A DNA stretch of 64,000 nt from a virus. The stretch lies in IMG/VR virus record IMGVR_UViG_3300029288_000158; one strand, 5' to 3'. This document shows positions 1 to 64,000 of this stretch, one piece after another. The notes below the pieces were generated by a model. It did not search any database, was not told where the DNA came from, and was given only the letters and a program-made list of their open reading frames with translations. Position 1 is the first letter of the stretch. The number at the start of each line of letters is the position of its first letter. The position numbers were made by a program, and so were the translations under genes.

Positions 1-780
1 TACGCTCCAAGAAATCTTACAACGAATAAGGAATATCGGGGAATCAATTATATGTTGACTTCTATGCAGGGAATGCCGAGTCCTTTCTGGTTGACATTTG
101 ACCAAGCAAAGGAACGAAAGATTTATCTGAAGCCAAATCAACAGTATACGCCAATTGTTCGGTGGATTGTTGATGAGAATGAAGAAGGAAAGACGGTTTA
201 CAAAGGATGTCGTTACTTCCGAGTTTACAATCTGTCTCAGTTTCAAAATTGGGAGAACATTAAGACTCCGGATTCTGATTTGGTGATTGAAGAAGAGAAT
301 GAAGAAATCAAGAACAATTTGATTGATTCTGCGGAACGCATTATTGCCGGATTTAATAAAGGACCGGAAATTGGGTTTGGTGGTAATCGTGCTTATTACG
401 TTCCATCTATTGACAAGGTAACAGTTCCAAAGATTTCTGATTTCATTTCTTCGGAACACTACTACGCAACCTTGATTCACGAATTGGTTCATTCTACAGG
501 CCACGAAAAGCGATTGAAGCGAAAGGGTGTTGCCGAAGGAATGGACGGATTTGGTGGAAAGAATTATAGTTTTGAAGAATTGGTAGCTGAAATTGGAAGT
601 TGTTTTCTTTGTAACAGAATTGGAATTGACACAGAAAAGGTCTTTGATAATTCTGTAGCTTACATTCAGAATTGGCTCGGAAAGTTTCATGATGATGTAA
701 GTATGCTTCCAAAGGCGGCGCAAATGGCACAAAAGGCTGTTGATTTGATTCTTGGAACGGAATATAAAAATGAGTCGTAA
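1..780 (+). CDS. ArdC-like antirestriction protein (ArdC-N ssDNA-binding domain + zincin-like metallopeptidase domain); 5' end lies outside the window
   Basis: Frame is open to position 1. ArdC-N-like WLTFDQAKERKIYLKP is followed by HExxH zincin motifs HELVHSTGH and EELVAEIGSCFLC (MPTase-PolyVal/ArdC-C type). Confidence 0.7.
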   Translation, partial: YAPRNLTTNKEYRGINYMLTSMQGMPSPFWLTFDQAKERKIYLKPNQQYTPIVRWIVDENEEGKTVYKGCRYFRVYNLSQFQNWENIKTPDSDLVIEEENEEIKNNLIDSAERIIAGFNKGPEIGFGGNRAYYVPSIDKVTVPKISDFISSEHYYATLIHELVHSTGHEKRLKRKGVAEGMDGFGGKNYSFEELVAEIGSCFLCNRIGIDTEKVFDNSVAYIQNWLGKFHDDVSMLPKAAQMAQKAVDLILGTEYKNES

Positions 781-1330
781 GAATACATATCGTAACTTTT
801 TGATTCGTATTTTCTCGGCAATTGAAAAGTTTGAATCGTCGGATTTCAAAAGTAACGAAGATAAAATTGCTGGAATGAGTGACATTCTTTCTGAAGCAAT
901 CAAGATTCGTTATGAAATTGAAAACCGAAAGGACTTAAAGGATTATTCTCATTTCATTCTTTTTGCAAAGGGATTTTACGCCGACGGGACTGTAAATGAC
1001 AATTATTTCAAGAAGCTGAGGCGAATTGCTTCTAACTGGAATGGAATTGAAGAACGATTTGTAGACAATCAAATGGTTTGGCGAATTACTTCTGAATTGA
1101 TTTCTCGGGTTTTGCCTGTTGAAGTTACTGAATTCTTTGAATCGTATTCTCTGGTAAGCACGTTCAATCCAAAGATGGAAGGAATTGAATTGTTCATCCG
1201 CACCAACATGAGTATTATTTGTAATTGGTCTTCCGATGATATTGGGTGTGATTGGAGTTTCTTGGATGAAGCGAAAAACAATTTGATTAACATGGACAAT
1301 TTGAACATTGTTGAACTTGAAAATGACTAA
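770..1330 (+). CDS. hypothetical protein
   Basis: Track ORF. ATG at 770 overlaps the upstream stop. A terminator follows. Confidence 0.55.
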   Translation: MSRKNTYRNFLIRIFSAIEKFESSDFKSNEDKIAGMSDILSEAIKIRYEIENRKDLKDYSHFILFAKGFYADGTVNDNYFKKLRRIASNWNGIEERFVDNQMVWRITSELISRVLPVEVTEFFESYSLVSTFNPKMEGIELFIRTNMSIICNWSSDDIGCDWSFLDEAKNNLINMDNLNIVELEND

Positions 1331-1337
1331 AATTGAA

Positions 1338-1370
1338 AGCGGAACGAAAAATCTTCCGCTTTTCTTTTTC
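1338..1370 (+). terminator. rho-independent terminator
   Basis: Hairpin agcggaa/ttccgct followed by a T-run. Confidence 0.6.
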
Positions 1371-1374
1371 AATC

Positions 1375-1440
1375 TCTGCCTATTAAAAACCGAAAGAAAA
1401 TCCAGCTTGACTTTAATGTCCTTTGGTCGTATATTATATC
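1375..1440 (+). promoter_or_regulatory. conserved phage promoter cassette (upstream element ACCGAAAGAAAATCCAGC, -35 TTGACT at 1407, -10 TATATT near 1430)
   Basis: One of about 20 near-identical copies. Sigma70-like spacing of 17. Confidence 0.7.
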
Positions 1441-1456
1441 TAACAAAAGGAGAGCT

Positions 1457-1720
1457 ATGAAATTTTGGTTTGCCGGAAAGCACGATGAAAAAGATTTGTG
1501 TCTTGTTTATTTCGGGTCGCATAGTAGACTTAGAAAGAACAATTCGTATCTTTTCCACCGAAACGATTTTACGACACTGATTTCAATTCCAAAGAAACAG
1601 AAGCATTTAGTCAAGTATAATTTTCAAACGCAAGAATATGACTCTAGATTGTCGTGGAAGGAATGTTTTGATATGGGTTTTGTAACAGTAATTCAACACA
1701 AATTCTGCGGAGGGTCGTAA
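1457..1720 (+). CDS. hypothetical protein
   Basis: Track ORF directly after the promoter, with SD AAAAGGAGAG. Confidence 0.6.
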   Translation: MKFWFAGKHDEKDLCLVYFGSHSRLRKNNSYLFHRNDFTTLISIPKKQKHLVKYNFQTQEYDSRLSWKECFDMGFVTVIQHKFCGGS

Positions 1721-1884
1721 TGTTCAATTCAATTCTTTCGTTTCTCAATCACAATCTTCATTGGTTTTTGGTTGGTGGTTTGTTTACAATCTTTTCAAAG
1801 CATCCAGACAAGTCAGTTAAAATTTATTACTATTCTTTGGCGATGGTTTGGATTGTTTTGGTTTTTCTCAAAGGAGTTTTTTAA
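1720..1884 (+). CDS. small hydrophobic (membrane) protein, 54 aa
   Basis: ATG at 1720 overlaps the upstream stop (TAATG). Two hydrophobic segments. Below the track size cutoff. Confidence 0.4.
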   Translation: MFNSILSFLNHNLHWFLVGGLFTIFSKHPDKSVKIYYYSLAMVWIVLVFLKGVF

Positions 1885-2087
1885 TGCACTACGACATTTC
1901 TCTTTGCGACGAAAACGGAAAGACTCTTTGCGGTTCGGATGGGAATTTCGATGTTGACAGAAGGTTGAATTTCCAGAACATTCACAAGCAAATCATTGAA
2001 TATCGCGAAAGGTTTAAGTCAAACTTTCCGCACAAGTATGAGCATTGGACACATTTCATTTACAAGAATAGAATATTTAGGATTTGA
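1884..2087 (+). CDS. hypothetical protein (MHYDISLCDENGK...)
   Basis: SD AAAGGAG. ATG at 1884 overlaps the previous stop. Confidence 0.5.
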   Translation: MHYDISLCDENGKTLCGSDGNFDVDRRLNFQNIHKQIIEYRERFKSNFPHKYEHWTHFIYKNRIFRI

Positions 2088-2353
2088 AAATGGAAGATAT
2101 TGAAGTTTTGAATTTCAACAAAGACAAGTATAAACTAATTTGTCTTCACGTTCAAACTATTCCAAACATCAACATTCACGAAATTATAAATGATTGCGGT
2201 GTTATCAATGGACATTTCTTTCTTTATGAACAATATCGTCAAAAGAATGATGTAAAACAATGTGAAAGGAAATTGTATTTGTTGAATGCGGCTATTGCTC
2301 AACTAAACAAATCAGCAAAAACAAGTTACACAATTTCCGACTTCATAGATTGA
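2084..2353 (+). CDS. hypothetical protein
   Basis: Track ORF with ATGA overlap to the previous gene. Confidence 0.5.
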   Translation: MKMEDIEVLNFNKDKYKLICLHVQTIPNINIHEIINDCGVINGHFFLYEQYRQKNDVKQCERKLYLLNAAIAQLNKSAKTSYTISDFID

Positions 2354-2400
2354 CCGAAACAATTTCCAGCTTGACTTTCGTATTTTCCAAGAGTATATTA
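2353..2400 (+). promoter_or_regulatory. conserved promoter cassette copy (-35 TTGACT 2371, -10 TATATTA 2394)
   Basis: CCGAAACAATTTCCAGCTTGACT variant. Confidence 0.65.
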
Positions 2401-2419
2401 CATCATAGAAAGGTGAACA

Positions 2420-2824
2420 ATGGAATACGAAAAGTTTCTTGAACAGTTTTGCGAAGTTCGTTACTCTCGGAAGTATGCGAACAAAATGTCAATCAATACG
2501 TTGGTCAATTACAACGACATGTCTTCGGCACGAATTCATTTTCTTCGGAAGTTTGAATTCAAGAAGGATGAATTGGAAACTCTCCGAACTGTTCTAAGGG
2601 AAGAAAAGAACAAGTTGGAAGTTAGGTATTCAGAACTTGTTGAATCGGAATCTTTTCGAGTTCTTGGAAAGCGTTGGCATCCTTCGTTCTATCAAATTTC
2701 GGGAATCTGTCGGAATGAATTTTCTACGGAAGCAAAGAACGAATTACGAGCGAACCTTGACAAAACTTACAAGATTCAAAATGCGCTGATTTGCATTAAC
2801 TATGTTTTGAAGTATTGGAGATAA
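2420..2824 (+). CDS. hypothetical protein
   Basis: Track ORF after a promoter, with SD AAAGGTGA. Confidence 0.6.
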   Translation: MEYEKFLEQFCEVRYSRKYANKMSINTLVNYNDMSSARIHFLRKFEFKKDELETLRTVLREEKNKLEVRYSELVESESFRVLGKRWHPSFYQISGICRNEFSTEAKNELRANLDKTYKIQNALICINYVLKYWR

Positions 2825-2877
2825 CCGAAGGAAAATCCAGCTTGACTTACATCCAAAAATGTCGTAACTTATAGATG
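2825..2877 (+). promoter_or_regulatory. conserved promoter cassette copy (-35 TTGACT 2843)
   Basis: CCGAAGGAAAATCCAGCTTGACT. Confidence 0.65.
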
Positions 2878-2918
2878 TAAGAGAGAATCGCTTTCAACAA
2901 AAACAACAGGAAAGAAAA

Positions 2919-3098
2919 ATGGGCTACGTTGATACTTTGAAAATTCCTACCATTGTCCTCACAAATGCCAAGAAGAACGGTATTTGTAAATGGAAGCAGG
3001 ACGACGGAATTGTTTGCCTTGTTTACGCAAATGGTTCTATCAAGGGTCCGTTTGCTGAATTTGAAGCGAACGAAATCATTCAGGCTTCTAGCTTCTAA
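2919..3098 (+). CDS. small hypothetical protein, 59 aa
   Basis: ATG with SD AGGAAAGAAAAATGG downstream of the promoter. Below the track cutoff. Confidence 0.4.
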   Translation: MGYVDTLKIPTIVLTNAKKNGICKWKQDDGIVCLVYANGSIKGPFAEFEANEIIQASSF

Positions 3099-3310
3099 GG
3101 CTTTCAAGAAGAAGCAGGAAGAATGGAAACTGGTAATGGATTCCCGAAAGCACGAAACTCACCAAGCGAATGTTGTTCGTGGAATTGAAATTGCCAAGAA
3201 TCTTCGCAAGGTTCGTTCTCAAATTCTTCGGAAGTGTCGCTAACATGATTGAAACTGCGGAAGGTCAAATTGGGTGGAGCAACTGAAATTCCATAAAAAG
3301 GAAAACTAAA

Positions 3311-3706
3311 ATGTCAAAATTGTATTTGCTTCCGGCTTTCGTTGGAGAATATTTTGAAATCCGAGCAATGATTTACGATTGCGATAAGTATGAAGGCTTC
3401 GGGATTATTGCTCAAAAGAACATCAACACTTCCGAAGAATTGTATGGGTGTAACAAGATTGTTTATCTGTCTCATGGAATGACTTATATTCCTAATGACA
3501 AGTTGGTTCGTATTCAAAAGAATTTCAACAAGCTGAATACGGCTTTTAATAAGCAATATAATAAGGACGAATGGACCAACAATTTCATCAAGGCTGTTAT
3601 TTCTTTGATTCTTGTTTCTGGTTGTGAAAAGAAACTATTTGTCGCAAATGGAGCAAAAGAAAAGGAAATCGCAATTAACCAATTCATTGAAACGAAATGG
3701 GATTAG
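3311..3706 (+). CDS. hypothetical protein
   Basis: Track ORF with SD AAAAGGAAAA. Confidence 0.55.
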   Translation: MSKLYLLPAFVGEYFEIRAMIYDCDKYEGFGIIAQKNINTSEELYGCNKIVYLSHGMTYIPNDKLVRIQKNFNKLNTAFNKQYNKDEWTNNFIKAVISLILVSGCEKKLFVANGAKEKEIAINQFIETKWD

Positions 3707-3745
3707 GTTTTGTTGAATGCTCTTTGTAAAGAAGGAAATTGAAAA

Positions 3746-4024
3746 ATGAACAATTCGGAATTAATTAAACATCTTGAGGAATGTTTGCGATTGATAAAGG
3801 AACAGGAAGAGATTCTTGCTGTTCCGAAAGATGAAATCGTTTCAACCGAAGATAGATTTTTCATTTTTCCGAGACGTATTCATATCAAGTCTACCGGAAA
3901 GAAAACTTGGCGAATTGGAACGGTAAAGAATTGCCGGAAGATTAAAACTTACTATCGGGATTTTGTTCATCCTGAAAGTGATTGTGTTGGCATCTTCTAT
4001 TCACATTTTTATGAAATTGATTGA
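3746..4024 (+). CDS. hypothetical protein
   Basis: Track ORF. Confidence 0.5.
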   Translation: MNNSELIKHLEECLRLIKEQEEILAVPKDEIVSTEDRFFIFPRRIHIKSTGKKTWRIGTVKNCRKIKTYYRDFVHPESDCVGIFYSHFYEID

Positions 4025-4035
4025 GGATACATAAA

Positions 4036-4260
4036 ATGGTTTTCAATTCACACATAATTACAAAAGAAGATATTTCAATTGAAGATAGTGGTCAGGCAAA
4101 GATATTGACTATCAATACCACCGATGATAAAATTTTCTTCCGACTTCAATCGTGGGATGAGGACGGTAAAAACCACGAAAGTTTTGATGAAATTGTAAAC
4201 CAATATGTTGGAAAGCGTATTCGTATTGAATTTGACGACGCGGATGCTAATTATCTGTAG
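4036..4260 (+). CDS. hypothetical protein
   Basis: Track ORF. First ATG is at 4036. Confidence 0.5.
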   Translation: MVFNSHIITKEDISIEDSGQAKILTINTTDDKIFFRLQSWDEDGKNHESFDEIVNQYVGKRIRIEFDDADANYL

Positions 4261-4302
4261 AATTAAACATCAAACGGAACAATGGTTTCCTTGGAGGAAC
4301 AA

Positions 4303-4809
4303 ATGAACATTCTTGAAAATACAGAACCGAGATTGGGTGGAGGTAGGCTGGTTGCTGTTAATCAAAATGAAACAGAAATTACGACTTTTCTAACGCGATT
4401 GAGAATGTTTTCTTTTAATTCTATTAGGATATATTTCATTTGTGAATGGTTTTTTATTCGCAACAAACACTATAATGTTTTCGGAAGATTTTTTGATTTG
4501 TTCCGAACTAAGATTGAACACCAAACAACAGTAACAATTATGCTTCCTCCAACAGAAGAAAATCACAACGCCCTTAGAGATATGGGATATGAAATCACTG
4601 ACAATGATGAAATTGAATGGATGTTGATTTGTCCAAAAGAATTTGATGATGATGTTCCAACACTTGTTGAGTTTATTCTTGATTATGAACAGTGGACTAA
4701 AATCATAGACAATCCGAATCTATATGCTGGACAGAAGTTGGAAGTTGCTAAACGCGAATTGTCTAAAATCCTTTGTGAATTTTGCTTACCTATTGTTGAT
4801 GGACGATAA
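4303..4809 (+). CDS. hypothetical protein
   Basis: Track ORF. GGAGG lies 6 nt before the ATG at 4303; an alternative ATG is at 4282. Confidence 0.55.
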   Translation: MNILENTEPRLGGGRLVAVNQNETEITTFLTRLRMFSFNSIRIYFICEWFFIRNKHYNVFGRFFDLFRTKIEHQTTVTIMLPPTEENHNALRDMGYEITDNDEIEWMLICPKEFDDDVPTLVEFILDYEQWTKIIDNPNLYAGQKLEVAKRELSKILCEFCLPIVDGR

Positions 4810-4815
4810 CTAACA

Positions 4816-4846
4816 AAGCAGAATTCAAACTTCTGCTTTTCTTTTG
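4816..4846 (+). terminator. rho-independent terminator
   Basis: Hairpin agcagaa/ttctgct plus a T-run, directly before a promoter cassette. Confidence 0.6.
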
Positions 4847-4865
4847 CTAACCTCGCCTATTGAAA

Positions 4866-4912
4866 ACCGAAGGAAAATCCAGCTTGACTTTCACAACAAA
4901 ATTAAGTAGATT
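4866..4912 (+). promoter_or_regulatory. conserved promoter cassette copy (-35 4885, -10 TAGATT 4907)
   Basis: CCGAAGGAAAATCCAGCTTGACT-N17-TAGATT. Confidence 0.7.
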
Positions 4913-4919
4913 CTAAATG

Positions 4920-5018
4920 TCAGGGAAATGAGATGTCGCTAACGCTTGATAAGCTCAGACTGACTTGGATGGCATAAGGCGAAAAGAGAGTCGGGGTTTA
5001 CCTCGGCTCTGTTTCTTT
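4920..5018 (+). ncRNA. candidate small RNA or attenuated leader (about 100 nt) between two tandem promoters
   Basis: Promoter at 4885-4912. The region holds no ORF of 10 codons or more. It ends in a hairpin gagtcgggg-ttta-cctcggctc (two G-U pairs) plus a U-run at 4988-5018. A second promoter follows. Confidence 0.35.
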
Positions 5019-5019
5019 A

Positions 5020-5058
5020 GAAATCTCTTGACTTTGGTTTGGAGTTTCTTTATATTAT
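5020..5058 (+). promoter_or_regulatory. sigma70-like promoter (TTGACT 5028, N17, TATATT 5051) lacking the upstream conserved element
   Basis: Consensus hexamers. SD ACAGGAGG and the ATG at 5077 follow. Confidence 0.6.
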
Positions 5059-5076
5059 CCTACAGGAGGTTCTACA

Positions 5077-5265
5077 ATGACAAAGCCAAAGAAGTTTATG
5101 TTTCGTCGGGAAGATGGAACAATTGCTAGTTTTGATGGAGAATCTGCGGATGCTTCTCTTAGGAAACTTGGAACGGTTCTTTCTTGGGATGCTGATTTGA
5201 ACACTGTTGATGTTCGGTTGCCATCCGGAAGAATTGAAAATGTTACAATGGTTGGAATGCGTTGA
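5077..5265 (+). CDS. hypothetical protein
   Basis: Track ORF with a strong SD. Confidence 0.6.
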   Translation: MTKPKKFMFRREDGTIASFDGESADASLRKLGTVLSWDADLNTVDVRLPSGRIENVTMVGMR

Positions 5266-5489
5266 CCGATAATTTTATTCAACGCGCAAAAGAAAAACAC
5301 GGAAACAAATTCGATTACTCTAAGGTTGAATACAAAAGCCGTTTGGAAAAAGTAATCATTATTTGTTCGGTTCATGGTGAATTTGAACAAGTTGCGAAGG
5401 ACCATTTGTCTGGACGAGGATGTTTGAAATGCGCTAGAGATAAACAAAAGAAATGGATTGATTCCCATATTTATACAAAGAAGAAGTGA
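5262..5489 (+). CDS. small Cys-rich protein (C..HG..C..C zinc-ribbon-like); possible DNA-binding partner of the downstream GIY-YIG-like ORF
   Basis: Track ORF, ATGA-coupled on both sides. Motif CSVHGEF...GRGCLKCA. Confidence 0.5.
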   Translation: MTDNFIQRAKEKHGNKFDYSKVEYKSRLEKVIIICSVHGEFEQVAKDHLSGRGCLKCARDKQKKWIDSHIYTKKK

Positions 5490-6556
5490 AAATGGAAAAG
5501 CACATTCTTTACAGGTGGTTCAATACAAACGATGAATTGTTGTATGTTGGAATAACCAAAAATGCGTATAATAGACACAAACAACATATTGCTGAAAAAG
5601 AATGGTGTGTGTTTGAAGAATTGAAACACACAACATATGAATATTTTGAATCAAGAGAACTGCTAAACGAAGCCGAAAAACTTGCGATTGTTAACGAGAA
5701 ACCAAAATACAATGTAACACACAACGAAAATCCTGTTGCTTATCGTAAACCAACATACGAGCCTAAAAAGCGCCACAAAAAAGAAATCATTGTTCGTGAA
5801 ACTGTTAAAATTAAAGAAGTTGAAATTGTTCCGAAGAATATTTCAGATGTTGAATACAAACACTTGCGGCAATGTCTGAAAGATAAAAAAGGACAAGGTT
5901 TGAATTCGTGTTTGCGCGGATTGTATGATAGATATTCAAAGCACGACAGAACTTATATGTATGAAGATGAATTTGTTTTGAAACATATTATCAAAACAGA
6001 ATTGGATAATCTAACCACGGCAAATCTTTATAACAACGAAATCAACAAGATAAGATATTCAAATACAATAATTACAATCATTTGGAATTGGTTTCGGACT
6101 TGTCAGAATTCTGAATTTGGACTTCCAAGTTTTGTAATAGATTGGGAACATATTTCTAAATTGTTTTTTGAATTTGAAGGAGAACAGAAAAGTATTTTTG
6201 AAATTTTGTTGAAGTTGAGTGCGACTGACTATCCAAAAACAGAAGGTATATCGTTTGGTAATAAAAACATTTGGGTGAGCTATTTTGAAATGTTATTCGC
6301 TTCTATTTTCAAAGTATATCGCGAAACAATTCTTTCTTTTTTAATTGAAGATGTTCCGGACATTCGGACTATAACAGGTGAAACAGAAATAAGAGAACGA
6401 GACTCATATCTTTTCTTCGGCGTTTCTATGATATCAATTAATGATTGGATGAATATTTCTTTTGAAAAAGAATTTAGTCTTCTTGGAGCGGAATTAAATG
6501 AATTTATAGATGTTATTGATTCATATATTGATGTTGATTTGGAAAGTGTGGCATAA
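5486..6556 (+). CDS. GIY-YIG superfamily protein (T5orf172-like N-terminal domain LLYVGITKN...R.KQH) with a long C-terminal extension
   Basis: GIY-YIG-type motif at residues 18-35. 356-aa track ORF. Confidence 0.5.
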   Translation: MKMEKHILYRWFNTNDELLYVGITKNAYNRHKQHIAEKEWCVFEELKHTTYEYFESRELLNEAEKLAIVNEKPKYNVTHNENPVAYRKPTYEPKKRHKKEIIVRETVKIKEVEIVPKNISDVEYKHLRQCLKDKKGQGLNSCLRGLYDRYSKHDRTYMYEDEFVLKHIIKTELDNLTTANLYNNEINKIRYSNTIITIIWNWFRTCQNSEFGLPSFVIDWEHISKLFFEFEGEQKSIFEILLKLSATDYPKTEGISFGNKNIWVSYFEMLFASIFKVYRETILSFLIEDVPDIRTITGETEIRERDSYLFFGVSMISINDWMNISFEKEFSLLGAELNEFIDVIDSYIDVDLESVA

Positions 6557-6607
6557 CCATCGAAACAATCTCCAGCTTGACTTTCATTAAACTTGAAGGT
6601 ATATTAA
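6556..6607 (+). promoter_or_regulatory. conserved promoter cassette copy (-35 6577, -10 TATATT 6600)
   Basis: CGAAACAATCTCCAGCTTGACT. Confidence 0.65.
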
Positions 6608-6611
6608 AACT

Positions 6612-6944
6612 ATGAAACTCTTCTATCTCGGAAAAGAACTTGATTCATCGGCAGAACAAGAATTGAAAACCGATAACGAATTTGGATTTGTTGTAACTAT
6701 CAAGTTCAATCCTGACAACCGTTTTCATCGTGATACAGAAACATCCATTTTCCGAAACGCTACGGAAGTCCATTCTCGTTATACGGAAATGACTATTCGA
6801 CCTGGAAAGAGAATTGCTTTTGAATCCGACATTCACCAAACAGGATTTTGGAAGGATATTGAAGAAATCGAAACCGTAACAATTGAATATGCTTTGGAAA
6901 TGTATTCTTCGGCATATATGGCTTTTGAGGAATTTCCCGAATGA
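6612..6944 (+). CDS. hypothetical protein
   Basis: Track ORF. Confidence 0.55.
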   Translation: MKLFYLGKELDSSAEQELKTDNEFGFVVTIKFNPDNRFHRDTETSIFRNATEVHSRYTEMTIRPGKRIAFESDIHQTGFWKDIEEIETVTIEYALEMYSSAYMAFEEFPE

Positions 6945-7486
6945 AAACAGAATATAACGACGGTGTTGTTGATTACAGTATCTATTTCAAATCAGATGAA
7001 AATTGCTATACTTTGATTTTCAACACAGAGAATCGTTGGGTTCCTTTTGTTTATGAACCAAAGAATAACAGAATCATTATCGTATCTGGTCATTATCCAA
7101 TTCCAAAGTTCTTACCATCAAACAAATTCAAGGATTTTGTTGTTCAGGAAAAGGACCAAATTTGTATTCATTACATCAGTGAAAAACTTTTGAATACTCC
7201 AGAAGTTATCATTTCTGTTGACGGGTATAAAGGATATACTGTAACAAAGTTTTCGGATTTTGTTTATGAATTGAAATTTAATACGAAGTTTGAAAAGTAT
7301 CATATGTTTAATAATGAAACGTATTTGCTTGGAAAAGATTTGGACGACGAATACTCTTTTGATGAATGTGTAAGAGTTGGTGAATTTTTGCCAAGAGAAA
7401 TGTGTTTTATTGAACATCATAATCATAATGACGATGAATTGAAATTTACTTTTATTGATTTTGATGTTCTTACCGAAAGGAAATAA
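6941..7486 (+). CDS. hypothetical protein
   Basis: Track ORF with ATGA coupling. Confidence 0.55.
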   Translation: MKTEYNDGVVDYSIYFKSDENCYTLIFNTENRWVPFVYEPKNNRIIIVSGHYPIPKFLPSNKFKDFVVQEKDQICIHYISEKLLNTPEVIISVDGYKGYTVTKFSDFVYELKFNTKFEKYHMFNNETYLLGKDLDDEYSFDECVRVGEFLPREMCFIEHHNHNDDELKFTFIDFDVLTERK

Positions 7487-7487
7487 A

Positions 7488-7745
7488 AATGTCCCAACGA
7501 ATTTTCATCATATTCCCAAGAGGAGATACGTCAAAACTAGCATTTGCTGTTGGTTTTGATTATGAAGAAAAATAGTATTGTGTAGCTTCGCGTCAATGGT
7601 TTGTCTATCCAGAATAACAAAAAGAAGCTGTTGAATACGGAAAGGAATTGGCACAAAAGCACAATCTTGAAATTTCTTTTGAAGGATTGTATTCGGAAAT
7701 TGAAAGAGAACAACAATATCTTGATTGAAACGGAATGAAATATGA
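7488..7745 (+). pseudogene. probable decayed gene remnant (C-terminal tail ...EAVEYGKELAQKHNLEISFEGLYSEIEREQQYLD without a start, plus frameshifted upstream pieces)
   Basis: Only short broken frames on the + strand. The protein-like tail lacks a start codon. The - strand ORFs here are antisense low-complexity. Confidence 0.25.
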
Positions 7746-7787
7746 ATCTTAACACAGCTATTCAATATGTGCTAACGTATCGTCGTC

Positions 7788-8018
7788 ATGGAAAGTCTTT
7801 ATATACATTCAAAAAACAGAAATCTTTGTGGTACTTTTGTTTTGCCAACTGGAACAATTCTTAAATATATTTCTCGTAAATGTTGGTATAAGAATGGAAG
7901 TAAAACAAAATGGTCTCGGGCTTATTTGACACATGTTGACGGAAAAGCAATTTCATCTAAACTTTTGATAACTCTCAAAGATGTTGGACAAAATATAAAC
8001 CTACAACAAGGAGAATAA
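7788..8018 (+). CDS. hypothetical protein
   Basis: Track ORF. Start is uncertain. Confidence 0.35.
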   Translation: MESLYIHSKNRNLCGTFVLPTGTILKYISRKCWYKNGSKTKWSRAYLTHVDGKAISSKLLITLKDVGQNINLQQGE

Positions 8019-8020
8019 AA

Positions 8021-8221
8021 ATGAAAGCACCATTGTTTGTTAGCATTCTTGATATTACAGAGGGTGATAAGATTGCTATACCTGTGAATAATGGGTTCGC
8101 AATAGGAACTATTCTTGAGAAAAATACTTCCTTTAATGGGTTTGCTGTTATTGAATTTAAGGAAATTGATGGAGCGTTTTCAATAGCGAATGACCAATAT
8201 GTTTTCAAGATTGAGGAATAA
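8021..8221 (+). CDS. hypothetical protein
   Basis: SD AAGGAGAATAAAAATG. Confidence 0.55.
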   Translation: MKAPLFVSILDITEGDKIAIPVNNGFAIGTILEKNTSFNGFAVIEFKEIDGAFSIANDQYVFKIEE

Positions 8222-8223
8222 CA

Positions 8224-8802
8224 ATGTTAGCAATTTTAATATCGTTTATTTTTGGGCAATCCCCTAGTTTCGGAATGCCTTTTGGTAATTCACCCAAACA
8301 AATATCTGAAAGTGGTAATCAGTTAACTTTAATACACTGTAATAGAATCATTTGTAAGTATTCGGCTATTCCGAAGCAAAAAGTATCGTGGGCATCATCT
8401 TATTTTTTATATTTTGCGAATGATTCTTTGGGGAAAATTGAAGCGTATTCGCCAGAAATAAGAGATGATAAATTTGGTTTCGTTGGAATGAATATCTTTC
8501 AAAGAACAGATACATTACTTTCAAAGAAGTATACGAAAGAACCTTCCGAAAAGAAATTAGTTACAAAATACAATGGAGATAATTTTTACAAGAATCTAAA
8601 ATTATTTGGTGACTCAGATTGGAAGATGTATTACACAGGAGATGATAAATTTATTTCTCTTGAATTGTTGCCTATTAAGCATTTAATATTTTGGCGCGGG
8701 ATAATTAAACTAACTATTGTAAAAACTCCGGGATGGGTTGAATATGAGGATTCGGTTATTGTTCGCGATTCAATTAACCAAAACGACATTGATGCTATGT
8801 AA
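8224..8802 (+). CDS. hypothetical protein (hydrophobic N-terminus)
   Basis: Track ORF. Confidence 0.5.
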   Translation: MLAILISFIFGQSPSFGMPFGNSPKQISESGNQLTLIHCNRIICKYSAIPKQKVSWASSYFLYFANDSLGKIEAYSPEIRDDKFGFVGMNIFQRTDTLLSKKYTKEPSEKKLVTKYNGDNFYKNLKLFGDSDWKMYYTGDDKFISLELLPIKHLIFWRGIIKLTIVKTPGWVEYEDSVIVRDSINQNDIDAM

Positions 8803-8850
8803 CCGAAACAATTTCCAGCTTGACTTTGTTTCAAAAATTGGGTAGATTGT
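8802..8850 (+). promoter_or_regulatory. conserved promoter cassette copy (-35 8820, -10 TAGATT 8843)
   Basis: CCGAAACAATTTCCAGCTTGACT. Confidence 0.65.
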
Positions 8851-8897
8851 ATTTAGGCAAAAGAAGTTGCCGATTCACTTAAACAGGAAAAAGGAAC

Positions 8898-9047
8898 ATG
8901 GCAAAGGGACGAGAGAATAAGAATTTCATTGTTGAGAGTCGTGGAAAGAATCCAAAGATGGTGCCCAACGAGAGGGTTCGGATTCATGTTCGGGACTATC
9001 TTGAAAATGTTGAAGACGAGGAAACGGAAGAGGTTGAATTGGCTTAA
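8898..9047 (+). CDS. small acidic protein, 49 aa
   Basis: SD AAAAGGAAC then ATG. Frame differs from the track ORF 8929-9444, which looks like a fusion artifact. Confidence 0.4.
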   Translation: MAKGRENKNFIVESRGKNPKMVPNERVRIHVRDYLENVEDEETEEVELA

Positions 9048-9102
9048 TCTTTGGATTCTTTCAACAATAATCGTCAACAATAAAACAAACAGGATTAACA
9101 TA

Positions 9103-9444
9103 ATGAATAATATCTACGGCGCAGTTTCTAACGGCTTGACTCTTTCTCAATATTCGCGAATCGTTGATTTCGTTGAACAGAACATTTTTGACGGTTGTGG
9201 AGGCCGAAAGATTCGCTCCATTTATTTGATGGAAAATGGAAAAATGTTTCGTCGCGGAAAGGTTAGCCAAATTCAAAGTCGGTGCCGCTCTTATGTTTGT
9301 TTGACGCAAAAGAAGATTGTTCCTATTACAAATCTTGATAGGATTGTCGCGAACATTGTCAACGTGACTTCCGACAATCCGATTTTTGCCGATTGGATTA
9401 AGAACCGGGAAGAATTGAAGACGCGAATTCTTGAAATTATTTGA
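9103..9444 (+). CDS. hypothetical protein, 113 aa
   Basis: ATG at 9103. Downstream part of track ORF 8929-9444. Confidence 0.5.
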   Translation: MNNIYGAVSNGLTLSQYSRIVDFVEQNIFDGCGGRKIRSIYLMENGKMFRRGKVSQIQSRCRSYVCLTQKKIVPITNLDRIVANIVNVTSDNPIFADWIKNREELKTRILEII

Positions 9445-9452
9445 GGATAAGA

Positions 9453-9484
9453 AAGCGGAAATTCAAACTTCCGCTTTTTCTTTT
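9453..9484 (+). terminator. rho-independent terminator
   Basis: agcggaa/ttccgct plus a T-run. Confidence 0.6.
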
Positions 9485-9503
9485 GCCAACAGTGCCTCTT
9501 AAT

Positions 9504-9553
9504 GACCGAAGGAAAATCCAGCTTGACTTTGATTATCAACTCGTTTACATTCT
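9504..9553 (+). promoter_or_regulatory. promoter cassette copy 1 of 3 upstream of the 9813 gene (-35 9524, -10 TACATT)
   Basis: CCGAAGGAAAATCCAGCTTGACT. Confidence 0.6.
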
Positions 9554-9608
9554 TAGTTCATAAACACACAACCAGTTTCAAGCACAAAAGGAAACAACAA
9601 TGAAGTAA

Positions 9609-9657
9609 AACCGAAGGAAATCCCAGCTTGACTTAGAGACAGAACGAGCATATATTA
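9609..9657 (+). promoter_or_regulatory. promoter cassette copy 2 of 3 (-35 9628, -10 TATATT 9651)
   Basis: CCGAAGGAAATCCCAGCTTGACT. Confidence 0.65.
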
Positions 9658-9706
9658 AGAGAGTCGGGAAGAGAAGCCAAGGACAAAAAGAAAAACAAAA
9701 AAGTTC

Positions 9707-9735
9707 TTGACAATCGGACCAAAAGAGAATAGATT
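9707..9735 (+). promoter_or_regulatory. third sigma70-like promoter (TTGACA-N17-TAGATT) inside a purine-rich leader
   Basis: Hexamers with 17-nt spacing. Confidence 0.5.
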
Positions 9736-9812
9736 AGTAGAGACAGAGAGACGGACGAATCCGGTAAGGTTCCAGAAGAGTCCAAAAACCAGAGAGAAAA
9801 GGAGAGAATACC

Positions 9813-10487
9813 ATGGCTAAGAAGAATCAAACTGCTGCGACCAAGAACACCAATCCCGAGACTCCCGTTTCGGAAACTCCCGTCGCGACTCCGACCACGT
9901 TCAAGCAGATGGTGAACGTTCCGGGAGTTGGGCTTGTTGAGGTTGATGTTCCTCTTGATGCGGCGATGGAGATTGCTGCGAAGGTGAAGGAAGCTCCCGA
10001 GGCGAAGGCGAAGCGCGATGCTGGCAGGAAGGCGAAGATTGCTGCCGCGCAGAAGGCCAAGCGCGATGCTGAGAAGGCCGCACATGCCAACGATCCGGAA
10101 TGGTTGGCGAAGGAAGCTGACAGGAAGGCGAAGCGCGATGCTCGCCTCGCAGTCATTGAGAAGCGGAAGGTGAATTCTGAGAAGAGGGCTGAACGTGCGA
10201 CGAAGGAGCAGGAAGCGAATGCCGCTCTGCTTGCCGAGTCTGGCTCCTCGCTCCCGCTTGCCCGACTTGTTGAGGCTTCTATCACGAAGCTGTATGAGAA
10301 GGGAATGAAGGGCGAGGATGGTGCGCATCGTGGATGGCTTGTCAAGTTCAGCTACAACAACGTGAAGGGTATCAGCGTCAAGTATTCTCAGCGTCTTTCT
10401 CTTGACGAACGTGGGGTTGGAACACTTGATTCTCTCCACGCCGATGCCAAGAAGATTCTGCTTGACATGATTGCTGACGCGAAGTAA
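9813..10487 (+). CDS. abundant-looking Ala/Lys-rich protein with 4x KAKRDA repeats and a Thr/Pro-rich N-terminus; function unknown
   Basis: Very strong SD AAAAGGAGAGAATACC. GC about 55% against a 35% background. Three promoters upstream and two terminators downstream. Confidence 0.7.
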   Translation: MAKKNQTAATKNTNPETPVSETPVATPTTFKQMVNVPGVGLVEVDVPLDAAMEIAAKVKEAPEAKAKRDAGRKAKIAAAQKAKRDAEKAAHANDPEWLAKEADRKAKRDARLAVIEKRKVNSEKRAERATKEQEANAALLAESGSSLPLARLVEASITKLYEKGMKGEDGAHRGWLVKFSYNNVKGISVKYSQRLSLDERGVGTLDSLHADAKKILLDMIADAK

Positions 10488-10497
10488 GCAATGTTGC

Positions 10498-10540
10498 GGA
10501 GTGGTTTGAAAAATAGCCACTCCACGAAAAGTTCTTTTTC
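10498..10540 (+). terminator. hairpin (ggagtgg/ccactcc), possible first terminator
   Basis: Perfect 7-bp stem. T-run not immediately adjacent. Confidence 0.35.
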
Positions 10541-10607
10541 AATTTGACGGTGGTTCTCAAAAATTAAATAACTCTGGAATCTAACTCGTCAAAATAAAAA
10601 GAGAACT

Positions 10608-10640
10608 AAGCGGAGGACAAAATTCTCCGCTTTTCTTTTA
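10608..10640 (+). terminator. rho-independent terminator
   Basis: agcggag/ctccgct plus a T-run. Confidence 0.6.
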
Positions 10641-10657
10641 CCAACAGCGCCTCTTAA

Positions 10658-10708
10658 TGACCGAAAGAAAATCCAGCTTGACATTCGTTAAATTTGGAGA
10701 TATATTAA
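10658..10708 (+). promoter_or_regulatory. conserved promoter cassette copy (-35 TTGACA 10678, -10 TATATT 10701)
   Basis: CCGAAAGAAAATCCAGCTTGACA. Confidence 0.65.
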
Positions 10709-10727
10709 CCTCAAAGGAGTTACTAAA

Positions 10728-11189
10728 ATGCTGGCTATTTTTCTTGACATTGAAGAGACGGTTATTCATTCTCTTGACAATCCAAAAGAAACAGAATGGG
10801 CAAGAAAGATTTTTGATTTTGTTGAAGGAAAAGAGAACATCTTTCTTTTCTCTTGGGCGTTGTGGACGAATGAAGATGTAGAATCATTCATTTCCACCCC
10901 AACATTTCAATGGATTTGTATGAATGCGAATCAGACAATTCCGACCGAAAAAATCATTTCAAAAGATTCGTTAAGGAATTCGTTCTCTAATATGTTTCGT
11001 TCACTTGACTTGAATGATTTTCGTGATGTTTGTCAGTCAAAAGAAGTTGCGTTTGAATTGTTTGTTAGGTTTGACGAGCGTGTGAAAGAGTTTAACGAAT
11101 TTGTTTTCATTGATGATAGAGTAGAAAATAAAATTGTAAAGATTGGTAATAAAGAAATCTTTTTCGTCAAGGCGCATAGAGAAATGTGA
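10728..11189 (+). CDS. hypothetical protein. N-terminal LAIFLDIEETVIH weakly resembles the DxDxT motif of HAD/NIF-type phosphatases (second Asp replaced by Glu).
   Basis: Track ORF. The motif resemblance is weak. Confidence 0.5.
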   Translation: MLAIFLDIEETVIHSLDNPKETEWARKIFDFVEGKENIFLFSWALWTNEDVESFISTPTFQWICMNANQTIPTEKIISKDSLRNSFSNMFRSLDLNDFRDVCQSKEVAFELFVRFDERVKEFNEFVFIDDRVENKIVKIGNKEIFFVKAHREM

Positions 11190-11200
11190 TTACTAAATCC

Positions 11201-11250
11201 TACCGAAGGAATTCCCAGCTTGACTTTCGAAGGGTAATAGTATATATTAG
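11201..11250 (+). promoter_or_regulatory. conserved promoter cassette copy (-35 11220, -10 TATATT 11243)
   Basis: CCGAAGGAATTCCCAGCTTGACT. Confidence 0.65.
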
Positions 11251-11275
11251 TAGTAACCTTAAAGGAGGTTTCAAA

Positions 11276-12670
11276 ATGAGAAAGATATTTTTGATTGTTC
11301 TTGCTTCGCTTGTTGGTTTTGGTTGTGATTCGGAAAGAAGCTCCACGTCTCCCGAAGCTAACAAGGAAGTTCGCAGTATTACAAATAGACAAATTGTTGT
11401 TAGGAATAAGGTTGTTGTTCCCGCGACAGTTGTTGTGAGAGACACAGATATTGTAAAGAAATCGTCATCGGTTCTGCTTGGAAAGATTATCCAGCAGGAT
11501 ACTAAGGGCTCGGTCGGTGCCGTTGTTTGTTCTGAGAAGATGAACAAGTGTGTAAAGACCAATTCTTCTGGAGTTTATCGACTTGAGAAGGTAACAGTAG
11601 CAGCGAGGAGTTTCTCAGGAAACGATACAATGACAACTCCGGAGAACATTCCTCTCGAAATTTCGTCAGGTGTTATTGTTGACACTGCTTTTGATAGCGG
11701 AACCGTTGTAATTTCTGATACAACAACCTCTATTGATTCAATCATTGCTCCGGATTCTTCAGTAGTTATTGTTGATTCTATCATTGTAACCGATACAATT
11801 CGGAATGTTGATACTATCAAGATTTCTGTAACGATTGATTCTATGGTGCCAACTCCTATTATTGATACCTTGGAAATAATCAACAACGGAACAGTGATTG
11901 GTGAAATCGTAATTGATTCGTGGGGGTGTATTCTTCCTCCAAATTACATTGTTCAGCGAAATATCTCAGCGGTTGATTCGACCTGGGACAATAGTATAGA
12001 TACTGTTGAAGCGGTTTATTTCGTCCGTGGAGATTCTGTAGCAAAGGTTGTTTCTCTTGGAAATGTTGGGAGAAATTACGCGGGGTTTGTTTACACTCTA
12101 TACAACGATTCGTCTTTCAAAAAGGATGATAAGGTGTATAATTTGTTCATCCGAGCAAAGAATAATTTGGGAAGCGTGATTGTAAAGACGGAGGTTGAGA
12201 CGTTTTCAGAACGATATGGAGATATTCCTAATAAGATTTTGAAGACAAAGGTCGGCGTTCCGGAATATAAGATTTCCCCGAATTTCGTCCCTGCGGCGAG
12301 AAATAATGAGAAGTTGAAGAATAGTGTTGTTAAGTATAACAACAAACCAAAGGTCAATTGGATTGGTGATGATGCCATGCCGGGAGTTTTTAAGAACAAC
12401 TCGCGTGAATATGTGGGCTATACAAAGTTTGATTATGATAGCCTCGGTGTGGATTCTGTCTCTTTTAACATCGTAACAGAATCGGATTCTATTAGAGTCC
12501 CGGTAATCTATACCAAGGGTGACACCATCATTCAGGAAACCATTCTAAACACCAAAACCTATTACAAAATGAAACTAAGAGTTGATAAGGAAGTTGGAAT
12601 GTTTGTTATTTCTCCAGTTGATGATGTAGACGCGATAATTTCGGAAGTTAGATTTTATTTCAAGGATTAA
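11276..12670 (+). CDS. large lipoprotein with internally repetitive V/I/D/S/T-rich (beta-sandwich-like) region
   Basis: Signal plus lipobox MRKIFLIVLASLVGFGC. SD AAAGGAGG. Repeats such as VVISDTTTSIDSII, VVIVDSIIVTDTI. Confidence 0.65.
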   Translation: MRKIFLIVLASLVGFGCDSERSSTSPEANKEVRSITNRQIVVRNKVVVPATVVVRDTDIVKKSSSVLLGKIIQQDTKGSVGAVVCSEKMNKCVKTNSSGVYRLEKVTVAARSFSGNDTMTTPENIPLEISSGVIVDTAFDSGTVVISDTTTSIDSIIAPDSSVVIVDSIIVTDTIRNVDTIKISVTIDSMVPTPIIDTLEIINNGTVIGEIVIDSWGCILPPNYIVQRNISAVDSTWDNSIDTVEAVYFVRGDSVAKVVSLGNVGRNYAGFVYTLYNDSSFKKDDKVYNLFIRAKNNLGSVIVKTEVETFSERYGDIPNKILKTKVGVPEYKISPNFVPAARNNEKLKNSVVKYNNKPKVNWIGDDAMPGVFKNNSREYVGYTKFDYDSLGVDSVSFNIVTESDSIRVPVIYTKGDTIIQETILNTKTYYKMKLRVDKEVGMFVISPVDDVDAIISEVRFYFKD

Positions 12671-12674
12671 CTTG

Positions 12675-12711
12675 AGCCGACTCTCTTGCGAGAGTCGGCG
12701 TTTTCTTTTTA
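12675..12711 (+). terminator. rho-independent terminator
   Basis: gccgactctc/gagagtcggc plus a T-run. Confidence 0.65.
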
Positions 12712-12726
12712 CTTGTCCCTATTGAA

Positions 12727-12776
12727 GACCGAAGGAAAATCCAGCTTGACTTTGGTTTGAACCCCGAGTATATTAC
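12727..12776 (+). promoter_or_regulatory. conserved promoter cassette copy (-35 12746, -10 TATATT 12769)
   Basis: CCGAAGGAAAATCCAGCTTGACT. Confidence 0.65.
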
Positions 12777-12978
12777 ATATAACTGTAACCATGCCGAAGT
12801 TATCAGATTCTAAAAAGGTTAGCAATTCATGCGCCAGTAATTACAAAACAGAAAAATTAAAAACAAAAGTGTGTCAGTTTTTGTGACTAGCATTTTCCAA
12901 AATTGGTAAACTTTGTTTTCTTTTGTCAAATTGTCGTTTCGTTTTTCGTTCCCAATATTTTCATTTTTGGAGATTCGT

Positions 12979-13326
12979 ATGAAGATGTTTCTTTTGTTAT
13001 CTTCTATTTTTATTATCGGTTGTCAGAAAATTGACGAAAACAATATTCGCATGTCGAGAGATTGGGTTTTCGCCATTCCTGATTCTAATAAACAAAAATA
13101 CGCTGATTTTGTTTCCAAGTCGATTAGTGGTTGTAAAGATAATTGTCGTTATCTTTTGTACGATATTCAAAAAATTGGCGGGGAAATGTTTGGAATTAAA
13201 ACGTATTCTTACAATTTGTTCTATTATAAAAATAACGAACGTATTGAAAAAGAACACGTTCTAAAATCTCAAATGAATGAAGATGAATTGAGAGCAGTCA
13301 ATGAAAAATTTCCAGATGATAATTGA
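12979..13326 (+). CDS. lipoprotein
   Basis: MKMFLLLSSIFIIGC lipobox. SD GGAGATTCGTATG. Confidence 0.55.
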   Translation: MKMFLLLSSIFIIGCQKIDENNIRMSRDWVFAIPDSNKQKYADFVSKSISGCKDNCRYLLYDIQKIGGEMFGIKTYSYNLFYYKNNERIEKEHVLKSQMNEDELRAVNEKFPDDN

Positions 13327-13346
13327 GCCGCAATATTGCGATTTTG

Positions 13347-13396
13347 GACCGAAGGAAATCCCAGCTTGACTTTGGGTTCAATAAACAGTAAATTAT
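13347..13396 (+). promoter_or_regulatory. conserved promoter cassette copy (-35 13366, -10 TAAATT)
   Basis: CCGAAGGAAATCCCAGCTTGACT. Confidence 0.6.
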
Positions 13397-13425
13397 CTAA
13401 AGGATTCATAGAAGAAGGTTAGTTT

Positions 13426-13797
13426 ATGTATGGTGAAATTTATTATTACAACTTAGACGGGTCGTTGAAAACCACAACAATTGAATTGTTCAAACGTAAG
13501 CATCACAGATGTTCTCACTTGATTAGAACGGTTCGTGGATTTGAAATAGAAGAACGAATGGTTCCAAAGATGATTGAGAATTTTGTTTTTCTTGAATGTT
13601 GTGAAGAGAAATTCTTTTTCAACAAATACAACGCGATGGTTAATCTTAAAGAGCGATTGTTTAATTACAAACATATTGAGACTCTACGAATAAAGTCAAG
13701 CTCGGCAAATTTGATTTCAAGGTTTAATAATATTACACAGGTTGATGATATTCTTAAAGAAATGGAAGACGTTGGTCCGGGAGGATGGCAGATATGA
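13426..13797 (+). CDS. hypothetical protein
   Basis: Track ORF. Confidence 0.5.
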   Translation: MYGEIYYYNLDGSLKTTTIELFKRKHHRCSHLIRTVRGFEIEERMVPKMIENFVFLECCEEKFFFNKYNAMVNLKERLFNYKHIETLRIKSSSANLISRFNNITQVDDILKEMEDVGPGGWQI

Positions 13798-14129
13798 TAT
13801 ACATATTAGTTATTTCCGTGGTGTTTAACATTTTTTTAATTTCTCGTCTTAGAAAAGCAGTTAGAGAAAGAAATAACTTTTTTGATAGATACTTGGATTC
13901 TTTTTACAAGTGGTGTGTATCTATTAGAGCATCGGAAAAGAACATGGCTGATTACCAGACACTTTGTAAAGCGACACTTCCGATGATTACAGATGATAAT
14001 TTGAAGCAATCGTATGAAGGTTTGGTCGTTTCACTCGAGCGCCAACATTCCGAACTTGAACCTTACAAACAAAAAGCGGAAGAATTTATGACAGAATACG
14101 AAATTCAGAAAATGATGATTGGAGGATAG
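13785..14129 (+). CDS. hypothetical protein with N-terminal TM segment
   Basis: Track ORF. Confidence 0.5.
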   Translation: MADMIYILVISVVFNIFLISRLRKAVRERNNFFDRYLDSFYKWCVSIRASEKNMADYQTLCKATLPMITDDNLKQSYEGLVVSLERQHSELEPYKQKAEEFMTEYEIQKMMIGG

Positions 14130-14399
14130 ATGAGGTTTTTAATTCTTAGTTCTTTGTTTCTTATTGGGTGCTCTGGTGGAAAATACATCAACTTTCAAAC
14201 AAATGTTCCAGCAGAGATTCGTTTTGAAGGACAACGTATTTGTAATTTAGACGAAACTACGACGTGTAGAATTAAATTGAAAAATGATTCGGTGGTTAAT
14301 ACTTATGCTGTTCTAAACAAGAGAAATTATTTTTCAAAATATTTCTCTTTGAGTGGTAATATGTTTTCCAAAGATACAACTATTACAGTGGAGTTTTGA
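14130..14399 (+). CDS. lipoprotein
   Basis: MRFLILSSLFLIGC lipobox. Confidence 0.55.
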   Translation: MRFLILSSLFLIGCSGGKYINFQTNVPAEIRFEGQRICNLDETTTCRIKLKNDSVVNTYAVLNKRNYFSKYFSLSGNMFSKDTTITVEF

Positions 14400-14872
14400 A
14401 AATGAAAACTATTTTTGGATATCAACCGGATGATTATAAAGAAACTTTTCAAAAATATATTGACGCAGCAAAGATAATGAAAACACGAATCATTGTATAT
14501 GGAATCTGGGTTTCGTTTTGGATTTTTCTTTTCGGTTATCAGATTCATAAGAAAGTTACGACCGAACCTATTATGGATTATGTTGTTGTTGACGAAAAGC
14601 GGAATGGTGGCCAGGAACAAACTTCCGGGAAGACGTCGGTTTGGAAAAATGGAACTTGGATAAAACTCCGACACGTTAACGATAACAATAGAATTGAATT
14701 CTTGTTCATTGAAAATCCGTTTGTTGTTGATACGTGGAAGAAGAATGAAGTTTACCTTAAAAACGAATATGATATTCTTAACCAGTGGAATGCGGGAACG
14801 TTTTTCCTAGCCGGTTTGATTTTTGTATTTATTTCGTTCGTTGTTGTAGGAGTAACGGAGAGTTGGGAATGA
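14396..14872 (+). CDS. membrane protein (2 TM)
   Basis: Track ORF with ATGA coupling. Confidence 0.5.
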   Translation: MKMKTIFGYQPDDYKETFQKYIDAAKIMKTRIIVYGIWVSFWIFLFGYQIHKKVTTEPIMDYVVVDEKRNGGQEQTSGKTSVWKNGTWIKLRHVNDNNRIEFLFIENPFVVDTWKKNEVYLKNEYDILNQWNAGTFFLAGLIFVFISFVVVGVTESWE

Positions 14873-15105
14873 CCAAATTCAAACTAACAAAATTTCACGT
14901 TTCGGTTTTCTATGAAGTTGATGTGAAAATCGAATCGTATGAACAAGAAGATTTTGAACGGTTTGTTGCTAATTTGTTCTGTTCAGCACCAATGTTGTTC
15001 ATGACTGATTTTACAACTTTGTTCAAGAATCAGTTCACCAGTAGATTGGTTCATTTTGACCGAATTAAAGAATCGGAAGTAGATTTTCAAATTGAGGTCA
15101 TTTGA
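14869..15105 (+). CDS. hypothetical protein
   Basis: ATG at 14869 overlaps the upstream stop. Confidence 0.45.
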   Translation: MTKFKLTKFHVSVFYEVDVKIESYEQEDFERFVANLFCSAPMLFMTDFTTLFKNQFTSRLVHFDRIKESEVDFQIEVI

Positions 15106-15392
15106 TGAAGACTATTTTTACAATTACCGGAATGCCTGCAAAAGTAAGTTTAGATAACAGAAGTTTTGGTTTTTATTTTGACCTTGACGAAGCTATTGAT
15201 TCAGTTAAACGAAACCGTGGAGATATTCATGAGGATATGTTTGAATATGTAGTCGTTGAAGAATATCCAGAAGGTGTGTTTTCTATTCCTGTAAATGAGT
15301 ATTGGTTTCGTTTTAATCGTTCATTGGAAATATATATCGAATGTGAACGTCCTGAATTTCTAACATATATTAAATGTTTCGGATTTCATTAA
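15102..15392 (+). CDS. hypothetical protein
   Basis: Track ORF. Confidence 0.5.
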   Translation: MMKTIFTITGMPAKVSLDNRSFGFYFDLDEAIDSVKRNRGDIHEDMFEYVVVEEYPEGVFSIPVNEYWFRFNRSLEIYIECERPEFLTYIKCFGFH

Positions 15393-15406
15393 GAAAGAAA
15401 ACAAAA

Positions 15407-15607
15407 ATGAAACAAATCGTCAAAACAATTTTCGGTTCTCATCTTTACGGAACTTCTACTCCTGAATCCGATACAGATTTCAAAGCTGTTCATATGTATT
15501 CTATTCAGGAAATTCTTCTGAAAAAAGACAAAGATAATATTGATTCAAGCACAAATAAGAAAACTAAGACACTAAATACATGTAGATGTTTCGTAGTTAC
15601 AAGATAA
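15407..15607 (+). pseudogene. N-terminal fragment of a Pol-beta-superfamily nucleotidyltransferase (GS..YG....SDxD motif), apparently truncated by the downstream TnpB element
   Basis: MKQIVKTIFGSHLYGTSTPESDTDFKAV is the classic NTase N-terminal motif. The frame then runs into non-homologous sequence and stops inside the tnpB start region. Confidence 0.45.
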
Positions 15608-16857
15608 GATTAGAGACAAACTCAATCCAAACCTCGGCACTTCACCAGAATTGTCAATCGGCTCGTTACGCTTACAATTGGGCTCTGACTAATCAAATCT
15701 CCGCAACAGAACAAGCTAAAGAACTTGCTAAAACAACAAACACCAAACCCATCTACCCTAAAGTTAGTTCTTTTAGCTGGAGTGCTGAGTGGACAAATTT
15801 AAAAAAGAGCGTTCCTTGGTTGAGAGAAGTTTCAAAATGGCCAGCGCAACAAGCATTCCGACATCTTGAACAAGCATACAAAAGATTTTTCAATAAAGGT
15901 GGTTATCCCAAATTCAAGAAATTCTCCGATGCTACAAGTTATACCGAAGGCTGTGTAAGAGTAGGCTACGACTACATTAAGTTACCAAAGATAGGTAAAG
16001 TCAAACTTTCGAGAAAAGGATGGGCTGTTCAAGAAGAAGTAGAACTGTCTTTAGCAACAATTTCGTTTGACGGAGAACACTGGTTTGTTTCTTTTTACTT
16101 GAAAAATAACAACCAGCCTAAACAACTACCAGATTTAACAAATATACTAGAAGATGAAATTCTTGGAGTAGATTTGGGTATAAAGGATTTGGCTATTTGT
16201 TCCGACGGCGAGGTTGTTCCAAACCCAAAAACCTACAAAAAACATCTGAAAAAGTTAAAAAGATTCCAACGAAAATTATCAAAAAAGAAAAAAGGCTCTA
16301 AGAACAGAGAAAAAGCTAAAAGAAAACTAAGAAGAATTCATAACAAAATTCGGAACATTCGCCTAGACAACATCCACAAAATGACATCAAAAATAGTGAA
16401 ATCACAACCTAAAATGATTGTCCTCGAAACCCTAAGACCAAAGAACATGATGAAAAATCACAAATTAGCACAAAGTATAGCCGACGCATCATTCGGAGAA
16501 ATTGTGAGACAGTTCACCTACAAATGTGAATGGAATGGTGTTCACCTTCTTCGTGCGCATCAGTTCTACCCAAGTTCTCAATTTTGTTCTTCATGTGGTC
16601 ACCAAAACAAAAACTTGAAATTAAAAGATAGAGAGTGGATTTGTTCAGAATGCGGAGCAGCCCACGATAGAGATTTCAACGCCGCTAAAAATTTACAATT
16701 TTACGGCTATTGGCTGAACAGCCAGTCTACCGAGGGTTCCTCGGAAAGTTACGCTTGTGGAGGAGATAGGTTGCAGTTCCTTAAAGAACAGTGCTCTCCA
16801 ATAAAACAAGAAATTAAAGATGGAAAAACAAAGAAACCTTGTTTGAATGTCTAAGAT
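15545..16857 (+). mobile_element. IS200/IS605-family TnpB-only (IS1341-like) insertion; ends approximate
   Basis: tnpB sits between two pieces of an apparent NTase-like gene. No tnpA is present. Confidence 0.5.
15586..16854 (+). CDS. tnpB: TnpB (OrfB) RNA-guided nuclease of the IS200/IS605 family
   Basis: RuvC-I ILGVDLGIKDLAICSDG, RuvC-II MIVLETL, zinc finger CSSCGH...CSECG, RuvC-III HDRDFNAAKNL. N-terminal YKIRL...ARYAYNWAL. Confidence 0.9.
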   Translation: MFRSYKIRLETNSIQTSALHQNCQSARYAYNWALTNQISATEQAKELAKTTNTKPIYPKVSSFSWSAEWTNLKKSVPWLREVSKWPAQQAFRHLEQAYKRFFNKGGYPKFKKFSDATSYTEGCVRVGYDYIKLPKIGKVKLSRKGWAVQEEVELSLATISFDGEHWFVSFYLKNNNQPKQLPDLTNILEDEILGVDLGIKDLAICSDGEVVPNPKTYKKHLKKLKRFQRKLSKKKKGSKNREKAKRKLRRIHNKIRNIRLDNIHKMTSKIVKSQPKMIVLETLRPKNMMKNHKLAQSIADASFGEIVRQFTYKCEWNGVHLLRAHQFYPSSQFCSSCGHQNKNLKLKDREWICSECGAAHDRDFNAAKNLQFYGYWLNSQSTEGSSESYACGGDRLQFLKEQCSPIKQEIKDGKTKKPCLNV

Positions 16858-17182
16858 GGAACACCAAATTGAACAGTATGGCGAACGAGTCAAGAAGGCT
16901 GTTGAAGATGGAAAGATTGATTTGAAATCATACTATCACGCTGTTAGAATTGTTTTTGAACTTGAACAAATGCTAACAGAAAGTAGATTGACGTTTCCCA
17001 ATCCAAGAGCTGACTTTCTTTTGAAGATTAGAAACGGAGAATATGATAAAAAGTGGATTGAACATTTTGTTTGTGACGAAATTGAAAGAGTCTTAAAAAT
17101 TCCCAACAATCTTCCTGAACCCAATTTTGAATTTTGGAAAGATTGGATTTTGGATAGGTATGAGTTGAAGTATCAGTGTTAA
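16847..17182 (+). CDS. 111-aa protein; either the C-terminal remainder of the interrupted NTase-like gene or an independent small protein
   Basis: Has its own ATG, which overlaps the tnpB stop. Confidence 0.45.
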   Translation: MSKMEHQIEQYGERVKKAVEDGKIDLKSYYHAVRIVFELEQMLTESRLTFPNPRADFLLKIRNGEYDKKWIEHFVCDEIERVLKIPNNLPEPNFEFWKDWILDRYELKYQC

Positions 17183-17236
17183 ATTCGATTGTAAATACCA
17201 ATGGTTTATTTTCATTCTGCAATAGAAAGGCCGACA

Positions 17237-17731
17237 ATGAACATTCCAAAAACAAACGGAACCGAAATCATTTCCGACAAACCAACTTTGCGAGAGGCTA
17301 TTGCCGAAAATAAATGTTCTTTGTTTGAGGCAGACCTAACGAAAGCCGAACTTCATTTCGCCGACCTTTCTGTTTCAAATTTATACAAAGCAAATCTTGA
17401 AAACACAAACTTAATGGGAGCTAATCTTGAACGGGCTAATCTTCAAAATGCCAATCTGACAAACACGAATCTTCGCCATGTAGATGCCCGTTGGATTAGA
17501 ATTAGTGAAGATGTTGAGATTCTTTTTCGAATGGATTGTTGTATTTGGCCAGTTACAATTTTTCACAAGAAGGTTATGATTGGTTGTAAAGATTTCACGT
17601 TTGAAGAAATTCTAAACATGACAGAAGAGAAAGCGGAATCAATTCATGAAGGCGCTGGAAAAAGATGGAAACGCTGGGGTCGTGGATTGAAGAATAATGT
17701 TCTGGATATTATCGAATCGGGAATTTCGTGA
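17237..17731 (+). CDS. pentapeptide-repeat protein (possible DNA mimic)
   Basis: About 12 tandem A(D/N)LxX pentapeptides (ADLTKAELHFADLSVSNLYKANLENTNLMGANLERANLQNANLTNTNL). SD GAAAGG. Confidence 0.7.
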   Translation: MNIPKTNGTEIISDKPTLREAIAENKCSLFEADLTKAELHFADLSVSNLYKANLENTNLMGANLERANLQNANLTNTNLRHVDARWIRISEDVEILFRMDCCIWPVTIFHKKVMIGCKDFTFEEILNMTEEKAESIHEGAGKRWKRWGRGLKNNVLDIIESGIS

Positions 17732-17737
17732 AGAAAT

Positions 17738-17787
17738 ATCCGAAAGAAAATCCAGCTTGACTTAGGCTTGGTTTGAGAGTATATTAA
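17738..17787 (+). promoter_or_regulatory. conserved promoter cassette copy (-35 17757, -10 TATATT 17780)
   Basis: CCGAAAGAAAATCCAGCTTGACT. Confidence 0.65.
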
Positions 17788-17860
17788 AGGAAAGAGAAAA
17801 CGATTGGCTGGCTGAATTTTTTCACCAGTCTTTCATCCTATTCAAATCAGGAGTTTCAAA

Positions 17861-18145
17861 ATGGTCAGTCTTTGCTATACTTACAAGGTTGAAGTCAATG
17901 GAGTTATCACAGAAACCAAGACAGAGAAAGCATTCACTCAGTTTCCAGACATGGCCGAAGCTAAGAAGTGGGGACGAACAAAGTGGAAGTTTTTGAATTG
18001 GCCGGATGGAAAGTCCCGGACTTCTCACAAGTTTACTCACAATGGAAAGACTTATATTTCTGAAGGATGGGGCGCCAAGAAGAATATGCCGCATTACATT
18101 TCTCACTATGAAATGACTATGACCGAAGAAATTGAAGGAGTTTGA
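17861..18145 (+). CDS. hypothetical protein
   Basis: Track ORF. Confidence 0.55.
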   Translation: MVSLCYTYKVEVNGVITETKTEKAFTQFPDMAEAKKWGRTKWKFLNWPDGKSRTSHKFTHNGKTYISEGWGAKKNMPHYISHYEMTMTEEIEGV

Positions 18146-18146
18146 A

Positions 18147-18476
18147 ATGAAGCGTGGTGGATATGGAATCAAGTCTTTTGAAACTGCTCAGGCTTATCTT
18201 GGAGAAAAGAACATTGCGGAAATTGACAATCTGTGTGTTCTTCTCAAGTTTCAAAACATCATTTCTGTGATTCTTGAAGGTTTTGAAATTGTCAAGTATC
18301 ATGAAGATGGAAAGATTGAACTGACGAATTTCAAAAAGTATGACAGGAAATTCAAGAGGTATCTTTCTGAATTTTCTCCCGTCAAGATTAAGCAAAAAGA
18401 ATTTCAGTGGTATCTTGGGGAACAAATCTTCTTCTCTCATATGATTTTTGAAAACAATGAATGGAGGAAGGTATGA
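18147..18476 (+). CDS. hypothetical protein
   Basis: SD AAGGAG then ATG at 18147. Confidence 0.55.
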   Translation: MKRGGYGIKSFETAQAYLGEKNIAEIDNLCVLLKFQNIISVILEGFEIVKYHEDGKIELTNFKKYDRKFKRYLSEFSPVKIKQKEFQWYLGEQIFFSHMIFENNEWRKV

Positions 18477-18847
18477 AACCAAATTCTTCAGTTCAAGATA
18501 AAGTTGTTGCTGCATTTGAATTTTTTAGCAAGAAGAACGAAAACAAAAATTCAGAAAATAAAAAGAAAGAAAACAAAATGAAAATTCTATTGATTGTTCT
18601 TGCTGGTTTTGTTTTGGTTGGTTGTTCTTCTGAAAAAGAAATAACAACGAAGCAACAAATTATCAAAATTGTCGAAGAGGCATATGCTGAAGGACAAGGA
18701 GACGCGATTGAAGGAGATGTGAGAATCGAAATTGTCAATGATTCTCAAATTGTTTTTACAAAGACTCCTTGGGATGAATGTAGCGACGAAGGAAATTTCA
18801 AATGCGATGCTTCGTTGTTTGACACTGTTACGAATTCTTCGAATTGA
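18473..18847 (+). CDS. lipoprotein (lipobox MKILLIVLAGFVLVGC follows an internal Met at 18578; either start is possible)
   Basis: Track ORF. GGAGG before 18473. Confidence 0.5.
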   Translation: MKPNSSVQDKVVAAFEFFSKKNENKNSENKKKENKMKILLIVLAGFVLVGCSSEKEITTKQQIIKIVEEAYAEGQGDAIEGDVRIEIVNDSQIVFTKTPWDECSDEGNFKCDASLFDTVTNSSN

Positions 18848-18855
18848 GGATAATC

Positions 18856-19311
18856 ATGCTTGAAGCAATAGTCAATCAAATAACAAACGACGTTCCTTTT
18901 GCCGAACTAACAACAAACACAATTATTATTTGCGATGCTCTAGGGTTTGATGTAGCAAAAGATATTTTTGTATCGTTTGAAAAATCCAAAGATGGCCATC
19001 CGGATTATGATTATATTTTTGGAGAATCCGACGATTTTGAAAATATAAAGATTCAAGTTTTCCACGTTACAGAAAAAGAGATACTTGTTCGTGTTGGTGA
19101 ATTTCAAACAATCGCTATCATACATCTCAATGATTTGGAAGGTTTTGAAAAACTAAAACTATTAAACTTCGCATTGCGTGATCGGTGGATTTGTGGTGAT
19201 GGAAAAATTACACCGCTAACTGAATATCGAGGACATGAAAAGTGGGCAGATTGGAATAAGTATCTGATGGCGGTTGTTCAAGGTCGTTTTAATTTTTCGT
19301 TGGAATTTTAA
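18856..19311 (+). CDS. hypothetical protein
   Basis: ATG at 18856. Confidence 0.5.
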   Translation: MLEAIVNQITNDVPFAELTTNTIIICDALGFDVAKDIFVSFEKSKDGHPDYDYIFGESDDFENIKIQVFHVTEKEILVRVGEFQTIAIIHLNDLEGFEKLKLLNFALRDRWICGDGKITPLTEYRGHEKWADWNKYLMAVVQGRFNFSLEF

Positions 19312-19576
19312 AATTGATTCAAAACAAACGGGAGTTGCTTGAATCCGTAATTTCTATCTGTGAACAAATGACAACAGACATAAAACATTCTCAAAAAATA
19401 GCGATGTTGATTCATAGGAAAATAATCTATCCGGTCCCGAACAAATTAGTTCTTCGTTTGTTTCTTTACTTTTGGGTCGGTCAACAATTTTCAAACCTTG
19501 AATTTGAGGAGTATCTAAAATGATTCTTTCGTTTAATGGTTTCCGAATTCGCTCACAACATATTGCCGCATAGTTT

Positions 19577-19759
19577 ACAGAACCAGTTAATAGTTACAAA
19601 TCAAAATATTGGGTTGTTGTTAAATACGGCGGAAATGAAAAGCGATGGGGAATTGAAAATGTGAAAGTTGGCGACGACATTTTAAAACAAATTGATGATT
19701 CGCTTATCGGTGACCTTGACTTTCAAGAAATTCAAATCAAAGAAGTGGAGTTGACATGA
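19577..19759 (+). pseudogene. open frame of about 60 codons with no start codon; likely a decayed or frameshifted gene
   Basis: Protein-like frame ...KYGGNEKRWGIENVKVGDDILKQIDDSLIGDLDFQEIQIKEVELT. Start is lost. It overlaps the next ATG. Confidence 0.25.
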
Positions 19760-20022
19760 TAATTAACATCGATGGAATCAGAATTAACAGCACAGAAATC
19801 TATCGTTACGAGAAGGTTTATTGTGAGAAGAATAATACCAGACCAATCATAAAGATTTCATTTGTCGCAAGGACGCCTAATTCTCCATGTTTGATGAACG
19901 TTCCTTGTAACTATGATGACGATTCTTGTAATAGATTTCTTAGTCTTATGGACGAAGCATTTCAAGAAGAGTTGTCATATTTTTGTATCAACACTCAATT
20001 TTTGGGAATGTCCAAAGAATGA
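19756..20022 (+). CDS. Cys-containing small protein, copy A (88 aa) of a duplicated cassette
   Basis: Paralog of 22936-23139, about 85% nt identity over the first 190 nt with mostly synonymous changes. Confidence 0.6.
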   Translation: MIINIDGIRINSTEIYRYEKVYCEKNNTRPIIKISFVARTPNSPCLMNVPCNYDDDSCNRFLSLMDEAFQEELSYFCINTQFLGMSKE

Positions 20023-20234
20023 ATAATGTTCAAGAAATATTGAAGCTTGTCGGCGCTGGGAATTTAATCTCAACAGAACAAAAGAAAGAAATTGAACCGT
20101 TCTGTCAGCATCTTAGGAACAATGATAAAGATTTCAACATTCTATTTTTTGGAAATACTCACGCGAGAATAACCACTTCTGAAAAATACATTGAAAGTTT
20201 TTATGAATTACAAACTCTCACCAAACATTCTTAA
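20019..20234 (+). CDS. partner small protein, copy A (71 aa) of the duplicated cassette
   Basis: Paralog of 23146-23379 (shared ...KDFNILFFGNTHARITT...). ATGA-coupled. Confidence 0.6.
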   Translation: MNNVQEILKLVGAGNLISTEQKKEIEPFCQHLRNNDKDFNILFFGNTHARITTSEKYIESFYELQTLTKHS

Positions 20235-20448
20235 ATCTCCAACACTTCCTTTTGTGTATGATGGAATTTTGGAAATTGGAAAAGTTTATCAACTACAAAG
20301 GTTGTCAATCAAAATTATTTCAAAAGAAGATTTGTTGGAAAAGTTAGATGATAGAATAAACTTCTCGGTTAATCATACGATTCAAAAATTCCCAAGCATT
20401 GTTCAGAAGATTGCGTTATGTCTACAAACGACGAAACCTATTCAGATT

Positions 20449-20498
20449 GACCGAAGGAAAATCCAGCTTGACAACAGGCTGGATTTTGAGTAGATTGT
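20449..20498 (+). promoter_or_regulatory. conserved promoter cassette copy (-35 TTGACA 20468, -10 TAGATT 20491)
   Basis: CCGAAGGAAAATCCAGCTTGACA. Confidence 0.65.
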
Positions 20499-20513
20499 AT
20501 GACGGAGGAGTTT

Positions 20514-21230
20514 ATGAACGTAATCGCCGTTAAAAATATTATACCAACTCTTATTGATTGGGCGGAAACTCAAACTCCCAATTATGATTGCTGGTGGGAA
20601 TTCTCCGTAGGTTCTGACAATTGGTTTTCTTTTGATTTTTGTAATGTTGTAGATTGGGGAAAAGCTACACAAGAAAAATATATTGGCATTCTGGATTGTG
20701 GTCCTTTTTATGGACATTATGATTCCGATGAAGTTCATGAATATAAGTTTTTATATGTTGCCAACAAAATCGTAGCAATAAGTTTCAAGGTTGGTGATAA
20801 ATCCAAACCAAAATATTATTGGATGACAAACAACAAACGACAAATTCAAACAACGTTGCTTGTCATATATCCGAGTCAAGAAACCATTACAGATGACTGC
20901 GAAATTCTAACAGGGGAAATTTCAGAAACTATTTCGGACAGCTTGTATATGTCGTTTGTTACTATTGATAATGAACTATATCAATTTAACAAAGTGCCGT
21001 ATTGGGGATTTCTTAGAGGAAAAGGAAAAAAGATTCTTGCTACAAACAACGATGGAATTTTTGAAGTTGTTGGTGAGATTGAAAAATACGAAATAAGATT
21101 TCCGGGGATTGTTTATAATGATGCTTGGCAACGTGCTGATTTTTATTTGACAGACGGAAGAGTAATCGTAACTAAGGATATGATTTCCGAAAATGTTAAA
21201 TATTACATGTTTCAAAAAGTGGAGATTTAA
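20514..21230 (+). CDS. hypothetical protein
   Basis: GGAGGAG then ATG at 20514. Confidence 0.55.
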   Translation: MNVIAVKNIIPTLIDWAETQTPNYDCWWEFSVGSDNWFSFDFCNVVDWGKATQEKYIGILDCGPFYGHYDSDEVHEYKFLYVANKIVAISFKVGDKSKPKYYWMTNNKRQIQTTLLVIYPSQETITDDCEILTGEISETISDSLYMSFVTIDNELYQFNKVPYWGFLRGKGKKILATNNDGIFEVVGEIEKYEIRFPGIVYNDAWQRADFYLTDGRVIVTKDMISENVKYYMFQKVEI

Positions 21231-21233
21231 ACA

Positions 21234-21380
21234 ATGATTGAATGTATTGGAAAAGATAACAAGATACATCTTTGCGAACCACATGAAGTAAAAACAAAGT
21301 GTGGAAAAGAAATCAAAAGCAAAAAAGTAAAACCACAAGATTATGATAAAAGATTTTCTTGTGGAGAATGTTCTTACTAA
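21234..21380 (+). CDS. 48-aa zinc-ribbon protein (C..C...C..C)
   Basis: MIECIGKDNKIHLCEPHEVKTKCGK...FSCGECSY. Below the track cutoff. Confidence 0.4.
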   Translation: MIECIGKDNKIHLCEPHEVKTKCGKEIKSKKVKPQDYDKRFSCGECSY

Positions 21381-21392
21381 AAGGAGATTGAA

Positions 21393-21542
21393 ATGTCTAA
21401 GATTTTTCTGATTACGAGTTCTCGCGAAGATTGGCAAGGGTCTACTTGTTTTACCAATTGGAAGGCGTATACAACTCTTGAAGCTGCTGAAAAATGCATC
21501 AAAGATTTTTACGAATCGATTCAGATGTATTCTCGTCAATAA
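21393..21542 (+). CDS. 49-aa hypothetical protein
   Basis: SD AAGGAGATTGAAATG. Confidence 0.4.
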   Translation: MSKIFLITSSREDWQGSTCFTNWKAYTTLEAAEKCIKDFYESIQMYSRQ

Positions 21543-21626
21543 CAACTGAAAGACATATGGAAGAGAAGCGAAAAATCTATTAAACAACCTAAGAAAGATA
21601 CGACTCTTCATCAAACGCGAGAAAAT

Positions 21627-21878
21627 TTGTATAAGGCCAAATCACTCGTAAATGGTGTTGATTTGGATTCACAAATTAAAATTCTTGACGAAAAAATTAA
21701 GATAGTTGATTCTGAGTGGTCAAATACAATTCTCGAATATGAAAGAACGCGGCTTGCTAAGAAAGAAGAATTTGCTCTTACGCTTTCCGAAGAAGATAGA
21801 GCAATTTTTCTAAACGATAATATTTCAAAACCCGTAGAACATGATTACGAAATTGAAGAACTTGAATTGGAGGACTGA
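21627..21878 (+). CDS. acidic hypothetical protein. Contains no internal Met and would need a TTG start; it is in frame with the previous ORF across a single TAA.
   Basis: Track ORF with a TTG start. Confidence 0.35.
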   Translation: MYKAKSLVNGVDLDSQIKILDEKIKIVDSEWSNTILEYERTRLAKKEEFALTLSEEDRAIFLNDNISKPVEHDYEIEELELED

Positions 21879-21881
21879 CAA

Positions 21882-22652
21882 ATGAGTAAAGACAGTCTTG
21901 GCGACAGAATGAAAGATATTGAATCGAGAACGGAATATTTTCTTCCAAGGAGAACGTATACGCTTCTTCGTTTCGACGGCAAAGCCTTCCACACCTTCAC
22001 CAAAAGTTGCGAACGACCATTTGATTTTAATCTTATGGAGTGTATGCAGACCGCTTGTTTGGAAATTTGTAAAGAAGCCCAAGGTGCGGTTATTGGTTAC
22101 ACTCAATCCGACGAAATTAGTTTGGTTCTTACAGATTTCACAGAACCAACAACTGAGGCTTGGTTTGATGGAAACACTCGTAAGATTCAATCAATTGGCG
22201 CTTCAATTGTTACGAACGCTTTTAATAGAGTTTGGATGAACAAATATGCCGAAGACTATTTGAAGAATGGTGGAAGCATTTCGGATTTTCTTAACAACAT
22301 TAAACTGGCCGTATTTGATTGTCGTGTTTGGTCCACGTCCGACCCGTGGGAAGTATTTAACACCTTTCTTTGGCGTCAGAACGATGCTACAAGAAACAGC
22401 ATTCAAATGGTTTCTCAAAGTATGTTTTCTCATAAGGAGCTTCAAAATAAATCATGTCCGGTTCTACAAGAGATGATTTTTCAAAAAGGACAGAACTGGA
22501 ATGATTATCCAAACGAATGTAAACGCGGAACTTTTGTTTACAGGAAAGATGGAAGTTGGTTTGTTGATAAGAACGGCCCAATTCTAACACAAGATAGAAA
22601 ATGGTTTTTTGATAAACTTCCTTTTATTCCACAACCTTCTTTTGAGGATTAA
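21882..22652 (+). CDS. tRNA-His guanylyltransferase (Thg1)-like 3'-5' nucleotidyltransferase
   Basis: Thg1 signatures LLRFDGKAFHTFTK and GYTQSDEISLVL, and length. Confidence 0.8.
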   Translation: MSKDSLGDRMKDIESRTEYFLPRRTYTLLRFDGKAFHTFTKSCERPFDFNLMECMQTACLEICKEAQGAVIGYTQSDEISLVLTDFTEPTTEAWFDGNTRKIQSIGASIVTNAFNRVWMNKYAEDYLKNGGSISDFLNNIKLAVFDCRVWSTSDPWEVFNTFLWRQNDATRNSIQMVSQSMFSHKELQNKSCPVLQEMIFQKGQNWNDYPNECKRGTFVYRKDGSWFVDKNGPILTQDRKWFFDKLPFIPQPSFED

Positions 22653-22654
22653 AA

Positions 22655-22939
22655 ATGTTTGTAGACGAACTTAGAAAAAATGTAAGAGATAGTAATATCA
22701 ATAAGTTTGATAAAATTCAAAAAGAACTTATTGATAGCTTACATGCCGATGCGATATTTAATTCAAAACAAGCAAAAACTAAATTCGTAGCAATATATAA
22801 AGTTGATTTGTCGGGTCTTGAAATTCAACGGCTTATAAAGAATGTAATTACTTATTTTGAAAACGAAAATCTCGCGATTGAAATTGAACACATGATAATT
22901 AAAAGCCTGAGAATTTCTTTGGATTGGAGTGAAAAATGA
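22655..22939 (+). CDS. hypothetical protein
   Basis: Track ORF, coupled to neighbours. Confidence 0.5.
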   Translation: MFVDELRKNVRDSNINKFDKIQKELIDSLHADAIFNSKQAKTKFVAIYKVDLSGLEIQRLIKNVITYFENENLAIEIEHMIIKSLRISLDWSEK

Positions 22940-23139
22940 TTATTAACATTGATGGAGTAAGAATCAACAGCACAGAAATCTACAGATATGAAAAGGTTTA
23001 TTGTGAAAAGAACAATACTAGACCTATCGTAAAGATTTCTTTTGTAGCAAGAACGCCAAATTCTCCGTGTTTGATGAACGTTCCTTGTAATTATGATGAA
23101 ACTTCTGTTGATAAGTTTCTTCGGATTTTGGACGAGTAA
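22936..23139 (+). CDS. Cys-containing small protein, copy B (67 aa)
   Basis: Paralog of 19756-20022. Confidence 0.6.
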   Translation: MIINIDGVRINSTEIYRYEKVYCEKNNTRPIVKISFVARTPNSPCLMNVPCNYDETSVDKFLRILDE

Positions 23140-23145
23140 ATTTTA

Positions 23146-23379
23146 TTGATATTTATACGGAACATCTTGGAAATAAAAATTATTGAAGAAATTCTAAAGT
23201 TAATTCAATCAGGTAATGTGATATCTTCAGACCAAAAGAAAGAAATCGAATCATTTTGTAAGTATCTACGAGAGAATGACAAAGATTTCAATATTTTGTT
23301 CTTTGGAAATACTCACGCAAGAATTACAACTGACACAAAACACTTTGAAGAATTTAGGAAAATATACCATGAAACTTGA
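23146..23379 (+). CDS. partner small protein, copy B (77 aa)
   Basis: Paralog of 20019-20234. Its stop overlaps the radical-SAM start. Confidence 0.6.
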   Translation: MIFIRNILEIKIIEEILKLIQSGNVISSDQKKEIESFCKYLRENDKDFNILFFGNTHARITTDTKHFEEFRKIYHET

Positions 23380-24328
23380 AGATAACGGATTCTATACTTT
23401 GTCGGACGCTCGTTGTGTTTCGGCAACTCATGAAACAAATTTGATGCGTTGTGAATTGATTCTCACGGATGCTTGTAACTTTAGTTGTAAGTATTGTCGA
23501 GGTCAAAGAAAAGATTTGAAAAAGAATCTTACTTATGAAGAAGCATTGAACATTGTCAACCTTTGGATTTCACAAGGTTTGACGAATGTTCGTTTCTCTG
23601 GTGGCGAACCTACTCTTTGGAAGGGTTTGGAAAATCTTGTTCGTCACTGTAAGAAAAACAATGTTCAACATATTGCGGTTTCTTCCAATGGTTCGGCATC
23701 TATTGAACTTTACGATAGACTGATTGAAGCGGGGGTTAATGATTTTTCCATTTCACTCGATGCTTGTTGTGCGTCTTTCGGTGATTTGATGGCTGGAAAA
23801 GCAGGAGTTTGGGATAAGGTTGTTAATTGTATCTCCCATGTTTCCAAAAAAGTTTACACAACTGTCGGAATTGTTGTGACTGAAGAAACTGTTCACACAT
23901 TGAAAGATGTCGTTATGTTTGCTGCCGACCTTGGGGTTGCCGACATTCGTATCATTTCTGCCGCACAGTTCAATCAAATGTTGGACGTTGCGAACACCAT
24001 TCCTCAATCTGTTTATGACAAGTATCCGATTTTGAAATATCGAATAAACAACACTTTCAACAACATCAATGTTCGTGGTATTCAAGAAACCGATTCTCAC
24101 AAGTGTTGGATTGCTCTTGATGACATGGTTGTCGCTGGAGACTATCATTTTCCTTGTGTCATCTACATGAGAGAACAAGGAAACCCGATTGGAAAAGTCG
24201 GTCCAAACATGCGGGAAGAACGACGAGACTGGGTGAAGAATCACGACACTCATTCCGACCCGATTTGTAAAAAGAATTGTTTGGATTGTATAATTCTTTA
24301 CAACAAGAAGTTCGAGGAGAAGATGTAG
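23369..24328 (+). CDS. radical SAM enzyme with C-terminal Cys-rich auxiliary-cluster region (SPASM/twitch- or MoaA-like clade)
   Basis: CNFSCKYC (Cx3Cx2C), FSGGEPTLW, SSNGS, NDFSISLDA. C-terminal C...C...CKKNCLDC. Confidence 0.75.
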   Translation: MKLEDNGFYTLSDARCVSATHETNLMRCELILTDACNFSCKYCRGQRKDLKKNLTYEEALNIVNLWISQGLTNVRFSGGEPTLWKGLENLVRHCKKNNVQHIAVSSNGSASIELYDRLIEAGVNDFSISLDACCASFGDLMAGKAGVWDKVVNCISHVSKKVYTTVGIVVTEETVHTLKDVVMFAADLGVADIRIISAAQFNQMLDVANTIPQSVYDKYPILKYRINNTFNNINVRGIQETDSHKCWIALDDMVVAGDYHFPCVIYMREQGNPIGKVGPNMREERRDWVKNHDTHSDPICKKNCLDCIILYNKKFEEKM

Positions 24329-25170
24329 ATTCTGTTGACAATTGTGATGTGATTTTTACAAACGACGTTTATCCTGAAAATGTTTTGTCTTGTGGAAAAA
24401 GAAAAATTAAACGAATGGATGGCGTTTTTTGGCAAGAAGATTTCAAAGAACGAAATGAAAAATATAATCTTGCTGCGGAACAATCAGACCACGTTATTTT
24501 CATTTCCGAATATTCTAAGAAATCATTTGAAACACTTTACAAATCACAAATTGAAAATTGCTCGGTAATAACTCATTGGGTGGAAAAGAAGTTTGATTAT
24601 TTTTACGATTGTCAATTTAACAATACATTCTTTTCAATGGCAACGGATTGGAATAGAAAAGAAAAAAGATTGAGTGAAATAGTTAAGTTTGTTGAATTGA
24701 CGGGCTGCAAAATAAATCTTGTTGGGAAATGTGAATATGAAGTTCCGGAAAATATTACTAAGTTTGGATATTTGGAACCAGATTCAATAGAGTTTCTTTC
24801 GGTGATAAAACAATCTTCAGCATTTTTAAATCTAACGTGTAAAGATGCTGCTACAAAAACGGTTTGTCAAGCAATCAACTATGGTCTTCCGGTTTTGTTT
24901 TCAAATTCCGGGGGTGTTTCAGAACTTGTTTTGGATTGTGGGGTTGGAATAAAAGAAGAAGAAGAAATTGATTTTCTTAAAAATGTTCCAGAATTAAAAC
25001 AACAGAATATAATTTTTGGATTTGAACAATTTGTAGAACAATATGCCAAACTCAAAGATAACATTGATAACAGAATGAAAGACGATTTGTTGATGATAGC
25101 TGTTGGAAAATATTTTGAAATAATTAAAGGAGAAATAACAAATGAAAATGAAGAATGTAAACATCATTAG
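24277..25170 (+). CDS. glycosyltransferase-like protein (GT-B C-terminal domain-like). Start is uncertain (TTG at 24277 or ATG at 24415).
   Basis: ...NLVGKCEYEV...GLPVLFSNSGGVSELV resembles the GT4/GT1 C-terminal Rossmann domain. Confidence 0.45.
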   Translation: MFGLYNSLQQEVRGEDVDSVDNCDVIFTNDVYPENVLSCGKRKIKRMDGVFWQEDFKERNEKYNLAAEQSDHVIFISEYSKKSFETLYKSQIENCSVITHWVEKKFDYFYDCQFNNTFFSMATDWNRKEKRLSEIVKFVELTGCKINLVGKCEYEVPENITKFGYLEPDSIEFLSVIKQSSAFLNLTCKDAATKTVCQAINYGLPVLFSNSGGVSELVLDCGVGIKEEEEIDFLKNVPELKQQNIIFGFEQFVEQYAKLKDNIDNRMKDDLLMIAVGKYFEIIKGEITNENEECKHH

Positions 25171-25582
25171 CCTTCAAGATTTTGATGAGCTTGTCAAAAA
25201 AACATATGGAAAGATTTATAGTTTCCAGCAACAAGATGGATGTAAAGATAGACAAACTGTTTATTTTTCTGTTCCGTATGAAGACGCTGAAGATTTTAAA
25301 AATGATAAGATTCCCGAAATCATCAATGGCGATAAGATGGGAGTTTCTTTTAAATCGTGGCTTGAAAAGAATCCAGAATCGCCTCTGAATCCAAATCCAG
25401 ACGAATTGAAAGAGTGTATATATTATTGGGGTGAAGATGTTAACGAGTGGTGTTCGAGTAAATCCCACATTGAATTGTTTTGGGATAGAAACTTTTATCC
25501 GCACGTTTCTATGATTGTCAACGATTTACACGCCAAAGGATTGCTTCCGGCTGGAGAATACGGAATTGAAATTGATTGGTGA
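25142..25582 (+). CDS. hypothetical protein
   Basis: SD AAAGGAGAAATAACAAATG. Confidence 0.55.
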   Translation: MKMKNVNIISLQDFDELVKKTYGKIYSFQQQDGCKDRQTVYFSVPYEDAEDFKNDKIPEIINGDKMGVSFKSWLEKNPESPLNPNPDELKECIYYWGEDVNEWCSSKSHIELFWDRNFYPHVSMIVNDLHAKGLLPAGEYGIEIDW

Positions 25583-25620
25583 TTTTTAAAAAGGAGAAAT
25601 AACAAATTATTAATCCTGAA

Positions 25621-25824
25621 ATGAAAAAGACAATTCTTACGGCGCTTTCGAATCATTTGGGAGATGATTTGTATAAGGCTAAGAATGCTTTCAAAAACTA
25701 TACTCCGAAGATGATGAATGAACAATACGGTCATTCTGGTCAGACACCAAATAAAATTTTAGAATCTTATCAGAAACACTACGACAAAGTAACTGAAGCA
25801 ATTCGTTTTGTAGAAAGGTTGTGA
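25621..25824 (+). CDS. hypothetical protein
   Basis: Track ORF. Confidence 0.5.
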   Translation: MKKTILTALSNHLGDDLYKAKNAFKNYTPKMMNEQYGHSGQTPNKILESYQKHYDKVTEAIRFVERL

Positions 25825-25827
25825 AAA

Positions 25828-26073
25828 ATGAAGAAGACAATGTTTTGTTTGTTTCTGATTATTACAAGCTGCACTTCTTACGACATTAAGACTTCGGGTA
25901 ACGGTGTAATTATTTCTGAAAGTAAATGGGGTGGTGGTTATTGTGTGTTTCAGATTTATACGCTAACAGACAATAACAGAATCATAAACGGTAAGATTTA
26001 CTCATATATCCTGGATTCTTGTGGCAAATTTAACATAGGCGACACGGTTGGTTTGCGATTGGAGAAACGATAA
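25828..26073 (+). CDS. lipoprotein
   Basis: MKKTMFCLFLIITSC lipobox. Confidence 0.55.
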   Translation: MKKTMFCLFLIITSCTSYDIKTSGNGVIISESKWGGGYCVFQIYTLTDNNRIINGKIYSYILDSCGKFNIGDTVGLRLEKR

Positions 26074-26501
26074 TGTTTAATGATATCTTTCAAGATAAAT
26101 TCATGATTTTTAATCCACCATGTCGTGAATTATTTTTTCTAACCATTCTGAAAAATAAAGTGATTGAACTAAAATGGTGTGATGAATGGTCTGGTAGGAA
26201 TCCAGAATATTCATACATCTCGTTATTTTCAACTAATTATTTTAACGTTGGAGATGTTTATGAAATTGTAGTTCCGAAGGTGTCTGAAAAACATTCGGGA
26301 TTAGTTCACTGTTACATATCTAATATTCCTGAATTTGACATTAACAACAAGAGAGTTAACGTAGAAGTTTATCAACTATCAACTATTACTATCAAAATCG
26401 TATCGCGTGAAGTTTTTGAATCTGAGCTGAACAAAGTTTACGCTTACAAAACAAATCACTCAATTAACAAATACCCAGGAATTGTAAGAAAGCTCGCTTG
26501 A
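26073..26501 (+). CDS. hypothetical protein
   Basis: Track ORF, ATGA-coupled. Confidence 0.5.
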   Translation: MFNDIFQDKFMIFNPPCRELFFLTILKNKVIELKWCDEWSGRNPEYSYISLFSTNYFNVGDVYEIVVPKVSEKHSGLVHCYISNIPEFDINNKRVNVEVYQLSTITIKIVSREVFESELNKVYAYKTNHSINKYPGIVRKLA

Positions 26502-26548
26502 TGTCAACGAATGATGAAACCCATTCTGGTTAATTTGTATTATTCATA

Positions 26549-26575
26549 AGGTCGGTTTTATCGGCCTTTTCTTTG
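26549..26575 (+). terminator. weak hairpin terminator
   Basis: ggtcgg/cggcc stem plus a T-run, before the promoter cassette. Confidence 0.35.
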
Positions 26576-26595
26576 CCAGTTCTGACCTATTGGAA

Positions 26596-26645
26596 ACCGA
26601 AGAAAAATCCAGCTTGACTTTGCTTCGTTTTGACGGTATCTTAAA
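26596..26645 (+). promoter_or_regulatory. conserved promoter cassette copy (-35 26615)
   Basis: CCGAAGAAAAATCCAGCTTGACT. Confidence 0.65.
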
Positions 26646-26847
26646 GCTAACTACATCCTTGAAGCGATTAATGTGATATTTTTGTTTCTCATTGTTTCAT
26701 CAATCAGAATCAAAACAAAATTCTCAAAACGTTTCAAAAACATTCACTTAACAGAAAGGAAATGTATGAGACAGAAAAATTCTCAAACTCTCAAATGTTT
26801 CTTTTCAGCCATCCAACCCAAAAACGAAACCAGGACTGAAAATCTTT

Positions 26848-27384
26848 ATGACATTTCCTGATTTCATTTTACACATTCAAGAAAAAGAAAAACAGAATTT
26901 TCCAATTTCTTACAATTTTGAAACTGTCATTTTTGAAATTGACAATCAAAATCTTTCTGTTTGTGAAGAAATTTTTTTCAGATATGTTTCTAACAACGGA
27001 CCAAAGATTGAATTTCGCAATGTTCAATCTAAATACATTCTTGAGAAAGATTTGATTGTCATGCCGAGCATCAAACATTTCAAATCATCTGAAGAATACT
27101 ATTACATTTTGTTTCATGAGTTAGCACATTCTACAATTCACGAAACTCGACTTGATAGAAAAATAGCAAACCAAGATGAAGCATTTGAAGAGATTGTCGC
27201 TGAACTTTCTTCAGTAATAATAACTTCAACCCTTTTTAATTACATTTATAAAGATTCGGATTCTTTCATTCGCCATTATCTTAACCACACTGATATGATG
27301 GGAAATAAAAATTTAGACTTGATGATAGGGCGCAATATTGCGGAGTCTGTATCTTCTTACATTTTGAAAGGAGGTCTGCCATGA
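26848..27384 (+). CDS. zincin-like metallopeptidase, paralog of the ArdC C-terminal domain without the ArdC-N domain
   Basis: HELAHSTIHETR and EEIVAELSSV parallel HELVHSTGHEKR and EELVAEIGSC of ORF 1-780. Confidence 0.55.
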   Translation: MTFPDFILHIQEKEKQNFPISYNFETVIFEIDNQNLSVCEEIFFRYVSNNGPKIEFRNVQSKYILEKDLIVMPSIKHFKSSEEYYYILFHELAHSTIHETRLDRKIANQDEAFEEIVAELSSVIITSTLFNYIYKDSDSFIRHYLNHTDMMGNKNLDLMIGRNIAESVSSYILKGGLP

Positions 27385-27740
27385 AGTATTACAAATTCGT
27401 AAAACAAGCTTTGAAAGAAAATTCAGAACATGTTCCTTTCTACACAAATAACAAGAACGAAAAAGTTGAATGTGATATTTCAGAACATGTTAGAGAAAGA
27501 ATTGTTGAAAGATTTTACAAGCTAACAGAAACAAAAATTCCAGAAGACAAAATTGATTTGGTTTTAGTGAATCTTTTCAACAACTCTACAAAAATAGGAA
27601 AGAAGAATCCGACATATGTAAACAGAAACAAGAAACATGGCGGGGGTAGTTTGTATTTCCAAAATAATCATCTTGTTTTCGTTGTTTCTAATAGAGTAAT
27701 CAAAACTGTTGAGATTGTCACCGAACGCGAACTAAATTAA
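27381..27740 (+). CDS. hypothetical protein
   Basis: Track ORF. Confidence 0.5.
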   Translation: MKYYKFVKQALKENSEHVPFYTNNKNEKVECDISEHVRERIVERFYKLTETKIPEDKIDLVLVNLFNNSTKIGKKNPTYVNRNKKHGGGSLYFQNNHLVFVVSNRVIKTVEIVTERELN

Positions 27741-27753
27741 AAGGAGAAACAAA

Positions 27754-27948
27754 ATGAACGAGACTGTTTATTCAGGAATTCCACGAAAGCCAGTAGCTCG
27801 TAAGGTGTCTTGCGGGAATTATCTTCACCTAAAAGAACTTAGTGGAAGAGACATTGCCATTTACGATTCATCTTGTAACCGAACCTACGATGGAAATAGA
27901 AAGTTCGTTGGAGATGGCAACATGCTTGACCGATACATTCCAAGATAA
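27754..27948 (+). CDS. hypothetical protein
   Basis: SD AAAAGGAGAAAC. Confidence 0.55.
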   Translation: MNETVYSGIPRKPVARKVSCGNYLHLKELSGRDIAIYDSSCNRTYDGNRKFVGDGNMLDRYIPR

Positions 27949-27961
27949 AAAATTAGAAAAG

Positions 27962-28000
27962 AAATCTCTTGACTTTCGTCCTTGGAAAAAGTATATTAAC
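27962..28000 (+). promoter_or_regulatory. sigma70-like promoter (TTGACT 27970, N17, TATATT 27993)
   Basis: Consensus hexamers. Confidence 0.55.
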
Positions 28001-28036
28001 TCTAAGGACGGTTGTTTATTTTTCCAAGGAAGATAC

Positions 28037-28733
28037 GTTGAAAATCTATTCCAAGTTCCATGATTACTACGATTCGGTTCTGAAATTTTCTCAGGATGAT
28101 GATTGTGTGTATATGCGGGAGCCAAAAGAATATCGGTTTGATGAAAATATGGCCGAAATTAAATCTTCGGGAACCATTCGTTACTACATGAACGAAGAAT
28201 TGTTTTTTATTGGTTTTTGTGGGAAGATTTATCCAGTGTTTCAGCATATTTTTGATGATAAACTTGAAAATTTTCACATTGGAATTGATAACGAAATACT
28301 GATTGAAAAAATTAAAAACTGTCACACAGACAAACGAATTTATAGGTATGACAATCTTAGCAGTCCTTGTCTTGAAAGACTTTTGGGGCTTGAGACTGAA
28401 AAATATAATTGGTTTAAGAATCGAAAGTTTACCAATCCGTTCACGCTTGAAGATTTCTTTCTTAAATATGAAATCCCGGTGTTTGTTTTTAAGAACTTTA
28501 TTGATGGGCAAAAGAGAAAATGGGTTCTGGAAACAAATCCGTGTTTGAAAGATTATGATTTCCAAAGAATTTTCGATCCATATTCTGCGTTCCAAGAAAT
28601 TTATATGTTCTTTAATTCGGTTCTGACAAACGTGAAAACTCCAAAGATGCCGGTTGGCAGTGATAAAGTCATTGCCGAAAGCAAAGGGTTTGACAAGTGG
28701 AGTTTTCGGAAAATTGGAGAGAATTCTAAATGA
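28037..28733 (+). CDS. hypothetical protein (TTG start downstream of the promoter; track ORF begins earlier)
   Basis: AAGGAAG then TTG at 28037. Confidence 0.45.
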
Positions 28734-29203
28734 AGATTGATACTATTTTTATCATTCAAGAAGATGCTGTTGGTGTTTGTTTGCGCCAAAACGACTTTTC
28801 TTTTTATGGTTCGTGCGTATCAAAATATATTAGAGCAAAAGAAATGAGAGGACAAAAGAGATTAACGTGTGTAAATTCCAACACAATCAATCTGACATAT
28901 GAAGAAAAGGTTCAGCATGTGATTGATAGATTGCTGACATTTAATATTGATTCTCCGAATGATGATTTCGCGGATGTTCAGAATAGACTGGACGGAGAAT
29001 ATACGGGTATATTTTTTGATATACTCGCAATACTTCTTTCTAACCATAAGAAATTATCGAGTAGGATTTTTTCAAGATATAAAGAACTTGGTACTGGTGA
29101 AATTATGATGCTCCGGGCATATGGGCTTCCTGAATACAGGAAATCTAAAAACGGATATGTTGAAAACGAAGTCAAGCAAAAACTATTGGAGAACATAGAA
29201 TGA
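28730..29203 (+). CDS. hypothetical protein
   Basis: Track ORF. Confidence 0.5.
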   Translation: MKIDTIFIIQEDAVGVCLRQNDFSFYGSCVSKYIRAKEMRGQKRLTCVNSNTINLTYEEKVQHVIDRLLTFNIDSPNDDFADVQNRLDGEYTGIFFDILAILLSNHKKLSSRIFSRYKELGTGEIMMLRAYGLPEYRKSKNGYVENEVKQKLLENIE

Positions 29204-29454
29204 TGAAATATAAATACAATTTCTTCCGAGTTCTTGGTTTTCCTTGGGAGCTTCTTGAAAAATTTAATAAAATTTCTTTTGATTTTTTGAAACCCCGTAT
29301 TGGAAACGTTTTGGCGGCTATTATTTGTTCTGTTGTATTTACAGCAATTGTGCTTGGTCCAATCTTGCTTATTCCCGACAAATATATTTTTCTTTACGTA
29401 TTTCCAATGATGATATCAGGATGTATTTACGATGAGACAAAATCTCTTAGGTAG
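29200..29454 (+). CDS. membrane protein (2 TM)
   Basis: Track ORF. Confidence 0.5.
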   Translation: MMKYKYNFFRVLGFPWELLEKFNKISFDFLKPRIGNVLAAIICSVVFTAIVLGPILLIPDKYIFLYVFPMMISGCIYDETKSLR

Positions 29455-29701
29455 AATCTTTTTCCTTTTCTTTTCCATCTTCTTTCCAACGAGTGATGGA
29501 ATATGTAGCTGTTGTCGCACCAATCAATGTAGTAATCAAAGTTAACGCCGTGGTAGGTATTTCTTGATTCTTAAAAAAACTAAAAAAGCAAAGTACAATT
29601 CCAGCAAATATAGTTGACAACATTGACAATCTTTTAGAAGACGACCCGTTGTTGTTTTCACGAAAGAAATCCGCAATAAAAGAAATAAAATTTTTAATCA
29701 T
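29447..29701 (-). CDS. small 2-TM membrane protein (holin-like?) on minus strand
   Basis: Two hydrophobic helices and a charged C-terminus. One of few minus-strand genes. Confidence 0.4.
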   Translation of the reverse strand: MIKNFISFIADFFRENNNGSSSKRLSMLSTIFAGIVLCFFSFFKNQEIPTTALTLITTLIGATTATYSITRWKEDGKEKEKDST

Positions 29702-29741
29702 TTCGCACCTCGCTTAGTTATTTATTCAAAAGGAGAATAAA

Positions 29742-32168
29742 ATGGGAACATATTCAGATCGAGTTAAGAAGATTCTTCAACTCGCAAGGGACGAAGCAAA
29801 GAAGCTTGAAACAGATTACATTGGAACGGAACATGTTCTTTTGGGTCTGATTGCGGAAGGAAATGGAAAGGCGATTTCTGTTCTTCAGCAGCAGAATGTT
29901 GATATTTATAGTCTTCAGACGAAACTCAGGACGGCTCTTGCGAGTGGCGGTTTGGGTTCGTTGGTTCCAAACATTCCGCTAACTCCAAGAGCAAAGAAGC
30001 TTTTGGAATTTGCGGTTGAAGAAGCTCAAAATCTTGGTCAGGAAGTTGTTGGAACTGAGCATCTTCTTTTGGCAATGTTTAAGGACGAAAGCAGTCAAGC
30101 ATTTACGTTTCTTTCTTCTTCGGGAGCTGATTACGAAACTTCCAAAAAGTTGGTGGAAGACGGAAATCTTCCGAACAAGCCAATTTCAAATGGTGAAGGT
30201 TCTTCGGAAACTAACTCAGCAGCATCCGGAGAGAAATCTAAGACTCCGATTCTGAATCATTTCTGCCGGGATTTGACTCAAGCAGCACGGGAAGGAAAAC
30301 TCGACCCGATTGTTGGAAGAAATTCGGAAATTGAGAGAACAATTCAGATTCTTGCCCGTAGAAAGAAGAATAATCCCGTTCTTTTGGGCGATGCAGGTGT
30401 TGGGAAGACTGCCATTGTTGAAGGTTTGGCACTTAGGATTGTTTCTAAATCTGTTCCATACATCCTAAACGACAAGCGAATCATGGCTTTGGATATGGCT
30501 TTGCTTGTTGCTGGAACTAAGTATCGTGGACAGTTTGAGGAACGAATCAAGGCAATCATTCAAGAAACAAACAAAAACAAGGACGTGATTTTGTTCATTG
30601 ACGAAATCCACGGAATTGTTGGTGCTGGGGATTCTTCAGAAGGCAATATGGATGCTGCGAACATTTTCAAGCCAGCTCTTGCGCGAGGAGAACTTCAGTG
30701 TATCGGAGCTATCACTTTTGACGAATACAAAAAGTCAATCGAAAAGGACAATGCGCTTGAGCGGCGATTCCAGCCAGTTCAAGTTGACCAACCGAGTATT
30801 CCCGAATCCGTTTTGATTCTCACAGGGTTGAAGGAAAATTACGAAAAGCACCATAATGTTTATTACACGGACGATGCTATCGAGTCGGCAGTTCGTCTTT
30901 CGGAACGGTATATTACCAATCGGTTCCTTCCAGACAAGGCGATTGATGTGATTGACGAAGCTGGCGCAAGGATTCGTATTTCTTCTATGATGACTCCTGA
31001 AATGAGCGAGCTGGAAGAGAAGATTGAAACCTTGAAGAAAGAAAAGGTTGACCTTGTATTTAACCAAAAATACGAGGAAGCTGCCGAAGTTCGCGACCAG
31101 CTCGAAAAGGCCGAGAAACGATTGTCGGATATTAAGGAAGGGTTTAAGAACCAGGAACGACTGGAAGTCAATGGCGACGCAATTGCCGAAACCATTTCTA
31201 AGATGACCGGAATTCCTGTTACCAAATCTTCCGCCGACGAAAACGCCAAGCTGAAGACTCTGGAAGAAACTTTGAAATCCCGAGTTGTTGGTCAAGATGT
31301 TGCTGTTAAGGAAATTTCTAAATCTATTCGTCGCAACCGTGCTGGACTTCACAACAACCGTAGGCCAATTGGCGTTTATATGTTTCTTGGGCCTACTGGA
31401 GTTGGAAAGACCGAATTGGCGAAAGCGTTGGCTGAAGAAGTTTTCAACACCAAGGAAAATCTGATTCGCATTGACATGAGCGAATATGGAGAGAAGTTTA
31501 ATGTTTCGCGTTTGGTTGGTGCTCCTCCGGGGTATGTTGGATATGAAGAAGGCGGAAAGCTGACGGAAGCCGTTCGGAAGAAGCCGTATTCTGTTGTGCT
31601 CCTGGATGAAATTGAAAAGGCGCATCCGGACGTTTGTAACATTCTTCTTCAAGTGTTTGATGACGGACATTTGACGGATTCTCTTGGGCGAAAGGTGAAC
31701 TTCAAGAACACCATTGTCATCATGACTTCTAATCTCGGAAGTCGCGAATTGAGCAAGGGAAATCTTGGGTTTGGTTCTGGAAGCAATGATGTTTACGAGA
31801 AGCTTCGTCGGAATGTTGACGCTGAACTGAAACGCGCTTTTGCTCCAGAATTCTTGAATCGTTTGGATGGCTCTTTGATTTTCCATCCTCTTGAACAAGA
31901 ACATCTGGTTGAGATTGTTGGAATCCAGCTTCGCGACCTCGAAGCTCGTCTTGCTGAAAAGAAGATGAAGATTTCTTGGGACCGAAGTGTGATTGAACAT
32001 CTTGCGAAGGTTTCTTATGACCCAGCTTTTGGTGCTCGTCCTTTGAGGAGGAACATTCAAAATCTGATTGAAGATGCTTTGGCGGATGAGTTTTTGAATG
32101 ACACTTTTGTTGAAGGCGATGAGATTAAATGCTCATACGTTGACGGGAATGTTGTTCTGAGCAAGTAA
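29742..32168 (+). CDS. clpC: ClpC-like class III AAA+ unfoldase (two Clp_N repeats, D1 and D2 AAA modules, UVR-like middle domain, LGF ClpP-docking loop)
   Basis: Walker A GDAGVGKT and GPTGVGKT, N-terminal Clp_N repeats, loop KGNLGFGSG. 808 aa. Confidence 0.9.
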
Positions 32169-32175
32169 ACAAATA

Positions 32176-32216
32176 GGCTGGCGTGAATTTAGGTTTGCGC
32201 CAGCTTTTTCTTTTTA
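32176..32216 (+). terminator. rho-independent terminator
   Basis: ggctggcg/cgccagc plus a T-run. Confidence 0.65.
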
Positions 32217-32227
32217 ATAGGATTGAA

Positions 32228-32890
32228 ATGAACATAAAGAAACTTGAACCATATAATATTTATTTTGGTTTGTTTGACTGCCAATATTTTGTAACGTCAA
32301 CTCTCGTTCGTATTCAAGAGTATTACGAGAGTTCGTCCGATTTGTTTAGAAATAAAGTATTTGATTTGGATTCTTACATGGATTGGTATGCTTTGACCCA
32401 TGCCGGAAAGTTTTCATATTTTGAAGATTGGGTTGGATTTAACATTCCGGGAGAAGTAATACAAAAATGGGCCAACGATTTTTCGTCAATTGGATATCGG
32501 GCAAAAGAAAAGGAACTGCTATCAAAGCTCCCAATAGATTCAAAAGAACGATGGTATTTTATTGCTACACACAAATCGGCTGATAATTCGGTGTCTGCTC
32601 ATGAAATTGCTCATGCTCTTTGGTATCTTAATGATGAATACCGCACAGCTTGTCAGAAAAATATTGAGCAGATGTCTGTTGACGTCAAAGAAATTGCGAC
32701 AACTTATTTGAAATCTCGAGGATATTGTGATGCTGTAATTGATGACGAAATCAACGCATATTTCGCTACAGGAGATGTTGAAGATTTGAAAAAGCGCGTT
32801 CAAATTTCCGAAGATGACCTAAAAAAGATTATTGGAATTTTTGGCGCGGAATTTAACAAGTATTCACAAAATATTCATAAACAACTTTAA
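32228..32890 (+). CDS. putative HExxH metallopeptidase-like protein
   Basis: SAHEIAHALWYL motif. Function inferred only from the motif. Confidence 0.4.
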   Translation: MNIKKLEPYNIYFGLFDCQYFVTSTLVRIQEYYESSSDLFRNKVFDLDSYMDWYALTHAGKFSYFEDWVGFNIPGEVIQKWANDFSSIGYRAKEKELLSKLPIDSKERWYFIATHKSADNSVSAHEIAHALWYLNDEYRTACQKNIEQMSVDVKEIATTYLKSRGYCDAVIDDEINAYFATGDVEDLKKRVQISEDDLKKIIGIFGAEFNKYSQNIHKQL

Positions 32891-32904
32891 ACAAAAGAGT
32901 CACA

Positions 32905-33444
32905 ATGTATTCCGAACAATCTCTAAAAGCGGACTTGTCGTCTATTGGTTGTTATTTGGCTGTTTCTTTGAACGAACCAAATTTCAAAAAATACAAAGCT
33001 ATTAAAGGTTTTGTGGAAGATATGAGTTCGTTCCTTGTTGTTGATTATACAAACTCCGGCTTTGATTATTTTGAAGAACACGAACGTCTGAAATATCTTG
33101 TTAGAAATCATAACAATCGTTCGGAAATTAAATACCGAATTGGAATGTATGGAAATATTTACAATTTTGTAGATTATCAAAACCAAACTTCCGACAAATG
33201 TTTCAACTACAAAATCAAAAATATCTTGAAGATTGTTAACAAGATTCTATCAAACAGAGATTTGCTGTGGACTGATGTTGAATTGTTTCTTACATATTCT
33301 AAATGGCCCAAAGAATCATTCAAACAAACTGATTCAATCTATTTCAAATTCGTTCCATATGAAAATGACGAGTTCTTCTACACAAAACACTCGGTTGAAG
33401 CAATCAAGAAATTTATTCAGTTTAGATTGGGGATTGAAGAATGA
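32905..33444 (+). CDS. hypothetical protein
   Basis: Track ORF. Confidence 0.5.
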   Translation: MYSEQSLKADLSSIGCYLAVSLNEPNFKKYKAIKGFVEDMSSFLVVDYTNSGFDYFEEHERLKYLVRNHNNRSEIKYRIGMYGNIYNFVDYQNQTSDKCFNYKIKNILKIVNKILSNRDLLWTDVELFLTYSKWPKESFKQTDSIYFKFVPYENDEFFYTKHSVEAIKKFIQFRLGIEE

Positions 33445-34109
33445 CTAATACAAATAAAGTTATTATCCCGAAGTGTGAGGTTCTTTTCAACGCAGATTCA
33501 ATTTATTGGGTTGGGTTTGTTGCGTATGGGAAACTTTCCAAAGACCAAACTAAAGAAGAATGGATTGGATTTTCACACGAACCGGATTCAAACTTTCAGA
33601 ATATTATCTGTCTGAAAACCAAACCCACAAAGCACAAACAACAAATCATATTGAACAAAACGGGAAACCAACATATTTCTTGGCAAACAATGTTTCTTAT
33701 TCATCAATATGGAACAGAAGAAGATGTTAAGAAAATGATTAAACTTATTAGAAAAGATGCGTTCTTTGTTATTCAATACTATCGGCTCTTTGGTTACGAC
33801 GGTTCTCTGGATGATATAATTTTGAATTCGTCTTTGTTCTATATGATTGAATTTCCGCAGATTTATTTCTCGAGGCCAATCAAATCAAAAGAACAAATCA
33901 AATCTAATGTGTTTTCCGAAAAGATTAACTACGAAACTCTTCAAAGTGTTTGTGGTGTTGTAAAAGGAAACCAGCCTGTTTTTGTAAATGACGATGGTAA
34001 TTTTGTCATGAAAACCAATTCGGTTCCGTTTACAATTGCTAATGGTCGTCAACTAATGACAATCAATGAAGAATGTTTGAAAATTTTCAATGAAAGGAAA
34101 ATGAAGTGA
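33441..34109 (+). CDS. hypothetical protein
   Basis: Track ORF, ATGA-coupled. Confidence 0.5.
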   Translation: MTNTNKVIIPKCEVLFNADSIYWVGFVAYGKLSKDQTKEEWIGFSHEPDSNFQNIICLKTKPTKHKQQIILNKTGNQHISWQTMFLIHQYGTEEDVKKMIKLIRKDAFFVIQYYRLFGYDGSLDDIILNSSLFYMIEFPQIYFSRPIKSKEQIKSNVFSEKINYETLQSVCGVVKGNQPVFVNDDGNFVMKTNSVPFTIANGRQLMTINEECLKIFNERKMK

Positions 34110-34344
34110 CACAATTCTTTATTTGGGTTTTGTCTATATTTCTAACATTTTTCGGGTTTCTTTCCTATCTTATGTTGGTAGCGTAAATATTCACAACATC
34201 CGGAACTACAGTTATAACCGACAGAAAATCATTTTTGATTAGTTTGATTCCGTTCGGTTTTCTATTGTTGTCAATCAAACATTCGGATGATTTTAATGGA
34301 GTAATACGTGCGAGTAGAAAAATTCAAACTTGGTGGAACAACAA

Positions 34345-34548
34345 ATGATTTCTAAAGAACGCCTTGAAGAAAATTTGATTCTTATTTCGAATCATCTGAG
34401 TTCAATACAGAATCAACCGGAAGACGATTCGTTGTTGTTTAGATTCTTGGAATTGGAAAAATATTATTCAGACAAAATCGCCATTCTGGAGCATTATAAA
34501 CTCTTACTTAACCCCGATACAATCAGGTTTGATTGGCATAACCAATGA
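34345..34548 (+). CDS. hypothetical protein
   Basis: ATG at 34345. Confidence 0.45.
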   Translation: MISKERLEENLILISNHLSSIQNQPEDDSLLFRFLELEKYYSDKIAILEHYKLLLNPDTIRFDWHNQ

Positions 34549-34811
34549 ACGATTTATCTTATTTCTTAAAAACACAGTTCAAAGATGTTGGTGAAAACGA
34601 ATTAGATTTGGAGAAAGTTTACAAATCGTGGCGAAAAGCAACGTGGTTTATTTCTCAATGGAATGATGAATATACCATTGTCAAACGTGAAGGGACGAGA
34701 CGACAATTCAAAACGAAAATTTCCAAAAAACAAGCACTTGAAATTATAGCGAAAAAGAAATTAAGTTGCGAACAAAATTCAATATTTACATCAGGAAGTT
34801 GTTGGAGGTGA
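34545..34811 (+). CDS. hypothetical protein
   Basis: Track ORF. Confidence 0.5.
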   Translation: MNDLSYFLKTQFKDVGENELDLEKVYKSWRKATWFISQWNDEYTIVKREGTRRQFKTKISKKQALEIIAKKKLSCEQNSIFTSGSCWR

Positions 34812-34814
34812 AGA

Positions 34815-34991
34815 ATGGCTTGTTCTAATTGTAACGGATATTATCATTGCGGGTGCGACATTATTAATATGCTAAAAGAATTAAAGCAAAAGAAAATGGA
34901 ATTAGAACTTCTTCAATACAAAATTAAAGAACGAACAGAAGAATATAATAGATTTAATGAAGGGCATTCTCAATTACCGAGGGATGAATGA
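34815..34991 (+). CDS. 58-aa Cys-rich protein (CSNCNGYYHCGC)
   Basis: GGAGGTGAAGA then ATG. Below the track cutoff. Confidence 0.45.
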   Translation: MACSNCNGYYHCGCDIINMLKELKQKKMELELLQYKIKERTEEYNRFNEGHSQLPRDE

Positions 34992-35371
34992 TTTCAAAAG
35001 AAGAACTTCGTGATTTATTAAACGACTCTCAAACTTATGATTTTGGTGTTGAGTTTCACTACATACCAATCTCGGTTATTGAATCGGCTGAAAATATGTA
35101 TGACCTATACTATTCAGGCCCAAGAAAAATAAGGTTTTCTAAAGGTTACGTTCAAATCAAACTATTAGAAGAACTAGATGCTTCTAAAATTGATTCTTAT
35201 GTAGATGAAATATATGAACTACTTAAAGATGATGTTAGAAACGAAATTCAACAAGCTTTTAAAAATTTAGAATTGTGCGCCGAAGATATAAAATATTTTG
35301 ACCGAAAAGAAAACAAAGAAATATTCAAACAGTTTCAAGATGAAGTTCGTGCGAATGCCGGAGTTCTGTAA
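34988..35371 (+). CDS. hypothetical protein
   Basis: Track ORF. Confidence 0.5.
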   Translation: MISKEELRDLLNDSQTYDFGVEFHYIPISVIESAENMYDLYYSGPRKIRFSKGYVQIKLLEELDASKIDSYVDEIYELLKDDVRNEIQQAFKNLELCAEDIKYFDRKENKEIFKQFQDEVRANAGVL

Positions 35372-35527
35372 GGAGATAGTATGATGTGGAACGTGCTTTG
35401 GTGTTTTAATATTTTTGCTTTCTTTATGTTTGTAATTTTTTCCAGTCTGGCTGTGAGAAATTATACAAGATTTGGAAAATAACAAACGCCAAAGCACTAT
35501 TAAACATTATATTTGTGGAGAGTAAAA

Positions 35528-35698
35528 ATGAAAAAGATTGAAGACATGAATTTTGATGAATTGGTAGAGCATAGTTCTCAATTGATTCATTCTGGACTTT
35601 TAGAAGAAGGTGGAAAATGTTTGAAATCCGCTGTTTATATTTCTCTGTTGAATACTATTGTTTGGCGACGAGCTATGGATGAAAAGGAAAAGAAATGA
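35528..35698 (+). CDS. hypothetical protein
   Basis: ATG at 35528. Confidence 0.45.
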   Translation: MKKIEDMNFDELVEHSSQLIHSGLLEEGGKCLKSAVYISLLNTIVWRRAMDEKEKK

Positions 35699-36222
35699 TT
35701 AACATCTCTGAACTTCCAATTGCGTTTTATTGTAAAGCATGTAAAACAAATTTCCGGCGCGAAAGTCTAAGTTCTTATCCATGTAAATGCCCGGAATGTG
35801 GTCAAGAAAGAACATCAAGTGGTTTCTACAGACTACCAACTTTGAAGTTTTACAAATCACCTCCAGGTTCTTACAATTTGCTAAACTCGGCAGATAAAAA
35901 GTGCCAATTCACGTTCTATTCTCTTGAAGGTTTCTCTATTTCTATTTTAACGGAACCTGAGAACTTTGAAAATTTTGAATTTGACTTTGATGACTACCTT
36001 GGTCAGATTCTTAGAATGATTGAAGATTTTGATTTCTATTACATGGGAGACAAAGAGAAAATTCAAAAGTTTTATGATGAAGTTGTTTCTCCTAACGCAG
36101 AACAACATCAAATCAACTATCTTAAAAACAAAAAAGAAGAGTTGTTGATTGAAATGTGGAAGTTGAATAGTCAAAGGAATTCATATATTTCTGATTTGGA
36201 ATCTTTGGAACCTACTGAATGA
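35695..36222 (+). CDS. zinc-ribbon protein (CKACK...CKCPECG)
   Basis: Track ORF. Confidence 0.5.
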   Translation: MINISELPIAFYCKACKTNFRRESLSSYPCKCPECGQERTSSGFYRLPTLKFYKSPPGSYNLLNSADKKCQFTFYSLEGFSISILTEPENFENFEFDFDDYLGQILRMIEDFDFYYMGDKEKIQKFYDEVVSPNAEQHQINYLKNKKEELLIEMWKLNSQRNSYISDLESLEPTE

Positions 36223-36701
36223 ACTTTTTCTATCTTGATGAAAATCCAGAATTGTGCGCTCATTACATGGTTAATAGTCATGTGGTAAAAATGATTTTGG
36301 AACATTGTCAACTTCTATCAACGACTCAAAGTTTGTTTGGAATTGAATCTCTCTACAAACCAACCCATGTGAATCATCCATGTGCTATCTGGTGTCGAGA
36401 AAGTTTGTCAAATTATAATCTTCTGATTCAATATACTAAAGAGATTTGTAAAGAGTATACTTTCAGATACGAGAAAAGCCACGCTTGCGAATCGATTCTT
36501 TACTATTGCGAACATGTAAAACCAGATATTAAAGATGTTGGTGTTACAAAAATTGCTTTAGCTATGCCGGATTACTGTAAACTTGATAATCCAGTTGACA
36601 GTTACAGAAATTATTACATGAAAGAAAAAGTTCACATTGCTACATGGAAGAAACGCGGAAAGCCCGATTGGTTTGAGTTTGAAACCAAGGAATCTTTATA
36701 A
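36219..36701 (+). CDS. hypothetical protein
   Basis: Track ORF. Confidence 0.5.
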   Translation: MNFFYLDENPELCAHYMVNSHVVKMILEHCQLLSTTQSLFGIESLYKPTHVNHPCAIWCRESLSNYNLLIQYTKEICKEYTFRYEKSHACESILYYCEHVKPDIKDVGVTKIALAMPDYCKLDNPVDSYRNYYMKEKVHIATWKKRGKPDWFEFETKESL

Positions 36702-36887
36702 ATGCTACCTATTATCAAATCTCGGTGTGTTGTAGTTGAGAAAACTTCAAAGAAAACAAAATTCAAGAAATTTGGAACGGGTTTTATTTTTGAATTGGAT
36801 TGTCAAGATTTTAATATTGGTGATATTGTCCATTTTGATTTTATAAGCAGACGAAAGTGGTTTGTTTGTGGAATGAACAAAATATGA
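36702..36887 (+). CDS. hypothetical protein
   Basis: Track ORF. Confidence 0.45.
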   Translation: MLPIIKSRCVVVEKTSKKTKFKKFGTGFIFELDCQDFNIGDIVHFDFISRRKWFVCGMNKI

Positions 36888-37069
36888 AATTAGTTTTAAT
36901 GTTTAAGCCAATAAAACATCCGGCTTGGCTTGGAAAAAATTCAATAAGATGTGTTTGGTATCCAGGTATTGGATTTCCTTCTGTTTATTATTTGAATTTT
37001 AATTTTGACGATTCATTAAAAATTGAAAAAGAATACAACCACCGTTGGCGGAAAATAATAAAAGTATAA
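36884..37069 (+). CDS. hypothetical protein
   Basis: ATGA-coupled ATG at 36884. Confidence 0.45.
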   Translation: MKLVLMFKPIKHPAWLGKNSIRCVWYPGIGFPSVYYLNFNFDDSLKIEKEYNHRWRKIIKV

Positions 37070-37145
37070 GACAACATAATATTATTCGATTTATAAGTCA
37101 TGTTTTTCGTGGTTGTATTATACTTGCTTCATGATATTGTTATAT

Positions 37146-37637
37146 TTAAATTTTACAATTACATTTACATTTCCAATGTAGAGAAGAATCAAAAATATCA
37201 ATTCCTATCTGAATACAGATGGTTCTGAGATGCAAAGAACAGATAATTGCTTCAAAATCTATACCATATTCAATACATGTTTTTGACTTGCCGTGTGTTG
37301 AACGGCGTTTAAATGCTGTTCTGATAGTGTTTCTTAAATTTTGTTTTATTTTATATTTCGAATCGGTTGAATATCTTATTCTTGCTCTAGCGGATGCCTG
37401 TTTATTCAAAATAGACTTATGCTATATCTGATATTTTTTAATAATATCTTTGTTATTGTCTCTATACTTTTTCTTTGATTTGTTACACGATTCTTTATTA
37501 TTTTTTCTCCAGATTCTCTTAACTGTATTTTTACACACCTTACAACTCGTTGAATAACCACATTTAATTGTTTTGTCTTTATGGAATTCTGTAACATCTT
37601 TTTCAACTCCACATTTTGAACATAATTTTGTATCCAT
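37146..37637 (-). pseudogene. decayed HNH-type homing endonuclease. The N-terminal zinc finger CSKCGVEKDVTEFHKDK...CKVCK is intact, a frameshift sits near 37410-37420, and the catalytic HNH core is missing.
   Basis: Two adjacent minus-strand ORFs in different frames. The N-terminal module is typical of phage HNH endonucleases. The gene is truncated at its 3' end. Confidence 0.45.
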
Positions 37638-37739
37638 CGCTCCCCCATTGTTATCATACCACCATTTTCCTTGTATTTAAAGTAACCAGCAACAACAATT
37701 CTGTAATAAATCATTAATAACTCCTTCAGCTTCATTACT

Positions 37740-38320
37740 TTCTATTTTTCAAACTGTCATTATTTTCTATTTTGTGTTATCTAAAGAAATTACAAATATA
37801 AATTACTAACTTTGTTTTTCCTGAGAACGTTGAACAATATAAATAATCTAGATCTAAAAGAAACCATAACTAAATTTTATTATAACTCGTGCGATAATTT
37901 AAAAACACATATGTTTGTGAAAAATTCTAAAATAACATCTGAAAAATAATTATTCCAAAGATAAAGTAATCTTGTAGGCTGGGAGACTAACCTATGGGAG
38001 TTTTTAGTTATCTATATCACTGTCCTTAAGAAAGATACGACGAAATAAAAGTCTGGAGAGAAAACCAGTCCACTGTTTCGTAAGAGTGTGATTGAAAGTA
38101 ATGAATTTATAATTTGTTACTAGCCTTGTGCAGAAGATAATTAGAGACGAATTGCTGAACGCAGAGTAATGAAAAACTCCAATTAAGTTTGGAATAAGTA
38201 ATGAATCAGCAGTTAGGGAAGGAATGGGTGAATTCTATCCAGCCTCAAACAAAAAATAAAACCAATCAAATCATCCAACCGACGAAGCTGGAGCGTAGCG
38301 GAAGCAAGGAGATTTGGATT
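37740..38320 (+). other. about 580-nt non-coding block with GC-rich complementary segments; candidate structured RNA or intron/IS remnant
   Basis: No ORF over 35 codons on either strand. aggctgg at 37978 pairs with ccagcct at 38241. It sits next to the decayed HNH gene. Confidence 0.3.
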
Positions 38321-38542
38321 AAGTGAGCGAAGCGAACTTGAAAATCACAACCAAATTCAAAACAGAAATCATTTCAAAAACATATTTAAGATTTGTTCAC
38401 TTGTATTTCCGTTCAGATTTATCTCTTGATTATTACCCATCAATCAAAAAAGTTCATGAAGTATTTTCAGCAACTCCGTGTTTGTTACATGATGAAAAGT
38501 TCAGACGAATTCGTAAAACATTAAACATAAGGTAGAAACAAA

Positions 38543-39760
38543 ATGTCAAATACAATGGCAACAATCGAAAAAGTAGTTAAAACATATCCAATTGAATCAG
38601 CAGATAATATTGAAATGACTCAAGTTCTTGATTACCATGTAGTGACCAAGAAAGGTGAATTCAAAGCTGGTGATTTTGTAATTTACGCAAGAGTTGATTC
38701 TATTTTTCCAGATGGTCTTTCCGAAGAAGATAAAATTAAACACTCCGAACTAAAGAAAATTAAGAAAGAACATTCGGATAATGTAGATATTGATAATCAA
38801 ATTTCAGAAGTTCTTTCGAGAAATACTATTCCTGAATTTGAATTTCTAAGAAAAGATAAATTTACAATTAAAGCGAAGAAATATTCCAAATTTAGAAATG
38901 AACTTGGAAACAAAATTATTTCAGAAGGGATTATTTTTCCTACAACTATTCTGAAAAACAAACAATATATCATTGAAGGAAAAGACGTAACATCTCTTCT
39001 CGGAATCACTAAAGTTGTTGAGGATGAAGAAGAAATTATAACAGAAGAAAAAGAAAACAAGATTAAAAAGTTTCTATTCAAATATAAACTATTTCGTAAA
39101 TTGTATTTTATTTTCGCACCTAAGAAGATTTCCGGCAATTGGGAGTCTTGGCTTCCGGCTAAATCTGATGAGGAGAATATTCAAAAACTATTTTCAAAGA
39201 TTGTTTTTAACCATGGTAGAAATAATTATGTTGTCACTGAAAAACTTGAAGGTAGAAATATTTCTTTCTACAAATATGAAACAAAATCTTGGTTTGGTAA
39301 GAAAGTTAATTATGGAGTTTGTTCAAGAAATCGTCACTTGCCAAAAGATGATGGAAGTGATTTTTGGAGTGCGGTTAAAGATAATGATTTTCTAAACAAA
39401 CTTAAAAATTGCGAAGGAAATATTCTCGTTCGTGGTGAAAATTGCGGGCCAAAGATTCAAGGAAATATTTACAAACTAACAAAAGATAAGATTTTTATCT
39501 TTGATGTTTATAATATCAAGAACCAACGTTTTTACAACTATCAAGAAACTGTTGAATTTTGTAATAGATATGGATTTGAAATGGTTCCGGTGATTTCTGA
39601 TAATTTCACACTTCCAGAAACTGTTTTAGAATTGCTTGAATTCTCTAATGGCAAATCGGTTCTGTATCCAACCATGAGAGAAGGATTAGTGATTCGCAAA
39701 AAAGATGATTATACGATTTCTTTCAAAGCAAAATCGCCGGAGTATTTGGCAAAGAAATGA
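38543..39760 (+). CDS. ATP-dependent RNA ligase (covalent nucleotidyltransferase superfamily, Rnl2/Rnl5-like with an N-terminal extra domain)
   Basis: Motif I TEKLEG, Ia CSRNRH, III IFIFDV, IV EGLVIRK, V ISFKAKS. Confidence 0.7.
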   Translation: MSNTMATIEKVVKTYPIESADNIEMTQVLDYHVVTKKGEFKAGDFVIYARVDSIFPDGLSEEDKIKHSELKKIKKEHSDNVDIDNQISEVLSRNTIPEFEFLRKDKFTIKAKKYSKFRNELGNKIISEGIIFPTTILKNKQYIIEGKDVTSLLGITKVVEDEEEIITEEKENKIKKFLFKYKLFRKLYFIFAPKKISGNWESWLPAKSDEENIQKLFSKIVFNHGRNNYVVTEKLEGRNISFYKYETKSWFGKKVNYGVCSRNRHLPKDDGSDFWSAVKDNDFLNKLKNCEGNILVRGENCGPKIQGNIYKLTKDKIFIFDVYNIKNQRFYNYQETVEFCNRYGFEMVPVISDNFTLPETVLELLEFSNGKSVLYPTMREGLVIRKKDDYTISFKAKSPEYLAKK

Positions 39761-39776
39761 AAATCGAATTTACCGT

Positions 39777-39911
39777 AGAACAAGCTGGTTTCGAAACATT
39801 TATACTTCGAGGTAATATTCGAATCTCCGGATGGGCGTTATGCGGCGGCGACTTTGATTACAATAAACATAATTTTCCAGAACGACTTTACAAAAAACTG
39901 AATTGGTAAAC
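39777..39911 (+). CDS. small-protein superfamily member (MKIEF...FPERLYKKLNW), 44 aa
   Basis: ATGA-coupled to the ligase gene. Shares N- and C-terminal motifs with at least 4 paralogs. Confidence 0.5.
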
Positions 39912-39942
39912 AAAAATTTTTTATTTTCCAAATTCTTTCCAC

Positions 39943-39971
39943 TTGCCTTGTAAAAATAAAAACAGTATATT
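39943..39971 (+). promoter_or_regulatory. class-II promoter (TTGCCT-TGTAAAAATAAAAACAG-TATATT); near-identical spacer to the promoter at 59720
   Basis: Hexamers plus a shared spacer. Confidence 0.55.
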
Positions 39972-40000
39972 TAACTCATCCTCTAAAGAAAGGCTACAAC

Positions 40001-40579
40001 ATGTGTGATTGTGAAAAAACCGAAGAGAAGTCTACACCAATGTCTTCAAAGATTTCCGACTTTTTCCTAAATTCTCGGAAGATTTTTCTGTCTTCGGAAA
40101 TCAACGATAAGGTAGCAGATGAAATTGTCCAGAAGCTAATCTATCTTGATTCTCAGAGTCATGAAGACATTTATCTTTTTGTGAATTCTCCAGGAGGAGT
40201 CATCACATCAGGTATGGCAATTCTTGATGCTACGAATGCTGTTAAGTCGGACGTTCGCACAATCGTTACGGGACAAGCAGCTTCTATGGGAGCAATGATT
40301 CTAGCTAATGGTGCTAAAGGAAAGCGTTACTCTTGGCCAAATGCTCGTATTATGATTCATCAACCATTGATTTCTGGAAACTTTCAAGGAAACATTGTTG
40401 AAATTCAGACGGAAGCAAAAGAGATTGATCGAATGAAGACAACTCTTAATAACCTACTTGCCGAAAAGACAGGTCAACCAATTGAGAAAATCACTAAAGA
40501 CACCGATCGAGATTTCTTCATGGGATCTCAGGAGGCTCTTGAATATGGCATGGTTGATGTAGTTGAAACTTTGATTTAA
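40001..40579 (+). CDS. clpP: ATP-dependent Clp protease proteolytic subunit ClpP
   Basis: Catalytic triad context GQAASMGA (Ser) and MIHQP (His), C-terminal Asp. Collinear with bacterial ClpP throughout. Confidence 0.9.
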   Translation: MCDCEKTEEKSTPMSSKISDFFLNSRKIFLSSEINDKVADEIVQKLIYLDSQSHEDIYLFVNSPGGVITSGMAILDATNAVKSDVRTIVTGQAASMGAMILANGAKGKRYSWPNARIMIHQPLISGNFQGNIVEIQTEAKEIDRMKTTLNNLLAEKTGQPIEKITKDTDRDFFMGSQEALEYGMVDVVETLI

Positions 40580-40643
40580 TGAAACGTTAATTCCCCACTC
40601 ACTATTTCTAATGGGTGGGAATTCTTTTAACAGGAGAATAAAA

Positions 40644-40823
40644 ATGGAAATGGTTACTTCAATAGTTTTAGGATTTCTTTACGGGTGGAATGTAATGCCA
40701 TCTATTAGAGCGTGGGCTGATAAGACATTTCAAAACGAAATTGTTAGTTTTCTAGCTTTCGCAGGAGTTTCTCTATGCGGAATTGTTGTTGGAACTATCG
40801 CATTACATTTTATTGGTTTGTAA
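40644..40823 (+). CDS. small 2-TM membrane protein
   Basis: SD CAGGAGAATAAAAATG. Confidence 0.45.
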   Translation: MEMVTSIVLGFLYGWNVMPSIRAWADKTFQNEIVSFLAFAGVSLCGIVVGTIALHFIGL

Positions 40824-40836
40824 GAAAGGACTATAA

Positions 40837-41190
40837 ATGGCGGCAGCAATTAAAGAAGAAGACCTAAAGGAATATCCAGTAATTTGGAATGACCCTTGTG
40901 GGAAATATAGATTGATTAAAAGAGATGAAATGAACATGGAAATCATTCAATACATGCGACTTGGGGAATCTGGTCGTGGAAGGCAAACAGAAGTGAGAGA
41001 TTGTTGGTGTTCGGTTCCAATGTATTACTCAAGTCTTACATTTGCGTTTAATAAGTTGATTGAATTGAAGATGGCGGAAACAATGTCTACAGGGTTGAAT
41101 GAACTGAAAGATATTGTTGTGGCGTTGAATGATTTTAAGAAAGATTTTGAAGTTCAATACACGAAGAATATCAAAAATGTAATAGGGTAA
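40837..41190 (+). CDS. hypothetical protein
   Basis: Track ORF. Confidence 0.5.
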   Translation: MAAAIKEEDLKEYPVIWNDPCGKYRLIKRDEMNMEIIQYMRLGESGRGRQTEVRDCWCSVPMYYSSLTFAFNKLIELKMAETMSTGLNELKDIVVALNDFKKDFEVQYTKNIKNVIG

Positions 41191-41191
41191 C

Positions 41192-41425
41192 ATGAAAATA
41201 ATAATGAAATTTTTAGATATAGACGAACAACATATACCAACAAGAAAGAAAAATAATAAAGTTTTTGTTGTGGTTGGCAGAATCCGGGAATATCCCGCTA
41301 TATTATATCGTAAAGATTATGATATAGCAACCGAAAATTATAAACAGGAAGATGAATGGTGGAACCGAATAAATAAAAATTTCTACAGACGAACAAAACG
41401 AGAATTCAGGGAACATTATTTTTAA
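41192..41425 (+). CDS. small-protein superfamily member (paralog of 49620-49850: ...EDEWWNRINKNFYRRTKREF)
   Basis: Conserved MKII start and WWN..FY.R.KRE C-terminal motif. Confidence 0.55.
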   Translation: MKIIMKFLDIDEQHIPTRKKNNKVFVVVGRIREYPAILYRKDYDIATENYKQEDEWWNRINKNFYRRTKREFREHYF

Positions 41426-41428
41426 GAA

Positions 41429-41701
41429 ATGAAAATTAAATTAAAATTTATAACAACCGACGAACATTTTACTCTAAAAAAGAATGTAAAATATTTCGTT
41501 CAAGATTTAGATGTTTGTAATTTTCAAAGCGAATGGTTCGTATTTTACTACAACCATCAAACTATGGATTTTCTTCATCTAAATAAAAACATCTATATGG
41601 AAAGAATGAAATATGATTTTTCAAAGTTTTCTAAACAGTTAGGCACTAGTGAAAAATCGGTAAGAACTTTTATAGAAGCAACGGAACTGAAAGGATTTTA
41701 A
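41429..41701 (+). CDS. small-protein superfamily member (MKIKLKF...ERMKYDF...)
   Basis: Track ORF with family motifs. Confidence 0.5.
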   Translation: MKIKLKFITTDEHFTLKKNVKYFVQDLDVCNFQSEWFVFYYNHQTMDFLHLNKNIYMERMKYDFSKFSKQLGTSEKSVRTFIEATELKGF

Positions 41702-41703
41702 TT

Positions 41704-42519
41704 TTGTATCAATCTCCAATTATGTATGTGGGTGGTAAGTCTCGCCTTGTTGATGTTTTGAAACCAATGATTCCACAACACTCTGTTTATGTTGAAGCGT
41801 TTGCTGGTGGTGCGAATCTTTTGTTTTCCAGAAAGCCATCTTACAACGAGGTCATGAATGACTATGATGGCAACTTGATGAATTTTTACAAAGTTGTTAG
41901 AGATGATTTTGAAGCACTAATAAAATCATTTGAATTTGTATTGATTTCCCGTGAGTTGTTTGACGAGTATAAAGAGAAATACAAAACAAACAATTATAAA
42001 TCTGACCTTGAACGAGCACACATCTATTACTATCTGAATCGTGCTGGTTTTGGTGCTGATATGAGAAACCCGGTTTTTGGAACATATATTGAAAAGTCTC
42101 CAAACCTAAATCTAAAAAAAGTAGAACAATCAATTCGTCTTGCTCATTCTCGTTTGTCAAGAGTCATTATTGAACACAAGTCGTTTGAAGAAGTGATGAA
42201 GATTTATGATTCGGAAAATACATTCTTCTTTCTTGATTCGCCTTACAGAAACACTAAGCAATACGCGGTTGGTAATTTCGGAGATGATAAGTTTGAATTG
42301 CTAAGAGATTGTTGTAAAGAATGTAAAGGAAAGTTTCTTTATACAATTAACGACGACGAATATATCAGAGAATTGTTCAAAGACTTCTACATTCAAGACC
42401 ACAATGTTCATTATTGTATTAGTCAGTTTGATGAAGGACGAAGAGATTTCAAAGAACTGATTATTACAAATTATGAAATTAAAAACAAGAATACACTGAA
42501 TAAGTTTGTGAAGAAATGA
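41704..42519 (+). CDS. dam: D12-class N6-adenine DNA methyltransferase (Dam-like)
   Basis: MYVGGKSRL...VEAFAGGANLLF (motif I), FLDSPY (DPPY-type motif IV variant). Start is TTG at 41704 or ATG at 41722. Confidence 0.65.
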   Translation: MYQSPIMYVGGKSRLVDVLKPMIPQHSVYVEAFAGGANLLFSRKPSYNEVMNDYDGNLMNFYKVVRDDFEALIKSFEFVLISRELFDEYKEKYKTNNYKSDLERAHIYYYLNRAGFGADMRNPVFGTYIEKSPNLNLKKVEQSIRLAHSRLSRVIIEHKSFEEVMKIYDSENTFFFLDSPYRNTKQYAVGNFGDDKFELLRDCCKECKGKFLYTINDDEYIRELFKDFYIQDHNVHYCISQFDEGRRDFKELIITNYEIKNKNTLNKFVKK

Positions 42520-42682
42520 AAATAAATCTAATACTGGCGCATAAGATAACAGAACAACCAGAACCAAATACTGTTCATTTTTTGTGCAGATATTTGGTAT
42601 TTATACCATTTAATTGGGGCAACCACATTAATGCCAAACGAATTCAAAAAATTAACTTGTCGCGAAAAGGAATAAAATACTA

Positions 42683-43459
42683 ATGTTTATAAAAGAACTT
42701 GGTGAAAATGTTCCGGAAGAATTCTTGAATAAAATTAAAGAATATGTGGATGGGATTGAAGGTCCCGTTCTGGAGTATATGGAGTTTGGGTGTTGTAAGA
42801 GAATTCTAAATATGGACGATATTACTTTCTCGGTTGGATATGATTATAGAAATAAAAAATTTGTCAAACCGGACATTAAAAATAGGCAGTTCTCTTCGAA
42901 AGATAAATTTGATATCTTTTTTGGCATATCAATTCCGTGCGAATATGAAAGTGAGGAGTTCTTCTTTTCATTGCTCCCAAACACCAAACCAAAAACAACA
43001 ATTCAATCAAACGACATTCAAAATATTTACAACGAAACTATTGTAAGTTATACTATCAAATCAAATGATATGAAACTTCCTTTTGATAGTAATGAAAAAG
43101 TTAAGGAGTTTATTGATTTTGAATTACTGGCTCTAAATATACAACCAGCTTCACGACTACCAACAAAAACAATTCCGGTTCATTTCAATGTTTATATTGG
43201 CAATCTAAGAGTTGGAAACATCTTTGTTGATTTTCTAGTTTTGAAAACCAATCAAAAACCAAAGATTCTTCTTAAGAGTGACAAGGATGGGATTTTTACT
43301 TTTAGGTTGGTTACAGATGATTCTAATGTTAAACTGTCTCAAGTCAATGTTCCAAATGAAGTTTATCAAATGTTCAAATCTCTTAATTTTCCAGATACAT
43401 CAATCTTGTCAAATACAAATATTCGCAGAAGAATGTTAAAATATGCTGGTGGTAAATGA
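42683..43459 (+). CDS. hypothetical protein
   Basis: Track ORF. Confidence 0.5.
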   Translation: MFIKELGENVPEEFLNKIKEYVDGIEGPVLEYMEFGCCKRILNMDDITFSVGYDYRNKKFVKPDIKNRQFSSKDKFDIFFGISIPCEYESEEFFFSLLPNTKPKTTIQSNDIQNIYNETIVSYTIKSNDMKLPFDSNEKVKEFIDFELLALNIQPASRLPTKTIPVHFNVYIGNLRVGNIFVDFLVLKTNQKPKILLKSDKDGIFTFRLVTDDSNVKLSQVNVPNEVYQMFKSLNFPDTSILSNTNIRRRMLKYAGGK

Positions 43460-43647
43460 AAATTGAATTTGTTTTGAAAAGAACGAGCCGGATAGGACAA
43501 ACTATTCATGCATTAGATGGTAATACGCGTTTAAGAAATTGTGCTACATATCCTGCGATTGTTCTTGAAGGGGGCGTTTTTGATTATAAGAGAACACATT
43601 TTCCAGAACGACTTTACAAAATAATTTGGGAGAAAAAGTATGGATAA
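43456..43647 (+). CDS. small-protein superfamily member (MKIEF...HFPERLYKIIW)
   Basis: ATGA-coupled with family motifs. Confidence 0.55.
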   Translation: MKIEFVLKRTSRIGQTIHALDGNTRLRNCATYPAIVLEGGVFDYKRTHFPERLYKIIWEKKYG

Positions 43648-44353
43648 CATTTTCAACGAACTACCAGAAGATGTTCAAGCTTTCATAATGAAGCATCGTT
43701 CTATTATTCAAGATGATAGAATTCGAGCTATTAAACTAAAACATTATTTAAAGCATTACAATGAGTATTCTGTAAATAAAAATTTGGCCGTTTACGAATT
43801 ACCAAAAACTCATCTTGGTGAAAATCCAAAGTTTACAATTTTAATGAATGCTGCCACACATCAGACAGCATTAGAGTTTGAACTTACAATCTCTAAAGAA
43901 AATATTGATTATGATAAAGATACAACTTATGATTTCGCCGAACTAGACAAAACTAAAGGAATTGTTAGTTCATTTAGATTAGGGTTTACGGGGTCCAATA
44001 AACTTGAAAAACATCTGGTGGGGAAATTAAAACCTACTCATTCAGACAAATCAACATTAACTACAAAAACAAAAATAACTGTTCTTTGGAAAGGATATGT
44101 TGTTTATTCAGTTCCGGTTGTTTTGTCCATTGAACCGGATACTTTGATGGAACGAAACAAAATAGTTATGAAGTGCGATTCGGATGGACAGTTTAATGTC
44201 AAGATAAGTCGTGGACAAACATGTAAAGATTTGGGACCAGTAAACGTATGTCCTTCATGGAAAAATATGATGGTTCCTCGAGGTATTTCTCTGGATAAAA
44301 TGTATAAAAACAAAAAACTTGCCACAAGAATGAAGAAATGGAACGAATCGTGA
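43640..44353 (+). CDS. hypothetical protein, tandem paralog 1 (237 aa)
   Basis: Shares IFNELPEDVQAFI.KHRSIIQDD and NKKLATRMKKWNES with 44338-45060. Confidence 0.6.
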   Translation: MDNIFNELPEDVQAFIMKHRSIIQDDRIRAIKLKHYLKHYNEYSVNKNLAVYELPKTHLGENPKFTILMNAATHQTALEFELTISKENIDYDKDTTYDFAELDKTKGIVSSFRLGFTGSNKLEKHLVGKLKPTHSDKSTLTTKTKITVLWKGYVVYSVPVVLSIEPDTLMERNKIVMKCDSDGQFNVKISRGQTCKDLGPVNVCPSWKNMMVPRGISLDKMYKNKKLATRMKKWNES

Positions 44354-45060
44354 CTACCATTTTTAACGAACTGCCCGAAGATGTTCAAGCTTTCATACTG
44401 AAGCATCGTTCTATTATTCAAGATGATATGATTAAAATAGTGAGGTTGAAACTTTTTAACGATGGTGATTATCGTGAATATGTAGTTGATAAAGAACTAA
44501 ATGTATTGCCTGAACAAGAATATTATCCAGGTTTAACATTTAACATTTCAATGCCGACAAAAAACGATGATGTTGTAAAACTTGAATTTGTTCTTATTCT
44601 TTCTCAAGAAAATGTTGATTATAACAAAGATACAACTTATGATTTTTCTGAAATTCCAAAAGATAAAGTCGTTCACTCTTTTCGTTTAGGTTTTTTAGGT
44701 TCTAATAAACTACAACATATACTTTCAGAAAAATTAAAACCTACATATTCTCAGACTCCTACAGAACAACAAACAGTAAATATTAAGGTTCTTTGGCGCG
44801 AACATGTTATTTATGTTGTTCAGCTAATGATAAACCTTGAGAAATTTACATTGGTTGGACGAACGAAATTAGTTTTGAAAAGTGATAATGATGGACAACT
44901 ATCTTTCTACATGAAAAAAGGCGAAACTAAAAAAACAATAGGATATGTTAATATGTGCCCGATGTGGATGAAGATGTTTAAGGAACGGAATTTTGATTGG
45001 ACTTCTAATTATAAAAACAAAAAACTTGCCACTCGTATGAAGAAATGGAATGAATCGTGA
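44338..45060 (+). CDS. hypothetical protein, tandem paralog 2 (240 aa)
   Basis: Paralog of 43640-44353. Confidence 0.6.
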   Translation: MERIVTTIFNELPEDVQAFILKHRSIIQDDMIKIVRLKLFNDGDYREYVVDKELNVLPEQEYYPGLTFNISMPTKNDDVVKLEFVLILSQENVDYNKDTTYDFSEIPKDKVVHSFRLGFLGSNKLQHILSEKLKPTYSQTPTEQQTVNIKVLWREHVIYVVQLMINLEKFTLVGRTKLVLKSDNDGQLSFYMKKGETKKTIGYVNMCPMWMKMFKERNFDWTSNYKNKKLATRMKKWNES

Positions 45061-45227
45061 AAATAGAATTCAAAATAAGTTTAGGTTGGAGTTTATATGG
45101 AAATGATAAGATAACACGACAAGGAGATGCTGTATTTCTTAACGGTGGAGAATTTCCAGCCATTAAGAAAAATTTTCCAGAACGCCTTTATAAAGTAATA
45201 GATTGGGAAGGGAATTGGCATTCATGA
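45057..45227 (+). CDS. small-protein superfamily member (VKIEF...NFPERLYKVIDW); GTG start
   Basis: GTGA overlap with the upstream stop, plus family motifs. Confidence 0.45.
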   Translation: MKIEFKISLGWSLYGNDKITRQGDAVFLNGGEFPAIKKNFPERLYKVIDWEGNWHS

Positions 45228-45394
45228 AACTTCAATTTCGTTTTGAAAAATTTAACAGTCAATATATTTTCCACCACAACGACAATCAACCAAATTTTCG
45301 TTGCGGGGTTGCTATCCTACAAGGAACTTTCAACTACAAATATTATAATTTTCCTGAACGTTTGTATAAAGTTTTAAGCTGGAGAAACAAATGA
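45224..45394 (+). CDS. small-protein superfamily member (MKLQF...NFPERLYKVLSW)
   Basis: ATGA-coupled. Confidence 0.5.
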   Translation: MKLQFRFEKFNSQYIFHHNDNQPNFRCGVAILQGTFNYKYYNFPERLYKVLSWRNK

Positions 45395-45555
45395 AAATAG
45401 AATTCAAAATTAAGAAAAAATTATTGTTTGATACGTGGTGGATATGTGGAAATAAACGAATTATTACAAAATATAATGATTACAAACACCCAGCTATAAC
45501 ATTAAACGGAACCCCATTTGATTATAAAAAGTGGAGGTTTCCTGAACGACTCTAA
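45391..45555 (+). CDS. small-protein superfamily member, C-terminally truncated by a stop inside the motif (..RFPERL*)
   Basis: ATGA-coupled. Stops mid-motif, so possibly a pseudogene. Confidence 0.4.
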   Translation: MKIEFKIKKKLLFDTWWICGNKRIITKYNDYKHPAITLNGTPFDYKKWRFPERL

Positions 45556-45589
45556 AAAACACTCTCCTGGAAAGAATATTAAGTTTCAA

Positions 45590-45630
45590 AAGATTTCACT
45601 TGACTTTGGAAGAGGTTTGGGCTATATTAA
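45590..45630 (+). promoter_or_regulatory. sigma70-like promoter (TTGACT 45600, N17, TATATT 45623)
   Basis: Consensus hexamers upstream of the SPFH gene. Confidence 0.55.
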
Positions 45631-45671
45631 CACTAGCCAATTTCGGCTTAACTCAAAAAAGGAAAAACTAA

Positions 45672-46451
45672 ATGAATCCCAAGGGTATCATTGCTATTGT
45701 CGTCGCTGCGCTATTTCTTCTGATTCTTCCGTTTAACATTTACTCAATTGACTCCGGAGAACGCGCTGTTGTGCGAACTTTTGGTTCGGTTTCGGGAGTT
45801 TGGGATGATGGTCTTCATTTCAAGGTTCCGTTTACTCAGTCTGTTACGGTTGTCGATGTTCGCACTCGTAAGGCTCACGCTCCAGCATCCGCCGCAAGTT
45901 CGGATATGCAGAGGGTTACTACGGAAGTTGCTCTTAACTATCATTTGAATTCTGACAAGCTTTCGGAAATTTACACAAAGACCGGACTTGATTTGGAAGA
46001 CCGTATTATTGACCCACGTATTCAGGAAGTTGTTAAGGCGGTTACCGCAAAGTATCAGGCCGATAAGCTCCTGAGTCAGCGAGAACTTGTTAAGGGAGAA
46101 ATTGAAAGTCTTCTCAAGCAGTCTCTTCTTCCTTACAACGTAATTGTTGAAGCTGTTCAGATTACCGACTTCAAATTCTCTGAGCAGTATAACGCGGCAA
46201 TTGAAGCAAAGCAGACGGCTGAACAGAATGCGCAGAAGGCAAAGAATGACCTTGAGCGAATTAAGGTTGAAGCCGAACAGAAGATTGCTACGGCTCAGGC
46301 CGAAGCTGAAGCTATTCGTATTCAGGCAAATGCTATTAAGGAACAGGGCGGCGAAGCTTATGTTTCTATGAAGGCCGTTGACAAGTGGAATGGTGTTATG
46401 CCCACTTACATTGGTGGAAATGGACCGATTCCGTTTATTAGCGTTAAGTAA
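45672..46451 (+). CDS. SPFH/band-7 (prohibitin/HflKC-like) membrane protein
   Basis: N-terminal TM, then a band-7 core (SGERAVVRTFG...VPFTQSV...) and an Ala/Glu/Gln coiled-coil tail. GC-richer codon usage. Confidence 0.75.
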   Translation: MNPKGIIAIVVAALFLLILPFNIYSIDSGERAVVRTFGSVSGVWDDGLHFKVPFTQSVTVVDVRTRKAHAPASAASSDMQRVTTEVALNYHLNSDKLSEIYTKTGLDLEDRIIDPRIQEVVKAVTAKYQADKLLSQRELVKGEIESLLKQSLLPYNVIVEAVQITDFKFSEQYNAAIEAKQTAEQNAQKAKNDLERIKVEAEQKIATAQAEAEAIRIQANAIKEQGGEAYVSMKAVDKWNGVMPTYIGGNGPIPFISVK

Positions 46452-46501
46452 TTTAGTCTACAACATCTTCTTCCAGCTACTAAATAGTAGTTGGAGGAAG
46501 A

Positions 46502-47314
46502 TTGATGATATACGGTTTTATATATTTGACAAAAAATTTAGTTAACGGTAAGATTTATATTGGACAGCGGGTTTACAAAAACAATAATAGCGACAAAGAG
46601 TATCTTGGTTCGGGAAGTATTTTATCAAAAGCAATAAAGAAATATGGCAAAGAAAACTTTGAGCGGACGACATTGGAAGAGTGTGAGAACCAACAAAATT
46701 TAGACGACAGAGAAAAATATTACATTTCTGAATACAATTCAACCAATAAAGAAATAGGATATAATATTAGAAAAGGCGGTAGAGGTTATCAGTCGCATTC
46801 GCCAAAAACTTGTAATAAAATAAGTGAGGGGTTAAAACTTTATTTTTCAAATCCAGAAAACAGAAAGAAACAAAGTCGTCATGTCAGTGAAGAGACACGG
46901 AGAAAAATTGGCGAAGCTGGTAAAGGGCGGAAAAAGACTGAAGAAACTATTAGAAAACAACTTGAAACATTTTATAAAAATAGAGAAGCAGGAATACCAA
47001 TAGATCGATCTTTTGATACTCCGGAGTGGCGAGAAAAATTTAGAAACGCGCATGTTGGAAAAACACATCACACCGAATATATGACAAAAGAGTGGTTAAA
47101 AGAACAAAGCGAAAAACAAATAGCAATAGATAAACCGAAATATAAGATAGATGTTTGTAAAGATGGAGAAGTGTTGTCAGAAAATCTATCAGCAAGTTTG
47201 GTCATAAAAACATATAGATTTTCGGCTGGGTGGTTTCAAGATAAATTAAATAGAAGAACCGATGAGTTTGAATATCGCGGATATAAAATTGTAATAAAAC
47301 AAAGACCTAATTAA
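46502..47314 (+). CDS. GIY-YIG homing endonuclease with NUMOD-like C-terminal DNA-binding repeats
   Basis: IYGFIYLTKNLVNGKIYIGQ...YLGSG...NIRKGG and repeated S.ETRRKIGEA motifs. Confidence 0.85.
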   Translation: MMIYGFIYLTKNLVNGKIYIGQRVYKNNNSDKEYLGSGSILSKAIKKYGKENFERTTLEECENQQNLDDREKYYISEYNSTNKEIGYNIRKGGRGYQSHSPKTCNKISEGLKLYFSNPENRKKQSRHVSEETRRKIGEAGKGRKKTEETIRKQLETFYKNREAGIPIDRSFDTPEWREKFRNAHVGKTHHTEYMTKEWLKEQSEKQIAIDKPKYKIDVCKDGEVLSENLSASLVIKTYRFSAGWFQDKLNRRTDEFEYRGYKIVIKQRPN

Positions 47315-47732
47315 AATTTGTCCATTTTCTCATTTTCTCAGCTTGTTCGTATAAATGTTTTAATTGGCCCTGAAGTTGATTGATTTTTCCAAGAATTCCG
47401 TTCAGTCTATTAGGAATGATTCTGCAATTTTCTTCACAATAGTTTCCATTAGAATCAATCCTATCAATGCTTACGACTTCTCCAGCTTTTATAATCTTTT
47501 CTCTAATTTCTTTTCGCTCTATCCACCATGTTCTGAATTCATCAAATGACCAAATGACATGGATGTTCTTCTTCAAATAAATTCCAGAACGAACTCTTTG
47601 ATTCATTCCATTCCAATATCTTTTAATAATTTGTTCTTCGGTTAATGGTTTCTTTTGTTTCTGAGAGTTTAAGTAATTTCTTCCAATTTGTAAATCGTCG
47701 TCAATGTAATCCATAAAAGTATATAGAGGCAT
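47307..47732 (-). CDS. HNH homing endonuclease
   Basis: SIDRIDSNGNYCEENCRIIPNRLN core. Minus strand, convergent with the GIY-YIG gene and overlapping it by 8 nt. Confidence 0.7.
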   Translation of the reverse strand: MPLYTFMDYIDDDLQIGRNYLNSQKQKKPLTEEQIIKRYWNGMNQRVRSGIYLKKNIHVIWSFDEFRTWWIERKEIREKIIKAGEVVSIDRIDSNGNYCEENCRIIPNRLNGILGKINQLQGQLKHLYEQAEKMRKWTNFN

Positions 47733-47735
47733 AAA

Positions 47736-48068
47736 TTGATTTTTAACAAATGTAACCAGCTACATATTGAAGAGAACGATACAATCCACGACGAGTGTTA
47801 TGATTGCCCTTCGTGTGGAAGTAAATGTTATTCTTCGTGTGTAATGGAAAAAGTTACAACAAAATCCCCAATTTCTAATACTATCTCTATTGACTCTATC
47901 GGTCCAGATAAGATTATTTTTTGTAAGTGTGATTGTGGACATACGTGGCTTGAATTCTGGAAACCAAACCATCATCGTTCTTTAATTAGAGGAACCACGA
48001 TGAAGAATTATTTGGAATTTGGAGCTTTGAAGAATTTTGTTTTTGATGTCAACAAGTTTAAGGTTTAG
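47736..48068 (+). CDS. Cys-rich hypothetical protein; start uncertain
   Basis: Track ORF (TTG). An internal ATG is at 47841. Confidence 0.4.
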   Translation: MIFNKCNQLHIEENDTIHDECYDCPSCGSKCYSSCVMEKVTTKSPISNTISIDSIGPDKIIFCKCDCGHTWLEFWKPNHHRSLIRGTTMKNYLEFGALKNFVFDVNKFKV

Positions 48069-48082
48069 AAAAGGAGAACAGT

Positions 48083-48502
48083 ATGTATATTGAAGAAAAA
48101 GATTGGGAAATTGTCAAAAATAAATTCATTCTTACGATTACCTGCGATAAGAATGATGCCGATTATATCACTAAAAAGTCAGAGTTTGATGCTGTAAATT
48201 CGGAATACTTTAACGCTTCAATGTTTGTTGATGTTGTTAGAGTTATCAAAAAGCTAACGGGTGGGGAATTGGAAAAAACATATCAAAAGCTTACGGCAGA
48301 TGATATTGTTACTTTGTATAGCTTTGATACATATGGTCAAGATGAAGATTGGGTAGAAAAATATGTAAAGCCAATCGGGGAATATTCAATCGTGGATGAT
48401 GTTCGTGATTGGGATTCTATGGTCGCTGATTTGTTTCCAACCGACACAGAAACTTGTTGGGGTGAAAGTCGACAATTTAGAATTAGGGGTGTCATTCTGT
48501 AA
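48083..48502 (+). CDS. hypothetical protein
   Basis: SD AAAAGGAGAACAGTATG. Confidence 0.55.
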   Translation: MYIEEKDWEIVKNKFILTITCDKNDADYITKKSEFDAVNSEYFNASMFVDVVRVIKKLTGGELEKTYQKLTADDIVTLYSFDTYGQDEDWVEKYVKPIGEYSIVDDVRDWDSMVADLFPTDTETCWGESRQFRIRGVIL

Positions 48503-48557
48503 AGGAAATTGAATTGCTCTATATTGATTCTAACGGCATCTGTAGAAAGCTGGTGTG

Positions 48558-48941
48558 ATGATGAAAAACAAAGAAGGTAATTGCGTCGCTGTAGGAAAGT
48601 TGACAAGTTATGAAGAAAAACATGGTAATGCTCACTATGTTTTGACAATTGATTTGATTAGCGAAACCGAGGAAAGCAAAGACAATTTCGAAGCTTTGGG
48701 TGACCTTGGTTATGCAGATGTTGCTTGTCAATGTATAAAACAAAAAGAACCTCTTGAAATTAGTAACAAAGTAAAACTTGGAAAAATTGAAGATTATCTA
48801 CAGATTATTCTTTCTGATTCGGATGAAAAAAGAAAGAGAGCAAAAACAATCAAAAATAAAACTATGAAAGCTTCTGTAAAAATGTATGCAGAATTCTTTC
48901 ATATCACTGATGGCCGCAAAACCACTAAAAAGGAGAACTAA
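48558..48941 (+). CDS. hypothetical protein
   Basis: Track ORF. Its last codons carry the SD for infC. Confidence 0.5.
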   Translation: MMKNKEGNCVAVGKLTSYEEKHGNAHYVLTIDLISETEESKDNFEALGDLGYADVACQCIKQKEPLEISNKVKLGKIEDYLQIILSDSDEKRKRAKTIKNKTMKASVKMYAEFFHITDGRKTTKKEN

Positions 48942-48942
48942 A

Positions 48943-49455
48943 ATTTCTACTAACCTTGATACTATCCGCGTAAATGACGATATTCGTGTTCGTGAAATCC
49001 GTTTGATTGATGAAAATGGAAATCAGATTGGAATTGTTCCTACAACTTCCGCAAAACAGGAAGCCTCTTCATTGGGTCTTGACCTCGTTGAAATCAATCC
49101 AAATGCTCGTCCTCCTGTTTGTAAGATGATGAACTTTGGAAAATACAAGTTTGAACTAAAAAAGAAAGAAAAGGAAGCTAAGAGTCGTCAGAAGGTTGTT
49201 GAATTGAAGCAAATCAATTTCCACCCAAACACTCAATACCACGACTACACATATCGTCTGGAACAAGCCAAAGGATTCATCAAATCCGGAAACAAGGTTA
49301 AGGCTACTGTAACTTTCCGTGGTCGTGAAATGAATTTCCTTTCAAATGGAAAAGAGATTCTTGATAAGATGACTACTGATTTGAAAGAAGTTGCGACAGT
49401 TGAAGTAAACGAAATGGAAGGCAAACAAATGTTTGTCGTCTTCCGTCCGGTGTGA
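48943..49455 (+). CDS. infC: translation initiation factor IF-3 homolog with a non-canonical ATT start
   Basis: Collinear with bacterial IF3 (IRVREIRLIDENGNQIGIV..., GLDLVEINPNARPPVCKMMNFGKYK, ATVTFRGREM). No in-frame ATG or GTG near the N-terminus. AAGGAGA lies 7 nt before the ATT. Confidence 0.8.
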   Translation: MSTNLDTIRVNDDIRVREIRLIDENGNQIGIVPTTSAKQEASSLGLDLVEINPNARPPVCKMMNFGKYKFELKKKEKEAKSRQKVVELKQINFHPNTQYHDYTYRLEQAKGFIKSGNKVKATVTFRGREMNFLSNGKEILDKMTTDLKEVATVEVNEMEGKQMFVVFRPV

Positions 49456-49458
49456 TGT

Positions 49459-49623
49459 ATGAGAATAGTCATGATATTAGATTCTAATTGGGGAAGTATA
49501 AACCGAAGCAATAGACATATGGAGAATGAAATAATTTCTTGGTATAAGACCACACAACATACTTCAGGAAAGTTATATACGAAAAAATCAAATGCCCGAA
49601 TCAAGAAACGGTTCGGTCAATGA
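49459..49623 (+). CDS. small-protein superfamily member, type B (...ARIKKRFGQ)
   Basis: ATGA-coupled to the next gene. Confidence 0.45.
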   Translation: MRIVMILDSNWGSINRSNRHMENEIISWYKTTQHTSGKLYTKKSNARIKKRFGQ

Positions 49624-49850
49624 AAATTATCTTGAAATATGCCGGTGTAGATTCCAGGATTCCTTTTAGAAAACAAACAGGGAAAATATATTTAACGGAA
49701 GGGTATGATGACGTTGTAAAACTTTTTCGCAAAGATTTTTCAAAAGAATCTCGGGATTGTAAAGAAGAAGATATCTGGTGGAATATAACAAATGCTAGAT
49801 TTTATAAACGAATGAAAAGAGAATGGGTGTACGACTATATTGAAGATTAA
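49620..49850 (+). CDS. small-protein superfamily member (MKIILKY...WWNITNARFYKRMKREW)
   Basis: Track ORF. Paralog of 41192-41425. Confidence 0.55.
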   Translation: MKIILKYAGVDSRIPFRKQTGKIYLTEGYDDVVKLFRKDFSKESRDCKEEDIWWNITNARFYKRMKREWVYDYIED

Positions 49851-50007
49851 AACTTATATTTTTCAAGAAACTAAAGAATTTTATGGTAGTATAGCGCCAT
49901 CTCCAACCGGAGATAGTATTATTACTTTTGCAGATAACAATTCATATGTAGGAGCCTATCTTCCGTTAAACAAACGACGACTTAAAAAAGCATTCGGTAT
50001 AAAATGA
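49840..50007 (+). CDS. small-protein superfamily member, type B (TTG start, reads (M)KIKTYIF...RRLKKAFGIK)
   Basis: No ATG in frame. TTGAAGATTAAA mimics the family start ATGAAAATTAAA. ATGA-coupled downstream. Confidence 0.35.
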   Translation: MKIKTYIFQETKEFYGSIAPSPTGDSIITFADNNSYVGAYLPLNKRRLKKAFGIK

Positions 50008-50204
50008 AAATTAGAACAATAATAAACAACTACTGGCATTGTTATTATGTTATATGTCTAGAAACGAACAACCCCGATTTCCCGTTCGATAGGCTATTCG
50101 TATATAATCTATCATTCAACTACAAAAAATTTGGTTATTCTTACCGTCTAATCTCAATCATTGACGGAACCTGGCCAAACAGACCGAAGAAAAATCCAGC
50201 TTGA
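50004..50204 (+). CDS. small-protein superfamily member (MKIRTIINNYW...)
   Basis: Track ORF. Its stop is the TGA inside the -35 of the next promoter cassette. Confidence 0.5.
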   Translation: MKIRTIINNYWHCYYVICLETNNPDFPFDRLFVYNLSFNYKKFGYSYRLISIIDGTWPNRPKKNPA

Positions 50205-50231
50205 CTTTCGCCTCCGGCTTCTTTATATTCC
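50183..50231 (+). promoter_or_regulatory. conserved promoter cassette copy (-35 50201, -10 TATATT 50224)
   Basis: CCGAAGAAAAATCCAGCTTGACT. Confidence 0.65.
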
Positions 50232-50252
50232 TTAGTAATACGGAGGTTTAAT

Positions 50253-50582
50253 ATGATTTGTGATTTTTGTTACAAAGAACATTCTAATACTGTTTATCTA
50301 GACAAAGAAGTTTCAGATAAAAAGATTTGTCCAACATGTTCGGCTATATCTGATAGAGTTCAAATTAAAGATGGACTAAATCCTGGGTTGATTTTGAGTG
50401 AAGACAAAACATATATTACTAATAAATTTGGGTTTTTAAGAATTCCGGTAATAAACATTCCTGGAAAACCTAACTCATACAAATTTTATCTTGATGACGA
50501 ACCTCTCTACGAGTATTTGTTTGCTGTAAGAGACAACAAAGTAACCCGCTTTAGGTTTGTTCATAAGAAAGACAAACTATGA
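50253..50582 (+). CDS. zinc-ribbon protein (CDFC...CPTC)
   Basis: Track ORF. Confidence 0.55.
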   Translation: MICDFCYKEHSNTVYLDKEVSDKKICPTCSAISDRVQIKDGLNPGLILSEDKTYITNKFGFLRIPVINIPGKPNSYKFYLDDEPLYEYLFAVRDNKVTRFRFVHKKDKL

Positions 50583-50761
50583 TGAAATGGATAATGACAT
50601 TTTTCGGAGCATCTAATTTTGTTAATTTCATCGATCATTTTCTTTGGGGAATGTATACGATAGAAGTAGCAATACTTAGTTTTATCGCGGCTGTATTTTG
50701 TTTTGTTTACGTTTGGAGACAACTTTTAATTGAAGAGGATACAGAAAATGAAGCCATCTGA
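50579..50761 (+). CDS. small membrane protein
   Basis: Track ORF. Confidence 0.45.
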   Translation: MMKWIMTFFGASNFVNFIDHFLWGMYTIEVAILSFIAAVFCFVYVWRQLLIEEDTENEAI

Positions 50762-51089
50762 TATTGTTCGCCGATTTGTTTCGATCTATAACAGAACAAT
50801 CACTGAACAAAATGTGAAAGACTACATTTACAACCCCGAAACAAATGTAAAAGATTTGTTGGAACTTGTAGATGATGTTATTACAGCCAACGTGATTACA
50901 AGAGATAAAGAAAAAGCATTTTGTTTGTTTCATTTGGTGACGGCTCTTCGCAACAGAAATCAAATTCCTATTTATCGTTGGCCAGCGGATGGTAGCCGTA
51001 AGAAGATTTTGAATCTGTCGGATTGGTGTGACGATTTGTGCAAAACATTTTATAAAAATCTTTCTAATGAAGTGAGGAATTTGATTTGA
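50748..51089 (+). CDS. hypothetical protein
   Basis: ATG at 50748. Confidence 0.5.
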   Translation: MKPSDIVRRFVSIYNRTITEQNVKDYIYNPETNVKDLLELVDDVITANVITRDKEKAFCLFHLVTALRNRNQIPIYRWPADGSRKKILNLSDWCDDLCKTFYKNLSNEVRNLI

Positions 51090-51271
51090 AGATTAAACTG
51101 TTTTGGAATGTTGGTTTGTTCATGATGGATAACAGAACTGAATTGTTTTCGGTCGAGAATGCTAAAGAATCAAACTTTACATTCACAAGAATTAGGAATA
51201 ATATTTGTATAGCTGTTCCGGGCCGTTATGAAGCATACATAGACGGGAAAACGTTTGAAGATGAAGATTAA
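51086..51271 (+). CDS. small-protein family member (MKIKLFWNVG...TELFSVENAKE), tandem paralog 1
   Basis: Paralog of the next gene. Confidence 0.55.
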   Translation: MKIKLFWNVGLFMMDNRTELFSVENAKESNFTFTRIRNNICIAVPGRYEAYIDGKTFEDED

Positions 51272-51461
51272 AATGGCGTGGAATGCCGTAGGCGATGGGC
51301 TTTTCAGTTTTGACAATGAAACTGAATTGTTTTCTGTAGAACGAGCAAAAGAACGGAAATTTTATTTTTCTAAAATTAGAAGAAATATATGCGTTGCTGT
51401 GAGAAATAAAAATCGTAATGTCAAAACTTATTACACAAACCCAACATCATTTGAACTATAA
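51261..51461 (+). CDS. small-protein family member (MKIKMAWNAVG...TELFSVERAKE), tandem paralog 2
   Basis: Paralog of the previous gene. Confidence 0.55.
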   Translation: MKIKMAWNAVGDGLFSFDNETELFSVERAKERKFYFSKIRRNICVAVRNKNRNVKTYYTNPTSFEL

Positions 51462-51822
51462 CGAATTCTTACATTTGCTAAAACTTGATGAGCCTTACAT
51501 TTCATTCCGTCCTCGCGTTATTTGCCAGGACGGTTTTTCTGTTTCTATTCAAGCGGGGTTTGGGAATTATTGCTACCCAAGAGACTTTTCAGGAAATTAT
51601 TCACAAGTAGAATTAGGTTACCCATCAGACACTGTTTACAGTTGGCTACCTTATATGGAAGGTGATTTGGAATTCACCAATCCTACCGACACAGTTTACG
51701 CATATGTTCCAACAGTTTTAGTTTATTCCGAATTGATAAAACATGGAACTCTTTCACTAAACCAAGAAACTCAATTTAGGTATGTTCAGGAAAACTTAAG
51801 ACACGTTTATGATAATTTCTAA
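51418..51822 (+). CDS. hypothetical protein
   Basis: Track ORF. Confidence 0.5.
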   Translation: MSKLITQTQHHLNYNEFLHLLKLDEPYISFRPRVICQDGFSVSIQAGFGNYCYPRDFSGNYSQVELGYPSDTVYSWLPYMEGDLEFTNPTDTVYAYVPTVLVYSELIKHGTLSLNQETQFRYVQENLRHVYDNF

Positions 51823-51844
51823 AGTTAATTTCAAATCTTAGAAA

Positions 51845-51883
51845 CATTTCGCTTGACTTGGAAAAAATAATAGGCTATCTTAA
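51845..51883 (+). promoter_or_regulatory. sigma70-like promoter (TTGACT 51853, N17, TATCTT)
   Basis: Hexamers. Confidence 0.5.
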
Positions 51884-51923
51884 GAGAAGCCAATAACGGC
51901 GTCACTTTTGAAAGGAAATAAAA

Positions 51924-52430
51924 ATGGTCATCGTCAATGTCGAAGAGCGCAAGTTCATTGTTCGTTTTCAGTATAGTCCCGCTGGGGTGTCTAAGTATTC
52001 TCTCAGGAAGGCAGTTAGGCTGCTTGAATTGGATTTTATCAATGGAGATTTCTCGTTTAACCGAGCAATGGCTATCATTGACGGAGTTAAGGTTCCTGCA
52101 AAGAATCCTAAAACTCAGGAGAAGTTTCATCGTCGTAAGACCACTTGTGTTATCCAGGAAGAGATTGATAACGACAAGACCAATATGGAAACGGTCGCAA
52201 TTTCGTATGCTATAAATGATTCTCAGGAACCATTCACGAAGAACTACGGTCGCACTCTCGCATACAAGAAGGCGGTTGTTGAAGCAATTTCCAAGGCAAA
52301 GCTTTCGGAAGATGATATCAAGTCTTTTGAACTTGCTTGGAAGACGCAGATGTCGAAGAGTGCTGACATGTGGGACTCGATTGATTTGGATGCTATTAAA
52401 CTCGAACACGAAGCGAGTGTTGAGGTTTAA
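51924..52430 (+). CDS. hypothetical protein (GC-richer codon usage)
   Basis: SD AAAGGAAATAAAAATG. Confidence 0.6.
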   Translation: MVIVNVEERKFIVRFQYSPAGVSKYSLRKAVRLLELDFINGDFSFNRAMAIIDGVKVPAKNPKTQEKFHRRKTTCVIQEEIDNDKTNMETVAISYAINDSQEPFTKNYGRTLAYKKAVVEAISKAKLSEDDIKSFELAWKTQMSKSADMWDSIDLDAIKLEHEASVEV

Positions 52431-52710
52431 GATAAAAGAAGATGACGAAGTTGTCGCAGAGTTTGAAACGCTCTGCGGCGCTTTTTCGTTTCAAAAAAGA
52501 CAAACTCGCCTTTTGAAAATTAAGAAAGAACTTGATAGAATTGAGAGAAACAAACTTTCGGAATTTTTGAGAAATATCAAACCTGAAAACAAACAACATA
52601 GAGAATATTTAATAGTTTGGTTTGAATCAAAAAGGCAAAAATGGAAACAGAGAATTTTAGATTTATATGTTTATGAAGGAAATGTTGAATGGGAACAAGA
52701 AGCACGATAG
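52420..52710 (+). CDS. hypothetical protein; putative TTG start
   Basis: Protein-like frame after the stop of the 51924 gene. No ATG present. Confidence 0.3.
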   Translation: MRFKIKEDDEVVAEFETLCGAFSFQKRQTRLLKIKKELDRIERNKLSEFLRNIKPENKQHREYLIVWFESKRQKWKQRILDLYVYEGNVEWEQEAR

Positions 52711-53099
52711 CGTATTATGAAAATGGAGAAATCTTTCAAGTCTATTGTCATTGGGATGGATACTTATCAGGAAATGGCAAAACATTAGTTACAAACTACA
52801 ACTCACTTGAAAAAATAAAAGAATTGTTTTCTTACGGTGATATGTCATCTTTGGATAATACAATTGATGAATGTCAATTTTACGCAAGCGATAGAAACGA
52901 ACCTTTAGAAAAACCAAGAGTTGTGAAAAAAGAAGTTAGTAAAATAAATGAAATTTCGCTAGATGATTTACCAGACAGACAAGAATATGATTATTTGTTC
53001 TTTGATGGAAAATGGTTTTGGTTTCTAACAGATGATGATTGTGAAAACGGAAAATGGACATATCTTTCAACAAACATAATTAACGCAATAGAAGGATAA
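52689..53099 (+). CDS. hypothetical protein
   Basis: Track ORF. Confidence 0.5.
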   Translation: MGTRSTIAYYENGEIFQVYCHWDGYLSGNGKTLVTNYNSLEKIKELFSYGDMSSLDNTIDECQFYASDRNEPLEKPRVVKKEVSKINEISLDDLPDRQEYDYLFFDGKWFWFLTDDDCENGKWTYLSTNIINAIEG

Positions 53100-53104
53100 C
53101 AAAA

Positions 53105-55036
53105 ATGATTCTAAACCAAGCACCAAAACAGAATGTCATTTCTTCTTGTGTTAGTTCTCAGAAGCTTCGTATTTCTTCTGATGAACTCGATCAGGCTATT
53201 CTTGTCGATCTTCAGATTTCCAAACTCTACCGAAACAAAATCCGAGCAGTTGTCCAGGAATACATTTCGAACGCGCGAGATGCTAACGTAGAAGCTGGAA
53301 AGAAAGATTGTCAAATTTCTATTCACGTTCCAAAGCCTTCCGAACCTTGGTTTTCGGTTTCGGATGTTGGTCTTGGAATGAGTCCGGAAATTGTTGATAA
53401 GTATCTTTGTCAAACTGGGGCAAGTTCCAAGAGAAACACTAACGATTCTATTGGTTCTTTTGGACTTGGCGCTAAGTGTGGATTCGCATACATCAAGGAG
53501 CGTAAGACTCAGTTTAACATTACTACGGTTTCTGATGGAATAAAGCATTTCTACATTTGCCACTATGATGAATTTGGATTTCCTAATGTTTCTCTTTTGT
53601 CTTCCGAACCAAGCAACGATATTGGGACAGAAGTTAAAATTCCTGTAGATAATGGAGATGTTGGTAGTTTTACCCATGAACTTCAGAGGATTCTTTCTTT
53701 TTGGGTAGACAAATATCCTTTTGAAACTTCAAGTAATATTGATTTGAAAATTCCAGAAGTCTTTTATGATTGTGATGGTTATACAATTTATAAAGGTCGT
53801 TTTGGATTTCAATCAAATTATGGAAATGATTTTATTTCTATCGCAGGGATTCCTTACGACCGATGTTCAACATTTGATTCGTTCACAATCGTAGGAAAGA
53901 TGCCGATTGGTGTCCTTGATATTGTTCCTTCCCGTGAATTTTTGGAAGAAACCAAAAATAACGACGAACATATCAATCCTATCTTTGATTCGGCTAAAAA
54001 GTATATCATTGAACATTTCCAAAAGCTTGTTGATGGAATGAAGAATGAATTGGAAGTTTGGTTGGCGTTTCAGTCAAAGAAGATTCCAAACGAACTTTGT
54101 AAGCATTTGAAATATAAGAATGAACCGATTGATTTTGGTTCTATTTGTAAAAGGCTACCTGGATTTTATTCAAGTCAAATTGATTTTGCTTCGGAAATTA
54201 AATTCATTCACAACAATTCATGTCTAAGGTTTGAAAATGACCAGAGATATCGTATTCGTAGCATTCTCAATACAAATAATTACATTGTCTACTATGATGC
54301 TGATGAACTTAAGGGGTGGAGAAAGAATCAAAACTATTTTGAAACTTGGAATTCCTTCTCCAAGAATCTTCGTGAACAGATTCTACAAAAAGCTATTGTT
54401 TATTCTACTCTTAAGACTCCTAGAGCTAAGAGAGATAAGACAGACAAACCGTCTTGCTGGAAACTTGAATCGGAACGTTGGGTCGCACAATTTGAAGATA
54501 TTTCAACTATTTCTGGAACTTGGTTTGTTGGGGCTAATCTCAAACCAGTTGATGAAAAAGTCATGAAGATTTTCTCAAAGGTTAAAGCCGATTGGAGCAG
54601 TCAAATTGTTTCGGGTGATATTTACATGATTCCTAAGCGAAATGTAAAACTTGCCGAAGCTAACAAAGACCTTCGGGATATTTTTGAAGTCGCCAAAGAA
54701 AACATCTTGAAAGAAGAATCGATCAAGAAGATTTATTCCTTCTACATTAAGACGACGTTTGGAGACTCGGCTATTCATCTTTGGAGGAACCCTGGAGAAA
54801 TTAAAGATGAAGTTCTCAAGGAAGTTCTGAACAAAGGACTAATTAAAGACCACGGTTGGCGACAAGATTTCCAACACGGTTCAAATCACGAGTTTTATGC
54901 GAAGTTGTTCGGAAAGAAATTCATGACGCCTGACATTGAACACGTTCTTGAGAAATATGATATTTGTTCCAGGTTTACAAACGCACATGAAAACAACATG
55001 ATGGAACTTGTTAAATTTGTAGGAGATAGAAAATGA
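53105..55036 (+). CDS. Hsp90/HtpG-like GHKL ATPase
   Basis: LYRNKIRAVVQEYISNARDA (N box), VSDVGLGMS (G1), LCQTGASSK, IGSFGLGAKCGFAY (G2). Length 643 aa matches HtpG. Confidence 0.75.
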   Translation: MILNQAPKQNVISSCVSSQKLRISSDELDQAILVDLQISKLYRNKIRAVVQEYISNARDANVEAGKKDCQISIHVPKPSEPWFSVSDVGLGMSPEIVDKYLCQTGASSKRNTNDSIGSFGLGAKCGFAYIKERKTQFNITTVSDGIKHFYICHYDEFGFPNVSLLSSEPSNDIGTEVKIPVDNGDVGSFTHELQRILSFWVDKYPFETSSNIDLKIPEVFYDCDGYTIYKGRFGFQSNYGNDFISIAGIPYDRCSTFDSFTIVGKMPIGVLDIVPSREFLEETKNNDEHINPIFDSAKKYIIEHFQKLVDGMKNELEVWLAFQSKKIPNELCKHLKYKNEPIDFGSICKRLPGFYSSQIDFASEIKFIHNNSCLRFENDQRYRIRSILNTNNYIVYYDADELKGWRKNQNYFETWNSFSKNLREQILQKAIVYSTLKTPRAKRDKTDKPSCWKLESERWVAQFEDISTISGTWFVGANLKPVDEKVMKIFSKVKADWSSQIVSGDIYMIPKRNVKLAEANKDLRDIFEVAKENILKEESIKKIYSFYIKTTFGDSAIHLWRNPGEIKDEVLKEVLNKGLIKDHGWRQDFQHGSNHEFYAKLFGKKFMTPDIEHVLEKYDICSRFTNAHENNMMELVKFVGDRK

Positions 55037-55314
55037 ACAACCAACGAAGTTTGTTTTACATTTCCGCAAAGACAACTAATAATGAAACCGTGTTCTTTGT
55101 TCACGATTCAAATTATGGAGAAGTAATAATCGGTTTCACAACGGAATTTGGTTTAGCCAAGATTGAATCGGAAACATATATGAAACGAGAAGTTACAAGA
55201 ATCAAGAAAGCTGTTAAATTTCAATTCGGTTCTTCAAGATTTTCTAAAGAAATCTTCATCAATCTTGATTCTGTCAAACTACACGAAGTCAAAATAATCC
55301 ACGAGGAAACTTAA
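55033..55314 (+). CDS. hypothetical protein
   Basis: Track ORF. Confidence 0.5.
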   Translation: MNNQRSLFYISAKTTNNETVFFVHDSNYGEVIIGFTTEFGLAKIESETYMKREVTRIKKAVKFQFGSSRFSKEIFINLDSVKLHEVKIIHEET

Positions 55315-55316
55315 AA

Positions 55317-56117
55317 ATGAACTACATCCTAAACGAAAATTCAATCTCATTTGTAGTTAATTCTACTCCATTTTCTATTCCCCGAACGGATGACAAGTTC
55401 CATTCTGCTATCGGAATCATCTTCGATCCAGTCTTCAACGAGCAGCAGAAGTATGAAAATCTACAGAAGCTAATTGACGACAAGTTCTATGTTCTCAGTT
55501 ATTTAAATCTTTGTCCAGTCATTGCTTCTGGTAAGTCATATGGTTCTGTTAAGTTTTCAAACATCCGCAGATTCATTCCAAATCTTTCGGAGCATTCTAT
55601 TCCACACGAAATATTTGTCAATCTTTTAAACAATCTTAGTTGTGTTGAAAATGGTTCGGACATTCTAACATTCATTTTCAACAACAAGATTCTTATTTCT
55701 AACGACGGCAACCTATACATATACAAAGGAATCAGAGAAGATTATACAGATTGTTTTTCTGGAACAGTTCTTAACAAAGTTGGACTGACAAATGAAATGC
55801 CAAGGGAACAAGTAACAATTTATCATGGTGGCCCCGGCTTTTACTTTGGAACCTATTCTCGGGCTGTGTCAATGTCAAGAGGTCATATCGTCATTTGTAA
55901 GATTGACATTAAGGACATTGTTTGGGTTGATGAAAACGAAATGAAGGTATGTAAGTATAAAATTATCAAAGAAGAAACCAAGGAACTGCCCTTTGGAACC
56001 TACGATTTTGCCGAGGTTGTTCCGGAGGAGCCTTCACCCGTACCGGAGCCAAAGAAGCCTTTTAAGGCACTCGCTGGGCTTCGTAGGATGGGTCTGTGGC
56101 GAAGGAAGAAGGCTTGA
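55317..56117 (+). CDS. hypothetical protein with Pro-rich basic C-terminal tail
   Basis: Track ORF. Confidence 0.5.
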   Translation: MNYILNENSISFVVNSTPFSIPRTDDKFHSAIGIIFDPVFNEQQKYENLQKLIDDKFYVLSYLNLCPVIASGKSYGSVKFSNIRRFIPNLSEHSIPHEIFVNLLNNLSCVENGSDILTFIFNNKILISNDGNLYIYKGIREDYTDCFSGTVLNKVGLTNEMPREQVTIYHGGPGFYFGTYSRAVSMSRGHIVICKIDIKDIVWVDENEMKVCKYKIIKEETKELPFGTYDFAEVVPEEPSPVPEPKKPFKALAGLRRMGLWRRKKA

Positions 56118-56446
56118 GCTTCGCGACCTTTTTCCTCTTGGCCGCTATCGTAGGAATAAACATTTCTCTTTTTATTATTGATAAAATAAGTAACGAGAAG
56201 AGAAATTTTCAATATTTGCTTTATTATTCTTTCGTTGGTTTCTTGATGACTCCAATGTTTATTTTATTTTTCCCTGTATCTTCTTGGCCGTTGTTTCTTT
56301 ATGTTTGCGTCTGGTTTCATTTCTTTTATATTTCATTCTTGATGATGTTTGAAGATTATTTTCTCAGATATTTTAATCCTTTTATTTGGTTTTATGTTGG
56401 AATGGTTATCTATTCAACATTCAATTTGGCTCGTAGTAGTTTATGA
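56096..56446 (+). CDS. polytopic membrane protein
   Basis: Track ORF with about 4 hydrophobic helices. Confidence 0.45.
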   Translation: MAKEEGLSFATFFLLAAIVGINISLFIIDKISNEKRNFQYLLYYSFVGFLMTPMFILFFPVSSWPLFLYVCVWFHFFYISFLMMFEDYFLRYFNPFIWFYVGMVIYSTFNLARSSL

Positions 56447-56637
56447 AAATGGTTTTTTGTTTGAGAATAAATTATAAGATGGGGTGGTTTTTTAACAACC
56501 CCCAATATAAAAGAATACACTTTTCGGAGTGGTATTCGTTGAAATCTATAAAGAAATATAGTATTGATGATGATTCGGAATATTACAAAACGACTCTTTA
56601 TAGGTTCCTTGAAAGAATGATGAAATATGAAAATTAA
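56443..56637 (+). CDS. small-protein superfamily member (...RFLERMMKYEN)
   Basis: Array member. Confidence 0.5.
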   Translation: MKMVFCLRINYKMGWFFNNPQYKRIHFSEWYSLKSIKKYSIDDDSEYYKTTLYRFLERMMKYEN

Positions 56638-56842
56638 GCTGGCCATATCCGAATTTATTGATAGAGAAGGTTACGAAATAGATATAAGATTTGGTTCGGT
56701 TGCTAATCATGTGACTTCCGAGATTTGTAATCGCGGGTATAATGTCAGTTTTTGGTTTGACTCTTTGCCGAATATGAATAGGTTTGAAAAGTTTAATTCG
56801 GATAAAAATTACAAAATAGTGTTGTTTGATTTGAGGCGATGA
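56627..56842 (+). CDS. small-protein superfamily member (MKIKLAISEF...)
   Basis: Stop of the previous gene overlaps ATGAAAATTAAG. Confidence 0.5.
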   Translation: MKIKLAISEFIDREGYEIDIRFGSVANHVTSEICNRGYNVSFWFDSLPNMNRFEKFNSDKNYKIVLFDLRR

Positions 56843-56843
56843 T

Positions 56844-57014
56844 ATGAAAATTAAAATAAATATAAGAAAAGAAAACATTTATTTTTCGCAGTTCGTTTGG
56901 ACCTTTATAAACAAAAATAAAAACAAACCAGATACAACTAAAATGTTCTTTACTGACTATTCCTGCTTTATTACAAATTCAAACGCAAATGTTAAAAGAT
57001 GGAAGACCGTATGA
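56844..57014 (+). CDS. small-protein superfamily member (MKIKINIRK...), 56 aa
   Basis: ATGAAAATTAAA start immediately after the upstream stop. Confidence 0.4.
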   Translation: MKIKINIRKENIYFSQFVWTFINKNKNKPDTTKMFFTDYSCFITNSNANVKRWKTV

Positions 57015-57148
57015 AAATTAGAACGTGGACAGCTCATGTTAATTGGAAATTATTTCAAATAAATGTTATTGATACAGGAATAAATGTATATGAATTTGAT
57101 ACGAGACAATTTAGGAATAGAGAACAAACATGTTTTGTTTTATGTTAA
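57011..57148 (+). CDS. small-protein superfamily member (MKIRTWTAH...), 45 aa
   Basis: ATGA-coupled. Confidence 0.35.
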   Translation: MKIRTWTAHVNWKLFQINVIDTGINVYEFDTRQFRNREQTCFVLC

Positions 57149-57185
57149 AAAATGGAAACGAAAAAAGATTTAGGAAATATTTCCA

Positions 57186-57404
57186 ATGAAGATTAAATTG
57201 AATTTTCGCGGAACAAATGAATACGATTATGAGATATCGGTTCCTGGATGTTATACAGTAATATTAAATTTTGTGTGGACAGTTTCAAAAAATATCCGGA
57301 ATAATGAAAACAACTTTTATAGGTTATCAGATTATGAAAAACGGCTTATCAATTTTTACACCAGAATGTTGAAATATGAATCTAAAAACAAAAATATATA
57401 TTAA
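57186..57404 (+). CDS. small-protein superfamily member (MKIKLNF...FYTRMLKYES...)
   Basis: Track ORF. Confidence 0.5.
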   Translation: MKIKLNFRGTNEYDYEISVPGCYTVILNFVWTVSKNIRNNENNFYRLSDYEKRLINFYTRMLKYESKNKNIY

Positions 57405-57567
57405 CATATGTAACGGGTTCACATTTAATTTTTCGGAATATGATTTTCAATATAAAAAAGTTAGTTTGTTTGAAGGTTATGTATTTCAGATAAAAAACAA
57501 AACTATTTATTTCACGAAAAGAAATTTCAACAAACACCGAATTGAAAAATATGAAAATAAAAACTAA
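57376..57567 (+). CDS. small-protein superfamily member (...HRIEKYENKN)
   Basis: Track ORF. Confidence 0.45.
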   Translation: MNLKTKIYINICNGFTFNFSEYDFQYKKVSLFEGYVFQIKNKTIYFTKRNFNKHRIEKYENKN

Positions 57568-57766
57568 AATTTTTCACGACACTTTGAATTATACAGTTAG
57601 GGCCATTTTTGATTTTAACCCATCCAAAGACACATATTCTTTATTCACTGCATTTCCAAATTGTTACATTTATCCTGAAACTCCGGTAAACAAATCTCGA
57701 TTAGAAAAGGCATTTGGTCCTAGTTCTTGTTCCTACAACATCCAACCGAAGAAAAATCCAGCTTGA
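57551..57766 (+). CDS. small-protein superfamily member (MKIKTKIF...); its stop is the TGA inside the next promoter's -35
   Basis: Ends ...PKKNPA*, as does 50004-50204. Confidence 0.45.
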   Translation: MKIKTKIFHDTLNYTVRAIFDFNPSKDTYSLFTAFPNCYIYPETPVNKSRLEKAFGPSSCSYNIQPKKNPA

Positions 57767-57794
57767 CTTTGATTTAATCCTGCCGTATATTAAA
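57745..57794 (+). promoter_or_regulatory. conserved promoter cassette copy (-35 57764, -10 TATATT 57787)
   Basis: CCGAAGAAAAATCCAGCTTGACT. Confidence 0.65.
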
Positions 57795-57814
57795 GACATG
57801 TCAAGGAGCAGTTC

Positions 57815-58432
57815 ATGGTAACCAAAATTATTTTCATTTTGTCTTTCTTGTTTTCTGGCAAGTCTTCGTTTTCTAAACTTGGATATTTTCCGTTTACTAA
57901 CGCGGTTGATTTCGGAACGCCAGCAACAAGCGTAAGTTATGATTTTGATACTCGCGGAACAGAGTATGTTACGGAAAATTTGGGATGCGATAAACAAGCA
58001 ATTACTACATATGGTAAGAATGCGTATGGAAACAAAATTGAATATGTTTATTATTTCTACAATGGCTTCCATGTAAATAAGAATGATACGCTATCGGGAT
58101 TGTATCTTGTAACGGTTTCTCATTTCGGAAACAAAGACTTGACATCTGATGATAATGTTGTTGAAGTTTTTGTTGAAGAATATGCTGCATCTTTCGGTAT
58201 TCCAATTGTAAAGAAACATGGAAGAATTCAATCAGACCGAAGGGTTTTGGATTTTGTTAACTCACCAAAATCAACAATTCTTTTGATGGATGGAACTTGG
58301 TGGATTTTTGACAAGAATAAGAACGCAGTTGCTCTTAGATTTCCAACAAGAGAACATATCAAAATGGGACATGTGAGTCAAATCATTTACAAAAAGAAAT
58401 ATAATATTGATTGGACTTTTTGTGAAGATTGA
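57815..58432 (+). CDS. secreted or membrane-anchored hypothetical protein (N-terminal hydrophobic signal)
   Basis: SD AAGGAGCAGTTCATGG. Confidence 0.55.
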   Translation: MVTKIIFILSFLFSGKSSFSKLGYFPFTNAVDFGTPATSVSYDFDTRGTEYVTENLGCDKQAITTYGKNAYGNKIEYVYYFYNGFHVNKNDTLSGLYLVTVSHFGNKDLTSDDNVVEVFVEEYAASFGIPIVKKHGRIQSDRRVLDFVNSPKSTILLMDGTWWIFDKNKNAVALRFPTREHIKMGHVSQIIYKKKYNIDWTFCED

Positions 58433-58628
58433 GTTACGTGTTAGAACTGCTTGTTATGGTGCAAGTGGTTGGTTTACCAGTTTTTTAAATGAGCAAAAAT
58501 CATATGCTTTGTATTCAATTGATTGGAAAGAATCCACAAAAACAGCGATTGAGCTTAGATTAGAACCCGAACTGTCAAAACTTTGGAGAAACACATTTCT
58601 AAAACGAATGCTAAAAAGATACGGATGA
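58407..58628 (+). CDS. small-protein superfamily member (...TFLKRMLKRYG)
   Basis: Track ORF. Confidence 0.45.
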   Translation: MIGLFVKIELRVRTACYGASGWFTSFLNEQKSYALYSIDWKESTKTAIELRLEPELSKLWRNTFLKRMLKRYG

Positions 58629-58641
58629 AAAGGAAAAACAA

Positions 58642-59475
58642 ATGAATACATATGTAATTCATCATAACGATTCTGATGGTTATGGTGCTGGTCTGGCTGC
58701 TTATACGAAGTTTGGAAATGAAGCGCGGTATCTTCCAATTGATTATGGTTGGAAGTTTCCCGAACTCGAACCAAATTCAAATGTTTATATCTTGGATTTT
58801 TCTATTCTGAGAAATGAACTTGACGAACTTGTAGCAAAAATGAATTTTGTTCTTGTTCTTGACCATCATAAGAGCGCAGAAGAACAATTGAAGAATCATC
58901 CTAATGCTATTTTTGACATGAATCGTTCTGGAGCTGGAATTGCTTGGGATTATTTTCATTCTAACGTTACAAGGCCAGATTTCATTAACTACATTGAAGA
59001 TGCGGATTTGTGGCGATTCTCTCTACCAAATTCAAAAGATGTTAGGAATTCTATCTTTCTAATTGATTTGAACATTGAAGAATATACCAAAGAATTATTC
59101 AAACCAATTTCTGAAAGAGTGCTTGAAGGCAAAACAATAACAAAATATATGAATTCTCTTTTGAAAATTGGAAGCGAATATAAACATATTATTCAAATCG
59201 ATGAATTCAAAATGGCGGTTGTTAATAGCTGTTTGATTCAATCGGATTTTGGAAACTCACTTTTTAACAAACACTGCAACCATGGCGAAGCTGATTTTGC
59301 AGGAGTGTATTTCAATCTTGGTGACGGAACAGTGAAATTTTCGTGCCGTTCTGTTGGAGATTTCGATGTTTCTTCTATTTGTAAACGGTTTGGAGGAGGT
59401 GGACACAAGAACGCTGCCGGATTCCAAATTCCCGAAGAAAAATTTAACTTCAAAAAGATTTCTTCGGATAAATAA
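58642..59475 (+). CDS. DHH/DHHA1-family phosphoesterase (NrnA/nanoRNase-like)
   Basis: DHH motifs HHNDSDGYGAG, LDHH, and DHHA1 GGGH near the C-terminus. Confidence 0.75.
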   Translation: MNTYVIHHNDSDGYGAGLAAYTKFGNEARYLPIDYGWKFPELEPNSNVYILDFSILRNELDELVAKMNFVLVLDHHKSAEEQLKNHPNAIFDMNRSGAGIAWDYFHSNVTRPDFINYIEDADLWRFSLPNSKDVRNSIFLIDLNIEEYTKELFKPISERVLEGKTITKYMNSLLKIGSEYKHIIQIDEFKMAVVNSCLIQSDFGNSLFNKHCNHGEADFAGVYFNLGDGTVKFSCRSVGDFDVSSICKRFGGGGHKNAAGFQIPEEKFNFKKISSDK

Positions 59476-59479
59476 TAAA

Positions 59480-59647
59480 ATGGAAGATTGGTGTAATTGT
59501 TATAATTGCTCTCAAGAAAATAGGAAAAAGAAAACAACAAACAAATGTTGTAAGGAATGTAACTATGAAAAGGAAAAAGAGAAACGACAAAATACTGAAA
59601 ATGAGAATTCCTCTCCCAACACAGAGGAATCAAGCATTCAAAAGTAA
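59480..59647 (+). CDS. 55-aa Cys-rich protein (CNCYNC...CCKEC)
   Basis: First ATG of the track frame. Confidence 0.4.
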   Translation: MEDWCNCYNCSQENRKKKTTNKCCKECNYEKEKEKRQNTENENSSPNTEESSIQK

Positions 59648-59719
59648 GAAAGATTACAACCGGAATGACAAATCCTGGCGCAACAGCCGGGATTTCTTGT
59701 TTTTATCATTTCTTTTTCC

Positions 59720-59748
59720 TTGACTTGTAAAAAATAAAACCGTAAATT
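59720..59748 (+). promoter_or_regulatory. class-II promoter (TTGACT-TGTAAAAAATAAAACCG-TAAATT)
   Basis: Spacer nearly identical to the promoter at 39943. Confidence 0.55.
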
Positions 59749-59787
59749 AAGTAGAGCGGAAGCCTGACCTATTTTTCCAAGGCAAAG

Positions 59788-59976
59788 ATGAAGATTAAAT
59801 TTTCTTATTGTGTTCATTCTAGAGGATGGTATTTTATAAATGAAAATCATTCAGCGTATATAATGTATGCTGAATGGTGTGGTGTCAAACGTTGTTTAAT
59901 GGATTCTGTTAAATATGATGACTACAATTTCCGTAAACGCTTCTTAGAAAGAATGATTAAACGATATGAAAATTAA
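59788..59976 (+). CDS. small-protein superfamily member (MKIKFSY...RFLERMIKRYEN)
   Basis: Track ORF. Confidence 0.55.
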   Translation: MKIKFSYCVHSRGWYFINENHSAYIMYAEWCGVKRCLMDSVKYDDYNFRKRFLERMIKRYEN

Positions 59977-60130
59977 ATTACAGTTACAATTGTATCCAAA
60001 CATAGATGGTTTTCAGATAATTCCTGGAGAAATATGTGTTTTGTTAAACTCTAATATTATGTTTAAAGGATACAAAAGTTCAAACGCAAAATATCATAAT
60101 TTTGACAGGCGAATTTCTAAGTATCATTAA
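59966..60130 (+). CDS. small-protein superfamily member (MKIKLQLQ...), 54 aa
   Basis: Start embedded in the previous gene's RYEN* end. Confidence 0.4.
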   Translation: MKIKLQLQLYPNIDGFQIIPGEICVLLNSNIMFKGYKSSNAKYHNFDRRISKYH

Positions 60131-60140
60131 GGAGAACAAA

Positions 60141-60449
60141 ATGGGAAGAAAAAGAATTCATCCAGTCAAAGAACGCACTTTTCCCAAGGTTAAACGGAAG
60201 GGTCGCTTTGAGGAGCCTAAGATTGAAAAAATTGAAAATGAACTATTAACCTATATAGTTTATCTAAAAGGAACTGGACCAAAAGACCCAAACAAACCCC
60301 GACAATTCAAAGCCAAAAATTTGTTGGAAGTTATCAAGTTTTCGGCAGAGTCGTTTGGAAAAGACAGACTGATAGAAATTCATGATTACCGAGACAATTT
60401 GATTTGGGGAAGAAACACAGGAATCAATAAAGAGAATTATGTAAAATGA
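60141..60449 (+). CDS. basic hypothetical protein
   Basis: AAGGAGAACAAAATGG. Confidence 0.55.
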   Translation: MGRKRIHPVKERTFPKVKRKGRFEEPKIEKIENELLTYIVYLKGTGPKDPNKPRQFKAKNLLEVIKFSAESFGKDRLIEIHDYRDNLIWGRNTGINKENYVK

Positions 60450-60637
60450 GGATTACATTTACGCTAATCACAGGATATACCGGAAAAAATGAATGGTTGT
60501 TTGTTGGTGGTTTTTGGTATTCTTCGTGGAAAAGTTTGAAAACTTGTTTGGATGATTCCCCTAACGAATGGTTAGGTAAATGGGATAAAAATCGTCGACA
60601 TTTCTTAGAAAGAATGATTAAACGCTATGAAAATTAA
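60446..60637 (+). CDS. small-protein superfamily member (...HFLERMIKRYEN)
   Basis: Track ORF. Confidence 0.55.
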   Translation: MRITFTLITGYTGKNEWLFVGGFWYSSWKSLKTCLDDSPNEWLGKWDKNRRHFLERMIKRYEN

Positions 60638-60731
60638 ACTAATAGTAAACTCATACGAAATTTACAACCCTGCATATCCGTTTGTTAACTGGAATGATCA
60701 TATACGACAAGAGATTAAAAAGTGGAATTGA
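60627..60731 (+). CDS. small-protein superfamily member (MKIKLIVN...), 34 aa
   Basis: Conserved junction RYEN*/MKIKL. Confidence 0.3.
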   Translation: MKIKLIVNSYEIYNPAYPFVNWNDHIRQEIKKWN

Positions 60732-60936
60732 TTACGTGAAACTTTCACAAATTTACAGAAAATTCATTTTGCTCAAATCTTTTCACCGTCGTTTCTCAAA
60801 ATGGAACTGAAATGAAAACTTTTATAAATTTATTTTTATCTTTTCTCGGGTATTCTTTACTTGCTGTTGGAATAGTCGCTTTCGTTTTTAATATTTTGAA
60901 AATTGGAACTTTGTTCTGATTTTTCTTTTAACCTTC

Positions 60937-60975
60937 GCCTATTAAAACCGAAGGAAATTCCAGCTTCACAACCAA
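60937..60975 (+). promoter_or_regulatory. degenerate copy of the promoter cassette (CCGAAGGAAATTCCAGCTTCACA; -35 destroyed) at the end of the + strand gene block
   Basis: Upstream element intact but TTGACT has become TTCACA. No + strand gene follows. Confidence 0.4.
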
Positions 60976-61032
60976 ACAAAAATAAAGCCCAGGTTTGTCA
61001 CCCAGGCTTCTCTTCAAATAACAAACCAGTAT

Positions 61033-61572
61033 TTATTTAATCCCAATTCTCTCCAATTCCATCCTCACAGAACCAACCAAATCTACAATTGGAAAAACGC
61101 CCTTTCGCTCATAGACATTAACCCGTCCCTTACACTTATCTCGTCCGTGTGCGTTTTTATCAGCACACCCAATATAGAACCTAACACGAGAACTCTTGCT
61201 ATATCCATCAGAATCAAGAATAACAATCTCAAACAGATTCTTACTCTGAAGAAATGTAATATTTTCTTGTCCAAATTGTTTATAAAGAACACTCAGGATG
61301 ATTCCGAGTTTTACCTTTACATCAGAATATTCCGCACAAGTAAACGTCTTGTCTTGAGGTCGGCCCCTACCAGATTTCTTTTCCTTAAGTTCCTTCATTG
61401 CCTTTGGAGTCGTCTTCTTTTTCTCAGTTCCGATAATAGGCGTTCCGTCATAATCAGTATCGAGATTTGCCGGTTTGATAGTTGGCGAAGAATCGCAATC
61501 GGCTTCACTAGTCCCCATGGACGACAGTAGGCGGTCAATTTCCAAATCAATATCAGAGAAAGAGTCGTTCAT
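61033..61572 (-). CDS. hypothetical protein (minus strand)
   Basis: 179-aa track ORF, part of the convergent minus-strand block. Confidence 0.5.
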   Translation of the reverse strand: MNDSFSDIDLEIDRLLSSMGTSEADCDSSPTIKPANLDTDYDGTPIIGTEKKKTTPKAMKELKEKKSGRGRPQDKTFTCAEYSDVKVKLGIILSVLYKQFGQENITFLQSKNLFEIVILDSDGYSKSSRVRFYIGCADKNAHGRDKCKGRVNVYERKGVFPIVDLVGSVRMELERIGIK

Positions 61573-61673
61573 TCGATAGGTTCCTTTTTGGGATTGTTTG
61601 GGATTACCAGAAAATGTAATAAACCCTCAACAATCTGTCAAGGGTAGTTTTACAATTATTTTTGGTTGGAGAA

Positions 61674-62825
61674 TCAGAAAAAATAGGAGCTTGAAATGTC
61701 TGGACCGTTGTGATGAATGACCCGATTGAACTTCATCAAATTTTGAAGTTTGTCAAGCAGTTCAAACGCAGGAACATTAAGAAGTTTGCCATTTTCAACA
61801 ATTGGACAAATCAAATCCATCTGGTCAATACATGAAATTGCCAGCGAAGGAATGATTTTAACACAACTTGTCAGAATGTCTTTTTCAATGCTTTCTTTCA
61901 ACAAGTCAAGATTGATTGGAGCAAAACGAATGCTTCCCTGGAAATCATTTGGAATGTTTGTTTCATCAACAATCTTTTCGAAAATCTTTCCTTCAACCTC
62001 AAACGGAAGAGGCCCAGCACCGTGACGAGTCAAATACGTTCGGGTGCAGTAAAAAACTTCCATTTCATCAACACCGATATCTTTTAGAATTCTAGAAGCG
62101 TTAACGGAGCCAGTCTTGCTTCTTGTGACATGCGGGAAGAAATAATGGTCTTCATCCAAAAGAAGGCCTTGATTTCCTTCAAACAACAACGTTTCGTATT
62201 TCGTAATTTCGTTTGTCTTACGGAAATGAGTTGTCTGAACCATCTGAACGCATTCATTAACAAACTTTTCAATAATTCCTTCGTCGTAGAAATGAGAAGG
62301 AATTTCAAGTCCAATTTGTTCAAAACGCGGAACAAAATATTCATCCCGAATGTGGCGAATCTTGTTAGCAAATCCAACCGAGGCAATGTTACTAACAGTT
62401 GTCTTGTGGGGAGTTTCACAACGAATCACAGTTTCGTTAATACCCATTCCACAAGACCCGTGACGAGAAGCACCACGAGAAATCTCCAATTCCTGATTAA
62501 CCATCATGTCATATGGAAGAGTCAGACGGGAATTAGGATGAATGAAGACTTCTGTTTTACGAGAAATTTTGTTGTTCTCTTTACAATAAACAATCGGATT
62601 GGTGATGAAATATTTGGACAAATATGTATCCGACCCCAACCACGTTCCAGAAGAAATGTGGCGGAATGCGTGACGTTTTCCATTGTATTCAACCGTATGA
62701 GAAGTCTGAGCACCACCCGAAGACCGAACGGTAATAGAATTCTTATGTTGAGACGCAAGGAAAGCGGTAGTAATCCCTTTACCCTCGTCGCCTAGATTAG
62801 CTCCAACAATTCCAACAGCTTTCAT
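61674..62825 (-). CDS. adenylosuccinate synthetase family protein (PurA/PurZ-like)
   Basis: GANLGDEGKGI (GDEGKGK P-loop), GGAQTSHTV, GSCGMGINE, LLFEGNQGLLLDEDHYFFPHVT, TRHGAGPLP. All collinear with PurA. Confidence 0.8.
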   Translation of the reverse strand: MKAVGIVGANLGDEGKGITTAFLASQHKNSITVRSSGGAQTSHTVEYNGKRHAFRHISSGTWLGSDTYLSKYFITNPIVYCKENNKISRKTEVFIHPNSRLTLPYDMMVNQELEISRGASRHGSCGMGINETVIRCETPHKTTVSNIASVGFANKIRHIRDEYFVPRFEQIGLEIPSHFYDEGIIEKFVNECVQMVQTTHFRKTNEITKYETLLFEGNQGLLLDEDHYFFPHVTRSKTGSVNASRILKDIGVDEMEVFYCTRTYLTRHGAGPLPFEVEGKIFEKIVDETNIPNDFQGSIRFAPINLDLLKESIEKDILTSCVKIIPSLAISCIDQMDLICPIVENGKLLNVPAFELLDKLQNLMKFNRVIHHNGPDISSSYFF

Positions 62826-62864
62826 TTTAGAAACCTCAAAATAAAAATATGATTGAAAAATGGG

Positions 62865-63149
62865 TTAATGATTAAGACGAGTTGGCGGTTCAGGAAAAGG
62901 AATCGCTTTCAAAACTTCATCCGCGTGTTCTACGGAAGTCGCGCATCTTTTACAAACACCATCACCTTTCCAATGACGGAGTTTTGTTGCGTAGAATTTT
63001 TCAAACCAAAACCTCTTGTTGCAGACCAAACATTCTGCTGAACCGCCCAGCAAGAAGATGGTTTCTACTTCAAGATTCCGCTTGTTTGAGATTTCCATCA
63101 GTCGAACAATGCCCGACGAACAGTTTTGCGAATACTTACATCCTGCCAA
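62865..63149 (-). CDS. C4 zinc-ribbon protein (94 aa)
   Basis: CSSG...CLVCN...CKRCAT. Sits between the vWA and PurA-like genes. Overlaps the vWA 3' end in another frame. Confidence 0.4.
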   Translation of the reverse strand: MAGCKYSQNCSSGIVRLMEISNKRNLEVETIFLLGGSAECLVCNKRFWFEKFYATKLRHWKGDGVCKRCATSVEHADEVLKAIPFPEPPTRLNH

Positions 63150-63973
63150 GAATTTACAACATCTTCCGCATTTTCGCCTTCGTTAACGCGAATTACCGAA
63201 AGAATAACTTCCGAAAGATAGTTATAGTTATCCAGAAGAACAGCATGATAACCCATCAATTCTCGCCAATCCTTCTTGACACGTTCCCAGGCACTACGAG
63301 CATAGTTTCCCTGCTCAACAATGATATGGAAAACATCAAACTTTTCAGAAGCAAGATTGTAAAGCTCCGAAGAAGAATGAGTCTTCTGAGAAGAATATCC
63401 AAATACCTTGTTGATATGAGAAGGCGTCAAAGCTTCGGGAACCATTTCGTCACCAAAGGTAAACAAATATCCCTTCTTCTCACGCTTCTCAAAACAATCA
63501 ATAGAAGTGTGGAATGCTGCGAAATACCACGGGAGATTGTAAGATTCGAAATCATTACCACCACCACGACCTTCCAACCACAAATCCGTCAACTGCTGAC
63601 CAATTCGAATGTCAGATTCAAATTGAGAAACTTGAAGAGGAGCCTCGTCGCAAGTAACATCACCAATTCCCATCACACAAATCTGCGGGTCTGTGACTGG
63701 TTGGTTTTCGTAAATTCCCAACATCAAAGAACCGAGACTTTCCTTAGCGATGTGTTCAGCAATCATTCCCATAGAACCTGTCACATCTAGTCCAAGAATG
63801 ATAGCAGTGCTCTTTGGATGTTCAACAGAATCACGACTTTCACGAATAGAAATTCCATTCGGGTCAAAAGTCTGGTGGATTCGACTCTGCTTGAAAATCT
63901 GCGCCCGAGTGCTGGACTTAGTAGTGCGACTGTAAGAAGACCAATCAGAAGATGTAAAAGAACCACTACCCAT
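63098..63973 (-). CDS. von Willebrand factor A (vWA) domain protein
   Basis: MIDAS-like ILGLDVTGSMG and overall vWA-like hydrophobic periodicity. Confidence 0.5.
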   Translation of the reverse strand: MGSGSFTSSDWSSYSRTTKSSTRAQIFKQSRIHQTFDPNGISIRESRDSVEHPKSTAIILGLDVTGSMGMIAEHIAKESLGSLMLGIYENQPVTDPQICVMGIGDVTCDEAPLQVSQFESDIRIGQQLTDLWLEGRGGGNDFESYNLPWYFAAFHTSIDCFEKREKKGYLFTFGDEMVPEALTPSHINKVFGYSSQKTHSSSELYNLASEKFDVFHIIVEQGNYARSAWERVKKDWRELMGYHAVLLDNYNYLSEVILSVIRVNEGENAEDVVNSWQDVSIRKTVRRALFD

Positions 63974-64000
63974 GATTACCTACCTCCGCGAGAGAAGTGA

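Follow-up and report, generated by a model that had tools for sequence, protein, structure and literature searches.

Where does a phage copy of infC, which encodes translation initiation factor IF3, begin to be translated, and does its start codon tie its synthesis to IF3 activity as in bacteria? The question is raised by a gene in a stretch of 64,000 nucleotides (hereafter the window), which is part of a 305,169-bp metagenomic jumbo-phage contig, k141_806084 of ENA ERZ27247363. An earlier note on this DNA had proposed that the gene starts at ATT 48943, behind a Shine-Dalgarno (SD) sequence, and that this mirrors the autoregulation of bacterial infC. Jumbo phages were already known to carry IF3 genes, and neither PMC7824862 nor PMC11895373, which mention them, discusses the start codon. 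A literature search returned no paper describing a phage infC that starts at AUU, an absence that is not proof of novelty.

Alongside the IF3 gene, the window carries an rIIA homologue, an RNA ligase, a Lon-like ATP-dependent protease, a PurZ-like enzyme, homing-endonuclease-like genes and many small ORFs; a tRNA search of the window found none. Nearly all genes appear to lie on the plus strand until about 60-61 kb, and GC skew is positive to about 60 kb and then reversed. The minus-strand gene at 61674-62825 matches phrog_1211, a PurZ-type adenylosuccinate synthetase family (7.2e-48), which hints that the phage might make 2-aminoadenine DNA. The phage DNA also holds mobile-element genes on the plus strand: 15586-16854 encodes a transposase-family protein (phrog_506, 3e-114), 5486-6556 has an endonuclease PHROG match (phrog_3312), and the N-terminus of 46502-47314 has the look of a GIY-YIG-type homing endonuclease.

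Counted from the ATT, the gene encodes 170 amino acids followed by TGA, a full-length two-domain IF3 (Table 1). Searches with the 189-aa ORF gave 106 bits for the Pfam domain IF3_N (1.1e-30; cutoff 26.9) and 87.6 bits for IF3_C (5.2e-25; cutoff 34.8), whilst the NCBIfam infC equivalog TIGR00168 scored 195 bits against a cutoff of 60, with model positions 4-167 of 170 covered. The match to phrog_9787, annotated as translation initiation factor, was of similar extent (4.2e-45; profile positions 3-166 of 168). The 170 residues compare with 171 in Geobacillus stearothermophilus and 180 in Escherichia coli IF3, and the phage protein aligns end to end with the solved structures of both, ungapped or nearly so, at about 45% identity over its full length. 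The nearest bacterial IF3s, at about 50% identity, are scattered over many phyla. Between the two domains, the translation reads as a Lys-rich linker, KYKFELKKKEKEAKSRQK. In E. coli IF3, R25, Q33 and R66 contact the elbow of the initiator tRNA and contribute to AUU discrimination, R25 being an invariant residue that fidelity needs (PMC9723500). The phage protein matches R25 with R20 and Q33 with Q28, both identical residues, and has K61 as a conservative swap for R66; none of the three varies in the clade of related phage genes described below. The FRGRE motif of the C-domain is likewise intact and clade-invariant.

Table 1. Features at the IF3 locus of the window
Feature	Position	Strand	Basis or remark
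Upstream phage gene, no assigned function	48558..48941	+	ORF list and public gene call; TAA at 48939-48941
Two in-frame ATGs, rejected as IF3 starts	48886-48888, 48910-48912	+	No SD, inside other-frame gene, missing in relatives
Shine-Dalgarno AAGGAG	48930..48935	+	Read directly; inside the upstream gene's last codons
ATT, proposed initiation codon	48943..48945	+	7-nt spacer after AAGGAG; invariant in nine lineages
Phage IF3 (infC) coding sequence	48943..49455	+	TIGR00168, phrog_9787, alignment to solved IF3s; TGA at 49453-49455
IF3 N-terminal domain, PF05198	48970..49179	+	Pfam, residues 29-98 of the 189-aa ORF
Internal TTG (Leu21), gene callers' start in relatives, rejected	49003..49005	+	Codon variation, coding constraint
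IF3 C-terminal domain, PF00707	49198..49449	+	Pfam, residues 105-188 of the 189-aa ORF; Lys-rich linker before the domain

Direct reading places AAGGAG, a 7-nt spacer and the ATT exactly as the earlier note had them. It was also right that the SD is embedded in the last codons of the preceding gene, whose 3' end reads AAG GAG AAC TAA, with the stop 1 nt before the ATT. Initiation in this phage is SD-led: AAGGAG occurs at 28 sites on the plus strand of the window and at 2 on the minus strand, and 15 of the 28 are followed, at 4-10 nt, by a canonical start that opens an ORF of 40 codons or more. Moreover, the 100 nt around the ATT fold worse than 193 of 200 shuffles (z = +1.82), the weak folding expected of an open initiation region. 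The string AAGGAG-N7-ATT is present in the window in 3 copies against 1.16 expected, and 3 copies are reached in 12 of 100 shuffles. It is not significant by itself, and therefore the case for the ATT cannot rest on the window alone. Its significance comes from two further facts, namely that the ATT falls exactly at the N-terminal edge of the clade-wide homology and that SD and ATT are kept in eight diverged relatives.

A second SD-ATT candidate lies at 25591-25623, where AAGGAGAAATAACAA is followed by ATT 25606. The 72-codon ORF that opens there lacks any canonical in-frame start further upstream. The same 15-nt string recurs at 25127, there before an ATG. A further ATG at 25621, five codons downstream of ATT 25606, leaves the true start of this ORF ambiguous.

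The earlier note had argued for the ATT on the grounds that there was no ATG or GTG in frame upstream. That reason does not hold in the window, as the frame, which is open from 48880 onward, includes ATG 48886 and ATG 48910, the latter being the start of the public gene call P0001 (181 aa). Translation from ATG 48910, or from 48886, would give IF3 a basic N-terminal extension of 11 or 19 residues, and the SD-ATT would be a coincidence within a coding region. A basic tail of about 13 residues is likewise present at the N-terminus of E. coli IF3. However, no SD-like sequence is found in the 16 nt before either ATG, and both ATGs sit within the conserved upstream gene, read in another frame. This upstream gene is real, since it is homologous to the gene that precedes IF3 in the relative L009 (29% identity, E 1e-12). 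Furthermore, the residues KRRTK of the putative extension are simply the SD itself in translation. We therefore turn to the relatives, in which the AUU start behind a good SD finds the support that the frame upstream in the window does not give it.

The DNA of close relatives was obtained from exact-protein look-ups of shortened database calls, and the region upstream of each was then read. Nine lineages were compared: the window, L006, L009, L010, L011, L014, L016, L017 and L031. Pairwise, they share 50-86% amino acid identity and 27-68% identity at four-fold degenerate sites. A nucleotide search of the phage collection with positions 48000-50500 gave no match, and scans of IMG/VR, of JGI metagenome contigs and of GTDB genomes gave only relatives at 49% identity or less, the JGI and GTDB results being dominated by bacterial infC.

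All eight diverged relatives keep an SD (AAGGAG, AGGAG or AAGAGG), a spacer of 6-7 nt and the ATT, after which come a short variable tail and then a conserved IRVND-IR-RE-RL segment. Within the phage clade, the proteins are homologous from the ATT onward, and homology to bacterial IF3 begins 6-9 codons after it. The two ATGs of the window were sought in the relatives' DNA and are present in none. Moreover, in six relatives (L006, L009, L010, L011, L016 and L017) a stop closes the frame 7-13 codons ahead of the ATT, and no ATG, GTG or TTG lies between that stop and the conserved N-domain. The sole upstream start candidates in L014 and L015 lie inside a terminator-like hairpin, and the frame differs between these two near-identical contigs. 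L031 has an SD-less ATG overlapping the preceding gene, exactly like the window. Lastly, the SD of L016 stands in a different frame relative to the ATT, which shows that the conserved element is a ribosome-binding site at the nucleotide level and not a peptide. We consider it improbable that IF3 is made from ATG 48910 or ATG 48886 as its proper start, although some initiation at these codons is possible. On the comparison of the nine lineages, translation of the phage infC probably starts mainly at AUU 48943.

Two other arrangements were considered and rejected. That a +1 frameshift joins the upstream ORF to IF3 is at odds with the upstream gene being on the opposite strand in four relatives. 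An ATT two codons further upstream in L009 and L017 lies just 1 nt after the SD.

A different start is implied by the database. The closest database proteins (68-81% identity) have been called at odd lengths of 108-169 aa, and many of them start inside the N-domain or comprise the C-domain only. Ten of the 27 closest matches are shortened to 108-158 aa (P0002, P0003, P0004, P0006, P0007, P0009, P0021, P0022, P0023 and P0027), four of these being IF3_C alone; the DNA was read for six of the shortened calls, whilst P0021, P0023 and P0027 were judged by called length alone. Such lengths might suggest an inactive fragment, or a C-terminal domain produced alone from an internal start. The internal TTG that gene callers use in relatives was examined as a candidate and rejected: it is CTA in 4 of the 9 lineages, and starting there would remove the residue equivalent to E. 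coli R25. When the lineages are compared in pairs, the 14 codons ending with the TTG differ synonymously 173 times and non-synonymously 90 times, with CGT/AGA switches at Arg among the differences. This synonymous excess, in the very codons that the callers dropped, indicates that they are translated. Rather than a fragment, which the earlier note had named as a finding that would overturn its proposal, we found both domains intact with scores far above the cutoffs, N-domain codons under coding constraint and 56 alignment columns invariant across the clade. That the gene is inactive, or reduced to its C-terminal domain, is in our view very improbable indeed.

The short calls in the relatives arise because gene callers do not allow ATT. 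Public calls for this IF3 clade (P0001-P0027) are systematically wrong at the 5' end, P0001 being extended and others cut, and surveys of phage translation genes that use such calls will mis-describe the clade. Taken together, domain content, coding constraint and start-site conservation suggest that the locus is probably a functional, full-length jumbo-phage infC, started at AUU 48943 and positioned by the AAGGAG 7 nt upstream.

We then asked whether the codon itself is under selection. The start column is ATT in 9 of 9 lineages, and residues 2-7, directly after it, are variable. Three internal columns in which every lineage has Ile are ATT in 8/9, 6/9 and 4/9, being otherwise ATC or ATA. The invariance of the start ATT whilst synonymous sites are near saturation argues for selection on the exact codon. 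Exceptions exist within the same clade, where L029 starts at ATG and L020 at TTG, and a sister phage group (L193) has TTG. Eleven other phage IF3 genes inspected have starts that look canonical from their sequence: GTG in Agrobacterium phage Atu_ph07 and Sinorhizobium phage Phosso, and ATG in Salmonella phage Munch, LR756500, LR756501, LR756504, LR756511 and the IMG/VR sequences L001-L004. AUU is therefore dispensable for a phage IF3.

Two observations concern these other phages. In LR756511 (L027, about 520-535), a 595-kb huge phage, AAGGAG-N7-ATT occurs two codons upstream of the assumed ATG, and its IF3 might start at that ATT. Clp genes recur near IF3 in unrelated phages: ClpX is directly upstream in Atu_ph07 (L022) and Phosso (L024), ClpS is directly downstream in Munch (L023), and a ClpP-family gene lies two genes upstream in L020 and L021.

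In bacteria, by comparison, infC overwhelmingly uses AUU, AUA or AUC starts (PMC5472188, PMC1865079), with AUU in Bacillus subtilis and AUC in Streptomyces (PMC5472188; PMC1865079). Among 80 bacterial infC loci taken from genome scans, a sample dominated by Rhodobacterales and ranked with a crude SD scorer, the top start candidate, judged by its SD, was ATA in 42, ATT in 20, ATC in 13, CTG in 2 and canonical in 3, and 27 of the 80 had no canonical start whatever. This outcome is in line with the published picture of AUN as usual for infC. On the starts read here, AUU retention marks this clade out among phage IF3 genes, yet it is ordinary for the infC family.

This raises the possibility that the AUU start was merely inherited from an anciently captured bacterial infC, so that it secures a low, non-toxic dose of IF3 with no meaningful feedback or hijacking. 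Bacterial infC has AUN by default; ATG, GTG or TTG serve relatives and other phages well; and AUU is intrinsically weak, reporter output from it being 6-8-fold below that from AUG or GUG (PMC3592434). However, simple inheritance sits poorly with an ATT that is invariant despite near-saturated synonymous sites, and feedback would be hard to avoid if the host IF3 behaves like that of E. coli (PMC5472188, PMC9723500). An AUU start wholly without meaningful feedback is thus possible, though we doubt it.

A further question is whether the SD-ATT acts independently of the preceding gene. IF3 in the window could come mainly from termination-reinitiation, its level following translation of the upstream gene and not initiation by free 30S subunits. 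The junction ...AAC TAA A ATT is seen in the window, and the analogous thrS-infC junction of E. coli, UAA-GGU-AUU, owes about half of its output to reinitiation and half to de novo initiation (PMC3592434). Relatives, however, do not share this arrangement: L006, L011, L016 and L017 have the upstream gene on the other strand, and in L009, L010 and L014 an intergenic spacer or terminator-like hairpin precedes IF3. Given this non-conserved junction, the SD-ATT must function by itself, and reinitiation as the main source of IF3 in the window is unlikely.

The DNA around the gene was also searched for other control elements. An Rfam search of the whole window found no family, hence no L20 leader or other known RNA, and a promoter and terminator scan around the IF3 gene was at chance level. 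The motif CATAAAAGTATATA occurs at 47712-47725, at the junction of a minus-strand gene and plus-strand genes, and within it is the sole window copy of AAGTATATA. Three small genes (47736-48941) separate this motif from IF3 in the window, and the relatives L011, L016 and L017 have it immediately before the SD of IF3. It may be a phage promoter. L014 and L015 have a hairpin resembling a terminator, GAGGGACA...TGTCCCTC and then TTTT (2914-2946 in L014), just upstream of the SD, and IF3 may head its own transcript in these two contigs.

How an AUU start would act on phage IF3 can be sketched from E. coli. There, an AUU start is sufficient for IF3 autoregulation, according to the accounts of Butler 1987 and Sacerdot 1996 given in PMC5472188 and PMC1865079, and in the systems examined IF3 discriminates against any mRNA that starts at AUU (PMC5472188, PMC9723500). 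By analogy, the phage AUU would be read weakly by the initiator tRNA, and 30S initiation complexes on it would be destabilised by IF3. Synthesis of phage IF3 would be low, and the more IF3 activity host and phage together supply, the lower it would become. The outcome would be a self-limiting top-up of IF3 during infection. In the window only, ribosomes terminating at the TAA 1 nt before the AUU may reinitiate, as at E. coli thrS-infC; this coupling of stop and AUU is not conserved in the relatives.

The earlier note went further and suggested that the phage gene plugs into the same fidelity circuit, or hijacks it. Such a role would follow by analogy with E. coli genetics; equally, the AUU may have been inherited and retained just to hold expression low. 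In a stronger form, the conserved AUU would be a sensor of host IF3, such that the phage factor is made only when host IF3 is limiting, as under host shut-off or an anti-phage attack on translation, perhaps with an altered stringency that would shift start-codon choice towards phage messages, among them possibly further SD-ATT candidates like the one at 25606 of the window. We regard this sensor as a long shot. If true, the virus would be rewiring the initiation-fidelity circuit with a gene of its own, and the phage factor would be more than a spare part.

An AUU that has outlasted such deep divergence suggests that a viral initiation factor is expressed under dosage or feedback control. A specialist would not be startled to see AUU retained in a captured infC, and its long-term conservation in a virus is what is noteworthy. 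An AUU-started phage infC is moreover a simple, testable lead on the interference of giant phages with host translation.

Weak start codons are known to tie the output of some other genes to IF3 activity. The AUU start of E. coli pcnB is controlled by IF3. The same is true of the GUC start of Streptomyces sigR (PMC5472188). The phage infC would resemble both in this dependence, and differs in that pcnB and sigR are host genes tuned by host IF3, whereas here the regulated gene would encode an extra, viral IF3. The other jumbo- and huge-phage IF3s of PHROG 9787 (Atu_ph07, Phosso, Munch and LR756500/01/04/11) are, like that of the window, full-length homologues in very large genomes; they differ from it in being 27-47% identical to it and in having starts that appear canonical. 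The closest parallel is with bacterial infC itself, and the likeness proposed in the earlier note holds at the level of sequence anatomy. Both encode the same two-domain equivalog protein from a non-canonical AUU behind a good SD, in keeping with the AUN norm, and in the window as in E. coli thrS-infC a stop codon stands just upstream of the AUU (PMC3592434). The cellular operon context is absent from the phage: in place of the E. coli order thrS-infC-rpmI-rplT there is a jumbo-phage carrier with a phage ORF upstream, small phage ORFs as neighbours, no rpmI or rplT downstream and no L20 leader. That context is not required for the AUU mechanism.

Follow-up and report, generated by a model that had tools for sequence, protein, structure and literature searches.

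Arrays of small two-ended proteins at the distal end of a phage rIIA operon: a probable lineage-specific, fast-turnover repertoire

Why should a large phage carry run upon run of small genes that begin alike and seem to end alike, and are these genes one family, several, or not genes at all? The question is raised by positions 56443-57766 of a 64,000-nt stretch of DNA (the window) from a ~305-kb uncultivated phage, where it covers about 89,391-153,390 of the 305,169-bp contig k141_806084 (ENA ERZ27247363). This interval is the distal end of the rIIA operon and is tiled by seven + strand ORFs of 45-72 aa (Table 1), as a sequence-only reading of the window had described. The other arrays also lie where that reading placed them, except for a singleton whose position is 39757, not 39777. 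Six arrays between 39 and 61 kb contain about 26 such small genes and, with seven more just beyond the window, the repertoire comes to at least 26 small proteins in the window and at least 33 genome-wide. In the public annotation only three of the array's seven genes were called. The explanation that we favour, with rather better than even confidence, is a lineage-specific, fast-turnover repertoire of two-ended small proteins that would be duplicated in place, transcribed early from cassettes, translated by reinitiation and used to bind macromolecules.

Table 1. Small genes, decayed copies and regulatory elements of the arrays, with positions in the window; L numbers are related fragments.
Feature	Coordinates	Strand	Remarks
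Family A member	39757..39909	+	50 aa, MKIEF...NFPERLYKKLNW; after RNA ligase gene; orthologue L004 1801
Family C member	41192..41425	+	77 aa, ...NFYRRTKREF...
90-aa MKIKLKF... gene	41429..41701	+	family C link weak (E = 0.03)
Group K member	42516..42683	+	55 aa, MKINLIL...NAKRIQK...; orthologue L001 461
F paralogues (three)	42683-43459, 43640-44353, 44338-45060	+	237-258 aa; interleaved with family A
Family A member	43456..43647	+	63 aa; orthologue L001 273
Family A member	45057..45227	+	GTG start, 56 aa
Family A member	45224..45394	+	56 aa, MKLQF...
Family A member, interrupted	45391..45582	+	TAA at 45553-45555 replaces Tyr codon of FPERLYK
54-aa gene	49459..49623	+	MRIVMIL...NARIKKRFGQ; first small gene after phage IF3 gene
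Family C member	49620..49850	+	76 aa, ...RFYKRMKREW...
Family D member	49840..50007	+	TTG start, 55 aa, 11-nt overlap
66-aa gene	50004..50204	+	MKIRTII...; PKKNPA-stop end inside promoter cassette 50183-50229
Family E member	51086..51271	+	TTG start, 61 aa; MKIK start, no C-terminal motif
Family E member	51261..51461	+	66 aa, 11-nt overlap
Array gene 1, family B	56443..56637	+	64 aa, MKMVF...FLERMMKYEN; orthologue L005 3574-3768
Array gene 2, group J (cluster S2)	56627..56842	+	71 aa, MKIKLAIS...; orthologues L005 3758, L006 1523
Array gene 3, group H (cluster S2)	56844..57014	+	56 aa, MKIKINIR...ANVKRWKTV; orthologues L005 4183, L006 1973
Array gene 4, unclassified	57011..57148	+	45 aa, MKIRTWTA...; ATGA overlap with gene 3
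Array gene 5, family G (cluster S1)	57186..57404	+	72 aa, MKIKLNFR...FYTRMLKYES...
Array gene 6, group I	57376..57567	+	63 aa, MNLKTKIY...NKHRIEKYENKN; orthologue L005 4356
Array gene 7, family D (cluster S2)	57551..57766	+	71 aa; PKKNPA-stop end inside next promoter cassette
Promoter cassette	57745..57791	+	ACCGAAGAAAAATCCAGC-TTGACT-N17-TATATT; ends array, opens next operon (SD + ATG at 57815)
Family B member	58422..58628	+	GTG start, 68 aa, ...FLKRMLKRYG; overlaps 205-aa gene by 11 nt
Terminator stem-loop and sigma-70-like promoter	59670..59748	+	TTGACT-N17-TAAATT; heads 59788 array
Family B member	59788..59976	+	62 aa; first gene after terminator and promoter
Family G member	59966..60130	+	54 aa, 11-nt overlap; B-G pair with 59788
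Family B member	60446..60637	+	63 aa
Family G copy, frameshifted	60627..60810	+	ORFs 60627-60731 and 60682-60810; G profile matches both halves

Between most genes the stop and the next start overlap, by 4 or 11 nt. In the array, gene 1 and the membrane-protein gene upstream have a 4-nt stop/start overlap, genes 1 and 2 share 11 nt (ATGAAAATTAA) and genes 5 and 6 share 29 nt. Overlaps of 11 nt are found at 56627, 59966 and 60627 as well as at 49840, 51261 and 58422, and the string DTGAARATTRA is found 14 times, always on the + strand, against an expected 4.6 +/- 2.1. Because the start sequence ATGAAAATTAAA has TGA and TAA in its two other frames, any ORF that runs into it from upstream terminates after 4 or 11 nt, hence the -4 and -11 junctions. 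Stops built into this start would leave E-N/D-stop tails on the upstream proteins, and the YEN-stop tail, being dictated by the overlapping MKIK start of the next gene, is not independent motif evidence; the gene at 58422, with no overlapping gene downstream, lacks it. The conserved coupled junction claimed earlier stands as 4-/11-nt overlap packing, while its YEN-stop falls away as a by-product of overlap. Some "C-terminal motifs" thus gain a mechanistic explanation as dual-coding by-products of a stop-carrying start, which calls for caution in motif hunting in compact genomes. Translation of the array genes would proceed by termination-reinitiation.

The shared start itself is strongly non-random, as had been supposed. 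MK[IL]x opens 16 of the 28 small ATG-start genes between 38.5 and 61 kb and none of the 39 small or 62 large genes elsewhere (0/101; Fisher p = 3e-8); further small genes begin with GTG or TTG (four) or carry variant starts such as MKM, MRI and MNL (four). The C-terminal motif fared less well. As first written for at least 25 ORFs it occurs in only 11, from families A (5), B (4) and C (2), and it is absent from the array members at 56627, 56844, 57011, 57376 and 57551; the exact motif cannot be extended to 25 ORFs because an HMM of the A, B and C C-termini recovered its seeds alone, with weaker matches no better than minus-strand decoys. Relaxed to R[LMIFYW].K within the final 25 aa, the motif occurs in 17 of the 26 listed small ORFs, and R-Φ-x-K marks the C-termini of 11 of the 16 MK[IL] genes compared with 2/39 and 3/62 real-gene controls (~5%). 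Overall it is found in 39 of 57 proteins against 3.2 +/- 1.7 after whole-protein shuffling and 4.9 +/- 2.0 after tail shuffling, counts to be read with a regular expression that was set after data inspection and with family members that are not independent. For a seven-gene MKI array outside the window the motif was specified beforehand: four of the seven genes have it, the -11 junction recurs and one gene matches cluster S2 (E = 3e-4). C-terminal helical hydrophobic moments exceed those of controls (p = 3e-4). A basic tail imposed by the initiation region of the next gene was considered and rejected; the motif is not forced by a downstream start because the operon-terminal genes at 39757, 58422 and 57551 keep it. 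The N- and C-terminal signatures co-occur, and do so only in these small genes. The design is two-ended: a beta-strand from residue 2 (M-K-I-x-Φ-x-Φ) and an amphipathic basic C-terminal helix ((N)-F-x-x-R-Φ-x-K), in proteins of 45-90 aa that are basic (median pI 9.5), aromatic-rich and free of membrane-spanning segments.

Common ends need not mean a single family. Blastp and HMM comparisons separate at least eight sequence families and two larger clusters, B/B2/G (S1) and D/H/J/L (S2), and the comparisons establish homology inside families and inside these clusters rather than for the single superfamily of at least 25 members that was first proposed. Against reversed decoys, hhalign gives 95% for B-G and B2-G, 87% for D-H, 78% for D-J and 75% for D-L; profile comparison joins B+B2+G at 85-95% and D+H+J+L at 75-87% in full-length alignments, and 29 of 66 real profile pairs outscore the best decoy. 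Elsewhere the scores are lower (S1-A 62% over 18 columns; S1-S2 37% over 8 N-terminal columns; S2-A 26%; C, E, I and K below 20%), and the only links of A, C, E, I and K run through the first 5-11 residues or a short C-terminal segment. Masking the first six residues removes the link between A and B/G.

These weak links leave room for convergence, in which unrelated ORFan genes would share AUG-AAA-AUU as the translational optimum of SD-poor coupled genes and a tail that is a generic amphipathic helix. We consider this unlikely. The codons fit a known pattern, since K/N-I/Y (AAVAUU) at early codons ranked first among expression-enhancing motifs in an E. coli library (PMC6920384); a canonical SD is missing from most MKI genes, and these overlap an upstream stop, cross-family profile matches fall mostly within the first 5-11 columns, and the A to B/G link does not survive N-terminal masking. 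Yet none of the other 101 genes of the phage uses the start, coupled large genes of the same operons included. Moreover, both signatures occur in the same genes, tail-composition shuffles yield 4.9 motifs where 39 are observed, and B/G and D/H/J/L align over their full lengths. The favoured repertoire would instead have its families descend from one or a few ancestors through tandem duplication and unequal crossing-over.

What the C-terminal helix does is a separate matter. AlphaFold models family B as three strands and two helices (pLDDT 74), with the C-terminal helix as the most confident part; the family A model places its elements in a similar order, but at pLDDT 58 it cannot be relied on. 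The helix might be a portable targeting or docking peptide, namely a MinD-like membrane tether, a link to a common hub or a mark for ClpC-ClpP, and we give this reading a small chance. It draws on the three 240-aa F paralogues, which lack the MKI start and are the sole genes above 100 aa in the window with a C-terminal R-Φ-x-K motif, on the high hydrophobic moment of the tails, and on the resemblance of FLKRML/FLERMI to KGFLKRLFGG, the membrane-targeting sequence of E. coli MinD (PMC5471200, PMC3189734). Genes nearby are membrane-related (rIIA, an SPFH protein and small membrane proteins); the phage also has genes for ClpP and a ClpC-like ATPase. Against this, the helix belongs to a compact domain in the family B model, it takes up about a quarter of a protein of 55-65 aa with no obvious linker left, and the MinD likeness is one of pattern only. 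In its boldest form, which we hold to be similarly improbable, all ~33 small proteins and the F C-termini would carry one portable docking helix that attaches a diversifying library of tiny beta-domains to one hub; candidates are the cytoplasmic membrane (cf. MinD FLKRLF), the ribosome next to phage IF3, and phage ClpC-ClpP. The phage would then encode an adaptor or effector library, expanded and reshuffled by duplication at the dual-coding stop/start junction. If the shared helix does dock or target a membrane, it would represent a new way of organising phage early effectors.

A more basic doubt is whether the similarities are DNA repeats, that is, regulatory or recombination elements, or chance ORFs in AT-rich DNA. 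Two features lend themselves to this: the E-N/D-stop tails are fixed by dual coding, and the PKKNPA-stop ends at 50004-50204 and 57551-57766 are really an identical 26-nt promoter element with 11 copies in the window, so that PKKNPA must be corrected from a protein motif to a conserved promoter cassette. The remaining evidence makes repeats or chance ORFs highly improbable. Codon differences are all synonymous in FPERLYK and mostly so in FLERMIKRY; pooled pN is 0.41 against a pS of 0.80 in comparison with orthologues, and pN is below pS for paralogues too, estimates of selection that are rough because dS is saturated. Orthologues of matching length occur in six related, rare fragments, the ORFs tile one strand gap-free, and no Rfam family was found within 38-61.5 kb. 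The small ORFs are shown by these comparisons of sequence to be real genes that are conserved at the protein level. They are also fast-evolving, with 31-65% identity to orthologues compared with 57-82% for conserved neighbours such as rIIA, DHH, Dam, RNA ligase and the 102-aa gene.

Turnover is evident among relatives. The syntenic fragments L003, L005, L006 and L007 keep rIIA, the 266-aa gene, DHH and the 102-aa gene, but their small-gene sets differ; array gene 4, for example, has no orthologue in L005 or L006. Decayed copies are represented by a nonsense codon at 45553, a frameshift in 60627-60810 and a remnant in L003. Gene birth and death, as the sequence-only reading suspected, is thus supported by varying array content and decayed copies, and so is its example of a member truncated within the motif at 45555, where the frame continues past the TAA as KTLSWKEY, still family-A-like. 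An apparent indel between L001 and L002 is a scaffold gap of Ns and was discarded as evidence of recombination.

Terminator-promoter cassettes frame this variable content. TTGACT-N17-TATATT occurs at 16 + strand sites, 11 of them with a CCGAA..CCAGC box, stem-loops lie upstream of 1407, 10678, 12746 and 59720, and cassettes bound arrays at 39943, 45600, 50201, 57763 and 59720. Promoter calls rest on this phage-specific extended pattern; the generic sigma-70 pattern is uninformative, its scan being not enriched over shuffles (80 vs 72.6). The array genes are probably expressed early, with transcription that would begin at the sigma-70-type cassettes.

The host-takeover or anti-defence arsenal suggested at the outset was pure conjecture, with no match for representative members in Pfam, PHROGs, PADLOC, PDB or BFVD and no sequence or fold match among known anti-defence or other curated phage families. 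Megablast of 50-62 kb and tblastn of family A and B members found no match in GenBank phages, and no relatives turned up when IMG/VR was scanned with DHH, family A and family B. The B-G pairs recall type II toxin-antitoxin systems, in which two unrelated proteins provide a known toxin fold and an antitoxin DNA-binding domain; this candidate was rejected, as B and G are homologous (hhalign 95%) and lack Pfam and PADLOC matches. In the favoured repertoire, the proteins may act as stoichiometric binders of host or phage macromolecules in host takeover or anti-defence, with the constant ends as scaffold and the variable middle as the source of specificity. About 33 proteins that keep their ends constant and vary in the core, occur in one rare phage lineage only and turn over quickly are what an arms-race arsenal would be expected to look like. 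Unannotated small genes number in the hundreds in huge phages, and this locus offers a compact, testable case. That the arrays encode internal proteins packaged in the capsid, as at the T4 IP locus, and that their shared N-terminus is a capsid-targeting sequence, is barely credible: T-even IP loci are likewise polymorphic runs of small genes that are unrelated apart from an N-terminal leader in common (Repoila et al. 1994, as cited in PMC4122927), and this phage has a rIIA-like gene, but the N-terminus shared here spans just 5-7 residues with no conserved Glu, protease site or cleavage motif, the arrays lie in operons headed by sigma-70-type promoters, and their proteins are much smaller than T4 internal proteins.

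Among known systems, the region resembles the T4-type hyperplastic early region with its rIIA and terminator-promoter cassettes, known as promoter-early stem-loop (PeSL) cassettes (Arbiol et al. 2010, PMC2839356; Comeau et al. 2014, PMC4122927). In each, small and mostly ORFan early genes cluster near rIIA, differ from one close relative to the next and lie between highly conserved composite elements of terminator and sigma-70-type promoter; here, variable small ORFans that differ among relatives lie between conserved genes and are flanked by a stem-loop terminator, a sigma-70-like promoter, an SD and an ATG. Of T4-type genes only the rIIA-like one was seen, 25-28% identical to T4-type rIIA, in a window without structural genes. 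The arrays differ in their multi-copy paralogues, which have an N-terminal strand and a C-terminal helix in common, in their 4-/11-nt overlap chains within long operons instead of one cassette per gene, and in a promoter with a distinct upstream box, CCGAARGAAAATCCAGC. The T-even IP locus shares tandem polymorphic sets of otherwise dissimilar small genes with a conserved N-terminal leader; its genes are linked to host range and anti-restriction, and the T4 leader of ~10 residues is removed by the prohead protease, whereas here only MKI-x-Φ-x-Φ is common, with no cleavage motif and an extra C-terminal helix. In Bacillus phage SPO1, the gp37-60 host-takeover module is a dense set of small early genes with strong individual ribosome-binding sites, whose products have an unknown fold and are thought to bind host targets. 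The dense small-gene runs seen here are alike in these respects of packing, fold and supposed binding, but they form paralogous families, which to our knowledge have not been described for the SPO1 module, and no sequence similarity to it was found. The C-terminal membrane-targeting helices of MinD and FtsA offer a terminal F-L-K/E-R-Φ-Φ with basic and large hydrophobic faces, a likeness of pattern only; the prediction here is of a helix packed within a small domain. Taken as a whole, the locus belongs to a known kind of phage accessory region and is an uncommonly orderly case of it.

Seven tiled ORFs of 45-72 aa lie on the + strand at 56443-57766, as the sequence-only reading had proposed, after the rIIA gene and those for a 266-aa and a small membrane protein. 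Curated mapping of 38.5-61 kb likewise bears out the other arrays it listed and puts about 26 small genes in the arrays. Most small-gene starts in this map overlap the preceding stop, by 4 nt (ATGA) at 12 junctions, by 11 nt (NTGAARATTRA) at six and by 17 and 29 nt at two longer variants. The 11-nt pattern occurs 14 times, 14/14 on the + strand, against an expected 4.6 ± 2.1. In the start sequence ATGAAAATTAAA, frame +1 contains TGA and frame +2 contains TAA, so an out-of-frame upstream ORF must stop after overlapping the next gene by 4 or 11 nt. An 11-nt overlap forces the final residues of the upstream protein to x-E-N/D-stop; "YEN", which had been counted as part of a C-terminal motif, is thus a by-product of dual coding. 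The family B member at 58422, which lacks an overlapping successor, terminates in ...KRYG. Automatic gene calls on the public contig list 3/7 focal-array genes, which implies that the small-gene content of such phages is systematically under-annotated.

Differences among FPERLYK codons in seven sequences are all synonymous (CCA/CCT/CCC, CGA/CGC/CGT/AGA, CTT/TTG/CTC and TAC/TAT), those among FLERMIKRY codons in six sequences are mostly so, and pN is below pS for paralogues and positional orthologues (pooled pN 0.41 and pS 0.80 for the focal array against the related fragment L005, with dS saturated). Six related metagenomic fragments hold orthologues of matching length and position. Together these observations mark the small array genes as real coding genes. 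Whether their similarity reflects proteins or a DNA repeat, as the earlier reading had asked, is settled at the protein level, and non-coding repeats are refuted with one exception: genes 50004-50204 and 57551-57766 owe their shared PKKNPA-stop ends to an identical 26-nt DNA element, which supplies a conserved promoter with its upstream box and -35 region. This promoter, ACCGAARGAAAATCCAGC-TTGACT-N17-TATATT with an SD and ATG downstream, has 11 copies, with five more sites lacking the box, and terminator hairpins lie upstream of several sites. The conserved upstream box is not AT-rich, and a promoter of matching design occurs at 4033 in the related fragment L001.

All-against-all blastp with HMM iteration inside the window yields separate families rather than one: A (FPERLYK, five members), B (FLERMIKRY, four), C (FY[KR]R.KRE, two), D and E (two each) and F (240-aa proteins, three). 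Family G (MKIKL..WEI..PG...NF..R..K) and groups H-L were defined once related fragments were added. Profile-profile comparison (hhalign), calibrated against reversed-alignment decoys, gives probabilities of 95% for B-G (29 N-terminal columns), 95% for B2-G (full length, 58 columns) and 85% for B-B2 (full length), all in cluster S1, and of 87%, 78% and 75% for D-H, D-J and D-L (each full length) in cluster S2. S1 matches S2 at 37% (8 N-terminal columns) and A at 62% (18 columns); S2 matches A at 26% (52 columns), and C, E, I and K have no link to other families. Masking the first six residues leaves B and G as mutual best outside matches (E about 0.01-0.02) and removes the link from A to B/G. 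These profile and masking results show homology within each of the two clusters and do not establish it across the whole set, the single superfamily first suggested. A toxin-antitoxin reading of B-G pairs is rejected, as B and G are paralogues.

The shared N- and C-terminal ends are real and specific. An MK[IL]x start occurs in 16/28 small ATG-start genes at 38.5-61 kb, compared with 0/39 small genes in 1-38.5 kb and 0/62 genes >100 aa (p = 3e-8). The pattern R[LMIFYW].K occurs within the last 25 residues of 39/57 small proteins from the window and relatives (expected 3.2 ± 1.7 in whole-protein and 4.9 ± 2.0 in tail-only shuffles), and only four times elsewhere in those 57. Against real genes, it marks 11/16 MKI genes, 2/39 other small genes and 3/62 large genes (p about 1e-6); those three large genes are exactly the F paralogues interleaved with family A. 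It was set after data inspection and was hence tried on unseen sequence. Another array, on the same contig past the window end (L008), has -4 and -11 junctions, with a KYEN-stop/MKIE overlap; 4/7 ORFs carry the pattern, and one matches the S2 profile (E = 3e-4). The public record annotates only 2/7 of these ORFs as genes. The motif is retained in the operon-ending genes 39757, 57551 and 58422, which rules out its being imposed by a downstream initiation region.

The arrays would be transcribed early, from sigma-70-type promoters, within long operons. A good SD is missing from most small array genes, which suggests translation by termination-reinitiation, and the AUG-AAA-AUU start may aid translation, since it fits K|N-I|Y, the motif of early codons with the greatest gain in protein yield in E. 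coli (PMC6920384). Convergence, in which the shared ends arose for translational reasons, is unlikely though deserving of some weight; as the whole story it is opposed by the lack of an MK[IL]x start in all 101 other genes and by the occurrence of both ends together in the same genes. It is rather improbable that the C-terminal helix is a portable docking or membrane-targeting element, a role with which two observations are consistent: the F proteins carry the helix (..RRRMLKY.., ..TRMKKW..) with neither an MKI start nor a match in Pfam or PHROG, and FLKRML resembles the MinD helix KGFLKRLFGG (PMC5471200). Capsid targeting by a shared N-terminus, as in T4 internal proteins, is very improbable, because the small proteins have neither leader nor cleavage motif. 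The small-gene families consist of lineage-specific paralogues in which a variable core lies between constant ends and coupling takes place at a dual-coding junction; they probably spread through tandem duplication plus unequal crossing-over.

Their products are likely small stoichiometric binders. They are basic (median pI 9.5 vs 7.6 in larger neighbours), hydrophilic and 9-23%, mostly 13-23%, aromatic, with a tail helical hydrophobic moment of 0.62 vs 0.45 in control tails (p = 3e-4). An AlphaFold2 model of family B on a five-sequence alignment (pLDDT 74) predicts strands at 3-8, 13-18 and 24-27 and helices at 33-42 and 46-60; that of family A is unreliable (pLDDT 58).

Among 5.8 billion proteins, outside relatives number two for family A and one for family B. 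Scanning 1.84 billion representatives in full with HMMER brings in four further B-like proteins, each of the form MKI...RFLERM[IV]K.YEN/YED/YG. Searches of IMG/VR and GenBank phages found no family A/B relatives. In related fragments the small genes are 31-65% identical vs 57-82% for conserved genes. L005 has two B genes instead of one and lacks 57011 and 57186, and the 59788 locus differs in composition in L003 and L007. Such variable membership and the decayed copies agree with the gene birth and death envisaged earlier. The TAA in one family A copy, followed in frame by family-like KTLSWKEY (45553-45582), may reflect a recent nonsense mutation, a sequencing error or readthrough; for the split G copy the candidate explanations are a pseudogene, an assembly error and programmed frameshifting.

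Coordinates of the features in the window and related fragments
Feature	Position	Detail
11-nt overlap junctions	49840, 51261, 56627, 58422, 59966, 60627	
Full promoter cassettes, -35 starts	1407, 2371, 6577, 9628, 10678, 11220, 12746, 13366, 17757, 50201, 57763	+ strand
Promoter variants, -35 starts	5028, 27969, 39943, 45600, 59720	+ strand
Nonsense-cut family A copy	45391-45555	TAA in place of FPERLYK Tyr codon
Frameshift-split family G copy	60627-60810	overlapping ORFs 60627-60731 and 60682-60810
Family B remnant	L003	27 codons
Three F paralogues, 237-258 aa	42683-45060	order with family A genes F-A-F-F-A-A-A
Out-of-window array, seven tiled MKI-type ORFs	L008 5659-6891	about 155.3-156.6 kb of ERZ27247363:k141_806084; strand opposite to window
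ClpC/ClpB-like AAA+ unfoldase; ClpP protease	29742-32168; 40001-40579	unfoldase domains Clp_N, UVR, two AAA, D2-small
Phage-encoded IF3, full-length (IF3_N + IF3_C)	48886-49455	directly upstream of 49459-50204 small-gene array
TnpB (IS605 OrfB / Cas12f-like), two genes	15586-16854; L010 3603-4901	second about 4 kb upstream of window
Homing-endonuclease-like genes	5486-6556; 46505-47314	GIY-YIG; SegE-like

The window, roughly 89,391-153,390 on the 305,169-bp metagenomic contig ERZ27247363:k141_806084, is phage-like, with mostly + strand genes and about 35% G+C, and has no DNA-level match in GenBank phages. Recognised genes also include RNA ligase, a radical-SAM protein, Dam methylase, DHH phosphoesterase, an SPFH protein and an rIIA-like protein that is 25-28% identical to rIIA of T4-type and Streptomyces phages. 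The relative L001/L002 retains an IF3_C gene at the matching position, and LAGLIDADG and HNH genes occur in the same phage genome beyond the window. A cassette of two small genes, unrelated to the MKI families, is duplicated, with copies at 19756-20234 and 22936-23379 (85% and 62% amino-acid identity). Paralogues are also paired at 52-780 and 26848-27384, and at 20191-20493 and 26073-26501.

This tidy feature is genuine and fits best, as a variant, among the hyperplastic early-gene regions known from large lytic phages. T4-type hyperplastic regions have described terminator-promoter (PeSL, promoter-early stem-loop) cassettes (PMC4122927), and the likeness here is a conserved promoter with terminator hairpins ahead of several copies.

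Follow-up and report, generated by a model that had tools for sequence, protein, structure and literature searches.

A compact DHH/DHHA1 phosphoesterase gene of a jumbo phage: family placement, genomic context and candidate role in nucleotide recycling

Among stand-alone DHH-DHHA1 proteins, the NrnB family has been defined by COG2404 membership, a DHH domain and a GGGH motif, and comprises three bacterial clades (Myers et al., 2025; PMC12709177). Every NrnB assayed degrades RNA 3'-5'; a C-terminal extension of more than 100 amino acids identifies the enzymes that act on long RNA (clade A), and NrnB enzymes with tails shorter than 50 amino acids favour 2-4-mers (PMC12709177). The NrnB enzymes of Bacillus licheniformis, B. 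thuringiensis and Helicobacter pylori leave c-di-AMP uncleaved (PMC12709177). B. subtilis NrnB acts on a DNA 5-mer at the same speed as on RNA and is inactive on c-di-AMP and pAp (Myers et al., 2023; PMC10570053). The authors of the NrnB work stress that the substrate preference of stand-alone DHH-DHHA1 proteins is not predictable from annotation (PMC10570053). For NrnA, pAp phosphatase activity has been reported (PMC9779919).

Here we analyze a gene of this superfamily in a 64,000-nt stretch of viral DNA (IMG/VR record IMGVR_UViG_3300029288_000158; 'the window'). An earlier note, made from the letters of the window, had read positions 58642-59475 as a gene for a stand-alone DHH/DHHA1 phosphoesterase, and this reading holds: the exact open reading frame, Pfam, phrog_4771 and an AlphaFold2 model all agree with it. 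The gene proves to be a divergent new member of a known viral family that is annotated in more than 100 phage genomes.

An intact gene for a two-domain protein

The ORF runs from ATG to stop and encodes 277 amino acids (Table 1). Based on the ORF, the motif set, the homologues and the confident model, the gene is real and intact, far beyond chance. Promoter-like sites around it were at background level in a consensus scan (16 vs. 11 ± 4 expected). The downstream hairpin likely marks the end of the transcription unit that holds the DHH gene, on evidence that is weak because the terminator scan was itself at chance level (2 sites vs. 1.3 expected). The 55-residue Cys-rich ORF in between is probably co-transcribed with the DHH gene, but is probably not a functional partner of the DHH protein, since it is not conserved in relatives. 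It had no match in PADLOC.

Table 1. Positions of the DHH gene, its parts and selected surrounding features in the window
Feature	Positions	Strand	Basis or remark
rIIA	53105-55036		in the window
rIIB-like protein	55317-56117		in the window
Shine-Dalgarno-like AAGGA, 7 nt 5' of ATG	58630-58634	+	read from sequence
DHH/DHHA1 phosphoesterase gene, complete	58642-59475	+	ORF list (stop codon included), phrog_4771, Pfam, AlphaFold2, identical protein P0001
DHH catalytic domain, residues 1-112	58642-58977	+	alignment invariants, model secondary structure
Helical linker, residues 113-178	58978-59175	+	model secondary structure; motif IV at start, long helix 156-178
DHHA1 substrate-binding domain, residues 179-277	59176-59472	+	Pfam DHHA1 (4.3e-10), invariants, alignment to 9r7o and other solved DHHA1 domains
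Cys-rich 55-aa ORF, start 5 nt past the DHH stop	59480-59647	+	gene call, sequence
Terminator-like GC-rich hairpin and T-run	59670-59705	+	consensus scan, sequence
Adenylosuccinate-synthetase homologue	61674-62825	-	opposite strand to the DHH gene, about 2 kb downstream of it

The three DHH motifs that had been listed for the protein are all present in the translation (HHNDSDGYGAG, residues 7-17; LDHH, 73-76; GGGH, 252-255), and motifs II and IV are found as well. Within the DHH domain, motif I provides H8, D10 and D12, motif II D52, and motif III D74-H75-H76, after which comes a conserved R95-S96-G97. Motif IV (D120 and D122, in 'EDADLWRF') aligns with 'VDIWD' of the solved H. pylori protein 6mtz and 'LDTKSF' of a GdpP-type enzyme. 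The DHHA1 domain contributes S234-x-R236-S237, D242 and G251-GGGH255-x-x-A-A-G260, in which an extra glycine (G251) directly precedes GGGH. In an alignment of 60 family sequences, D12, G13, D52, D74, H75, H76, S96, G97, D122, R236, D242, G252, G253, H255 and G260 are invariant; the stretch G252-G253-G254-H255 is invariant or nearly so, and D120 is kept in 58 of the 60 relatives. Position 10 of motif I is Asp in 26 of them and Cys in 33. By analogy with the structures of NrnA, GdpP and RecJ, H8, D10, D12, D52, D74-H75-H76 and D122 are putative metal ligands, and the motifs and the model together indicate that the protein is probably an active phosphoesterase.

Pfam DHHA1 (PF02272) matched with 40.4 bits (cut-off, 25.9). 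Pfam DHH (PF01368) scored 27.5 bits, marginally under its gathering cut-off of 28.1, and is listed in the precomputed Pfam record of the identical protein P0001. Structure prediction, which the earlier note had proposed as a check, gave a confident two-domain AlphaFold2 model (pLDDT 96.6, pTM 0.86) with an N-terminal α/β DHH domain, a helical linker and a C-terminal DHHA1 domain; the two α/β domains and the linker superpose on solved members of the superfamily. The protein has no further domain, given the median family length of 278 residues against 277 here. The proposal that it lacks extra regulatory domains is upheld by the ORF, Pfam, phrog_4771, the alignment and the model alike. Only 22 residues follow GGGH (family median, 21), so that the clade A extension of more than 100 amino acids is absent and a preference for short substrates is predicted, as in clades B and C. 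Such a preference for short oligonucleotides would hold if the protein behaves like its nearest characterised relatives, and we treat it as only a lead.

Placement within the DHH superfamily

Residues 3-269 matched positions 19-289 of the 363-position profile of phrog_4771, 'DHH phosphoesterase' (E 8.4e-68, 230 bits). In contrast, the models for NrnA (NCBIfam NF053633; 17.9 bits vs. a cut-off of 350, residues 218-267 only), RecJ (TIGR00644; 22.2 vs. 396.9 bits) and the GdpP-like PRK14538 (24.8 vs. 707 bits) gave only weak C-terminal matches, all far under their cut-offs. The N-terminal transmembrane helices, PAS domain and degenerate GGDEF domain of GdpP-type proteins are absent, as motif I begins at residue 8.

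The best phmmer match in the PDB was Borrelia DhhP (9r7o; E 4.8e-10), over about 52 residues around GGGH only, and all other PDB matches had E ≥ 0.003. A family profile raised the scores of the PDB matches (9r7o, E 1.2e-14) and left their coverage unchanged. When structures were compared with Foldseek, the top match was 6mtz, an uncharacterised protein of H. pylori (E 1.3e-15), followed by DhhP, Staphylococcus aureus NrnA/Pde2, Rv2837c, TM1595 and GdpP. Motif I is almost N-terminal, a hallmark of the family, in both 6mtz ('YHLSHIDLDGY') and the phage protein ('VIHHNDSDGY'). We infer that 6mtz is the H. pylori NrnB that was assayed, an identity that the papers do not state.

Identity to the nearest characterised enzymes is about 15-22%, and the protein is, by sequence, about equally distant from all solved members. 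Many of its relatives carry the JGI label COG2404, 'oligoribonuclease NrnB/cAMP/cGMP phosphodiesterase (DHH superfamily)', including P0002 (72% identical), P0019 (56%) and P0040 (44%); for the query itself the assignment is indirect. The protein is thus a member of a distinct and mostly viral clade, which automatic annotation groups with COG2404 (NrnB type). Because identity to 6mtz is only about 17-18%, we suggest that it lies outside the characterised NrnB clades A, B and C. The label 'NrnA-like', given to it in the earlier note, is not accurate, since the protein scores far under the NrnA cut-off, its relatives are named COG2404, and its top structural match is 6mtz. NrnA orthology can be rejected on the NCBIfam score.

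Phage setting, distribution and gene neighbourhoods

The window is of phage origin. An identical protein (P0001) is encoded on a 305,169-bp metagenomic contig (ENA ERZ27247363:k141_806084), and the DHH gene is flanked by rIIA and rIIB, a T4-type RNA ligase and homing endonucleases. The window also encodes a DNA methyltransferase, a radical-SAM protein, a TnpB-type transposase, a Clp-like ATPase and a homologue of translation initiation factor IF3, and members of a small paralogous ORF family occur both before and after the DHH gene. A megablast search with positions 56000-62000 found no match among 50,697 phage records. The region is an accessory or early-type part of a T4-like jumbo phage genome, and the DHH gene is an ordinary accessory gene within it.

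The adenylosuccinate-synthetase homologue downstream matches phrog_1211, which is labelled PurZ-like (PurZ being the enzyme of 2-aminoadenine genomes). Its P-loop, GANLGDEGKG, retains an Asp at the position of Asp13 in E. coli PurA. This position is 99% conserved in PurA and is Ser instead in 147 of the 147 phage PurZ proteins studied (PMC12884076). With the Asp kept and cellular PurA as the best PDB matches, the homologue is of the PurA type, and for the same reasons we rejected a link to the Z-genome (2-aminoadenine) pathway; two papers on gene association in that pathway (one of them PMC12884076) do not mention DHH. The best reading of the synthetase homologue is a further gene of purine-nucleotide metabolism near the DHH gene.

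A search of 5.8 billion proteins returned 3264 homologues of the DHH protein at E ≤ 1e-5, the closest of which (53-72% identical) come from metagenomes only. By tblastn, homologues occur in 111 deposited phage genomes, all at less than 60% identity: in the Caulobacter phiCbK group, in H20-like phages of Vibrio anguillarum (about 53 kb), and in jumbo phages of Pseudomonas, Serratia, Ralstonia, Brevundimonas and Erwinia. Their annotations vary between 'DHH phosphoesterase', 'oligoribonuclease A' and 'single-stranded-DNA-specific exonuclease'. The family is present in at least 488 IMG/VR loci or contigs, and at least 583 bacterial species genomes encode relatives. In BFVD, an equally compact fold appears in giant eukaryotic viruses (TM 0.7-0.82), namely Klosneuvirus (30% identity, TM 0.81), Hokovirus, Marseillevirus, Lausannevirus and Pithovirus.

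We clustered the ORFs around the DHH gene in 84 viral loci and confirmed the recurrent ones with Pfam. In 11 loci the gene directly upstream encodes thymidine kinase, and in 14 the gene directly downstream encodes dCMP deaminase; thymidylate synthase recurs in 5 loci, Pol III alpha in 12 and Pol I in 6. Because these raw counts are inflated by relatedness, the loci were dereplicated to 34 DHH clades at 50% identity, and the 131 ORFs lying at most two genes away from the DHH gene were scanned. The only recurrent enzymatic neighbours were then dCMP deaminase (4 clades), thymidine kinase (2) and adenylosuccinate synthetase (1), and no defence or anti-defence family was found among the 131 ORFs. 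Most viral loci have only hypothetical genes around the DHH gene. On the three closest large contigs, genes for dCMP deaminase, NT5C, DenV, RNA ligases, a metallophosphoesterase and HNH proteins are nearby. A conserved partner gene was considered and rejected: the small downstream ORF of the window has no homology to those of three close relatives, and the commonest neighbour cluster occurs in at most 14 of the 84 loci.

Bacterial homologues have settings of their own. The gene order is conserved in ten genomes of Patescibacteria: SpoU rRNA methylase, SAM-dependent RNA methyltransferase, DHH, TsaD and class I aminoacyl-tRNA synthetase. This is a housekeeping RNA-metabolism context as expected for an RNA-turnover enzyme in reduced genomes. 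In Rhodocyclales the homologue lies near ThrRS. In Pseudomonas a C5 DNA methylase accompanies it, and the two are probably carried by a mobile element.

Candidate functions and comparison with known systems

The most economical reading is that the DHH protein is a metal-dependent nano-oligonucleotidase, which degrades very short nucleic-acid fragments for nucleotide recycling; we regard this as an even call. Its substrate, metal (probably Mn2+) and physiological role are put forward here by inference, and its polarity would be 3'-5' if it is NrnB-like, whereas NrnA and RecJ act 5'-3'. In such an enzyme, the DHH domain (H8, D10, D12, D52, D74/H75/H76 and D122) would hold two divalent cations and thereby activate a water molecule, and the DHHA1 domain (R236, S237 and GGGH 252-255) would bind a short substrate through its phosphate and base. 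With the helical linker acting as a flexible joint, both domains could clamp a 2-5-nt piece of RNA or DNA, from which nucleoside monophosphates would be released. Other nucleases would break host RNA and DNA, and the DHH enzyme would clear the limit products that those cannot finish. The resulting NMPs and dNMPs could pass to phage enzymes of nucleotide metabolism, for example to the PurA homologue encoded 2 kb from the DHH gene or, in other phages, to thymidine kinase, dCMP deaminase and thymidylate synthase. The build-up of nanoRNAs, which can prime transcription aberrantly, would be prevented at the same time.

Several observations support recycling. The motifs for catalysis and for substrate binding are complete and do not vary across relatives, the two-domain model is confident, and NrnB-type relatives degrade short RNA 3'-5', which by analogy suits a protein with a 22-residue tail. 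Nucleotide-metabolism genes are neighbours in viral loci, a PurA homologue lies 2 kb off in the window, and the Patescibacteria homologues sit in a housekeeping RNA-metabolism order in 10 genomes. The presence of the family in giant eukaryotic viruses is in line with a general nucleic-acid function in large DNA viruses. Other points count against recycling: even the nearest characterised enzymes share only about 15-22% of residues with the protein, the neighbour association is modest (4 and 2 of 34 clades) with no conserved partner gene, and the best PDB sequence match, DhhP, is by description a c-di-AMP phosphodiesterase, albeit with about 52 residues matched. Moreover, many hosts already own Orn or NrnA, and recycling gives no reason for a phage's own copy beside these host enzymes.

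An unlikely alternative is that the protein is an anti-defence phosphodiesterase, which would hydrolyse host immune second messengers or their linear intermediates and so turn off effector activation. Its targets could be the cyclic di- and trinucleotides of CBASS, or cA3, cA4, cA6 or SAM-AMP of type III CRISPR. We keep this alternative because DHH/DHHA1 enzymes include hydrolases of c-di-AMP, cA4 and SAM-AMP. A prediction of this kind was made in 2021 by Iyer, Anantharaman, Krishnan, Burroughs and Aravind. In it, jumbo-phage DHH phosphodiesterases were predicted to act against the signals of SMODS and type III CRISPR (Iyer et al., 2021; PMC7824862, section 3.4.8). The earlier note, which took such roles to have been assigned so far to other folds, was therefore right for experimentally proven phage enzymes and had missed this published DHH prediction. 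We found neither an experimental follow-up of the prediction nor any experimental report on a phage DHH enzyme in our literature searches. At the locus itself, the DHH protein has no PADLOC match (E ≤ 0.01), and no known anti-defence gene recurs beside the DHH gene in the 34 clades. The COG2404/NrnB enzymes that have been assayed are inactive on c-di-AMP (PMC12709177; PMC10570053), and the SAM-AMP hydrolase NrN is merely 9% identical to the DHH protein. Furthermore, members of the family are found in giant eukaryotic viruses and in Patescibacteria housekeeping operons, settings in which the target is not a bacterial immune signal. An anti-signalling role is thus somewhat disfavoured and has no positive support in the present data. 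Of the two roles offered in the earlier note, nucleotide scavenging is the better supported; the one against CBASS, Pycsar, type III CRISPR or Thoeris finds no support in PADLOC, the neighbours, the NrnB assays or the distribution of the family.

A more general form of the proposal, that the viral phrog_4771 DHH/DHHA1 enzymes are broad-spectrum destroyers of host nucleotide immune signals, is doubtful. Candidate targets would be linear or cyclic oligoadenylates, cGAMP-type dinucleotides and SAM-AMP. If it were true, the Asp-to-Cys switch in motif I of about half of the family might reflect a change of substrate or metal, and a DHH-fold class would join Acb1, Apyc1 and AcrIII-1 among the viral signal nucleases.

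It is similarly improbable that the protein is a minimal RecJ-like ssDNA exonuclease, which would take part in recombination, repair or replication of the phage, for example through resection of 5' ssDNA tails or flap removal. Some other small-molecule phosphohydrolase (a pAp phosphatase, a cAMP/cGMP phosphodiesterase, or a polyphosphate or pyrophosphate hydrolase) is very unlikely: 'cAMP/cGMP phosphodiesterase' stands in the COG2404 name, a methanogen PAP phosphatase (8a8k) and an 'exopolyphosphatase-related' protein (4py9) are among the structural neighbours, and NrnA has reported activity on pAp (PMC9779919), but B. subtilis NrnB lacks pAp phosphatase activity (PMC10570053), the pyrophosphatases and exopolyphosphatases of the superfamily carry DHHA2 rather than the DHHA1 found here, and no sulfur-assimilation or polyphosphate genes are nearby.

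The gene will not surprise a specialist, and the family is large, compact, confidently folded and tractable. It bears on whether the last step of nucleic-acid recycling is encoded by large DNA viruses themselves, on the use of a DHH enzyme by Patescibacteria as a housekeeping nanoRNase, and on the published anti-CBASS/anti-CRISPR prediction.

Compared with known systems, the protein is closest in type to the other members of phrog_4771. Those of the Caulobacter phages phiCbK/CcrRogue (gp062), Ralstonia phage RP12, Pseudomonas phage PaBG and Vibrio phage H20 have an equal length class, the same motifs and the same compact two-domain fold, and the phrog also takes in the DHH phosphohydrolases of Klosneuvirus, Marseillevirus and Lausannevirus (TM up to 0.82); however, identity to the deposited phage proteins is merely 24-32%. 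Like NrnB of B. subtilis and H. pylori (6mtz, from H. pylori G27), it is a stand-alone DHH-DHHA1 protein with GGGH, and it is NrnB-like in having motif I ('H-x-D-x-D-G-Y') at the extreme N-terminus and in its best structural match. Its short C-terminal tail resembles NrnB clades B and C, which favour short RNAs. In length it differs from NrnB, with 277 residues vs. 355 (6mtz) to about 400. With the NrnA-like enzymes (B. subtilis NrnA, Mycobacterium tuberculosis CnpB/Rv2837c, TM1595, Pde2 and DhhP) it has the superfamily, the stand-alone architecture and GGGH in common. Unlike RecJ, or the core of archaeal RecJ-Cdc45, it has no OB-fold or extra domains and is less than half the size. Finally, the phage nucleases Acb1, Apyc1 and AcrIII-1, which destroy immune signals, and the host-side enzymes MAD and NrN are all phosphodiesterases that act on nucleotides, as is predicted for the DHH protein, and two of them, MAD of Sulfolobus (which degrades cA4) and NrN (SAM-AMP), have the DHH/DHHA1 fold in common with it.

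Small genes around the DHH gene and the border of their module

The DHH gene lies among five small paralogous ORFs (see table) encoding proteins of 62–73 aa that are 27–38% identical, with 8 invariant positions and a common C-terminal 'FLERMIKRYEN'. The start of the next small ORF, 'ATGAAAATTAAA' (MKIK...), is often overlapped by the stop region of the preceding one, and the five have the look of a tandem family of genes whose translation is coupled. A Cys-rich ORF directly behind the DHH gene contains seven cysteines (CNCYNC ... CCKEC) and a Lys/Glu-rich tail, and may encode a small zinc-binding protein; no conserved counterpart adjoins the DHH gene in relatives. Further downstream, at ~60700–61050, gene orientation changes from + to −, so that transcription converges there. 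The cumulative GC skew also reaches its maximum at this switch (3.73 at 60 kb) and falls afterwards. Thus, ~60700–61050 marks the border of two transcription modules.

Accompanying genes of the window

Features of the window (L001, locus of the identical DHH protein on a 305-kb metagenomic contig)
Feature	Position	Strand	Remarks
IS605 OrfB/TnpB-type transposase	15586–16854	+	
Clp-type AAA+ 'ATP-dependent protease' ATPase, 808 aa	29742–32168	+	phrog_4871, E 1e-258
Translation initiation factor IF3 homologue, phage-encoded	48886–49455 (L001 269–814)	+	Pfam IF3_N and IF3_C both present
Separate ORF, 93 aa	55033–55314 (L001 6392–6673)	+	between rIIA and rIIB-like gene
rIIB-like protein, 266 aa	55317–56117	+	matches rIIB profile 818–1047 of 1055 (C-terminal part only)
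Paralogous small ORFs (n = 5)	56443–56637, 57186–57404, 58407–58628, 59788–59976, 60446–60637	all +	both sides of DHH gene
Cys-rich ORF, 55 aa	59480–59647	+	5 nt past DHH stop codon, upstream of terminator-like hairpin
Adenylosuccinate-synthetase homologue	61674–62825	−	match to PHROG labelled PurZ type (2-aminoadenine pathway)

The adenylosuccinate-synthetase homologue retains the catalytic Asp of GDEGKG, whereas Ser replaces this residue in 147 of 147 phage PurZ sequences (PMC12884076). Its product is therefore of the PurA type, and the PurZ-type PHROG label is misleading for it. We read the gene as an auxiliary gene of purine synthesis that gives no evidence for a 2-aminoadenine (Z) genome.

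GC content peaks in the window at the Clp-type ATPase (0.44 vs. ~0.34), and a second GC-rich patch spans 10001–12000 (GC 0.42); both stretches may be recent acquisitions from a host. A TnpB-type transposase is also found on a 285-kb contig (L005 6033–7325), just upstream of a 59%-identical DHH relative, and together with the copy in the window this indicates that these jumbo phages carry mobile TnpB elements. The rIIB of the window, as read from its ORFs, appears to be either shortened or split.

Variation and distribution of the DHH family

Residue 10 of the window protein is the leading Asp of motif I (DxD). In a 60-sequence alignment of the family (A1), this site is Cys in 33/60 sequences, giving 'H-x-N-C-x-D-G', and Asp in 26/60, including the clade of the window protein. 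DHH enzymes seldom carry Cys where a metal ligand is expected, and this substitution could point to a different metal or to redox sensitivity.

In Patescibacteria, ten genomes (L119, L124, L128, L130, L132, L135, L139, L142, L150 and L166) share the order SpoU rRNA methylase, SAM-dependent RNA methyltransferase, DHH homologue (at ~5001–5800 in each), TsaD, class I aminoacyl-tRNA synthetase, PrsW and HSP20. This conserved order suggests that the housekeeping nanoRNase of these reduced genomes comes from the family. Compact DHH/DHHA1 proteins of this family also occur in giant viruses of eukaryotes (BFVD matches; TM 0.7–0.82, 21–30% identity), including Klosneuvirus, Hokovirus, Marseillevirus, Lausannevirus, Pithovirus and an environmental Megaviridae sequence. 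By these matches, the DHH/DHHA1 family is common to jumbo phages and Nucleocytoviricota.
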